A program made the translations under genes and the position numbers. This document shows positions 1 through 32,000 of a stretch of 32,000 nucleotides of DNA, piece by piece. The first letter of the stretch is position 1, and each line of letters begins with the position of its first letter. The notes below the pieces were generated by a model. That model was not told the origin of the DNA. It ran no database searches and saw nothing but the letters and a program-made list of their open reading frames with translations. Location of the stretch: positions 1,770,001 to 1,802,000 of the forward strand of contig NZ_CP088239.1 of NCBI RefSeq assembly GCF_021054785.1, given 5' to 3'. This stretch comes from Tannockella kyphosi (GTDB taxonomy: Bacteria; Bacillota_I; Bacilli_A; Erysipelotrichales; Coprobacillaceae).

Positions 1-698
1 ACAAACTCACCTATCAACTCCACAGGATTATCGTGTTCATCACGATTTACTACATACCTTGGTTGATACCATAAAATCTTACCTTCTTGATCATAACAAC
101 GGAACGTATGAATTGGTGTTTTCCCTTCATACATTCTTTCCACCATACCTTGAAAAGATTCCAAATCTTCTTGTACTAATACACCAGAACTTATTACTTC
201 TTCTGGATAGTTATGCATAATGGAACTTAAATCAAATTGTTTTCCAATAGGTCCAATAAACTGAATATCACGCGTTAAAATATCCAAACGAAATGGATAA
301 GAAAAAGACCCTTCATATAATGTTTGAAAACAACGATTTTTCATTAAAATATCATGAATACTTTCAAAATAAAAGGAACCAATAAGATATAATTCATCTT
401 CTGATAAATAACCTATTCTCATTGAAATAGCCATAAACCCTAATTTACCTACTGATATTTTACAATCTGATAGTTTTAGTTCTTCTTTGGTTGCAAAAAC
501 TTTTGTACAAATCTCTTCAAATGATATCGGTAATTCTATCATTGTAAGGAAGCTTTCTAATTCCATTGAATCTTGTATTAAACCTATTTTTTTTGAAATA
601 TCATTACAATAAACTATTTTACTTTTTTTAATATTCATAATTAATACTGGTTCTATTAAATCATTATCTATTATCTCCATTTTCCAATTTTCTATCAT
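1..698 (-). CDS. PAS-domain sensor protein, N-terminal 232 codons (3' end runs off the window)
   Basis: Not in the ORF track because it is open to the window edge. I checked every minus-strand codon from ATG 698..696 to position 3 and found no stop. An upstream in-frame stop lies at 720..722. SD GGGAG sits 9 nt upstream. The window-proximal end reads ...FRCYDQEGKILWYQPRYVVNRDEHDNPVELIGEF, a typical PAS/PAC core. Confidence 0.5.
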   Translation of the reverse strand, partial: MIENWKMEIIDNDLIEPVLIMNIKKSKIVYCNDISKKIGLIQDSMELESFLTMIELPISFEEICTKVFATKEELKLSDCKISVGKLGFMAISMRIGYLSEDELYLIGSFYFESIHDILMKNRCFQTLYEGSFSYPFRLDILTRDIQFIGPIGKQFDLSSIMHNYPEEVISSGVLVQEDLESFQGMVERMYEGKTPIHTFRCYDQEGKILWYQPRYVVNRDEHDNPVELIGEF

Positions 699-1003
699 AC
701 TATCATTCTCCCAACTTACTTATCTTTATCCTATCACTTACAATCTCTTTTTTCCAATATTTTTTTGTATAATAGTAAATATTTATCTATGATTTATGAT
801 TTTACCTTTTTATAATCAATAAGTTATCGTTTTAGTATATTTTATATAGAAAAACATTTATTATTATTTTAATAAGATAATTTTTATTAAATAAAAAAGA
901 GGAGATGATTTCACTATTTTATTAATTCGTGGTAAAATAAATTTATCTTACTATTAACAAAAACAATGAAGAACTATTGGGTGCAATAGAGAAGGAGAAT
1001 AGA

Positions 1004-2155
1004 ATGATTATTCAAAGTAAAAGAGTTTGGTTTGCGGATCAATTTGTTAGTGCACAAGTTGAAATAGAAGACGGGAAAATTATAGGGATTTATGATTATG
1101 GTAAAAAAGAAGTAGATAAAGATTATGGTACTAAAAGAATTTTACCTGGATTTATTGATATTCATACTCATGGAGCATATGGATTTGATACTAATGATGC
1201 TACTGAAGAAGGATTACGTTATTGGTTAGAAAATATTACGGATGAGGGAGTTACTACTATTTTCCCTACTACTATTACACAAAGTGAAGAAGTATTAACT
1301 GCTGCACTTAAAAATGTAGCGAAGGTAGTAAAAGATGGTTATCGTGGTGCGGATGTTGTAGGGATTCATTTTGAAGGACCTTATTTAGATATGGTTTATA
1401 AAGGAGCTCAACCAGAACAACATATTGTGAAGCCTACTATTGAACAATTTGAACGTTATCAAGAAGCTGCAGGTGGTTTAATTAAATATATTACAATGGC
1501 TACAGAACAAGATGATGATTTTGAATTAACTCGTTATTTAGTACAAAATGGTGTTACTGTTAGTATTGGGCATTCTGCTGCAACTTATGATCAAGCAGTT
1601 CGTGCTTATGGTTATGGTGCTAGAAGTATGACTCATGTATATAATGGGATGACTCCATTTAATCATCGTGAAAATGGATTAGTTGGTGCTGCTTATCGTT
1701 TAAGAGGGATGTATGGAGAAATCATTTGTGATGGAAATCATTCTACTCTTGCTGCATTAAATAATTTCTTTATTTCTAAAGGACCTAATTACGCTATTAT
1801 GGTATCGGATGCCTTAATGTGCAAAGGGAAAAAAGTAGGATCTAAATTCTTGTTTGGTGGAAATGAAATAGAAATCTATCCAGATGGAAGTGCTCATTTA
1901 ACATCTGGTAAGAAAAACTTAGCTGGTTCAACATTACGTTTAAATCAAGGTTTACGAATCTTAATTGAAGAAGCTTGTGTTCCAATGAATACAGCTATTA
2001 ATTCTTGTACTATTAATCCAGCTCGTTGTTTACATATTGATCATTATAAAGGAGCTATCGGGGTTGGTTTTGATGCAGATATGGTTGTCTTAGAAGATGA
2101 TTATGAAGTATTAGAAACATTCTGTAAAGGGGAGATGATGTTGCATGGCTGCTAA
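1004..2155 (+). CDS. nagA: N-acetylglucosamine-6-phosphate deacetylase
   Basis: Motifs PGFIDIHTHG, HFEGPY and SIGHS, about 383 aa, amidohydrolase layout. ATG 1004 preceded by AAGGAG (992..997) is preferred over the track's TTG at 977. Confidence 0.85.
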   Translation: MIIQSKRVWFADQFVSAQVEIEDGKIIGIYDYGKKEVDKDYGTKRILPGFIDIHTHGAYGFDTNDATEEGLRYWLENITDEGVTTIFPTTITQSEEVLTAALKNVAKVVKDGYRGADVVGIHFEGPYLDMVYKGAQPEQHIVKPTIEQFERYQEAAGGLIKYITMATEQDDDFELTRYLVQNGVTVSIGHSAATYDQAVRAYGYGARSMTHVYNGMTPFNHRENGLVGAAYRLRGMYGEIICDGNHSTLAALNNFFISKGPNYAIMVSDALMCKGKKVGSKFLFGGNEIEIYPDGSAHLTSGKKNLAGSTLRLNQGLRILIEEACVPMNTAINSCTINPARCLHIDHYKGAIGVGFDADMVVLEDDYEVLETFCKGEMMLHGC

Positions 2156-2660
2156 AAAGGGAATTTCAGGCAATCATATTTATATTGATAAACGTAATCG
2201 TTATATTCATTATGATAATTTTACAAAAAAAGGTTATCTGATTGATCGTCAATCTGAAGATAAATATAGACTTTATCAAAATAGATTTATTTTCATTGTT
2301 TGTTTAATGGTATTATGTATTGATTTCTTCAGTTCATGGTTTACATTCTTTGGTTTCTTTGCAATATTATTTGTTCTGATTGAATTAGTTTTCCGTTATA
2401 CATTCTTATTAAAGTTACGTACTGTTGCTACTATTGAAAAAGCAACGAAATATACAATGGTAAAAGAAGTAGCTGAATCAAAAGACAAAAAGAAAGTTTT
2501 ATTAAAAATTGGTTTATATTCTGCATTTGGGGTACTGATTATTGTAAATGCTTATTTATCAGATTTTGATACTTCAACATTTATATTGTGTTTAGGACTT
2601 TCTTTCTTTGCATTCTACTATGTATATATTAATATCGTAGCCTATTTTAAAATCAAATAG
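2145..2660 (+). CDS. Membrane protein of unknown function (about 4 TM segments)
   Basis: 171-aa ORF overlapping the nagA stop by 11 nt, with SD GGGGAG upstream. Hydrophobic segments are visible. No recognised family. Confidence 0.6.
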   Translation: MAAKKGISGNHIYIDKRNRYIHYDNFTKKGYLIDRQSEDKYRLYQNRFIFIVCLMVLCIDFFSSWFTFFGFFAILFVLIELVFRYTFLLKLRTVATIEKATKYTMVKEVAESKDKKKVLLKIGLYSAFGVLIIVNAYLSDFDTSTFILCLGLSFFAFYYVYINIVAYFKIK

Positions 2661-2662
2661 TA

Positions 2663-2688
2663 ATAGCAATCCCTTAGGGGATTGCTAT
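2663..2688. terminator. Bidirectional stem-loop between convergent genes
   Basis: ATAGCAATCCC-ttag-GGGATTGCTAT perfect 11-bp stem, followed by TTTTAG on +. Confidence 0.6.
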
Positions 2689-3344
2689 TTTAGTATTTCA
2701 TAATTAAATTGTAGAAAATGATCAATGCATTCATTTGCACCATATTCTATTAATGTCTCTGGTAATGCTTCTTTACTAATACCTACAATATAACCTGCTC
2801 CTATTGATTTAGCACAAGTAATACCTGTTTTACTGTCTTCAAAAATAATACAATCTTTTGCATCAACATTCATATCTTTTAATGTAGCTTGATACATTTC
2901 TATTTTTGTTGGATAACTTCCATCATCATAGAACACATGATTTATATCAAAATAGTCTCCTAATGAAAATATATCAAAGAAAAAATCTATATTTTCTTTA
3001 ATAGAAGCACTTGCTATTGTAAAAGGAATCTTGTTTTCCTTTAAATATTGAAACAGTTCAATAGCACCATCTACTAAATGCAACTTATCTGGATTTTCTA
3101 AACAAATAGCACGATAAAGAGCCTCTTTTTGTAACGAATAATATTCATTTTCCAATTCACTTAATTCTGGTTTTAGATTATGAATCGTTTGTGCATTGTT
3201 TGATCCATGTAATCGAATCCGAATTTCATCATTTATTTTGCTACCTGTTATTTCTTTTACAGTCTTTGCCCATGCTATATCATGAAAAGCGGTATCAAAG
3301 AATAATGTCCCATTAAAATCAAAAATCACTGCCTTTACTTTCAT
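2685..3344 (-). CDS. HAD-superfamily hydrolase (beta-phosphoglucomutase/phosphatase-like subfamily IA)
   Basis: Motif I VIFDFNGTLFFDT, motif II TIASAS, motif IV IIFEDSKTGI. 219 aa. Motif I is D-x-N instead of D-x-D. Confidence 0.75.
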   Translation of the reverse strand: MKVKAVIFDFNGTLFFDTAFHDIAWAKTVKEITGSKINDEIRIRLHGSNNAQTIHNLKPELSELENEYYSLQKEALYRAICLENPDKLHLVDGAIELFQYLKENKIPFTIASASIKENIDFFFDIFSLGDYFDINHVFYDDGSYPTKIEMYQATLKDMNVDAKDCIIFEDSKTGITCAKSIGAGYIVGISKEALPETLIEYGANECIDHFLQFNYEILK

Positions 3345-3442
3345 AGTACCTCCCTATAAATCCTCTTATTAATATCCTAGCATATTTAAGAAGGTATCGC
3401 ATCATTAAATTAGATATTCCTTGTTTTAATAAAAAAAGAGTG

Positions 3443-3709
3443 TTAGTCCACTCCCTTTAATAAGCACAATGTATAACACATTAAATAAACTATTTGTGTT
3501 AATATAAATGAAAAAATCATGTGCATAATTTCTACAAAAGGAATAATTGCAGCAATTATCAATAACAATGTCCCAAATACCTTTACTCCTAAATTCAGGT
3601 ATTGAAAATCTTGTATATGAACATTTCCTTTTCTAATAATATATGCATTAATTAAAAATAATAATATTGCTAAAAATAGAACTAAATTTTTTCCTGCTAT
3701 AAACTCCAT
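3443..3709 (-). CDS. Small membrane protein (3 predicted TM segments), unknown function
   Basis: 88-aa ORF, almost entirely hydrophobic helices. SD GGGAGG lies upstream at about 3718..3723. Confidence 0.5.
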   Translation of the reverse strand: MEFIAGKNLVLFLAILLFLINAYIIRKGNVHIQDFQYLNLGVKVFGTLLLIIAAIIPFVEIMHMIFSFILTQIVYLMCYTLCLLKGVD

Positions 3710-3788
3710 TATATTGTCCTCCCGTGACTATTTTAGTATATCATAAAACATCTTATAAGACTTCTTATATAATAAAAAGATACTTCTA

Positions 3789-4442
3789 CTATGAAATATC
3801 TTTTTCTCTGTATTCATGATAACTCATGTATTCTTCACTGATTGTTTTACCAGTAGCTTCAAAGGTAATGATATCAGCAATATTAATTAATTGATAATCA
3901 TCTAAATATGAAAATAAATATATTTTATCTGATTTGAAAACATATCCTAAACATACTATTTCATCTTTGCCATTAATCAAAGCATATTCTTTAAAATCTA
4001 AACAGTAATTTATTAATTCATATATTCCTTTCGAAAAATCAACAGGACCTGCAGGATTATCAATATAAAAATAGTTAGTAACATTTTGTTGATACATCGT
4101 AGTTAGATTAGGTGCTATTAAAGATAGCTTTTGTAATACTTCTTGATTTCTTGGATTTGCAGTAAACGAACGTGCCATATGTAATGCAGTTACTAAATGA
4201 CCAATATCATGAGGAGTAAAAAAAGAATTCGTGAATTTATAATCTTCATCAATATTCACTCCACCACCAGCTCCTTGTTGACAATATACTGGTATTCCAG
4301 CTAATGCTAGACGATCAATATCTCTTTCTATTGTTTTTGTGCTTACTTCAAATTTTTTTGATAATTCTTTATAAGTTGATTTTTTTATTTTTAATAAATG
4401 GATTAGTAATTCTAACTGTCTATTTTTCATTTTTTCTCCCAT
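3789..4442 (-). CDS. HTH-WYL transcriptional regulator (YafY/PafBC-like)
   Basis: N-terminus LELLIHLLKIKKSTYKELSKKFEVSTKTIERDIDRLALAGIPVYCQQGAGGG matches the HTH_11 pattern of YafY-type regulators. C-terminus KIYLFSYLDDYQLINIADIITFE is WYL-like. An alternative start is ATG 4430. Confidence 0.65.
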   Translation of the reverse strand: MGEKMKNRQLELLIHLLKIKKSTYKELSKKFEVSTKTIERDIDRLALAGIPVYCQQGAGGGVNIDEDYKFTNSFFTPHDIGHLVTALHMARSFTANPRNQEVLQKLSLIAPNLTTMYQQNVTNYFYIDNPAGPVDFSKGIYELINYCLDFKEYALINGKDEIVCLGYVFKSDKIYLFSYLDDYQLINIADIITFEATGKTISEEYMSYHEYREKDIS

Positions 4443-4502
4443 TTTCCCTAAATTATTCGTTATTCTACTTCTTGTTTTTTACTTTTATGTGAACTTTCAC
4501 AT

Positions 4503-4529
4503 AAAAAAAAGAAGTTGTTAAACAACTTC
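4503..4529 (-). terminator. Rho-independent terminator of gene 4529..4912
   Basis: Minus strand reads GAAGTTG-tttaa-CAACTTC followed by T8. The stem abuts the stop codon. Confidence 0.65.
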
Positions 4530-4912
4530 TAGTTTTTAGACAAAATCCATTGATAATCTACTTCTTGATCATGATATATTTTAATATCCAAATTAATCTT
4601 ATCCATAATACAACTAAAATACATAATATTATGATCATACATTTCTTCCATGATTTCTACTGTATTAGCTCTTATATGATCCTTTAACTCTTGAAAAGAT
4701 AATTCTTTACGAAATTCCTCTTGATAATAACTAGCTTTTACATGTTGTTTTTCCAATCTTGCAAAAGTTAATACAGCTTTACCAATACGGAATCCCTCCT
4801 CCCCATGATTATGGTTTGTATAACTTTCATCCAATGTTAATTGCATATTGTTTTCTTGATCAAATGATATATTTCTTAAATACATATTATGTAGTGAAAA
4901 CCTTTTTTTCAT
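4529..4912 (-). CDS. Hypothetical cytoplasmic protein (127 aa)
   Basis: ORF with GGAGGA SD 7 nt before ATG 4912, preferred over the track start at 4945. No recognisable motif. Confidence 0.55.
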   Translation of the reverse strand: MKKRFSLHNMYLRNISFDQENNMQLTLDESYTNHNHGEEGFRIGKAVLTFARLEKQHVKASYYQEEFRKELSFQELKDHIRANTVEIMEEMYDHNIMYFSCIMDKINLDIKIYHDQEVDYQWILSKN

Positions 4913-4947
4913 TGTAATATCCTCCTCGCTTCTATAATATAACAAAC

Positions 4948-4974
4948 TAAACTAGACACAGTATGTCTAGTTTA
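4948..4974. repeat. Inverted repeat copy 1: T-AAACTAGACA-cagta-TGTCTAGTTT-A
   Basis: Perfect 11-bp arms. Same arms as copy 2 at 5635..5661. Lies about 36 nt upstream of the start at 4912. Confidence 0.8.
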
Positions 4975-5033
4975 TAAAAAATTGATAAAAATTTTTATTT
5001 TTTCAAAACAAAAAGCAACGTTCCCGTTACTTT

Positions 5034-5219
5034 CTAATACCAAGCATATCCTTGGTTTGATTCTACGTGCATTACATTCATATCTATTTGTTGAATAGAA
5101 TATTCTAATTGTTTATTATAGAAAAATACTGCTGGATTTCCTACTGTAAAACAAACTGCTACCGTAATAACTACTAGCATCATTAATACAAATAATACTC
5201 TTTGCATTTCTATCGTCAT
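5034..5219 (-). CDS. Small single-pass membrane protein (61 aa)
   Basis: One hydrophobic helix (VLFVLMMLVVITVAVCF). Separated by 9 nt from the upstream lipoprotein gene. SD GGGGGA. Confidence 0.45.
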   Translation of the reverse strand: MTIEMQRVLFVLMMLVVITVAVCFTVGNPAVFFYNKQLEYSIQQIDMNVMHVESNQGYAWY

Positions 5220-5228
5220 CGAATCCCC

Positions 5229-5600
5229 CTATTCATCGTTCAAAAGAAAACTGGCAATAGTTGCTCCTTCTTCTATAACGAAATATTCTCGACTTTTATC
5301 TACACCTATTTTATACCCGTACTTTTTTAGTTCCGGACCATTAGTATACTCAAAAGCGACTACATATGTCAATACTTCTTCATAAAGATAACTATATACA
5401 CAGCGACTGATTTTTGCTTCGATCATCTCTTCATTTTCAAACATTCGTTCTAGGTTTTCTTTTGCATATACTTTGGCTTGTTGAGATTGTTTACACAGGT
5501 GCTCTAGATATCCATAACTATCTTCTTTTTCAACCTTATTACATCCCGTTACTCCCGCCAACAATACAACAACTATCAACAAAACCTTTATCAATTTCAC
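5229..5600 (-). CDS. Putative lipoprotein (about 123 aa)
   Basis: From GTG 5600 (SD AAAGGAG 9 nt upstream) the product starts MKLIKVLLIVVVLLAGVTGC, a classical signal peptide with a lipobox Cys. The track start at 5627 is probably too early. Confidence 0.6.
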   Translation of the reverse strand: MKLIKVLLIVVVLLAGVTGCNKVEKEDSYGYLEHLCKQSQQAKVYAKENLERMFENEEMIEAKISRCVYSYLYEEVLTYVVAFEYTNGPELKKYGYKIGVDKSREYFVIEEGATIASFLLNDE

Positions 5601-5634
5601 AATCACCAGCTCCTTTAACACCATCATAACAAAT

Positions 5635-5661
5635 CAAACTAGACACCTTATGTCTAGTTTG
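5635..5661. repeat. Inverted repeat copy 2: C-AAACTAGACA-cctta-TGTCTAGTTT-G
   Basis: Arms identical to copy 1. Lies about 35 nt upstream of the lipoprotein start at 5600. Confidence 0.8.
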
Positions 5662-5768
5662 ACTTTTATTATATAAAAATAGTACAAATAAAAGATACAT
5701 TTCCTCCTAGCGTGCTTGCACCACGCTATAGCCACTTACTTTTTGATTTCTGTAATTCGCTTGGAAGT

Positions 5769-5795
5769 TGAAAAAAGAACGATTTGATCGTTCTT
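5769..5795 (-). terminator. Rho-independent terminator after the Toprim-like gene
   Basis: Minus strand reads AAGAACGAT-caa-ATCGTTCTT followed by TTTTTCAA. It starts about 14 nt after the stop at 5809. Confidence 0.7.
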
Positions 5796-5808
5796 ATAAA
5801 ATGAAATT

Positions 5809-6507
5809 CTAATTTTTTTTACATTTGTTCAAATATATTGCAAAGTTAGAATATCTTTGCAACGAATTAGTCTGAAAAGATATAAACTTCCAACTTTCTT
5901 CGTATTCTCCATGCACCACAATTTCCTTTTGATTGAAAAACTCAATGAATTTAGATGGATTATCCATATAGTCAGACTCAAACTGTTTTGCTAGTTTGTT
6001 TTTATCCTCCATTTTTAAGTTTGCTTCACCATGTAATACATCATCCAAATTACATGAAAAGAAATAAACACTATATGGAATACTATTCCATACTTTTGGC
6101 AAATGAATTAACCTGTTCAAATTTTCCCTTTTTTGTTGATTTCTAATCATTATTCTTTTTACATCATTTGTGTTGATTACATCTTTTTCATAATGAATTT
6201 TACATTCATTTTCAACAATAGCTGTGTCCGGAATATATGCACCATCCATATCTACTAGATGCACTACTTCTAGAAAATCTTTTGGTTTGTATGATTGACC
6301 CTATCTTTCTTTGATAAAATCACCGATTTTACCAACAATATTCGTTGAATTAATTCCTGTTTTAGTTGTTAGGTCTCCGTCCGTCATTTCAAAATGTACT
6401 GAACTGTCCGTTAATATTTTTTCTAAACAAATTGATAGACTCGTCACATCATTTATTCCTTCAACAATAAAAAGAACGATTTTTTTGCTATTAGCCATTG
6501 TTATCAC
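5809..6507 (-). pseudogene. Toprim-like (DUF4435/AriB- or RloB-like) nuclease partner. One reading frame interrupted by a single in-frame TAG at 6301..6303.
   Basis: Track ORFs 6301..6507 and 5809..6264 are in the same frame: ...GDFIKER-TAG-GQSYKPKDFLEVVHLVDMDG... The N-terminus KKIVLFIVEGINDV supplies the Toprim Glu, and LVDMDGAY supplies the DxD. The likely start ATG 6498 overlaps the ATPase stop (ATGGCTAA). Confidence 0.6.
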
Positions 6508-7924
6508 CAGCTATTGAAAATGCGTGTCTTATCCTATGAGGACTTGTTATTTCATACATCACTTCGCTTTGTCCGCCTAATATAATATCATGAAAATACA
6601 TGTTTCTGAAATTATGATTTGCCTTCAAATTTTTAAATTTTATGTATCGGTTTTCTTCATTTGTGGTAGTGAATAGAATATTATTTTTATTAATTACCTC
6701 TAATGGGCGTAAGTTATGAGAAGTGAAAATTAATTGACCTTTTCCAAATTTTTCTATGATAGAAAGTATTTCTCCTAATAAGTGTTCAAAAATCCCTGAA
6801 TCAAATTCATCAACAGCAAGTGTCATAGAAGGATCATTATAAACCATTATTAACATATATAGAATGGAAACCAATTTTTTAATACCATCAGACTCATATT
6901 TTAATGGGATTTTTACATCTCCTCGATTTGCAATCAGCTCTGCAACAATAATTTTTTCATTGTTTTCATCAAGATTTGTACCAGTTTTTTGCAAACTTAT
7001 ACTAAGATGTGGAATGATTTCTTTTAGAACTGTATTGCTTGTTTCAATGTTTTTAGCAATTATTTTATAATGTTCTTCTGGGATTTGTGATGTTCCATTT
7101 AAATTCAATCTTCCTTTTAACATTGTCATACTATCTTTATGAGAAGAAACAAAAGCGATTGGGAAGCCAATATTTGCGTTTATTGCTCCTGTTTCTATAT
7201 TACTAATAACATGTAATTTATAAGTAGCATACATATTTATCATTTTAAAGATTTCTTTTACTTCCTCATCTAAGGAACTTTTAAAGATTATGTTTTGCAT
7301 CTTTGGAGAGAAAATAAATGATTTTGACATTCTTTTTGAAAATAATTTTTCGAATCGAACTTCGTCTTCAATTTCTTTTTTTCCGTTTGTTAACTTATGG
7401 TAATTTTTATTTGGAACCACTGGTTTTTCTTCTTCTTCAAAATATTCTAAAACTGGTGTCATTCTTGTCCAGCCTTTTTCTTTTAACCGAGAAATACATA
7501 AGCGTTCCATAGATATGTATATACTACTTTCAAAATCAATTTGTTCTGGTAGTGAAAAAAAGTCTGTATTTTTATCTTCTTGAACTGCTTTTTTTATTTC
7601 AAATTCATAAATACATTTGAACTTTTGTTTTTGAACATTCATTATTTCTAATTCGAATTTTGCAGTACTTTTTTCTTTGTTAGCCTTTATATAATTCTCA
7701 AAATCATTATCCAATCTATTTCCTATTAAGAGATTCTTCAATGTGTATAATGCGTATATTACTGTTGTTTTACCCGAACCATTTTGTCCATATATACCTA
7801 AAATATCGGATTTTTGATCATAAAAATTTTCGCATATTTTTTCTGAAAATGTGATATCTCCATTACCTACATTTTTTAAGTTCTTTATGTTTATTTTATT
7901 AATCCTAACTATTCCTCTATCCAT
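6491..7924 (-). CDS. ABC/OLD-type AAA ATPase (AAA_15/AAA_21-like; AriA/AbiLi-like)
   Basis: Walker A GQNGSGKTT, signature-like YESDGIKKL, Walker B LAVDEFDSGIFEHL, H-loop FTSHN, with a long insertion between Walker A and the signature motif. SD AAGGAG sits 8 nt before ATG 7924. Confidence 0.8.
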   Translation of the reverse strand: MDRGIVRINKINIKNLKNVGNGDITFSEKICENFYDQKSDILGIYGQNGSGKTTVIYALYTLKNLLIGNRLDNDFENYIKANKEKSTAKFELEIMNVQKQKFKCIYEFEIKKAVQEDKNTDFFSLPEQIDFESSIYISMERLCISRLKEKGWTRMTPVLEYFEEEEKPVVPNKNYHKLTNGKKEIEDEVRFEKLFSKRMSKSFIFSPKMQNIIFKSSLDEEVKEIFKMINMYATYKLHVISNIETGAINANIGFPIAFVSSHKDSMTMLKGRLNLNGTSQIPEEHYKIIAKNIETSNTVLKEIIPHLSISLQKTGTNLDENNEKIIVAELIANRGDVKIPLKYESDGIKKLVSILYMLIMVYNDPSMTLAVDEFDSGIFEHLLGEILSIIEKFGKGQLIFTSHNLRPLEVINKNNILFTTTNEENRYIKFKNLKANHNFRNMYFHDIILGGQSEVMYEITSPHRIRHAFSIAGDNNG

Positions 7925-8430
7925 AAAATTTCTCCTTATCCTTATATGTAGTATGATACTATATTTTTATGTGTTATTCAATAGAAAATCTAAAAACGGT
8001 ACATTTTGTATCGATTAAAGTTTATGTATATTTTTGTCAAATTTACCCTTACTTCTATTCTTTTATCAAAAAAATATTTTTCCTTTCTTTTTATTTTTTA
8101 GCTATTTTATTTCTTCTACTTCAATACTTTCTTTTTTTAAGAAATAGAAACTATCAATAAGAGATATCCGCTTAATCCAACATAAAGAATAATTGTAGTA
8201 TTATCTCCTATTTTACTTTTGCAAATTCAATTGAGATACTTCGCTTTTTTGCATTTATAGTGGGAGTTATTTTAGCAATAGCTTTATTTAATTCTAGTCT
8301 ATTTTGTGTTTAAAAAAATCATAGGGAACAATTGGTTTGTTATCATTATTGACGCTACCATCTTGCAATAATACCTTATAACTATATAAGATACATTTGT
8401 TCTTGTTATATAGCTATCTTTCAAGTCACG

Positions 8431-8460
8431 AAAATAAAAAAACTAGGATTTCTCCTAGTT
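8431..8460 (-). terminator. Rho-independent terminator of TSUP gene 1
   Basis: Minus strand reads AACTAGGA-gaaa-TCCTAGTT followed by TTTTTTATTTT. The stem overlaps the stop codon. Confidence 0.7.
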
Positions 8461-9229
8461 AAGGTAAATAAGTAAGGGTAAGCATAATAATACCTAATGA
8501 TGTTAGTACAATACCAGTTGTACGATTTAGTATTTTAGGTGTTGCTTTGTTAGCGAATTTTGCACCAATAAGAGCAAATGTTAATGTTGATAATACGCAT
8601 ATTGTCAGTGTTGGTAAATCAGGAATAATGCCTGTTAACGTAAAATGAGAGATTGAACCAGATAAAGCTGTAAATGTCATAATAAAGACACTTGTTCCAA
8701 CTGCTATTTTAAGTTCATAACCAAGTACGATTGTAAGCAACATTAACATCATAATGCCTCCTCCAGCTCCTACAAAGCCACAAATAAAACCAATTATTGC
8801 ACCACAAAGTATTGGTAAACCTACTTTTAATATACCTTGAAATTGCCTAGGTTGTTGTTCTTTTTCTTCTCGAAAAGATTTGATTAAAAAATTAATTCCC
8901 ATAATAAAAGAAGAATAGATTGTTAAATTCCCAATCGTTGTGCTAGGAACCATATGAGATATAATAGCCCCTATGAACGTAAATATCAAAACACTAACAA
9001 ATAAATACTTACTTCCTTTTAAATCAATATTCTTATTTTTACCATAAGTATAGGCAGAAACAGCACTCGCAAGAACATCAGAAGCCAAAGCTATCCCAAT
9101 AGCTTCATAAGAATTCATTCCTAGAAATGTAATTAACATTGGAGAAATGACAGTTGCAGCACTCATTCCTGCAAGTCCTGTCCCTAGTCCTGCTCCCATT
9201 CCAGCAATTAAACATACGAATAGTTCCAT
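8459..9229 (-). CDS. TSUP-family (TauE/SafE-like) anion permease, paralogue 1
   Basis: 256-aa polytopic membrane protein with duplicated GxGGG motifs (GMGAGLGTG..., GFVGAGGGIMM) typical of TauE/SafE. About 70% identical by eye to 13728..14507. Confidence 0.75.
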   Translation of the reverse strand: MELFVCLIAGMGAGLGTGLAGMSAATVISPMLITFLGMNSYEAIGIALASDVLASAVSAYTYGKNKNIDLKGSKYLFVSVLIFTFIGAIISHMVPSTTIGNLTIYSSFIMGINFLIKSFREEKEQQPRQFQGILKVGLPILCGAIIGFICGFVGAGGGIMMLMLLTIVLGYELKIAVGTSVFIMTFTALSGSISHFTLTGIIPDLPTLTICVLSTLTFALIGAKFANKATPKILNRTTGIVLTSLGIIMLTLTYLP

Positions 9230-9230
9230 T

Positions 9231-9737
9231 CTATTCCCCTATCCCTTTTTTGAAATCTATAAATTCTACACTATTATTATGTTCTTTTAATATAGTTTGT
9301 AGTGTTTTTGATTCTATCCAAATAGTAGCTTCATTTGTATTTGGATGAACTCCTATTGTTTTCCCTTCAAAAAAATCATCAATCCAAACAACTACTTTAC
9401 ACTGTGTATCTTCTAAAACACCAAAAGGAGTAACTGATCCTGGTGTTGTTTTTAAGATTGCTTCTAAATCTTCTTTAGAAGCAAAGCTAAGTGGTCTAGT
9501 TTGATATTGTTTTCTCATTTGTTTTAAGTTTATTTTTCTATCTTCTTTTACTACTATTAAATAATAAATAGTTTTCTTATCATTTCTTAAGAAAAGATTT
9601 TTAGCTACTAACTCAAAATCAGGAAGATTTAATTGTTCCATTTCTTCCATTGTGTATACTGCAGGATGTTCTATTAATTGATATTCTATCTTTTTATCAT
9701 CTAACATTTTTAATAATTGATTATTCATTTTCTTCAC
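9231..9737 (-). CDS. YbaK/ProX-type aminoacyl-tRNA deacylase domain protein (prolyl-tRNA synthetase-associated domain)
   Basis: 168 aa. Pattern ...KNLFLRNDKK...LVVV..D.KINLK...GSVTPFG...V.ID... matches the YbaK/EbsC/ProX editing-domain family. Its stop is 1 nt from the TSUP start. Confidence 0.6.
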   Translation of the reverse strand: MKKMNNQLLKMLDDKKIEYQLIEHPAVYTMEEMEQLNLPDFELVAKNLFLRNDKKTIYYLIVVKEDRKINLKQMRKQYQTRPLSFASKEDLEAILKTTPGSVTPFGVLEDTQCKVVVWIDDFFEGKTIGVHPNTNEATIWIESKTLQTILKEHNNSVEFIDFKKGIGE

Positions 9738-9817
9738 TCTCCTCTTCCTAGAATATTCCTTTTTATATTAGTTTACAATACATTCCCACAATATAACACA
9801 ACAATCGTTCTCTTTTT

Positions 9818-9858
9818 CAATAGCATGCTATTGCTTTTGCACTAATAGCATGCTATTA
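9818..9858. promoter_or_regulatory. Twin perfect 16-bp palindromes (candidate MarR operators) in the divergent ybaK-like/marR intergenic region
   Basis: CAATAGCATGCTATTG (9818..9833) and TAATAGCATGCTATTA (9843..9858) share the 14-bp core AATAGCATGCTATT, with centres 25 bp apart. The second overlaps a TATTAT -10-like box about 25 nt before marR ATG 9882. Confidence 0.6.
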
Positions 9859-9881
9859 TATCAAAGAAATGAGGGGTCCAA

Positions 9882-10337
9882 ATGAGTGATATCAAGTTTT
9901 GTAAAACTTTCCATTTTCTTAGTGCTAGTTTAGAAAAAACAATGAATAATAATTTAAAGAAAAAAGATCTTAGTTTTTCTCAAGGTATTGTATTGTTGTG
10001 GTTAAGTAAAGAAGATAGTTTATCTTTGCCTATAAAAATAATTGAAAAAAGGTTTAGAAAAGCACAACCTACTACTTTAGGTATTATTCAAAGGTTAGAA
10101 CAAAAACAGCTTATTTCTACTTATTTAAGTGATCATCATAAAAAAATAGTTACTATTACAAAAGAAGGATTATTGCTTATTGATTTTATTGAAGAAAATA
10201 TAAAGCAAGCAGATGCATTGATTTTTCAAGATTTTAGTAAAGAACAACAACTGATGTTTCTTGAGTTATTAGGGAAAGCAGAATTAAATTTATTAAATTA
10301 TTATGGTATGGATAGGGGAGATTATGATGAAGAATAA
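9882..10337 (+). CDS. MarR-family transcriptional regulator
   Basis: 151 aa with a winged-HTH core (LSFSQGIVLLWL...IEKRFRKAQPTTLGIIQRLEQKQLI). Overlaps the downstream MATE gene. Confidence 0.75.
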   Translation: MSDIKFCKTFHFLSASLEKTMNNNLKKKDLSFSQGIVLLWLSKEDSLSLPIKIIEKRFRKAQPTTLGIIQRLEQKQLISTYLSDHHKKIVTITKEGLLLIDFIEENIKQADALIFQDFSKEQQLMFLELLGKAELNLLNYYGMDRGDYDEE

Positions 10338-11688
10338 TTTAGAAGAATTAAATAAGTTACCAGTTAGTAAAGCGGTATTGAAGAATGCAATACCTTCGAT
10401 GTTAGCGATGTTAATGGTATTAATATATAATATGGCAGATTTATTTTTTATTGGTCAAACAGGAAATGATTTGTTTGTTGCATCTGTGTCTTTAACTTCT
10501 CCAATATTTCTATTATTTATGTCTTGTGGGAATGTTTTTGGATTAGGGGGAGCTTCTTTTATTTCTAGAAGTTTAGGAGAAGGAAATCATGATATTGTGA
10601 AACGTATTTCTTCTTTTTGTTTTTGGGGTTGTATTGCAGTAGGAACTTTGTTATCAATTAGTGTCTTTTGTTCTATTGATACTATTATTAATATTTTAGG
10701 GGCTAGTAGCCAGACTGGTCCTATTGTGAAGAGTTATATTCAAGTATTTTGTTTGTGTGGACCTTTTTTGTTAATATCGACTTGTTATTCTGCATTAATT
10801 CGTGGGGAAGGAAAACCACAAAAGGCAATGACGGGGATGTTGGTTGGGAATATCGTAAATATTGTTTTAGATCCTATTTTTATTTTAGTGTTTAATATGG
10901 GTGTAGAAGGGGCTGCTATTGCTACTGTGATCGGGAATGTTTGTAGTACTATTTTCTACTTACGATATTTATCGAATAAAAAAACATTATTAAGTATCCA
11001 CCCTAAGGATTTTAGTATGAAGGAAACTATTTTCAAAAGTGTCGTTATGATCGGGGTTCCAGCATCATTAACTTCTATTTTAAATGGTGTTTCACAAGTA
11101 CTTCTAAATAACAATATGTCACAATATGGTGATTATGCAGTAGCAGGTATTGGTGTTGCTTTAAAAGTAACGATGATTTCAACAATGATATGTATCGGTA
11201 TTGCCATGGGTATTCAACCACTATTGGGATATTGTATTGGTTCAAAAAACGAAGAGAGATATCATAAAATATTTAACTTCTCTATTCTATTTGCACTAGG
11301 CTTAAGTGCTACTCTAACTGTTTTATGTTACTTAGGATTAGAACATATTGTGAATGCTTTTGTTAGTGATAGTGAATCTTTTGAATATGCTTATTATTTT
11401 GCACAAGTTATGATTTCTACAGGAGTAGTGATGAGTATGTCATACATCCTAGCAAACGCCCTGCAAGCAGCCGGTGCTGCTAAGTCAGCCTTAGTTATTA
11501 ATACTTGTCGTCAGGGTACTATCTATATTCCATTGTTATTTATTATGGGAGACTTATTTGGAATTGATGGATTAGTATTTGCACAACCAATTTCTGATGT
11601 TATTTCAGTTCTACTTGCATTTACCATGTATAAAATAGTTTCAAAGAATTTTTTTCCTAAAAAAACAGAAATAGAAACAAACAGCTAG
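10324..11688 (+). CDS. MATE-family multidrug efflux transporter
   Basis: About 454 aa and 12 TM segments. N-terminus LPVSKAVLKNAIPSMLAMLMVLIYNMADLFFIG is typical of MATE/NorM. ATG 10324 after SD GGGGAG is preferred over the track start at 10303. Confidence 0.85.
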   Translation: MMKNNLEELNKLPVSKAVLKNAIPSMLAMLMVLIYNMADLFFIGQTGNDLFVASVSLTSPIFLLFMSCGNVFGLGGASFISRSLGEGNHDIVKRISSFCFWGCIAVGTLLSISVFCSIDTIINILGASSQTGPIVKSYIQVFCLCGPFLLISTCYSALIRGEGKPQKAMTGMLVGNIVNIVLDPIFILVFNMGVEGAAIATVIGNVCSTIFYLRYLSNKKTLLSIHPKDFSMKETIFKSVVMIGVPASLTSILNGVSQVLLNNNMSQYGDYAVAGIGVALKVTMISTMICIGIAMGIQPLLGYCIGSKNEERYHKIFNFSILFALGLSATLTVLCYLGLEHIVNAFVSDSESFEYAYYFAQVMISTGVVMSMSYILANALQAAGAAKSALVINTCRQGTIYIPLLFIMGDLFGIDGLVFAQPISDVISVLLAFTMYKIVSKNFFPKKTEIETNS

Positions 11689-11712
11689 ATTATTTACAAT
11701 CTAGCTGTTTTT
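11681..11712 (+). terminator. Terminator of the MATE gene (overlaps the stop of the convergent kinase gene)
   Basis: ACAGCTAGATT-atttac-AATCTAGCTGT followed by TTTT. Confidence 0.7.
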
Positions 11713-12402
11713 AATATAATGTTTTCCATCAAAATATATTTCGATGTCTGTTTTATTACTGTGTTGTAATACTTCTTCTACATTTCGTTTATCAGACTGA
11801 TGATAAAATTCATTAGCCTGCACTTCGCTCAGTCCTCCTGTTATTTTGCGTTGAATTAGACGTTCTTTTACTAGTTCAGTACTTGTCCGTAGAAAGATAC
11901 TAAAATCACAATATTCTTTTAAATCAACCCACTGAGGATGTGCTAAATAATTCCCCTCTAAGATAATAATGTGCTTATCAATCTTTATCGCATCTTCCAC
12001 AGGATTATGTAAATTTCGATCATAAATAGGCCAAAATATATCCTTGCTAGCCATTTGTTTCACTAACTTAACTAGCTTTTCTTTATGAAATGTTTGAATT
12101 GATCCCTTGACTTGTTTTAAATTATGTTCTATCAAGTAATCATTATAATAATGAAAACCATCAATCCCTATTCCTAGCATATCATCATACTGATACTTCT
12201 CACTAGCAAGCATTTCCATGCATGCTACAAAAGTAGATTTACCGATACCTGGTGGACCAGCTAAAAAAACAATAATCCTTCTTCCTTTTTCTTCTTGTAA
12301 ACGAATAAGAAATTCTATTAATGGATAAAACGTTTTTTCTATATCTTCTTTTTCATACTTTGCATTTACTTCAAAACCATTTATATTGACAGTAAGTTCC
12401 AT
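11701..12402 (-). CDS. P-loop nucleoside/nucleotide kinase family protein (FrcK / uridine kinase-PRK-like)
   Basis: Walker A LAGPPGIGKST, then GIDGFHYYN (the DGFH of the PRK/CoaA/Udk group), IILEGNYL, LIQRKITGG. ATG 12402 lies 11 nt after the upstream stop. GTG 12414 is an alternative start. Confidence 0.7.
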   Translation of the reverse strand: MELTVNINGFEVNAKYEKEDIEKTFYPLIEFLIRLQEEKGRRIIVFLAGPPGIGKSTFVACMEMLASEKYQYDDMLGIGIDGFHYYNDYLIEHNLKQVKGSIQTFHKEKLVKLVKQMASKDIFWPIYDRNLHNPVEDAIKIDKHIIILEGNYLAHPQWVDLKEYCDFSIFLRTSTELVKERLIQRKITGGLSEVQANEFYHQSDKRNVEEVLQHSNKTDIEIYFDGKHYIKNS

Positions 12403-12413
12403 ACTATCCCCCA

Positions 12414-13451
12414 CTATTGTTCACCATATATATAATCCATAAGATAATCTAATATTTCTCTTTTCACCGACAAATTACTAGACTGTACATGTTTTTGAAC
12501 ATTATCTCTTAAAAACATTTCATCATAACCATCCTCCTTTTGGATATCATGAAATACTTTAAAGAAAACATTAATACTAAAAAATGTTTGTGTAAAATCA
12601 TAAAAATCACAATAAGGAATATCAGAAAGAATAGTTTCCATATTTTCTAAAATATATTGACGATGTTCTATGATTTCTTTATTTTCTATTCGTACACCAT
12701 TTATATCATACATAGTTATTTCTCGATATTTGAATTTTAATGGTTTTTGATAATGTACTAATTCATGATCATAGGGTAATGTAATATCAGTTTTACTATA
12801 AAATAGCTTAAAATAAGTATCTTTCATTTTAAAATATATTTTTTCAGGTAAATATATTTTTGTTTTTCCATAAATAGATATAGCTTGTCCATATTTTAAA
12901 GGATTAAAATATCCTCCTTTATTCCATCGATCCTCTCTTTTTATTTTCCATACATACTCTACCATCCCATTGGGTCTTATTTTAAATAATTCTATTTCTA
13001 TTTTATCTCCTTCTAAAACACGAACATCTTTTTGGATTTGTTTTTTATCGTTTAGAATTACTTTTTTCTTTTCACCTTTGATACTTTTCCATGCTTGTTG
13101 TTCTTTTTGTACACGAAACGAAAAATAAGAAAGAGGTTGAATTCCTGTTTCTATTGCATATTTTTCAATTATTTCAATGTCTTTAATATGCCAAAAACCA
13201 TAATCTGTTCCATGTACTTTTTCATATTGTCTTACTTCGGCACTAAATTCTATTTCATCTCCACTTGTAATCTCTATATTTTTAAATTCATCACTATAGC
13301 TAATCCATGCATGTTGAGTTAGAATTGTTTCTCCATCTCTAACTTTTTCTAACAATACACTTAAGATGTCCCCTCTTGTATAACCAAACCGATGGAAATA
13401 AGCTTTTAGCCGTATTGATTTATTTACGTATTTTTCTAGTTCTTCTCGCAT
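12414..13451 (-). CDS. Hypothetical protein (345 aa), possible N-terminal OB-like beta domain. No family recognised.
   Basis: Long ORF with SD AAGGGGGAG and its own extended -10 promoter. Translationally adjacent to the kinase gene. N-terminal pattern ...ILSVLLEKVRDGETILTQHAWISYSDEF...SGDEIEFSAEVRQYEK. Confidence 0.7.
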   Translation of the reverse strand: MREELEKYVNKSIRLKAYFHRFGYTRGDILSVLLEKVRDGETILTQHAWISYSDEFKNIEITSGDEIEFSAEVRQYEKVHGTDYGFWHIKDIEIIEKYAIETGIQPLSYFSFRVQKEQQAWKSIKGEKKKVILNDKKQIQKDVRVLEGDKIEIELFKIRPNGMVEYVWKIKREDRWNKGGYFNPLKYGQAISIYGKTKIYLPEKIYFKMKDTYFKLFYSKTDITLPYDHELVHYQKPLKFKYREITMYDINGVRIENKEIIEHRQYILENMETILSDIPYCDFYDFTQTFFSINVFFKVFHDIQKEDGYDEMFLRDNVQKHVQSSNLSVKREILDYLMDYIYGEQ

Positions 13452-13483
13452 TATCTAATCTCCCCCTTACATAATACTTTGTT

Positions 13484-13492
13484 TCATTATAC
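13484..13492 (-). promoter_or_regulatory. Extended -10 promoter element (TGGTATAAT) of the 345-aa/kinase operon
   Basis: Minus strand reads ...GAAATGTGGTATAATGAAAC..., about 30 nt upstream of ATG 13451. No good -35, which is consistent with the extended -10 class. Confidence 0.5.
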
Positions 13493-13644
13493 CACATTTC
13501 AATGAAAAAATCCTTACGTTATCAATAGGATGAAACTCCATATTTGCTTACAATTTGATAGGAAATGGAAGTTGTTGTAATCATCCATTAACATATTCTG
13601 ACTAATAAACGAGATGGATTATGGTTACTCTCCATAGCAGAATT

Positions 13645-13685
13645 CAAAAAATGGACGCCTCCTGTAAAATACAGGGAAACATCCA
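13645..13685 (-). terminator. Terminator of TSUP gene 2
   Basis: Minus strand reads GGATGTTTCCCTGTA-tttt-ACAGGAGGCGTCC (imperfect stem) followed by ATTTTTTG. Confidence 0.5.
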
Positions 13686-13727
13686 TGGGATCCTAATGTC
13701 TAGAAAACTAGATACACATCATAAGGA

Positions 13728-14507
13728 TTATAAAGCTGTAATATATTGAGAAGCAACCATAAATACCCCTAATGTTAAGAGTACTATTCCTGTGGCACGA
13801 TTCAATACTTTTGGTTGGGCTTTGTTCGCAAATCTTGCTCCTAATGTTGCAAAGAATAATGTGGATGAAATACATAATAACAATACTGTAACATCTGGGA
13901 AAACTCCATTTAATGCAAAATGGGAAGTAGCTCCAAATAGTGCAGTAAAAGTCATAATAAAGACACTTGTTCCAACTGCTGTTTTTAATTCATAATGAAG
14001 TACTGCAGTTAAAAGCATTAACATCATAATACCTCCACCAGCACCAATAAATCCACATATAAATCCAATTAATGCCCCACATAAAATAGGTAATAATTTT
14101 TTCCAAATACCAGTATACTCTTTATGTTGTTTTGGAGCTTCGTCTTTGAATGATTTCATTAAAAAATTAATACCCATCAATACACAACCATACACTGTAA
14201 AATCACCCATTGTAGTAGCTGGCACTAAATGTGCTACAAATGCACCTATTAATGTAAATACTAAAACACTAACAAACAAAGATTTACTTCTCTTTAAATC
14301 AATATTTTTATTCTTACCATATGTATAAGCTGATGCAGCACTTGCTAATACATCAGAAGCTAAAGCTATTCCAATTGCTTCAAAGGCATTCATACCTAAA
14401 AATGAAACAAGCATTGGTGAAATAACAACAGCTGCACTCATTCCTGCAAAACCAGTTCCTAATCCTGCACCCATCCCTGCAATAATACAAATTAAAACTG
14501 TTTCCAT
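13728..14507 (-). CDS. TSUP-family (TauE/SafE-like) anion permease, paralogue 2
   Basis: 259 aa, collinear with 8459..9229. DNA stretches are nearly identical (GTCATAATAAAGACACTTGTTCCAACTGCT occurs in both genes). Confidence 0.75.
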   Translation of the reverse strand: METVLICIIAGMGAGLGTGFAGMSAAVVISPMLVSFLGMNAFEAIGIALASDVLASAASAYTYGKNKNIDLKRSKSLFVSVLVFTLIGAFVAHLVPATTMGDFTVYGCVLMGINFLMKSFKDEAPKQHKEYTGIWKKLLPILCGALIGFICGFIGAGGGIMMLMLLTAVLHYELKTAVGTSVFIMTFTALFGATSHFALNGVFPDVTVLLLCISSTLFFATLGARFANKAQPKVLNRATGIVLLTLGVFMVASQYITAL

Positions 14508-14516
14508 AATCTTCTC

Positions 14517-14933
14517 CTAATCTTCTAAGTTATTTGAAATCTGTTGAATGACATTTTCAAATATTTTTTGTTCTTCATCCTTTATTCCTAAAAAAGCTTT
14601 ATTTCTAAATTCTTCTAAGCATTGATGATATAACAATATAATCGGTTCTCCTTTTTCTAATAAAAATAAGTTATATACCTTTTTATTTGATAATGATCCT
14701 TCTTTTAATAAATAACCATTATTTACTAAATTAGTAATTGCTTTTGAAACATAAGATTTTGCATAATCTTTTGATTTCATAATTTCAGTGAACGTATTAT
14801 TTTCAGGAAATTCACTAAGAAAAACTAGTATGTCTAATTCTATTAAATTTAATCCTGTTTGTTCTAATAAACCATTAAAATAATTCTTTCTTTTTAAATT
14901 AATAAAATGTGTTGTTTCTCTTAAATCAATCAT
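14517..14933 (-). CDS. MarR-like winged-helix transcriptional regulator
   Basis: 138 aa with LDILVFLSEFPENNTFTEIMKSKDYAKSYVSKAITNLVNNGYLLKE. SD AAAGGAGGA. Lies 9 nt upstream of TSUP gene 2. Confidence 0.65.
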   Translation of the reverse strand: MIDLRETTHFINLKRKNYFNGLLEQTGLNLIELDILVFLSEFPENNTFTEIMKSKDYAKSYVSKAITNLVNNGYLLKEGSLSNKKVYNLFLLEKGEPIILLYHQCLEEFRNKAFLGIKDEEQKIFENVIQQISNNLED

Positions 14934-14946
14934 AATATCCTCCTTT

Positions 14947-14983
14947 GTTCACTTGAGAACAATTATAGTTCTCTAGAGAACAA
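14947..14983. promoter_or_regulatory. Two GTTC/GAAC palindromes (candidate operator of the MarR-like gene)
   Basis: TTGTTC-acttga-GAACAA (14947..14964) and the perfect 14-bp palindrome GTTCTCTAGAGAAC (14970..14983), immediately upstream of the RBS. Confidence 0.5.
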
Positions 14984-15044
14984 AAGTCAATAGTTATTAT
15001 CTAGTATCCATTACATAAAGACAATATTATTTTAAATACAGTTT

Positions 15045-15072
15045 AAAAAAACCTAACTTAGTTAGGTTTTTT
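15045..15072. terminator. Stem-loop terminator at the end of the CrtO-like gene
   Basis: AAAAAACCTAAC-tta-GTTAGGTTTTTT. The stop codon lies in the loop. T-runs are present on both strands. Confidence 0.65.
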
Positions 15073-15606
15073 ACGTGCTATTATTTTTCTTAATCTAGGT
15101 CGGTTATATCTTTGTACGATGATAAAGATACTATCCACACATGCAGCCAAGATAGAAGTTATTAAAAATATTACTACATCATCTCTTAAAAAAGGAATTG
15201 TCAATGATATTAATACGGGTATAAAAGAACAAATTACAATAGCTTCATGGACTATTTCACTAGTACATGTGTTTCTAAGTATTTCTGGTAATTCTGTTTT
15301 ATTAAGATCAAAACTATTAGGAGAATAGGTTGGAATATGTTTTTTCCAACTCCTTACACCTAATAAATTATATAATTTCTTTTCAAATCTTTTTTCTTGA
15401 AACCAACTGTTATTAGGATCTATGTTTTGATATTTTTTACCAAGAATTGTCCCTACAAGTAGACGCATATCGAAATGATAAGCTGTTGTTAAAAAAGTAA
15501 TCATCATTATACTTAAGATACTTGCTGTTACAAGACAATTCACTATCCATAAAACAATTGCTACTACACTAGAAAAGGTAGCCAATTTTTTCATTGTTTT
15601 TTCCAT
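15058..15606 (-). CDS. CrtO-like membrane acyltransferase (glycosyl-4,4'-diaponeurosporenoate acyltransferase family)
   Basis: 182-aa membrane protein. The C-terminal IIVQRYNRPRL, and EIVHE before a TM segment, match my recollection of staphylococcal CrtO. Confidence 0.5.
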   Translation of the reverse strand: MEKTMKKLATFSSVVAIVLWIVNCLVTASILSIMMITFLTTAYHFDMRLLVGTILGKKYQNIDPNNSWFQEKRFEKKLYNLLGVRSWKKHIPTYSPNSFDLNKTELPEILRNTCTSEIVHEAIVICSFIPVLISLTIPFLRDDVVIFLITSILAACVDSIFIIVQRYNRPRLRKIIARKKPN

Positions 15607-15614
15607 AAAACCTC

Positions 15615-16322
15615 CTATAAAAAGAATTGATTGATGTTTAAAACATAATATAAAAATGGTATTACTATAGCTGGTAACATATTACCTACTTTAATTTTTT
15701 TGATTTCTAAAATATTAATTCCGATTGCAGAAATTAAGATACCTCCGATAATATTAATCTCACGTAATACATCTACTGTCATAAAAGGATCTAGTACTTG
15801 AGCAAATATGGTAATTAAACCCTGGTAAACAAATACACTAACGGATGATAAGATAACTCCTATACCCATAGAAGACGCTAAAATAATAGACATAATTCCA
15901 TCTAGAATACTTTTAACATATAACGTAGTATGATCACCAACTAAACCACTTTCTAATGAACCTAAGATAGCCATTGTTCCTACACAAAATATCAAACTAG
16001 CACTAACAAATCCTTTTGAAATATTAGAATCATTGCTACTCATCTTTTCTTGAATAAAGTCACCTAGCTTTTCTAAACGTAATTCTATATCAATCCATTC
16101 TCCAATTAAAGAACCAATAACTAAACTAATAATAAATAACAAAGGTTCAGCTCCTTCTTCTAATAAACCAGAAATTGCCCCTGATGCCCCAACATAGATT
16201 ACTGCTAACCCTAAAGCCATCATTATAGTTTGACGATACTTTTCTTTAATTCCACCTTTTAAGAATACTCCAATAAGACTACATACAATGATTGTAATTG
16301 CATTTACAATAGTTCCTAACAT
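15615..16322 (-). CDS. DUF554-family membrane protein (YdfK/YqgA-like)
   Basis: 235 aa. The N-terminus MLGTIVNAITIIVCSLIGVFLKGGI..., and the overall pattern, are typical of DUF554. Confidence 0.65.
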   Translation of the reverse strand: MLGTIVNAITIIVCSLIGVFLKGGIKEKYRQTIMMALGLAVIYVGASGAISGLLEEGAEPLLFIISLVIGSLIGEWIDIELRLEKLGDFIQEKMSSNDSNISKGFVSASLIFCVGTMAILGSLESGLVGDHTTLYVKSILDGIMSIILASSMGIGVILSSVSVFVYQGLITIFAQVLDPFMTVDVLREINIIGGILISAIGINILEIKKIKVGNMLPAIVIPFLYYVLNINQFFL

Positions 16323-16443
16323 ATAACTCCCCCTACTATACTTATTGTTACATATTATAGCACTTATCTTTTATAATTGTGATATTTTTTAATTAGACAT
16401 TACCATTTATTAGCAGTATACTCTTTTTAGGAGGATTTTTATA

Positions 16444-16692
16444 ATGTCACTTTTTCTTATTGTTCCAATAATTATATTTTTAACTGTTATTATCATTTTT
16501 ATTGTTGTTTTAAGCATTATAATCACTGCTTTCAAAAATGCGAAAAATACCAATAATGCACAACAAATATCAACACCTCCCCAGACTACTCCAACAATGC
16601 AAGTAAAAGAAAAATTGATTTGTGAGTATTGTGGTGGTAAATACAATTCAGATGATACAACTTGTCCCCATTGTGGAGCTAATTGTCACTAA
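16444..16692 (+). CDS. Small membrane-anchored zinc-ribbon protein
   Basis: AGGAGG 9 nt before the ATG. N-terminal TM helix. C-terminal CEYCGGKY...CPHCGANC (CxxC-x11-CxxC). The antisense ORF 16410..16646 is rejected. Confidence 0.6.
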   Translation: MSLFLIVPIIIFLTVIIIFIVVLSIIITAFKNAKNTNNAQQISTPPQTTPTMQVKEKLICEYCGGKYNSDDTTCPHCGANCH

Positions 16693-16694
16693 TA

Positions 16695-16740
16695 AAAACA
16701 AGACCTTTTGGTAATCCAAAAGAGTCTTGTTTTATTTTTT
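16695..16740. terminator. Bidirectional terminator between convergent genes
   Basis: AAAACAAGACCTTTTGG-taat-CCAAAAG(a)GTCTTGTTTT followed by ATTTTTT. An A-run precedes it on +. Confidence 0.75.
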
Positions 16741-17398
16741 AATTTAGAATTTGAAAATAGATAAATCGTTCGTTATTTTCGTTGTGTACAAACTCATCGA
16801 TACCTGCTAATTTATCATCTAGATTCTTAAACTCTTCAAAAGATAAGTTTTTAAAATCAATATCGATATTTGGTAATGCTTCTAAATCTTTTGCATCTTC
16901 ACCAATATTTATATTTTCTTTATAATCATCATAATCATTAATTAGAAATAAACCAAAGTTTATTGATTTCTTATCAAAATCAATCATAAAACTATCTGTT
17001 GGTATATTATGATTTGTTTGAAGATGATGGAATACATCTTGATCATCTTTATTATCTAAATAAATAAAACCTGCTACTTTATCATTTTCAAGAATGAAAT
17101 CATAATCAGGATATTTATGATTCATATACTGATAAGCACTCTCTGTTAATCCAGCATGACTAATGGTTCTCCAAGAACTATCTGTAAATGTATTTACACG
17201 TAACTGATGAAATAATTCATAACCAATGATTTCAGGATCAAGTGTTGATTGTTCATATCCCTTTTCTTCATAAATTTTAAGTAATTCTTTGCCTGAATAA
17301 AGAGCAGACATTGTAAAAGCTCCCCAAAAAGAATAATAATGAATGTTTACTCCTTTTATTTTTAAAGTTAAAACTAATGGTAAAGATTCTCTCATCAT
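16739..17398 (-). CDS. Hypothetical acidic cytoplasmic protein (about 219 aa)
   Basis: ATGATG at 17398/17395 after SD GGGAGG is preferred over the track start at 17461. No recognised motif. D/E/N-rich C-terminal half. Confidence 0.55.
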   Translation of the reverse strand: MMRESLPLVLTLKIKGVNIHYYSFWGAFTMSALYSGKELLKIYEEKGYEQSTLDPEIIGYELFHQLRVNTFTDSSWRTISHAGLTESAYQYMNHKYPDYDFILENDKVAGFIYLDNKDDQDVFHHLQTNHNIPTDSFMIDFDKKSINFGLFLINDYDDYKENINIGEDAKDLEALPNIDIDFKNLSFEEFKNLDDKLAGIDEFVHNENNERFIYFQILN

Positions 17399-17485
17399 AG
17401 TATACCTCCCATGTACCTTGTTACTCTTATTATAGTCAATTATAGCGTGATAATCAAACAAAATAAAAATATGAAAATATTCATT

Positions 17486-17710
17486 TTATCGTATTATGAT
17501 CCATACAGTATACAATATATAGATGATAATCATGGATAAACCTATTTTCTTATGAAATACTACTTTCTTTATTAGTAATAAAGAAAGTAAACTGATTATA
17601 AATAGAAATAAATTATCATATAAGGCAGTGATAGCAACCTGAATTGGGCTTACAAAAGCTGATATGCCTAGAATAAAATAGATATTAAAAATGTTAGATC
17701 CTATAATATT
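17486..17710 (-). pseudogene. C-terminal remnant of a CaCA-family (YrbG-like) Na+/Ca2+ antiporter
   Basis: NIIGSNIFNIYFILG is the alpha-2 repeat signature (GSNIFN), followed by the last two TM helices. The expected upstream two-thirds or more of such a gene (about 300+ aa by recollection) is absent. The apparent N-terminus MSFFFVPKRRG is translated from a terminator T-run. Confidence 0.6.
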
Positions 17711-17729
17711 CCCCCTTCTTTTAGGTACA

Positions 17730-17775
17730 AAAAAAAAAGACACTTATTGTTCCTAAACAATAAAAGTCTTTTCAT
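17730..17775. terminator. Long imperfect stem-loop flanked by A9/T4 runs
   Basis: A9-GAC(ac)TTATTGTT-ccta-AACAATAA(aa)GTC-TTTT. On the minus strand it is followed by T9. Confidence 0.5.
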
Positions 17776-17883
17776 TTTCAGTAAATGCTGGGTGAAGATT
17801 ATTCACGGTATTGACGACAGGTACCACGATAAACGTAGGCTACTCCAATCAATAATTTCACCTAATAATTGTCTTTCTAATAG

Positions 17884-17930
17884 AAAAGACCTTTCATCTA
17901 TCAAATCAGTTTGATAGAAAAAGGCCTTTC
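17884..17930 (-). terminator. Terminator of the LacI-family gene
   Basis: Minus strand reads GAAAGGCCTTTTTCTATCAAA-ctga-TTTGATAGATGAAAGGTCTTTTC, then TATTAG. It starts about 14 nt after the stop at 17944. Confidence 0.55.
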
Positions 17931-17943
17931 TGTTTTTAAATCA

Positions 17944-18951
17944 TTATAATGTTGATTCATTCCAAATAACACAACAATCTAATACTTGTTGTTCTGGTAC
18001 TTCATGACTATCTTCAATTTTATCAATTAATATCTTTGCAACTTCTACACCTTCTTCAATAGCAGGTTGAATAATGGTTGTAATAGTTGGTGAGGAAAAA
18101 TTAACCCACTCTAAATTATCAAACCCCACTAAACCAAGATTTGGCATATGATGACGGTGATCCTTTAATGCTAGAAAAACAGTTGGTAAAGCCCAACAGT
18201 TAGGTACAAAGATTAAGTTCTTTTTACTAAAGTCCAATCTTTCATTTAAGAAATTAGCTATATTTTCTGGTTTTTCTTCATCTTCATTAATGGTAAGAAC
18301 ATCATATTCTATCTCACTATCATCTAAAGCATCCAAGAAACCACTATTTCGTTCTAATCTAGTACTAATTAGTTGTGGATTAGCTGTAATCATATAGAAC
18401 TTTTCATACCCTTTTTCAACACACTGATGAATAGTGTCATAAGTAACTTCATAGTTATTTGTTTTTACCCAGTTTGTTTTTATATCAAATAATTTACTAT
18501 CAAAAAATACCATTGGTTTCCCTAAAGATTCAATCTTCTTTGATATTTTTCTAAATCTAGCTGTTGGTTGAATAATAAAACCATCTACTCCCATAGAAAT
18601 CATACGATCAACATATGTTTCTTCACGATCAAATCGATAATCACTATTTCCAACAATTATTTGATATCCTTTATCTTCTGCAACAATTTCAATCCCTTTT
18701 ACAATTTGATTTGAAAATGTATTGGTAATATCTCCAATAATAACACCTAATAATTTACTACTCTTTGAGTTTAATGTTCTTGCTATTACACTAGGACTAT
18801 ATTGTGTTTCATTTATTACATCTTCTATTTTCTTTTTTGTTTTTAGAGACATTTTTTCTGTTTTACCATTCAAATAAAATGAAACAGTTGTCTTAGAAAC
18901 TCCTGACATTTCAGCGATCTCTTTAATTGTTATCTTCTTTTCCGAATCCAT
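17944..18951 (-). CDS. LacI-family transcriptional regulator (RegR-like candidate regulator of the GAG locus)
   Basis: N-terminus ITIKEIAEMSGVSKTTVSFYLNG (LacI HTH) plus a periplasmic-binding-fold sugar domain. 335 aa. Confidence 0.85.
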   Translation of the reverse strand: MDSEKKITIKEIAEMSGVSKTTVSFYLNGKTEKMSLKTKKKIEDVINETQYSPSVIARTLNSKSSKLLGVIIGDITNTFSNQIVKGIEIVAEDKGYQIIVGNSDYRFDREETYVDRMISMGVDGFIIQPTARFRKISKKIESLGKPMVFFDSKLFDIKTNWVKTNNYEVTYDTIHQCVEKGYEKFYMITANPQLISTRLERNSGFLDALDDSEIEYDVLTINEDEEKPENIANFLNERLDFSKKNLIFVPNCWALPTVFLALKDHRHHMPNLGLVGFDNLEWVNFSSPTITTIIQPAIEEGVEVAKILIDKIEDSHEVPEQQVLDCCVIWNESTL

Positions 18952-18997
18952 ATCATAACTCTCCTATTTCATTTTGATTTTATCACAACATTTGTCA

Positions 18998-19016
18998 TTA
19001 GTAAACAGTTTACTAA
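18998..19016. promoter_or_regulatory. Perfect 19-bp palindrome TTAGTAAAC-A-GTTTACTAA upstream of the LacI-family gene (candidate auto-operator)
   Basis: Lies about 47 nt upstream of ATG 18951. It overlaps a putative -35 (TTTACT), 17 nt from an extended -10 TGATAAAAT on the minus strand. It shares the GTTTAC half-site with 26702..26713 and 26897..26908. Confidence 0.55.
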
Positions 19017-19333
19017 CCCATTTATTGATTAAATTATGATACTATCTTCTTAGTTATCCTTTAAAAATGCCCCAAAATAACATATATATTATCTCTGACT
19101 TAATAATACGTGAAAAGATGTGGCTTAGAATTTAAAACCTAGTAAATCATAACATTCATACGAATATCGTATTGTCTTGAAAAAATAACACTGAAAAAGA
19201 TCAATGATACATATTCCATATTAATCTCTAGAAAACCAGATAGTGGAAGTGCTATTAATTCTTTTAATGTCCTGTATCAAGCAACATTTTATGTCTGAAT
19301 CTGAGTGTTTATATTCATTCATTGACTCATCTT

Positions 19334-19369
19334 TGAAAAAAAGTAGCATATACACAACATGTATATGCT
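19334..19369 (-). terminator. Rho-independent terminator ending the PTS/GH88 operon
   Basis: Minus strand reads AGCATATAC-atgttgt-GTATATGCT, then ACTTTTTTTC. It lies about 85 nt after the stop at 19453. Confidence 0.7.
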
Positions 19370-19452
19370 TAACTCTAATATTTTTAAAAGATATTTATAT
19401 ACTTTATCATGTATAAAGCATTCCTATTCTATCTTTATTTCCCTTTAACCTG

Positions 19453-20241
19453 CTAATTATCTAATTTACCTATTACCTTCATTTGACTTAAAGCAGGAAA
19501 TAGTGATTCTTCATTAGACATCATTAAATCTGATAACACAATCATATTTGTTTTTTTCTTTACACTAATCACTTGTGATTGTCCTGTTTTTTCTAATGAC
19601 AATATTCTACTTTCTCCATCACTAAAGGTTACTGTCATCTTTTGCCACCAGTTATCATGAGGAAAATCAGCTCTTAAATATATTAATAATTCATCCACAA
19701 AAACAGTTTCTTTAAAATCTACCTTTATCCAAGCATCCGATTGTTTATTGATACCCCATGAGCTATGAGGCCAACTACCGTGATTCGATGTTTCAAATAT
19801 GCCATCAATCACATTACGTCCAAAGAATTGTGGATTATCAGTCATTACATTGGTAGTAACATGTGGATAGATTATTTGATTATCATTATAATCAAATGTA
19901 TTTAATGCTAAGTTTCTAACATTATTATATTCTTTTTTATCTAATAAAGAAACATAACCCCAGTGTCTTATTCCTGTAAATGCCTTTTCCCCATATGGTT
20001 TTAAATCATCACCACAAGGAATTGGAAAACAAAAAATATAATCACTTAAATAAACAATACTTTCTGTTAGACTATCATCTAATCGTAGTTTAATATAAAT
20101 ATCTTTTGTATCACTTTTAAGTTGAATATAGTCACCTGGAAGGTATTCACCACGATATGCTATCGTTACCTCATTAAGTGCTTTATTTTCTATTAAAACT
20201 TTGTTATCTTTATCTCTTATTGATATTTCAAATATAGCCAT
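19453..20241 (-). CDS. Cytoplasmic discoidin/F5-8 type C-like (carbohydrate-binding-like) domain protein
   Basis: 262 aa, no signal peptide. The C-terminal half, NVIDGIFETSN...SSWG...AWIKVDFKE.VFVDELLIYLRADFPHDNWW..MTVTFSDG, resembles discoidin/CBM32-type modules. Confidence 0.5.
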   Translation of the reverse strand: MAIFEISIRDKDNKVLIENKALNEVTIAYRGEYLPGDYIQLKSDTKDIYIKLRLDDSLTESIVYLSDYIFCFPIPCGDDLKPYGEKAFTGIRHWGYVSLLDKKEYNNVRNLALNTFDYNDNQIIYPHVTTNVMTDNPQFFGRNVIDGIFETSNHGSWPHSSWGINKQSDAWIKVDFKETVFVDELLIYLRADFPHDNWWQKMTVTFSDGESRILSLEKTGQSQVISVKKKTNMIVLSDLMMSNEESLFPALSQMKVIGKLDN

Positions 20242-20269
20242 ATGCTCTCCTTTACTTATGTAATCGATA

Positions 20270-21103
20270 TTACTCTTTTGTTATGATAAACTGTTCTATC
20301 GCTAACGCTACACCATCTTGATTATGATGCCCTGTTATATGATCAGCCAATACTTTAACTTCATCAATTGCATTTTCCATAGCAATTGATTTACCTGCAC
20401 AAGCCATCATTTCTATATCATTTTCATTATCTCCAATACAAATAACTTGGCTTAATGGAATATTTAAATAATCAGCTAGTGCTATAACACCTTTCCCCTT
20501 CGTACAACCTTTAATCATGACATCAATATAATCTATATCTGATTTCACTACGTGAAATAAATCAGTTTGATTAAAATCATCTTTAATTTTTTCAAATCTT
20601 TCATGATCTTTTTCTAATATTGATATTTTTACTATTTCACTACTATGTTGTTGTATTAATTCAAAATATTCTTTTCTATTACTTGCAACAATATAGTCAG
20701 CTTTCAAGCTTCCATTTTCTATTTGTGCTTTCCATAAAGGAGGTATATCATAATTTCTAATTGAACGATAAGGAGTATTGAATGTTGCACTTGTTTGGTG
20801 TTTTTCAATAATCTCACAAGCAATATCAACTTGTGTTTTTGTAAAAGAAGAAACACTTACTACCTTATCTTTCGCTATAACTAGTGCCCCATTCAAACAT
20901 ACTGCATAATAATCTAAATTCATTTCATCTAATAAACTTTGAACCGAAACAATTGATCTACCAGATGCAATAGCAACAATCATACCTAAATCACTTACTT
21001 TTTTTAATGCTTCTTTATTAGTTGTTGATACTGATTTATCACTTCTAGCTAATGTTCCATCTACATCTACGCATAATAGCTGATGGTCAAGAGATTCTAC
21101 CAT
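20270..21103 (-). CDS. Cof-type HAD-IIB sugar phosphatase
   Basis: LCVDVDGTL (motif I), ASGRS, GDNENDIEM (motif IV). 277 aa. Overlaps the GH88 gene by 7 nt. Confidence 0.8.
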   Translation of the reverse strand: MVESLDHQLLCVDVDGTLARSDKSVSTTNKEALKKVSDLGMIVAIASGRSIVSVQSLLDEMNLDYYAVCLNGALVIAKDKVVSVSSFTKTQVDIACEIIEKHQTSATFNTPYRSIRNYDIPPLWKAQIENGSLKADYIVASNRKEYFELIQQHSSEIVKISILEKDHERFEKIKDDFNQTDLFHVVKSDIDYIDVMIKGCTKGKGVIALADYLNIPLSQVICIGDNENDIEMMACAGKSIAMENAIDEVKVLADHITGHHNQDGVALAIEQFIITKE

Positions 21104-22233
21104 AATAAAATATCTTTATCCATTAATCTTAAGATTGCTTCCATAAAGAAATAATCTCCATAGATAATAGGTACATGCTTGTCATGATCTGTAAAATAAG
21201 AACCTGATCCCATTTGCACAATAGAATCAAAATTAACATCCCAGTTACAGAATTTTTCATCAGTAGCTCTTAAAATCTTAATTGCAGCATTAACATAAAA
21301 ATCTTTTTCTAACTCATCTACATGTTTCGCAATTTCTAGTAAACCACAAGCTGCGCAAACTCCTGCTGTAGAATCAAAGAATACTGGTTCTTTTGGTGCT
21401 CTAAAATCAATCACAGCTACATTACCTGTTAGGTTAACTTGTGAAAGAAAGTAATGTGCTACTTTTTTAGCAGTATCTAAATATTCTTTATTTTCTGTAT
21501 AGAAATAACTTAAAGCAAATCCATAAATAGCCCAGGCTTGTCCTCTTGACCAAGATGATCCAGAGGCATATCCTTGTCCTGCAGGAGTTTCTAATAAATC
21601 ACCATTTGTAGGATCCAAAGCAATAACATGATTACATGATCCATCTACTCTTACTGTATGTTTCATCACTGTATCAGCATGATCTCTTGCAACATAATCA
21701 AAACGAGGATCTTGAATTTCATCTCTTGCCCAATAAAGCATAGGAATATTCATCATACTATCCACAATAACCCATCCACTACGATCACGATTCCATGAAC
21801 GAATGAATTTCCCTCTAGGATTATATCTACCAGCTAATAAATGAGTAGCATGTAATGCTCTAGCTTTTGATCTTTCATTTCCAGTGATACGATAATTTGC
21901 AACTGCTGAATGTAACCACATAAAACCTACATCATGATGTAAACCAGTATATGTATCAAATGCTTTGTCTAATTTATCTTCCACACGATTGGCAACATCT
22001 TTGTATTTTTCCTCATTTGTAGCGTGATACATTTGCCATAACATCCCAGGCCAAAAACCATTTGTCCACCAGATAATATCAGTTTCTGATTTATCTTCTT
22101 TGTATACTCCATCATTAGCAATATAAGGTATTTTATCGCCTATACGATCGCATTGAGCAGACATTTTATCTTTTATTTTTTCATAAGTTTCTTCTAACCA
22201 CAGTTTGTCAGTAGCATCTATTTTATATTCCAT
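21097..22233 (-). CDS. ugl: Glycoside hydrolase family 88 unsaturated glucuronyl hydrolase
   Basis: WWTNGFWPGMLW, HHDVGFMW and SRGQAWAIYG are GH88/UGL signatures. 378 aa. Confidence 0.85.
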   Translation of the reverse strand: MEYKIDATDKLWLEETYEKIKDKMSAQCDRIGDKIPYIANDGVYKEDKSETDIIWWTNGFWPGMLWQMYHATNEEKYKDVANRVEDKLDKAFDTYTGLHHDVGFMWLHSAVANYRITGNERSKARALHATHLLAGRYNPRGKFIRSWNRDRSGWVIVDSMMNIPMLYWARDEIQDPRFDYVARDHADTVMKHTVRVDGSCNHVIALDPTNGDLLETPAGQGYASGSSWSRGQAWAIYGFALSYFYTENKEYLDTAKKVAHYFLSQVNLTGNVAVIDFRAPKEPVFFDSTAGVCAACGLLEIAKHVDELEKDFYVNAAIKILRATDEKFCNWDVNFDSIVQMGSGSYFTDHDKHVPIIYGDYFFMEAILRLMDKDILLW

Positions 22234-23983
22234 CTTCTAACTCCTTCATTTCTTTTAATTTTATAATTTGATTATTAATAAGTACACTATTTTCTTGATA
22301 CACAATATCTTGATATTCTATTTCATGCGATGGTGAACCATAAATAACACTACCTATTATACCATTTTTTAACGTACCTTCTAATGTAGGTATCGCATTT
22401 ATCTCATAAGAATATATATTTGTATTTGGGTTTTGTTTTACGATATGAGGATTACGATTTTGCATTAAATCTACTATCGCACTATGCATGTCATTTTTAT
22501 AAATTTCTATCCCATTATCAATATTTCTTGCCTTGTCAAACTTATAATTCCAAGAATCAACAGGATAACTTCCTTCATAGGTTTGTAACAAATAAGTAGA
22601 TTGAATTCGATGAATTCGTACATGGCATTGGCCATTAACTGGGATTAACCATGTTTCTATCTTCGCAATCTCTCCATAGTTCCAAACACTATAAATATAC
22701 TCTGATGTAATACGATAATCTTCTATTTTAGTACGACTAGCATACTGGTTTGTTCCTTTCACGGATAACGCTAATGCTTGATCGACTGCAAAATTATCTA
22801 TACCAATTACATCACGAGAAACATTCCACCCAAAGGCACTTGAGTAACAAAATTTACCATACTTGGACATTTGTTGCAAAATACCACCTTTACTATATTG
22901 ACTTGCAGACAACGCATAATGATGATCTTTATCACTAACAAATAACAATCCTGCTTTATCATTACAATGAATAAAATCATAATCACGCTTTGAACATGCT
23001 TTTATTTTCCAAAACATATGATCATCTGGTAATGATAACAAAACAAATGTTTTCATAGCCCACATTTGTGATCCACATGCATTATATTCCTCACTTAATA
23101 CTAAATTAGGATAACCGTATCCTACTTCACATAGATCTTCTTTTTGAAACCACAAATTTAAATGATCAAAAATTAATCCTTTTATTTTTTCTATTTCTAA
23201 TTCATGTATACCACTAACAATACAAGCACTCCAATAACTAATATGTCCATATCGATAAGTTAAACTTCTTCCAAAAGGAAGGCTTCTTCCTTCTTTATCA
23301 AACCAGTATCGAAAATCTCGTTCAAATGCAATACTTCTGTTCTTTACATCTAAGTTAAAATCAGGACAGTATCTTTTTAAGATATGACTATAAAAATGAA
23401 AAGCAAAAGAGATATAATAATCTAGTTGACTTGTATCTCCATCTCGATACCAACCACCACCTATATACATCTCTTCAATCCCTTCCAGTGCCTCATCAAT
23501 ACGTGTTTGACTGTAGGTCATACAATTCATTTTTAAACCATAATTAACCATTAATGAAAAAAATAACCAGTTATTTTTAGGCAGTTCTATTTCATTAATC
23601 GAATACAACCATTCTTCTAGATATTGCTTTTGTTCCTCATTAAAACAGGTAAGCAATTTCTCTTTACAACATAATAACCCATATCCATAAACTGCCATCT
23701 CAACTGCAATTTGTCTTGTTTTCGTTGTAGGTTTTAAAAACTTATGTTCACTTTCTTGATTGAATCCTAATTTCATTTGTTCTATATAAGGCATGATGAT
23801 ATCCTGATACTTCTCTTGGTCATTTATCATTAATGAAAAAATAGCCCAAAGCGGCCTAGAACGATACTCTAATTCACGGATACCCAATGAATAACTAGCC
23901 CCATGTTTTTCATGATATACTAAAGGATCTGGTAATGTTTTTTTTATAAATGTGATTAAACTTTCTTTCGTAAATGATTCCAT
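22223..23983 (-). CDS. DUF2264-like / heparinase II-III-like accessory protein of GAG loci
   Basis: 586-aa cytoplasmic protein overlapping ugl by 11 nt. RPLWAIF, GGGWYRDG and FGRSLTYRY patterns recall DUF2264. The family assignment is from memory only. Confidence 0.45.
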   Translation of the reverse strand: MESFTKESLITFIKKTLPDPLVYHEKHGASYSLGIRELEYRSRPLWAIFSLMINDQEKYQDIIMPYIEQMKLGFNQESEHKFLKPTTKTRQIAVEMAVYGYGLLCCKEKLLTCFNEEQKQYLEEWLYSINEIELPKNNWLFFSLMVNYGLKMNCMTYSQTRIDEALEGIEEMYIGGGWYRDGDTSQLDYYISFAFHFYSHILKRYCPDFNLDVKNRSIAFERDFRYWFDKEGRSLPFGRSLTYRYGHISYWSACIVSGIHELEIEKIKGLIFDHLNLWFQKEDLCEVGYGYPNLVLSEEYNACGSQMWAMKTFVLLSLPDDHMFWKIKACSKRDYDFIHCNDKAGLLFVSDKDHHYALSASQYSKGGILQQMSKYGKFCYSSAFGWNVSRDVIGIDNFAVDQALALSVKGTNQYASRTKIEDYRITSEYIYSVWNYGEIAKIETWLIPVNGQCHVRIHRIQSTYLLQTYEGSYPVDSWNYKFDKARNIDNGIEIYKNDMHSAIVDLMQNRNPHIVKQNPNTNIYSYEINAIPTLEGTLKNGIIGSVIYGSPSHEIEYQDIVYQENSVLINNQIIKLKEMKELEDGI

Positions 23984-24007
23984 ACGATACCTCCAACATA
24001 AGAAAAT

Positions 24008-24032
24008 AGAAGGTTAACATTGTTAACCTTCT
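24008..24032 (-). other. Perfect 12-bp intercistronic stem-loop inside the PTS-hydrolase operon
   Basis: AGAAGGTTAACA-t-TGTTAACCTTCT, between the IID stop (24044) and the next start (23983). On the minus strand it is followed by ATTTTCTTATG, a weak T-tract. Confidence 0.5.
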
Positions 24033-24043
24033 TTGATTAGTGA

Positions 24044-24895
24044 TTATCCACAAATTCCTAACAATGTTAGAACAACTGAAGCTATGAACATAATAACAAG
24101 CAATTTAACTGGATTGTTATGTTTACGTAAATAGACGAATGCTGCCATTGTAATTCCAAGTGGTAACATACCTGGTAAAATTGAATCTAATACAGTTTGT
24201 AAAACAAATGTTGTTTCACCAAAATCTGCAGCAAATGTAGTTGTAAAACTAACATATTGTGCTGTCATAGCTCCTGTCATGATTAATCCCATTATTGAGA
24301 AACCTTTTGTAAAAGCTGTAATAGCACCAGATTCTAATGCTTGTGAAATAAATGAAGTACCTACTTTAAATCCATAATATGTTGCAAAATAACGGATTAA
24401 TAAGTTTGGTATATTGAATACAAGTAAGAATAAGATTGGTCCTAACCATGAACCACTTTGTGAAAATCCAATTGCAACACCAATTGCAATAATTCTTAAA
24501 GCACCAACAAAGATAGAATCTCCAATCCCTGCTAAAGGTCCCATTAACGCTACTTTGATTGATTCAATTGCAGCATCATCAAATTCTTTACCATTATCTA
24601 AAGCTGCTTTTCTTTCTTGTTCCATTGCAATTACAAGAGCGAAAATAAATGGTGACATACCTGGTGTTGTGTTAAAGAAGTTTTGATGTCTTGCCATTGA
24701 TGCATAGAATTCATCTGTTTCTTTTCCATAAATATCTTCTAAGTAAGGAATCATTGTCCATGCAAATGTTGTCCCTTGTTGTTTTGTATAAGATGTACAG
24801 AACATTAACCACATTGATCTTGTGAATACTGAACGTATTAATTTATTTTCTTGTTTTGTTAAACCTGTGCTTTTATTCTCTGTTAGACTAGTCAT
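24044..24895 (-). CDS. PTS mannose/sorbose/N-acetylgalactosamine-family EIID
   Basis: Typical IID N-terminus (LTKQENKLIRSVFTRSMWLMFCTSYTKQQG). ATG 24895 follows GAAGGAGGGGA and overlaps the IIC stop (ATGACTAG). Confidence 0.85.
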   Translation of the reverse strand: MTSLTENKSTGLTKQENKLIRSVFTRSMWLMFCTSYTKQQGTTFAWTMIPYLEDIYGKETDEFYASMARHQNFFNTTPGMSPFIFALVIAMEQERKAALDNGKEFDDAAIESIKVALMGPLAGIGDSIFVGALRIIAIGVAIGFSQSGSWLGPILFLLVFNIPNLLIRYFATYYGFKVGTSFISQALESGAITAFTKGFSIMGLIMTGAMTAQYVSFTTTFAADFGETTFVLQTVLDSILPGMLPLGITMAAFVYLRKHNNPVKLLVIMFIASVVLTLLGICG

Positions 24896-25748
24896 TGAAA
24901 AAATCCCCTCCTTCATCATTACTTACCCCTGCTACTTTATTACTATTTTCTTTAATTTTTCTTAATTCTCCAAAGATAACTAATGCAGCAATAGCAGCAC
25001 CAATAAATGCAATTTGTACTAAAGAAAATACTTTTGTAGATGAACTTGTTAATTCTACAGCACCATCAACAAGTGTTGCAGCTGTTGTATTATTGTAGAA
25101 TACGAAAGCTCCAAGTCCAAATCCTAAGAAATAATAAGGACATGTTTCTTTTTGCCATAATGTTTTTAATAATAAAGCTAACCCAAGTGCAGGTAACATA
25201 GCAGAAGCTACAGTCATTGAACTTTGTACCCATGCTGGAATTGCATTAATAAATGCTGATACTACATCTGTTCCTAAATAGATACATAAGAACCCTAATG
25301 TAAAATAACAACCATGGAATGCTATGAATTGAGCAATCCATAAATTTTTATATGCTTTGATATTTTTTTCATCGATATATCTTTCAAATGTAGCAACGAT
25401 TGAAGTAACAACAACTTTCATTGAAGAATATAACAATGTTCCTAATGCTGCAAGTGGCAATGCAAGAGTAACAGCAGCTGTTAAGTCTTCTCCTAATAAA
25501 AGTGCAAATGCAGCACCGAAGATTGATCCCAATGTGAAGTCACTTGGCATTACACCACCTAAACTTACATTTCCGATAAATACTAATTCTAATTGAGCTG
25601 CTAATATAATACCTTCTGTTGGATATCCTAAAAGCGCCCCTAATATTGATACGATAAAGATTGGTCTACTTAACTGAGTTTGACAATACCAATCTAAAAA
25701 CTTAGCTAAAGCTAATACAAAACCTACAATTAATGCATTTGTAATCAT
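24888..25748 (-). CDS. PTS mannose-family EIIC
   Basis: 286-aa polytopic protein placed between IIB and IID. Man-family IIC pattern. Confidence 0.8.
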   Translation of the reverse strand: MITNALIVGFVLALAKFLDWYCQTQLSRPIFIVSILGALLGYPTEGIILAAQLELVFIGNVSLGGVMPSDFTLGSIFGAAFALLLGEDLTAAVTLALPLAALGTLLYSSMKVVVTSIVATFERYIDEKNIKAYKNLWIAQFIAFHGCYFTLGFLCIYLGTDVVSAFINAIPAWVQSSMTVASAMLPALGLALLLKTLWQKETCPYYFLGFGLGAFVFYNNTTAATLVDGAVELTSSSTKVFSLVQIAFIGAAIAALVIFGELRKIKENSNKVAGVSNDEGGDFFND

Positions 25749-25749
25749 T

Positions 25750-26244
25750 TTAATTTCCTCCCATTAGTTCTTTAAATTTTTGACAATTACTACTTGGTAG
25801 TGGTTGGTGAATGATATCAATACCACATTCAAGAATTTCATTTACTACTTTAATATCTTCCTCTGTTAAATAAACAGATTCAGCAATTCTAGTTTTGCTT
25901 GATAAACTTTTACTTCCAATTCTTCCATAATTCGCAATATTTAATATTGGTTTGTCATCAATTAATTTAATGACTTCTAATAAATCTTTTGGATCATTTG
26001 AAATTACTAAGATCTTCATACTTGCAGATCTAGGATCTTTCAAAATCTCAGCTGCTTTGACAATTGGCAAGGCTACAGCTTTAACACCTGCAGGAGCAGC
26101 CATTTTTAAGGCACTCACTTGAATTGTATTACTTGCAATTTTATCACTAGCAACAATAATTCTTTGAATCTCTAATTCTTTTGACCACATCACGGCAACT
26201 TGCCCATGAATCAAACGGTCGTCAACGCGCATCATTGAAATCAT
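25750..26244 (-). CDS. PTS mannose/sorbose-family EIIB
   Basis: MISMMRVDDRLIHGQVAVMW carries the phospho-His motif of sorbose-type IIB. SD AGGAGG. Confidence 0.85.
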   Translation of the reverse strand: MISMMRVDDRLIHGQVAVMWSKELEIQRIIVASDKIASNTIQVSALKMAAPAGVKAVALPIVKAAEILKDPRSASMKILVISNDPKDLLEVIKLIDDKPILNIANYGRIGSKSLSSKTRIAESVYLTEEDIKVVNEILECGIDIIHQPLPSSNCQKFKELMGGN

Positions 26245-26255
26245 CTTTTTTCCTC

Positions 26256-26678
26256 CTAAAAAAAATCTTCATCATCAACTTGATCATTTGTTTCAATCTT
26301 TGAAATTTGGACTATCCCTTCTTTACAAAGATTAATTTTCTCATTGATTTGATCATCACTCATTGGTGCTGGAGCAAATAATAATTCAATTACTAACCCC
26401 ATGTTCATACCACTTACTAATTTAACATTAGGAAGTTCTAACAATGGAATGCATCCGTTACCAACACTCCCTCCGTATAAATCTGAAACAACAACATACT
26501 GTACGTTTGGATTGTCTGTCGCCATTTTTTCAATTTGATCGCTAACCACTGAGTCGTGTTCTCCTGGCATCATACTTAAAGATAGTAGTGATTCGTTTTC
26601 GCCAATAATCATTTTTAAGGAATGCGCCATTCCTTTACATAATTCTCCGTGCGATACCAAAACAACATTCTTTTTCAT
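26256..26678 (-). CDS. PTS mannose-family EIIA
   Basis: VVLVSHGELCKGM (active-site His near the N-terminus). 140 aa. SD AAGGAGG. Confidence 0.8.
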   Translation of the reverse strand: MKKNVVLVSHGELCKGMAHSLKMIIGENESLLSLSMMPGEHDSVVSDQIEKMATDNPNVQYVVVSDLYGGSVGNGCIPLLELPNVKLVSGMNMGLVIELLFAPAPMSDDQINEKINLCKEGIVQISKIETNDQVDDEDFF

Positions 26679-26701
26679 AAAAACCTCCTTTTTTCGTTAG
26701 T

Positions 26702-26713
26702 AAATCGGTTTAC
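26702..26713. promoter_or_regulatory. Operator-like site AAATCGGTTTAC in the PTS operon leader
   Basis: One mismatch from AAACCGGTTTAC at 26897..26908. Lies between the predicted -10 (26724..26729) and the RBS of EIIA. Confidence 0.5.
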
Positions 26714-26723
26714 CGGTAGTTCC

Positions 26724-26752
26724 ATCATACATCTAAGTGTAACCGTTGTCAA
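26724..26752 (-). promoter_or_regulatory. Sigma-A type promoter of the PTS/GH88 operon
   Basis: Minus strand reads TTGACA-17 nt-TATGAT (-35 at 26752..26747, -10 at 26729..26724), about 45 nt upstream of the EIIA ATG. Confidence 0.6.
26738..26751. promoter_or_regulatory. Catabolite-responsive element (cre, CcpA site)
   Basis: TGTAACCGTTGTCA fits TGWAANCGNTNWCA at every constrained position. It overlaps the -35/spacer of the PTS promoter. Confidence 0.6.
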
Positions 26753-26890
26753 TACTGATTTCAATTCTTTTGTTAAAATTTTCATTTATTTATTTAAGCC
26801 TATTTTGTATACACAAAGGTATATTTTAAACAATATATGGGTATTTAAGGCTATATATATCCTATTTTTGTTTAAAAATATTTTTATTTA

Positions 26891-26919
26891 TTGACAAAAC
26901 CGGTTTACTGAATTATTAT
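26891..26919 (+). promoter_or_regulatory. Sigma-A type promoter of the kduD-dhuI-kdgK-eda operon, with an embedded operator-like site
   Basis: TTGACA-17 nt-TATTAT. The spacer starts with AAACCGGTTTAC (26897..26908; 10-bp perfect palindrome AAACCGGTTT). Confidence 0.6.
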
Positions 26920-27023
26920 TAGTTATGTAGCTTGGTTGGTTATTAACGAATTGTTTATTAACATCCATAGCCTTTTATAAATTGTTATAAAATATAATAA
27001 AACAATAGAAATGGAGAAAGAAA

Positions 27024-27830
27024 ATGAACTTTGATATGAATAAATTTTCCTTGAATGGGAAAATAGCACTAGTAACTGGTGCATCGTATGGTATTGGTTT
27101 CTCACTTGCATGTGGCTTATCCCAAGCAGGTGCTACCGTTGTTTTCAATGATATTAACCAAGAATTAGTGGACAAAGGAATTGTTGCATATACAGCATTA
27201 GGAATTAATGCTCGTGGATTTGTTTGCGATGTTACTGATGAACAAAAGGTAAATGAAATGGTTAGTACGATCGAAAAAGAAATCGGTGTAATTGATATTC
27301 TTGTGAATAATGCAGGTATTATCAAACGAATCCCAATGTGTGAAATGAGTGCTGAAGATTTTAGAAAAGTGATAGATGTTGATTTAAATGCACCATTTAT
27401 TGTTGCAAAAGCAGTTATCCCATCAATGATTAAAAAAGGGAATGGAAAGATTATTAACCTTTGTTCTATGATGAGTGAATTAGGACGTGAAACAGTGAGT
27501 GCTTATGCCGCTGCTAAAGGTGGTCTTAAAATGTTAACAAAAAATATTGCATCAGAGTATGGGGAATTCAACATTCAATGTAATGGTATTGGTCCTGGAT
27601 ATATCGCAACTCCTCAAACTGCACCACTTAGAGAATTGCAAGAAGACGGAAGTAAACATCCATTTGATCAGTTTATTGTAGGAAAAACTCCTGCAGCTAG
27701 ATGGGGAGACCCTGAAGATTTAGTAGGTCCTGCTGTATTTTTAGCTAGTGAGGCTAGTGATTTTGTAAATGGACATATTTTATATGTAGATGGCGGGATT
27801 TTAGCCTATATCGGAAAACAACCAAAATAA
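27024..27830 (+). CDS. kduD: SDR-family 2-dehydro-3-deoxy-D-gluconate 5-dehydrogenase / DhuD-like reductase
   Basis: TGASYGIG cofactor motif and YAAAK catalytic motif. 268 aa. SD GGAGA. First gene of the uronate-catabolism operon. Confidence 0.8.
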   Translation: MNFDMNKFSLNGKIALVTGASYGIGFSLACGLSQAGATVVFNDINQELVDKGIVAYTALGINARGFVCDVTDEQKVNEMVSTIEKEIGVIDILVNNAGIIKRIPMCEMSAEDFRKVIDVDLNAPFIVAKAVIPSMIKKGNGKIINLCSMMSELGRETVSAYAAAKGGLKMLTKNIASEYGEFNIQCNGIGPGYIATPQTAPLRELQEDGSKHPFDQFIVGKTPAARWGDPEDLVGPAVFLASEASDFVNGHILYVDGGILAYIGKQPK

Positions 27831-27844
27831 GGAGAAAGAATATT

Positions 27845-28480
27845 ATGAAAATAGCTTTAATTAACGAAAATAGTCAAGCAGCAAAAAACAGTATTGTTTA
27901 TAATTGTTTACATACTGTTGCACAAAAAAAAGGATATGAAGTTTATAATTATGGAATGTATGGTATTGAAAATGAAAGTCAATTAACTTATGTACAAAAT
28001 GGTTTATTAGCAGCAATTTTATTAAATTCAAAAGCAGTTGATTTTGTAGTAACTGGATGTGGAACGGGTGCCGGAGCAATGGTTGCATTAAACAGCTTCC
28101 CAAATGTAGTTTGTGGTTTTGCAGCAGAACCAACTGATGCTTATCTTTTTTCACAAATCAATGGAGGGAATGCAATTTCTATTCCTTATGCAAAAGGTTT
28201 TGGATGGGGTGCTGAATTAAATTTAGAATTATTATTCACTCGTTTATTTGATGAACCAATGGGTGGTGGATATCCTAAAGAAAGAGTAATACCAGAACAA
28301 CGTAATGCTCGTATTTTAAATGAAGTGAAAAACATTACACACCGTGATATGTTAACTATTTTAAAAGAAATTGATCAAGATTTCTTAAAAGAAACTGTTG
28401 CTGGAGAAAAATTCCAAACTTATTTCTTTGAAAATTGTCAAGTACAAGAAATAGCTGATTATATCAAAGGTATCTTATAA
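27845..28480 (+). CDS. dhuI: RpiB/LacA/LacB-family isomerase (streptococcal DhuI-type 4-deoxy-L-threo-5-hexosulose-uronate isomerase)
   Basis: 211 aa. MKIALINENSQAAKN...VTGCGTGAGAM...GGNAISIPYAKGFGWGAEL matches my recollection of DhuI. Its position next to kduD/kdgK/eda fits. Confidence 0.7.
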   Translation: MKIALINENSQAAKNSIVYNCLHTVAQKKGYEVYNYGMYGIENESQLTYVQNGLLAAILLNSKAVDFVVTGCGTGAGAMVALNSFPNVVCGFAAEPTDAYLFSQINGGNAISIPYAKGFGWGAELNLELLFTRLFDEPMGGGYPKERVIPEQRNARILNEVKNITHRDMLTILKEIDQDFLKETVAGEKFQTYFFENCQVQEIADYIKGIL

Positions 28481-28495
28481 CATCAAACAATACTA

Positions 28496-28524
28496 AAAAG
28501 GTTATCTCACGATAACCTTTTTTA
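28496..28524 (+). terminator. Intra-operon stem-loop + T-tract between dhuI and kdgK
   Basis: AAAAGGTTATC-tcac-GATAACCTTTT followed by TT. Confidence 0.55.
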
Positions 28525-28540
28525 CAAGAAAGGAATTAGT

Positions 28541-29542
28541 ATGTCTAAAATATTATTATTTGGTGAGCCATTAATCCGTATTAGTCCAACCAATTATCAA
28601 TTGATTGGGGATAAGATGAATACGATGATGTATTATGGTGGTTCAGAAATTAACATTGCTAAAAATTTACAAGGATTACATATCATGACTAAAGTTTTTA
28701 CTGGACTTCCTAAAAATCCTATTGGAGAAAGTTTTTGTCAATATCTAAATCAATATCAAATTGATACTTCAAATATCCAATGGGTTGGAAATCGTGTTGG
28801 ATTATATTATCTAGAAGAGGGAGTCGGTTGTCGTCAAAGTGAAGTATACTACGATCGTAAGAACACAAGTATAGATGATATCGATATAGATACGCTTGAT
28901 ATGGATGCTTTATTTGAAGGAATTACTCATTTCCATTTTAGCGGCATTACAATTGCAGTATCTGTGCATGTACAAAACGTATTGGAATTGTTACTGATAG
29001 AAGCTAAAAAAAGAAACATTATAATTAGTATTGATTTAAATCTTCGTACAAAAATGATTTCTATTGAAGATGCTAAGAATCTATTTTCTAAGTTTGCTAG
29101 ATATGCGAATATTTGCTTTGGAATTGATCCAATAAAAGCGAATGAAAAAGATATAACTATGTTTGATCGATACAATGCATCAACAGATACTATTGAAAAA
29201 CGTATGCGTGAATTAAAAGAAGAGTATGCATTTGATGTCATTTTCCATACTATTAGAACAACAGATGAAAATGCTAGAAACGTTTATCAATGTTATGGTT
29301 TAAGCAATACATTTAAAGAGTCTATCTCATTGAAAACAGATGTGCTTCAACGCATTGGTAGTGGAGATGCTTTTGTTGCAGGAGCTCTATATAAAATAAT
29401 AAACCAATCACCCTTGCAAGAAACAATTGACTTTGCAGTGGCATCCGGCACCTATAAATGTACTGTTGATGGTGATAACATGAACGTTGACGCTTTAAAA
29501 ATTGACCAATTATTACATCAAAAACAAGATATTAATCGATAA
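28541..29542 (+). CDS. kdgK: PfkB-family 2-dehydro-3-deoxygluconokinase
   Basis: 333 aa. Ribokinase-like with C-terminal GSGDAFVAG. Context between dhuI and eda. Confidence 0.75.
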   Translation: MSKILLFGEPLIRISPTNYQLIGDKMNTMMYYGGSEINIAKNLQGLHIMTKVFTGLPKNPIGESFCQYLNQYQIDTSNIQWVGNRVGLYYLEEGVGCRQSEVYYDRKNTSIDDIDIDTLDMDALFEGITHFHFSGITIAVSVHVQNVLELLLIEAKKRNIIISIDLNLRTKMISIEDAKNLFSKFARYANICFGIDPIKANEKDITMFDRYNASTDTIEKRMRELKEEYAFDVIFHTIRTTDENARNVYQCYGLSNTFKESISLKTDVLQRIGSGDAFVAGALYKIINQSPLQETIDFAVASGTYKCTVDGDNMNVDALKIDQLLHQKQDINR

Positions 29543-29555
29543 AGGAGAAAATTTT

Positions 29556-30182
29556 ATGCATAAATTAGATGTATTATCAACATTAAGAAAACAAAAAGTT
29601 GTCGTAGTTGTTAGAGGCGATACCCAAGAAGAAGGGATAAATACTGCTATTGCTTGTATTGAAGGTGGCATTAAATCAATAGAAGTAGCTTATACTAACA
29701 GTAACGCTAGTAGCATTATAAAAGACCTAACAAAACAATATAAACAAGATATTGATGTTTGTATTGGTGCTGGAACTGTATTAGATGCCCCTACTGCAAA
29801 AGATGCGATTATGGCTGGAGCACAATATATTGTATCTCCAAGTTTTAACCTTGAAACAGCAATACTATGCAATCGCTATGCCATCCCTTATATTCCAGGA
29901 TGTATGACAATTACAGAAATTGTAACAGCTATGGAGAGCGGATCTAAAGTAATTAAATTATTTCCAGGTAGTGCCTTTTCACCAAAGTACATTAGTGCTA
30001 TTAAATCACCCCTACCACATGTTAGTATTATGGTTACAGGTGGTGTCAGCCTTGATAATGCCAAAGAGTGGTTTGATGCAGGAGTTGAAGTGATTGGAAT
30101 TGGTGGAGAGTTAAATACTTTAGCTAAAAAAGGTGATTTCGAAAAAATCACTGATTATGCTAGAATGTATGCTTCTTTATAA
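29556..30182 (+). CDS. eda: KDPG/KHG aldolase
   Basis: ATG 29556 follows AAAGGAGAA. Motifs VVVVRG, IEVAY, GAGTVL, and VIKLFPG (the expected position of the Schiff-base Lys). The track start at 29502 is rejected. Confidence 0.85.
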   Translation: MHKLDVLSTLRKQKVVVVVRGDTQEEGINTAIACIEGGIKSIEVAYTNSNASSIIKDLTKQYKQDIDVCIGAGTVLDAPTAKDAIMAGAQYIVSPSFNLETAILCNRYAIPYIPGCMTITEIVTAMESGSKVIKLFPGSAFSPKYISAIKSPLPHVSIMVTGGVSLDNAKEWFDAGVEVIGIGGELNTLAKKGDFEKITDYARMYASL

Positions 30183-30191
30183 ATAAGACTC

Positions 30192-30228
30192 AAAGGATTG
30201 TTTTGCATATGCAAAGCAATCCTTTTTT
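30192..30228. terminator. Bidirectional terminator between eda and the convergent DUF3791-like gene
   Basis: AAAGGATTGTTTTGCA-tat-GCAAAGCAATCCTTT (one G-U position) followed by TTT. Confidence 0.75.
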
Positions 30229-30235
30229 AGAATAA

Positions 30236-30721
30236 CTATTTATTTTCTCTGATTTTTTTAAAAATTTCATACTGCTTTTCCATTGTCTGTGTTTCGTTCA
30301 TCTGCAATCCTTTTGCTTCTAAAATACGCTCTATTGCTTGAGCTGGACTTAGTGTATGATAAGCAAAAAACAATTCCCGTAGTTCCTTTGGTTTTACAAT
30401 CTTATACACCTTTAATGAGGATAGTTCATAAGTATAAGAAAAATATCTATATAAATAACCTGTCCAGAACATTTCATCTTTTGAGTATTTCACTGAACCA
30501 TAATCAGTAGGAATATATTCTTCTTCTACTAATACATTAATGTCCTTAGCACGTATATTTGTTTCTAAAATACTTCCGTTATCTAATCTTTTCACACTTT
30601 TGCTATTCATAAATCTGCGAATAAATATCAAAGAACTACACATTAATTGGTTAACAGATTCCTCAAATGCATTCCCTTGTAATTCACACAAAAGCAAACC
30701 ATCTCTATCCATTTTCTTCAT
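30236..30721 (-). CDS. Hypothetical protein (161 aa), C-terminal half DUF3791-like
   Basis: SD GGTGG 5 nt before the ATG, 17 nt after the upstream stop. WTGYLYRYFSYTYELSSLKVYKIV...LFFAYHTLSPAQAIERI resembles the DUF3791 pattern (x-YK..., LHT...I..DI) that usually partners DUF3990. From memory only. Confidence 0.45.
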   Translation of the reverse strand: MKKMDRDGLLLCELQGNAFEESVNQLMCSSLIFIRRFMNSKSVKRLDNGSILETNIRAKDINVLVEEEYIPTDYGSVKYSKDEMFWTGYLYRYFSYTYELSSLKVYKIVKPKELRELFFAYHTLSPAQAIERILEAKGLQMNETQTMEKQYEIFKKIRENK

Positions 30722-30738
30722 ATTTCCACCTTTATTTC

Positions 30739-31593
30739 TTATTTAAACATTTCGTCAATATACATTCCTTTTCCTCTATAACTAATTTTTGCCAATTTCA
30801 CTTTATCTAAACCTAGTTTAGTCTCCGCTCTTCTGATTTTATTATAATATTCCCTTTCACTTTGACACATGTATACTCGCTCTAACATCCTCACCTGTGA
30901 AATAGCTTTCTCACTAATAAAAACATACTGTTTTCCTAAATTAGTAGCTGCTAAAGAATGTTGACACTGCTCCACCGTAATTTCTCCTTGAACAAAAGAA
31001 TCAATTATTTGAAACATTCTATTATCAGCTATAGGAGCTATAATATAGTCACATTCTCTTGCATGTTTAATAATCTCTCTTACTATTTTATGATCCTTAT
31101 ACTCCTCTAAAGCTCCCCTATAATAAGCTATCGCCATCATCCACTCTTGATCCACAATATATTCCTTCGCCTTTAGACCATTCCTATTAAAATCTAAAAA
31201 ATATACAGAAGAATTATCATATCCAGATACAAATGATACAGCTTGTTCATAGGTTTCCCCTGTATAAAAGCCACTCCCAAAATCATTATTTGATCTTCCA
31301 ACACAAATACTTAATTCACCATTCACTATATTTTTAGATCCATGAAATAATAATTGATGATTTTTCTCTTTCTTCTCTTGCCAAAACATTTCTTTTAAGC
31401 GATTTAATTGGATTCCTTTATTAAAAGCAAACTCATATAATTTCTCCATAAATTGTGCGGAGGGCTTTGTTTTTTGAATCTCACTTCTTGAAATTGTTAC
31501 CTGTTCTACATTTATCAACTCAGCCAACTCAGCTTGCGTCAACCCTAAAAGTTCTCGTACTGCACGTAAATCTTCTGCAAACTTATATTCCAT
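30739..31593 (-). CDS. XRE-family HTH fused to a DUF3990 domain (ADP-ribosyltransferase-like fold)
   Basis: N-terminus LRAVRELLGLTQAELAELINVEQVTISRSE (HTH_3). Then LLFHGS, DFGSGFYTGE, DYIIAPIADNRMF and QYVFISEKA, the DUF3990 hallmark blocks. SD GGGAG. Confidence 0.7.
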   Translation of the reverse strand: MEYKFAEDLRAVRELLGLTQAELAELINVEQVTISRSEIQKTKPSAQFMEKLYEFAFNKGIQLNRLKEMFWQEKKEKNHQLLFHGSKNIVNGELSICVGRSNNDFGSGFYTGETYEQAVSFVSGYDNSSVYFLDFNRNGLKAKEYIVDQEWMMAIAYYRGALEEYKDHKIVREIIKHARECDYIIAPIADNRMFQIIDSFVQGEITVEQCQHSLAATNLGKQYVFISEKAISQVRMLERVYMCQSEREYYNKIRRAETKLGLDKVKLAKISYRGKGMYIDEMFK

Positions 31594-31614
31594 GTAATCA
31601 CTCCCTTTTATAAC

Positions 31615-31696
31615 TTATTTATATCACATTACTTAAACAAGTTCAACTTAAACTTCTTTATATCATATTACTTAAATAAGTTTAGATAAAACTTTC
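31615..31696. repeat. Two tandem direct repeats of period 39 bp upstream of the HTH-DUF3990 gene
   Basis: 31615..31653 and 31654..31692 are identical at 32 of 39 positions. The 26-nt core TTTATATCAYATTACTTAAAYAAGTT has 2 mismatches. Starts 22 nt upstream of ATG 31593. Confidence 0.8.
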
Positions 31697-31717
31697 TATT
31701 TAAATTTCTATTTTCAA

Positions 31718-31930
31718 CTAGCACTTACTTTTTTGGAGATCAATCATTGTTTTATACTCACCTTGTTCTTTTATTACATCATCCTGTTTCCTCATTTGAG
31801 AAACTTTTCCTTCTTTTAATAAAACTATTTTATTAGCCTAGCAATACATTCTATATGTTATTACCAATACTGTTTTATCTTTAGTATATCTTATAAAACA
31901 CCAAAATATCTCCTTCATTATGTTCTGTAA
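31718..31930 (-). pseudogene. Decayed C-terminal remnant of an ABC-transporter ATPase domain
   Basis: Minus strand reads LQNIMKEIFWCFIRYTKDKTVLVITYRMYC-TAG-ANKIVLLKEGKVSQMRKQDDVIKEQGEYKTMIDLQKSKC-stop. It resembles ...GKTVIVIAHRLSTI..ADKIVVL..GKV.E.G.H.EL....G.Y..M...Q, with the H-loop His replaced by Tyr, a short deletion and an internal stop. Confidence 0.55.
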
Positions 31931-32000
31931 TTAATAGACAGAAGACAACAAGTAGAAAAACGGGGCAAATAATGTATCAAACCTGACAATCGAAATGCAA

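Follow-up and report, generated by a model that had tools for sequence, protein, structure and literature searches.

Two overlapping genes in the 32,000-nucleotide stretch of Tannockella kyphosi DNA that we analyzed (the window) probably form an autonomous, horizontally mobile module of a defence type, in which an ABC-type ATPase (A) is paired with a separately encoded, predicted Toprim nuclease (B). The module is of the general PARIS, AbiL, MADS3-4 and HEC-01 kind, and searches of B for the effector domain of each of these families were negative. More tentatively, A and B may represent an unnamed, Clostridia-centred branch of the ABC-ATPase plus Toprim immune systems with an effector family that the tested profile libraries do not see. 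These results support the original prediction, made from the sequence alone, of a defence or abortive-infection type module without an assignable named subtype. None of the outcomes that it had listed as contrary (a second frame with neither Toprim-type matches nor conserved Glu and DxD residues, genes not conserved as neighbors, or an ATPase grouping with housekeeping proteins) was encountered.

The ATPase and its junction with the downstream gene

Gene A (6491..7924, minus strand) is an intact open reading frame for a 477-aa ATPase of the ABC/SMC type (AAA_21/AAA_15). Its predicted motifs were all located as described: Walker A GQNGSGKTT (residues 46-54, nt 7763..7789), the signature motif YESDGIKKL (residues 343-351, nt 6872..6898), Walker B/D-loop LAVDEFDSGIFEHL (residues 369-382, nt 6779..6820) and the H-loop FTSHN (residues 400-404, nt 6713..6727), each on the minus strand. 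All of these motif residues are invariant in the 41 homologues compared. The Pfam AAA_21 model is matched at 3.5e-14, and AAA_15 reaches 31.7 bits, under its cutoff of 32.1. The AF2 model of A (pLDDT 82) has PtuA and Rad50 heads as its top Foldseek matches, with E-values down to 1e-13; a search of PDB sequences with A found nothing real. We also observed a cluster of antisense open reading frames within A, conserved at 39 loci; ORF calling in AT-rich DNA probably produced it artefactually.

As had been predicted, the stop codon of A (TAA, 6491..6493) overlaps the start of the next frame (ATG, 6496..6498); the overlap, ATGGCTAA, spans 8 nt (6491..6498, minus strand) and suggests translational coupling. 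At all 86 homologous loci with room to test, A lies immediately upstream of B and the two genes abut or overlap, most commonly by 8 or 11 nt in a crude scan for in-frame ATG codons. About 30 nt upstream of the A start is a promoter-like sequence, TTGAAT-17-TATCAT (7953..7981, minus strand), supported only by its match to the consensus; because shuffled controls contained more promoter-like sites, the evidence for this one is weak. Fourteen nucleotides past the B stop is a terminator-like hairpin, AAGAACGAU-CAA-AUCGUUCUU, followed by U6 (5769..5795, minus strand), with an RNAfold energy of -8.5 kcal/mol; the consensus scan left it unflagged.

A predicted Toprim-superfamily partner

Gene B (5809..6498, minus strand) translates into a frame of 229 sense positions plus a stop, which opens with MANSKKIVLFIVEGINDV and includes HLVDMDGAY; full-length homologues have 225-245 aa. 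The frame of about 230 codons and its Glu plus DxD signature of the Toprim/OLD type, both part of the original prediction, are confirmed. The LFIVEG motif that includes Glu13 lies at 6457..6474 and Asp83-Met-Asp85 at 6244..6252 (both minus strand), and E13, G14, D42, D83 and D85 are invariant across 142 diverse members of the B family, so chance does not account for the motifs. In the AF2 model of B (pLDDT 93.6) the elements follow in the order beta1-E, alpha, beta2, alpha, beta3-DxD, beta4, which is the strand order of Toprim. E13 falls just past the strand formed by residues 6-12, and DxD is at the end of strand 75-83, matching the Toprim layout of a Glu ending beta1, a DxD after beta3 and a beta2-beta1-beta3-beta4 alpha/beta core. 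Foldseek searches against PDB gave nothing below 1e-3; the weak matches include the Toprim domain of Topo II and 8ux9_A, a 306-aa chain of the PARIS complex.

At the profile level, window B matched no model in Pfam, NCBIfam, PADLOC (v2.0.0, 2023) or PHROGs. AriB-like and AbiL-like effectors had been put forward as candidates for B; the profile searches returned no significant match of window B to DUF4435, RloB, DUF4276 or Toprim. Across the 142 family members, Toprim is matched in 37, DUF4276 in 35 and OLD-like_TOPRIM in 23, all below threshold, and nearly all other families match just one or two members. The sub-threshold matches align protein residues ~6-100 (~6-87 for Toprim) with profile positions 1-66/96, collinear with the stretch from Glu to DxD. 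None of the matches of the B family reaches a curated threshold; for DUF4276 (PF14103), with a gathering threshold of 30.2 bits, the best E-value is 2e-4 and one example scores 13.1 bits. The PADLOC models mad4, HEC-01B, PDC-M38B and PDC-M31B, all of them partner proteins of ATPases, also recur among B members. Majority-consensus sequences of the family did not match Pfam Toprim and gave weak matches to PADLOC HEC-01B and mad4 only. Searches of PDB sequences with the B profile (A1) and a larger profile (A2) found nothing real. An hhalign comparison of the B profile with P2 Old was not significant; it placed FIVEG of B on LLVEGKTE of Old. Motif invariance, the predicted fold and the recurrent, collinear weak profile matches lead us to assign B, at the superfamily level only, as a probable Toprim protein. 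Profiles, motif invariance and predicted fold thus bear out the initial reading of the pair as an ABC-type AAA_15/21 ATPase with a separate Toprim-like protein.

Relationship to named systems

The gene order of A and B is that of AbiL (AbiLi and AbiLii of Lactococcus lactis) and of RloA/RloB of Campylobacter, in which an ABC/Rad50-like ATPase is followed by a Toprim-superfamily protein of ~200 aa. The pair could be a divergent member of AbiL, already named, with an AbiLii/RloB-type effector missed by HMMs. AbiLi is indeed the best of 21 PADLOC models matched by the upstream ATPase (1.9e-27), a homologous ATPase bears the UniRef name 'Putative abortive phage resistance', and the best BFVD fold match of B, aligned over the whole length, is a phage protein called RloB-like (E 3.8e-4, probability 0.99). 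However, the match to the AbiLi model is limited to positions 50-278 of its 326, and the RloB likeness of B is confined to the fold level: neither RloB (PF13707) nor AbiLii matches window B or recurs across the 142 members, whereas DUF4276, Toprim and OLD-like_TOPRIM do recur. A tblastn search of 72,556 plasmids with A recovered no lactococcal AbiL plasmid, a search of the fetched loci for a paralogous AbiLi-like ATPase with RloB as its partner was negative, and, unlike RloAB, the pair is not linked to type I R-M loci. On balance we regard membership in AbiL as unlikely.

PARIS (AriA and AriB, OLD-family class 4) also has separate, co-transcribed genes for an ATPase and a Toprim effector, and A matches the PADLOC AriA model (3e-15, mainly over residues 301-404). 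Both proteins had initially been judged small in comparison with PARIS. This holds for B (229 aa, ~26 kDa) but not for A (477 aa), which is similar in size to AriA, the published masses being 53-55 kDa for AriA and 35 kDa for AriB (PMC11464382). AriB is moreover a DUF4435 protein, whereas DUF4435 (PF14491) does not match window B and does not recur across the 142 members. With MADS, which includes Mad3 and Mad4 (DUF4276), the likeness extends to both partners: A matches mad3 (2e-12), and B members match mad4 and DUF4276 with greater frequency than any other effector model. However, neither a methyltransferase nor any other MADS gene is conserved near the pair, and A scores 27.5 bits with the NCBIfam MADS3 equivalog, below its cutoff of 420. 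HEC-01 (an Hma-embedded candidate consisting of an ABC ATPase together with a TOPRIM protein), PDC-M31 and PDC-M38 have the same architecture, and both partners match HEC-01 weakly (A at 1.8e-7; ~10 of the 142 B members, down to 5.5e-5). These matches are partial, covering only residues 10-86 of B, and Hma systems do not enclose A and B. In the sole published assay, HEC-01 itself did not protect (bioRxiv 10.1101/2024.01.29.577857).

In Septu and retron PtuA-PtuB pairs a small nuclease is under the control of an oligomeric ATPase; PtuA chains are the closest solved folds to A, and the PtuA model of PADLOC is matched as well, but PtuB is an HNH nuclease and B is Toprim-like. OLD classes 1-3 (P2 Old, Gabija GajA and the retron-associated proteins) likewise combine an ABC ATPase with Toprim chemistry. 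There the domains are fused, whereas A and B are separate genes at every one of the 86 loci, and no GajB/UvrD-like or RT partner is conserved beside them.

Pairing, neighborhood and mobility

The B family comprises ~1,858 clusters at 50% identity and is present in at least 463 of 185,579 species genomes. Its distribution is patchy and mostly clostridial, centred on Clostridia, Lachnospiraceae and related gut and rumen anaerobes. Identities of A and of B to the window proteins co-vary (Pearson r = 0.85, 83 loci). Flanking genes are heterogeneous and unrelated from locus to locus, and no third gene is conserved in the 85 homologous loci. The WYL regulator and the tiny genes that the original prediction placed with the pair occur at none of the 85, and this WYL/HTH regulator and the other small neighbors are thus not components of the system. 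We found nothing anomalous in the composition of the DNA around the cassette. In the tblastn search A matches nine plasmid records; the pair was confirmed on both of those inspected, and the Clostridioides phage-plasmid pCD1602_4 carries it. Recombinases, genes of conjugative elements (ICE) and other defence genes are among its neighbors. Strict pairing, the lack of a conserved third gene and carriage on plasmids and a phage-plasmid together argue for an autonomous ATPase plus Toprim module.

The same mobile contexts and the compact, overlapping operon would also suit a cassette that is primarily a toxin-antitoxin or addiction system stabilizing mobile elements, with B as toxin, A as antitoxin and no phage sensing. 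The loss of the putative toxin in T. kyphosi while the ATPase is intact (see below) fits the decay of such a pair, and PARIS itself acts as a type II toxin-antitoxin system (PMC13064643). However, most loci are chromosomal and surrounded by ordinary genes. That many of them lie amid housekeeping genes and not in evident defence islands counts, on the other hand, against a defence module. A toxin-antitoxin mode of action is also compatible with a role in defence, as the known ATPase-Toprim pairs of this type are defence systems. We consider a primarily stabilizing function improbable and retain the reading of A and B as a defence-type module.

The interrupted copy in Tannockella kyphosi

Codon 66 of B is a premature in-frame TAG (6301..6303, minus strand), which divides the catalytic Glu from DxD. 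It is identical in nine independent T. kyphosi assemblies (independently assembled sequencing runs), and this rules out an assembly error. At all 85 other loci B is uninterrupted. Read-through had been raised as a way in which B might still be made, and the frame past the TAG is open and conserved; recoding, or reassembly of the fragments, would then leave the local system functional. We reject recoding and read-through, and find any functional B here very hard to credit: TAG ends 17 of the 37 long open reading frames in the window (B itself included), there is no tRNA gene in the window, the column of codon 66 is variable in homologues (mostly Ser) rather than a conserved special residue, and codon 66 lies within the Toprim fold, where it separates beta2/alpha2 from beta3. 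Thus, TAG is a genuine stop in T. kyphosi; what remains locally is in all likelihood a pseudogene and not a functioning system, with the B effector inactive and A left as an orphan. Loss of toxic defence effectors is a common fate.

We find it scarcely conceivable that A and B are a housekeeping pair for DNA repair, comparable to RecF/RecR or SbcCD: A has weak SMC_N/RecF-type matches and a Rad50-head-like fold, and RecR is a Toprim-domain protein too, but A scores 20 bits with the recF model against a cutoff of 172, the distribution is patchy, the flanks are unrelated, plasmids and a phage-plasmid carry the pair, and the gene, being a pseudogene in T. kyphosi, is dispensable there.

Proposed mechanism

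A role of the module in defence can be pictured purely by analogy, mainly with PARIS, Septu and OLD (for PARIS see PMC11464382; for AbiL, PMC13064643). DUF4276 and RloB are Toprim proteins, and complexes of ATPases with such effectors have been described (PMC12065111). By this analogy, an oligomer of A would bind B, hold the small nuclease inactive and sense the infection. Release or activation of B would come from a phage-derived trigger acting with the binding or hydrolysis of ATP. The metal site of B, formed by Glu13 and Asp83-x-Asp85 (probably with Asp42), might then cleave nucleic acid, either tRNA or other RNA, as AriB does, or DNA, as OLD does. Such cleavage would stop growth and abort the infection.

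Significance

Modules that combine an ABC ATPase with Toprim, such as OLD, Gabija, PARIS, AbiL and MADS3-4, are a major theme of bacterial immunity. To our knowledge, the mechanism is understood only for PARIS and Gabija. The present analysis defines a further widespread family of putative effectors, whose catalytic signature is clear and whose ATPase is strictly coupled. The window locus is of limited value itself, as a decayed copy that illustrates the loss of a presumably toxic effector; intact homologues occur in species such as Acetivibrio cellulolyticus and Lachnoclostridium phytofermentans, and on pCD1602_4. If A and B do form an unnamed branch, they may have their own trigger and their own nucleic-acid target. 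The B family went undetected by the tested profile libraries, and such systems have therefore probably been overlooked in surveys of defence systems among Firmicutes of the gut and rumen. A model for this family would improve the annotation of defence systems in Clostridia, Lachnospiraceae and related gut and rumen anaerobes.

An intact defence-class ATPase upstream of a candidate Toprim gene

Gene A (6491..7924, minus strand) encodes a 477-aa protein, and re-examination of the ORF translation bore out both the coordinates and the motifs originally given for the cassette: Walker A GQNGSGKTT (residues 46-54), the ABC signature-like YESDGIKKL (343-351), the Walker B/D-loop LAVDEFDSG (369-377) and the H-loop FTSHN (400-404). 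Its Pfam match to AAA_21 is over threshold (3.5e-14), with AAA_15 slightly under threshold and SMC_N likewise sub-threshold. The top PADLOC model is AbiLi (1.9e-27), followed by AriA (3e-15), mad3 (2e-12), then PtuA models and HEC-01A. Neither the MADS3 nor the RecF equivalog of NCBIfam is reached, both scores being far under the cutoffs; an origin in a RecF-like housekeeping clade, raised in the original prediction as a check, is thus disfavoured, the best matches being to defence ATPase models. More than 5,000 homologues are detectable; 41 aligned ones show no variation at the residues of the Walker A, signature, Walker B and H-loop motifs. The AlphaFold model (pLDDT 82) is nearest in fold to PtuA chains from Septu and retron complexes and to Rad50/SMC heads, with E-values down to 1e-13. 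Given these profile matches, invariant motifs and PtuA/Rad50-like fold, A is an intact ABC-type ATPase of a class known from defence systems.

The next frame, gene B (5809..6498, minus strand; 229 sense positions), starts with MANSKKIVLFIVEGINDV and later contains HLVDMDGAY. Its ATG overlaps the TAA stop of A within ATGGCTAA (6491..6498, minus strand). A promoter-like site lies upstream of A; downstream of B come a hairpin and then a U-tract. The gap that separates the B operon from the following gene holds a near-perfect inverted repeat with a 12-bp stem, TCAAACTAGACA-CCTTA-TGTCTAGTTTGA (5634..5662), followed by a T-rich tract; the repeat may serve as terminator or operator.

A widespread family of predicted Toprim proteins

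Translated with its in-frame TAG read through, the window copy of B has no match in Pfam, PADLOC, NCBIfam or PHROGs. Its full-length homologues are numerous (225-245 aa, 40-59% identity), and for none of them is a Pfam domain precomputed. When 1.84 billion cluster representatives were searched with a profile, 1,858 clusters matched at E <= 1e-3, and 708 of these also at E <= 1e-30. In 142 diverse members, residues E13, G14, D42, D83 and D85 never vary, and a second block, made up of Y-F-S-C-N-x-D/E-H-V-L-H, W203 and N-S-L-x-R-x-S-N, is nearly invariant.

When these 142 members were scanned singly at a lax threshold, Toprim (37 members, best 1e-3), DUF4276 (35 members, best 2e-4) and OLD-like_TOPRIM (23 members) stood out against 118 mostly singleton families, while RloB and DUF4435 did not recur. 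The Toprim-type matches are collinear with the domain start; example alignments place residues 6-84 on Toprim positions 1-66 of 96 and residues 24-119 on DUF4276 positions 1-69 of 192. Recurrent PADLOC matches in the family are mad4, HEC-01B, PDC-M38B and PDC-M31B, all of them ATPase partner proteins; AbiLii is absent from these matches. DUF4276 (Mad4) and RloB both belong to the Toprim superfamily and share the Glu and DxD signature (PMC12065111).

The AlphaFold model of B is very confident (pLDDT 93.6, pTM 0.90), with a beta1-alpha-beta2-alpha-beta3 ... beta4 order that is the Toprim arrangement; E13 directly follows strand 6-12, and the DxD ends strand 75-83. In the PDB, Foldseek found only weak matches, among them the Topo II Toprim domain and chain 8ux9_A of the PARIS complex; viral models gave a single good, whole-length match, to an "RloB-like protein" (E 3.8e-4, probability 0.99). 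The proposal of a Toprim-like downstream frame is upheld by the invariant Glu/DxD, the fold and the recurrent collinear matches, although the window protein itself matches no profile. From sequence and model, we conclude that B is a putative Toprim-superfamily protein of a family represented in none of the tested libraries, and most probably a metal-dependent nuclease.

Conservation and spread of the pair

On the contigs examined, B homologues are always immediately preceded by a 470-515-aa AAA_21/AAA_15 ATPase; the two genes overlap or abut, and their flanks are unrelated between contigs. The expected conservation of the two genes as neighbours was confirmed by tblastn, which placed A directly before B in all 86 fetched loci with upstream room. 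Over 83 loci, the identity of A to its window counterpart rises and falls with that of B (r = 0.85). Clustering of flanking ORFs left A, present in 84 of 85 loci, and B, present in all 85, as the only conserved genes; no other real neighbour cluster occurs in more than 8 loci. The 148 nearest neighbours fall into 155 Pfam families and include defence-type genes (KAP NTPase/PDC-S20, SoFic, LmuA, DolB, Schlafen-like), conjugative-element genes (TraG, AAA_10, NlpC/P60) and numerous housekeeping genes. The pair behaves like a small accessory cassette able to stand on its own.

When one genome per species was scanned, at least 463 species had a relative. Clostridia make up most of them (Lachnospiraceae, Clostridium, Acetivibrio and others), and a few are Fibrobacter, Selenomonadaceae and Erysipelotrichaceae. 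Nine plasmid records are matched by A, and the pair was confirmed on both of those inspected. The only match among 50,697 phage records is the Clostridioides phage-plasmid pCD1602_4 (CP069348.1, unannotated, 132.5 kb), with an intact pair at 28037..30005 (A 38%, B 41% identity to the queries).

In Acetivibrio cellulolyticus (JH556653.1), the region directly upstream of an intact pair (1386..4329) encodes a P-loop NTPase of the KAP family (PADLOC PDC-S20, 3.8e-104) and a second protein that has a metallo-beta-lactamase fold and a Pfam match of the Anti-Pycsar Apyc1 type, a small defence/counter-defence-like cluster. Inside A, an antisense ORF of about 120 aa is conserved (5276..5584, minus strand, in this locus; equivalents in 39 loci); it is probably an ORF-calling artefact of AT-rich coding DNA and not a gene.

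The copy in Tannockella kyphosi

The cassette is flanked by housekeeping genes (a HAD hydrolase, TauE and a YbaK-type tRNA_edit gene), with a MATE exporter and MarR-family regulators farther out. The region has two genes for membrane proteins of the TauE/SafE family, some 5 kb from each other (8459..9229 and 13728..14507, both minus strand), with two MarR-type regulators nearby (14517..14933, Pfam MarR_2; 9882..10337, recognized by eye with no Pfam match) and the exporter at 10303..11688. An HTH_11/WYL-like regulator of 217 aa (3789..4442, minus strand; PADLOC "WYL" model at 2e-20 over the N-terminal half) and four adjacent small unannotated ORFs (3443..3709, 4529..4945, 5034..5219 and 5229..5627), originally grouped with the pair, have no counterpart in 85 loci with the pair and are therefore ruled out as parts of the system.

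Codon 66 of B is an in-frame TAG (6301..6303, minus strand), which is 100% identical, together with its surrounding region, in nine independently assembled sequencing runs; B is uninterrupted in all 85 other loci. Most homologues have Ser in the aligned column, which is variable; one TCG-to-TAG substitution would thus account for the stop. The only match at 100% identity, a 146-aa "hypothetical protein" from Tannockella kyphosi, shows that just the part beyond the stop was annotated. Because the TAG falls inside the fold, parting Glu13 from the DxD, the effector is most likely inactivated in this organism, with A still intact.

The 37 ORFs of at least 80 aa in the window (1..32000) end in TAA (20) or TAG (17, including B's own) and never in TGA; no tRNA gene occurs in the window. 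In-frame TGAs are found only upstream of likely start codons, and TGA thus appears to be avoided in the window for termination as well as for sense coding. TAG use is unusually high for a genome of 29.6% GC.

Relation to named systems and proposed mechanism

The architecture is of a known kind, that of PARIS (AriA/AriB), AbiL/RloAB, MADS3-4 and HEC-01, and the module falls short of the effector-domain definition of each of them, in agreement with the original view of an ABC ATPase plus Toprim unassignable to a named subtype. PARIS has a DUF4435 effector, whereas B has no DUF4435. A is an AbiLi-like ATPase, as in AbiL, but B has no profile match to RloB/AbiLii. The MADS effector Mad4 is a DUF4276 protein, whereas the DUF4276 matches of the B family are sub-threshold and the MADS context is absent; HEC-01 has an Hma context, and none accompanies the pair. 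The predicted effector is nearest to DUF4276 and generic Toprim by sequence, and RloB-like by modelled fold.

PtuA-PtuB and OLD nucleases work on principles related to those of PARIS. In PARIS itself, AriB is held by an AriA hexamer until a trigger frees it to cleave tRNA-Lys (PMC11464382). By analogy, A may act as an infection sensor and gate B through ATP binding or hydrolysis; once released or activated, B would use the metal site of its Glu and DxD residues to cut RNA or DNA, and growth arrest would follow. What is directly established is limited to the domain content, the conserved residues and the A-B pairing. The concept of such a module is itself not new, and the Tannockella kyphosi copy appears to be a pseudogene of a B family that is both widespread and unmodelled.

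Follow-up and report, generated by a model that had tools for sequence, protein, structure and literature searches.

The two genes at the end of the window (the whole 32-kb stretch of DNA that was analysed) are best explained as a self-contained, apparently horizontally mobile two-gene operon. Gene A encodes an XRE-type helix-turn-helix (HTH) domain fused to DUF3990, and gene B encodes a small partner protein with a predicted all-helical structure. With regard to function, we propose a type II toxin-antitoxin or abortive-infection-like module under autoregulation, in which DUF3990 would act as the effector and B as its neutraliser; the probability that we assign to this reading is evenly balanced. 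From 5' to 3' of the operon, the following elements were located:

31651..31682, minus strand: distal operator O2, AACTTATTTAAGTAATATGATATAAAGAAGTT, an exact match to the 32-mer pattern of the family.
31612..31643, minus strand: proximal operator O1, overlapping the promoter-like element (whole feature 31612..31646).
31646..31641 and 31623..31618, minus strand: promoter-like hexamers, -35 TTGAAC and -10 TATAAA, respectively, with a 17-nt spacer containing TG, read by eye.
31601..31605, minus strand: Shine-Dalgarno sequence of gene A, GGGAG, 7 nt 5' of the ATG, read from the sequence.
30739..31593, minus strand: gene A, 284 aa, XRE-type HTH plus DUF3990.
30726..30732, minus strand: Shine-Dalgarno sequence of gene B, AAGGTGG, inside the 17-nt gap, read from the sequence.
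30236..30721, minus strand: gene B, 161 aa, all-helical partner, putatively a divergent relative of DUF3791.
30192..30225, without strand assignment: stem-loop flanked by the stop codons of B and of the convergent KDPG-aldolase gene.

The coordinates of both open reading frames and the 17-nt gap between them, as given in the original prediction of a toxin-antitoxin-like or defence-like pair, were exact on recheck. The gap contains the Shine-Dalgarno sequence of gene B, and in related loci GAGGTG is situated at the position equivalent to that of gene A. The stem-loop has an RNA fold energy of -16.3 kcal/mol (z = -4.15), with none of 200 shuffles being equally stable, and is probably a bidirectional terminator at the end of the operon; it was not called by a simple terminator scan. 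At the level of the sequence, the operon is thus composed of a promoter/operator region, A, B, and a terminator hairpin. An RNA element in this region was ruled out, since neither a tRNA nor an Rfam match at E<=0.1 is present. The base composition stays flat throughout.

Tandem repeats had been noted just upstream of gene A and were recovered at 31612..31694 with a period of 39 and 2.1 copies. A 16-nt half-site, AACTTGTTTAAGTAAT, builds a conserved palindromic element that usually occurs in two tandem copies, and perfect 32-bp palindromes were observed among some of the distal copies. In the 32-kb window the strict 32-mer pattern has two matches, compared to none expected from 100 shuffles, and both are located directly before the cassette. 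In most of 79 related loci the distal copy is situated 36-39 nt 5' of the proximal one. The proximal copy is conserved to at least 90% at 26 of its 32 positions across 78 loci, while the encoded proteins are approximately 60% identical, and positions 1-18 and 28-32 of the distal copy are conserved to the same degree. Expressed as majority-base frequency, conservation of the operator amounts to 89-93%, as opposed to 0.36 for the DNA further upstream. A covariation of operator positions 6 and 27 was considered as a sign of co-evolving specificity and set aside, since it is marginal (57 observed versus 45 expected).

A TTG stands in front of the proximal copy in 64 loci and is confined to this copy; due to its absence before O2, no -35 hexamer is present there. 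The promoter-like site at the proximal copy was not listed by an automated promoter scan, owing to the missing final T of the -10 hexamer. Due to the overlap of the proximal copy with the promoter-like hexamers, we infer that the HTH domain of A represses its own operon at the predicted operator, which fits the autoregulated architecture proposed originally.

Both domains that had been attributed to A score above the Pfam gathering cutoffs. Residues 9-52 match HTH_3 (PF01381; E 4.7e-8, 33.4 bits versus a cutoff of 23), and residues 82-235 match DUF3990 (PF13151; E 3.9e-29, 101.7 bits versus a cutoff of 32.2), the latter over profile positions 3-151 of 152. The DUF3990 cutoff is passed by all 27 aligned homologues of A as well. 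The XRE-type HTH extends over residues ~5-58 and is followed by a linker helix, the DUF3990 domain, and a conserved basic C-terminal tail (residues ~240-284). In the recognition region of the HTH, V29, T33, S35, R36, and E38 are invariant, and profile matches of the A family in the PDB are HTH proteins, including HipB, CylR2, SinR, and the 434/P22 repressors. Every one of the motifs noted for A is present, i.e., LLFHGS at 81-86, GSGFYTGE at 106-113, DYIIAPIADNRMF at 182-194, and QYVFISEKA at 222-230. Residues H84, G85, D104, G106, G108, F109, Y110, D182, A189, and Q222 are invariant in every DUF3990 sub-architecture examined. The HTH domain had been regarded as an acquisition of this DUF3990 gene. 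The fusion is not peculiar to this locus and represents the usual domain arrangement in a large family: of 2906 matches of A, the best 120 are all full length (~284 aa), relatives of A occur in 435 species genomes, and the HTH-fused form of DUF3990 was observed across hundreds of species of gut Firmicutes as well as in thousands of metagenome proteins.

To our knowledge, DUF3990 and DUF3791 are widespread and without known function; in the literature searched, DUF3990 is rarely mentioned and a functional study of it was not found. Membership of DUF3990 in the ADP-ribosyltransferase (ART) clan, stated in the original prediction, agrees with the assignment by Pfam (PMC7955679). The ART-like reading of this domain is consistent with the clan and with the invariant H and Y motifs, whereas the fold itself is weakly supported. 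For the predicted model of A (pLDDT 64.6), the best Foldseek match in the PDB has an E of 0.02, and no match occurs at E<=1e-3. This top match, 9r35 chain A, is a chain of an Xre-RES complex (the Xre or the RES protein). The non-HTH matches are led by ART folds, and PARP10, PARP15, CARDS toxin, and Arr are found within the top 11 with weak E values of 0.2-0.9, which favours an ART fold in a suggestive manner only. Sequence searches of the PDB with A, with the profile of its family, and with a DUF3990-only profile returned HTH proteins or nothing, the DUF3990-only profile having no match at E<=10. A sub-threshold Pfam PARP match of A is present in 1 of 27 homologues and was therefore excluded as evidence for an ART.

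H84 (in HGS) and Y110 (in GxGFY) are invariant across three sub-architectures. D182 is located immediately before strand 183-187 and Q222 within strand 221-225; since both are invariant, either one may represent the third catalytic candidate. The invariance of the H, Y, and D motifs argues for DUF3990 being an enzyme and not a mere binder. In Serratia, the C-terminal toxin domain of Rhs5, i.e., the effector tip, is a DUF3990 domain (PMC4524185).

Of 80 related loci, 79 have gene B directly 3' of A and in the same orientation; in the remaining one the contig stops 11 nt past A. The gaps between both genes are mostly 14-50 nt. These loci span the Erysipelotrichaceae, Lachnospiraceae, Oscillospiraceae, Anaerovoracaceae, Anaerovibrio, and one Spirochaetaceae MAG. 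A and B alone recur, a third gene common to the 80 loci being absent. The distance matrices of A and B are correlated (r = 0.82), with none of 999 Mantel permutations reaching a value as high. Judged by these sequence comparisons, A and B are inherited together in unrelated genomic neighbourhoods. The cassettes are situated between housekeeping genes or beside genes encoding AbiEii, MazE, PIN, Rhs, and integrase proteins, and a Schlafen-AlbA_2 gene is also among the neighbours. The cassette of the window and those of several other loci stand alone among housekeeping genes. Adjacent, co-directional, and co-conserved small genes in variable settings are the pattern by which type II toxin-antitoxin systems are recognised, and the recurrence of this pattern in 79 of 80 loci supports the pair as a toxin-antitoxin-like or defence-like unit. 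A regulatory module of a prophage or ICE was rejected as an explanation, since none of the neighbours is common to the 80 loci and base composition is flat. Among phage records, only four matches to DUF3990 were observed, all weak and restricted to DUF3990.

The same distribution bears on the question of whether A is an ordinary transcription factor, i.e., a non-toxic regulator of host genes with DUF3990 as a ligand-binding domain (e.g., for NAD+ or ADP-ribose) and B as an accessory protein. The bona fide XRE HTH and the conserved operator are compatible with such a function, and the ART-like domain might lack catalytic activity. However, within the 32-kb window the operator pattern is confined to the cassette, unrelated neighbours flank it in different genomes, and an occurrence in distant bacterial families and unrelated neighbourhoods is typical of selfish or defence cassettes. 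A host-gene regulator is therefore considered highly improbable.

Among the PADLOC models, PDC-M42A is matched by A (E 1.1e-8) and PDC-M42B by B (E 1.1e-7), both weakly. PDC-M42 is the cassette FAM_00403>>FAM_03189>>FAM_00360, of which FAM_00403 is DUF3990 (Payne et al., bioRxiv 2024, supplementary file 8). Together with PDC-M10 and PDC-M13 it belongs to the DUF3990 cassettes listed as defence candidates on account of their location within known defence systems, and the counts given for DUF3990-related PDC candidates in the same supplementary file are 339, 257, 112, and 72 (Payne et al., bioRxiv 2024). Along with the name "antitoxin" of B homologues and DUF3990 at the Serratia Rhs tip, the matches to PDC-M42A and PDC-M42B are in agreement with the toxin-antitoxin-like or defence-like character originally proposed. 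The three-family definition of PDC-M42, itself a candidate system, does not apply to the A-B cassette, which consists of two genes with no third one in the 80 loci. In both, the DUF3990 protein bears a C-terminal tail and precedes a B-like protein; they differ in the position of the HTH, which in PDC-M42 is situated at the C-terminus of the B-like protein or in a presumed separate third gene, and in A-B at the N-terminus of the DUF3990 protein.

This rearranged form, i.e., DUF3990 with tail followed by a B-like protein with C-terminal HTH, was observed in Collinsella, Subdoligranulum, and a faecal phage-like scaffold. A fusion of an HTH to B is also represented by protein P0319. The Collinsella DUF3990 protein matches PDC-M42A at 1.7e-36 and its partner matches PDC-M42B; by hhalign, B is linked to the Collinsella partner with an E of 1.3e-4. 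By analogy, the HTH-bearing B-like partner is laid out like a classical antitoxin.

Based on these matches, a dedicated phage defence was considered, in which B would sense infection and A would be an effector released from DNA or from B. Besides the similarity of both proteins to PDC-M42, the selection of PDC-M10 and PDC-M13, which are defined by DUF3990 relatives, for their embedding in known defence systems points in this direction, as do the AbiEii, PIN, Schlafen-AlbA_2, and Rhs genes among the neighbours and the C-terminal modules of B, which differ among relatives. On the other hand, experiments covered HEC-01 to HEC-09 only and not the PDC candidates, and the cassette stands alone among housekeeping genes in the window and several further loci. 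As this explanation overlaps with the toxin-antitoxin or abortive-infection-like module and differs from it in the trigger only, we regard it as a rather unlikely alternative in its own right.

The canonical operon DUF3791-DUF3990(-small ORF), the equivalent of PDC-M13, occurs on plasmid pBF9343 of Bacteroides fragilis and on a plasmid of Segatella copri. It shares with the A-B cassette the DUF3990 core with the invariant motifs HG[ST], D[FY]GxGFY, D, and Q, and a small helical partner family that appears distantly related to B. In contrast to A, the DUF3990 protein of this operon carries neither an HTH nor a C-terminal tail, and an extra third small gene is present. The order DUF3791 then DUF3990 on the Bacteroides and Segatella plasmids is consistent with the pairing described in the original prediction and places the partner 5' of DUF3990, so that B, 3' of A, is located on the opposite side of the DUF3990 gene.

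The identity of B as a DUF3791-like protein stood in part. Its own match to the Pfam family (PF12668, gathering cutoff 25 bits) is absent even at E<=1, and so are matches of its 28 close homologues, whereas sub-threshold matches to DUF3791 occur in 10 of 75 diverse relatives (best E 6.6e-4), as compared to at most two for any other family. An hhalign comparison of B with an alignment of long DUF3791 proteins gave P = 0.005 and a probability of 7%. A distant relationship to DUF3791 is thus plausible, although formal Pfam membership fails. With 161 aa, B is indeed longer than the 60-residue Pfam DUF3791 domain, as had been pointed out. Its AlphaFold model (pLDDT 87.7) is all-helical with ten helices; searches with this model against PDB and BFVD by Foldseek returned nothing better than E = 1.7, and no sequence matches were obtained in the PDB, NCBIfam, or PHROG. 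Homologues of B carry the NCBI name "antitoxin", for the origin of which neither a matching NCBIfam model nor a paper was found.

Residues W86, G88, Y89, Y91, R92, H122, D47, and S40 of B are near-invariant. Due to the conservation of the polar residues D47, R92, and H122, which is stronger than is usual for an antitoxin that simply binds its toxin, and to the GNAT or ASCH domains borne by some relatives, B might itself be an enzyme or a carrier of effectors. This raises the alternative of a reversed polarity, in which B, or B with its fused GNAT or ASCH domain, would be toxic and A would be the antitoxin and repressor, with DUF3990 neutralising or sensing. In classical type II systems the first gene encodes the DNA-binding antitoxin, and the polar set S40, D47, Y89, Y91, R92, and H122 suggests an active or ligand-binding site. 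Furthermore, a GNAT-like C-terminal domain, GNAT being a known class of toxins, was observed in approximately 15 of 34 long representatives of the B family, and one such fusion is located directly after an HTH-DUF3990 gene. Against this polarity, DUF3990 occurs at the toxin tip of Rhs (PMC4524185) and belongs to a clan rich in toxins (PMC7955679), its invariant H, Y, and D motifs point to an enzyme, and the NCBI name of B homologues is that of an antitoxin. In the rearranged form the HTH is situated on the B-like protein, which by the same logic would be the antitoxin there. Taken together, we consider toxicity of B unlikely.

Among known systems, Xre-RES, ParST, and MbcTA resemble the cassette in combining an XRE HTH with a toxin domain of the ART clan, and a chain of the Xre-RES complex is the top Foldseek match of A mentioned above. 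These systems autorepress via inverted repeats at more than one promoter site (PMC12204516). In these systems, the HTH resides on the antitoxin, a protein distinct from the toxin; in A, the HTH and the ART-like domain are combined in one polypeptide and the partner B is an unrelated third protein. A Pfam match to the RES domain is absent from A, which separates it from Xre-RES.

In DarT/DarG, a module associated with phage defence and toxin-antitoxin function, the toxin is encoded first and its partner second. The cassette has the same order, with the ART-like gene A followed by B. The defining feature of DarG is a macrodomain, by which the modification is removed, and DarT is devoid of an HTH. 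Neither A nor B matches Macro or DarT (DUF4433) in Pfam, and the analogy to DarT/DarG drawn originally fails on the defining macrodomain partner, since B is predicted to be all-helical and has no macrodomain match.

Returning to the proposed toxin-antitoxin or abortive-infection-like module, A would bind the operators via its HTH, probably in a dimeric or higher oligomeric state, and repress its own operon. DUF3990 would be a growth-inhibiting effector that, with the use of NAD+, modifies or depletes a target of the cell or of a phage. B would bind DUF3990, perhaps via the conserved C-terminal tail of A, and keep it inactive, and may have a second role as a co-repressor. The effector would be set free if B is lost, titrated, or inactivated, e.g., upon phage infection or once the cassette has been lost. 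Since the DNA-binding protein of typical type II systems is the antitoxin and not the toxin, the assignment of the effector role to the DNA-binding A is weakened. A further point against the proposed module is that no known defence system surrounded the cassette in the loci examined. It is tempting to go further and to speculate that A is both operon repressor and active NAD+-dependent enzyme, that B represents a new class of all-helical neutralisers, and that the cassette confers abortive phage protection on gut Firmicutes, but this full combination appears doubtful. In that event, B could possibly reverse the modification via D47, R92, and H122, corresponding in function to the DarG macrodomain despite an unrelated fold.

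The cassette is compact and easy to test: its two genes are preceded by one promoter-like element and a defined operator of 32 bp, and clear candidates for catalytic residues are available. Its function, once shown, would annotate PDC-M10, PDC-M13, and PDC-M42 together and also explain a toxin domain of Rhs proteins, and the cassette could bring to light a novel type of ART neutraliser. Should A be toxic, this would be an uncommon case of the toxin rather than the antitoxin bearing the DNA-binding domain of the operon.

All elements of the original prediction were found at the positions it had assigned to them. The cassette consists of A, the gene of an HTH_3-DUF3990 protein, and of B, the gene of its small partner, with a tandem repeat on one side and a hairpin on the other:

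30739..31593, minus strand, A, ORF of 284 aa, co-directional with B
30236..30721, minus strand, B, ORF of 161 aa
A-B gap, 17 nt, holding an AAGGTGG ribosome-binding site
31612..31694, just upstream of A, tandem repeat with a 39-nt unit
30192..30225, strong hairpin located between the stop codon of B and that of a convergently oriented KDPG-aldolase gene (-16.3 kcal/mol, z = -4.15)

A passes the Pfam cutoff of both HTH_3 (residues 9-52) and DUF3990 (82-235), and B is without a match in Pfam or NCBIfam. The hairpin, which was not called by a simple terminator scan, is likely a bidirectional terminator. The genes around the cassette form an unremarkable sugar-acid and PTS catabolic cluster, and the GC content is uniform (approximately 0.30) across the region. 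The segment 21097..30182 forms a coherent locus for unsaturated uronate or glycosaminoglycan use, seemingly unrelated to the cassette, with genes for GH88, DUF2264, mannose-family PTS IIA-IID, an SDR, an RpiB/LacAB-like isomerase with DUF3666, a PfkB (KDG-type) kinase and KDPG aldolase. A perfect 9-nt direct repeat at 31516..31533 (CAACTCAGC twice), located in the part of A that codes for the HTH, encodes a repeated AEL-AEL and is probably trivial. Four independent metagenome contigs with identical A (loci L081-L084) all end 229 nt upstream of A, near window position 31822, where no tRNA or Rfam element was found; the shared end suggests repeat or strain-variable DNA beyond that point, with the window stopping at 32000.

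A has 2906 homologues in the database. The 120 best of these share a length of about 284 aa and an identity of 61-69% with full-length coverage, derive from gut Firmicutes and are solely named "DUF3990 domain-containing protein". A scan with one genome per species detected relatives of A in 435 genomes. Of the 80 best loci, 79 have B as the next gene after A, in the same orientation, and the remaining one is on a contig that stops 11 nt past A; clustering of all ORFs of these loci revealed no third recurrent gene. Pairwise distances of A and B are correlated (r = 0.82), with none of 999 Mantel permutations as high. Hosts comprise Erysipelotrichaceae, Lachnospiraceae, Oscillospiraceae, Anaerovoracaceae, Anaerovibrio, Mogibacterium and one Spirochaetaceae MAG, and the neighbours vary by genome (housekeeping genes, Rhs/YD toxin, PIN, IMS/YolD with integrase, Schlafen-AlbA_2, AbiEii with MazE). 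This is the pattern of a small cassette with repeated change of its genomic setting.

Alignment of the 130 nt upstream of A from 78 loci revealed one sharply conserved block with the consensus TTGAACTTGTTTAAGTAATATGATATAAATAAGTT, followed by GAGGTG. The copy proximal to A (31612..31643, minus strand) is at least 90% conserved at 26 of 32 positions, compared to a majority-base frequency of only 0.36 further upstream. In the distal copy (31651..31682, minus strand), positions 1-18 and 28-32 are equally conserved, positions 19-26, corresponding to the -10 part, are relaxed, and in several loci the copy is a perfect 32-bp palindrome, AACTTGTTTAAGTAAT|ATTACTTAAACAAGTT. A TTG stands in front of the proximal copy only, resulting in a TTGAAC -35 hexamer; TATAAA follows 17 nt later, and a TG motif lies in between. 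Due to the conservation pattern of both copies and the perfect distal palindromes, the tandem repeat is read as a putative operator, a palindrome of a 16-nt half-site, and the proximal copy as an operator-promoter hybrid. This putative promoter was missed by a promoter scan owing to the final A of its -10 hexamer. Within the window, a strict operator pattern matches the proximal and distal copies and no other site (0 matches expected). Among 79 loci, two copies are present in 55, one in 16 and three in 6, mostly spaced by 39 or 36 nt; between lineages the copy number thus ranges from 1 to at least 3. Anaerovibrio lipolyticus DSM 3074 (locus L067) has three near-identical tandem operator-promoter units upstream of A instead of two. 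The recognition region of A's HTH shows no variation, and from the operator/promoter anatomy A presumably represses its own operon. That the cassette is nothing but a non-toxic regulator appears quite improbable to us.

In DUF3990, H84-G85, D104, G106, G108-F109-Y110, A118, D182, A189 and Q222 are invariant in three sub-architectures and give an H...Y...D/Q pattern at predicted strand ends, in line with the ART-like H-Y-type motifs seen in the original prediction (ART, ADP-ribosyltransferase). DUF3990 is assigned to the Pfam ART clan (PMC7955679), and Serratia Rhs5 carries it as its C-terminal toxin domain (PMC4524185). A model of full-length A (pLDDT 64.6) yielded no Foldseek match passing E = 1e-3; the weaker non-HTH matches are led by PARP10, PARP15, CARDS toxin, Arr and an Xre-RES chain, and the sub-threshold PARP match did not recur among A homologues. 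A DUF3990-only profile had no match among PDB sequences. An ART assignment of DUF3990 is thus plausible, and the domain is a putative enzyme.

The model of B is confident (pLDDT 87.7) and consists of ten helices, without a structural match in PDB or BFVD. A profile search collected 770 clusters of relatives. W86, G88, Y89, Y91, R92, H122, D47 and S40 of B are conserved family-wide. B had been described as DUF3791-like. The B of the window and its close homologues never match DUF3791, so Pfam membership does not hold; a distant kinship is favoured by sub-threshold matches in 10 of 75 diverse family members (best E 6.6e-4; any other family is matched by at most 2 of the 75) and by hhalign against long DUF3791 proteins, pairing the conserved YHTLdP..AIERI with MLHTQD..ILDTI (P = 0.005, probability 7%). 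Because of these two observations, B is best described as a divergent, extended DUF3791 relative. A C-terminal extension is present in about one fifth of the representatives listed. Among 34 long representatives it is GNAT-like in 15 (e.g., P0359, P0318, P0278, P0272 and P0270), ASCH in 3 (P0313, P0304, P0267) and an unidentified domain in 9, and locus L095 has one B-GNAT gene right behind an HTH-DUF3990 gene. The fusions suggest that B is able to carry variable enzymatic modules. Some B homologues are named "antitoxin" by NCBI, a name whose source was found neither among NCBIfam models nor in the literature searched.

In the canonical operon of Bacteroides and Segatella plasmids, corresponding to the PADLOC defence candidate PDC-M13, DUF3791 is followed by a DUF3990 of about 160 aa without HTH and tail and by a small ORF. 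On the conjugative B. fragilis plasmid pBF9343 (L092, NC_006873.1 23193..24400), a small ORF immediately downstream of the pair overlaps a zeta-toxin family gene, and thus two toxin-like modules adjoin. Collinsella, Subdoligranulum and a faecal phage-like scaffold have a DUF3990 extended by a C-terminal tail, and next to it, downstream, a protein of about 215 aa whose N-terminal half is B-like (hhalign E 1.3e-4) and which carries HTH_3 at its C-terminal end; the two match PDC-M42A and PDC-M42B. Due to this rearrangement and to P0319, an HTH-B fusion, the HTH, DUF3990-with-tail and B modules always travel together, with the HTH on either partner. In the rearranged form, the HTH-bearing B-like protein is laid out like a classical antitoxin. 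We consider a reversed polarity, with effector and neutraliser exchanged, unlikely.

FAM_00403 is common to the cassettes PDC-M10, M13 and M42 (Payne et al., bioRxiv 2024, supplement), which are listed due to their occurrence embedded in known defence systems and are candidates only, the systems tested being HEC-01 to HEC-09 (Payne et al., bioRxiv 2024). At none of the loci inspected is the cassette part of a large defence system; it is either isolated or has other small toxin-antitoxin or Abi genes beside it. A dedicated system of phage sensor and effector, overlapping with the best explanation, is unlikely too, if somewhat less so than the reversed polarity. The most likely mechanism, to which we give about an even chance, would be an autorepressed operon with DUF3990 as effector and B as its neutraliser. 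The toxin-antitoxin-like or defence-like reading proposed originally is supported in part: architecture, co-inheritance, unrelated genomic settings, operator and catalogue matches speak for it, and the analysis so far gave no support for the proposed function, the ART fold or the DarTG analogy. The cassette is of moderate interest, being abundant, as yet uncharacterised and readily testable. In one Lachnospiraceae-type lineage (L085-L087, locus 3160..5925), the gene of an Rhs/YD-shell protein and three small ORFs without annotation immediately precede the cassette, an arrangement that looks like a polymorphic-toxin and immunity array.
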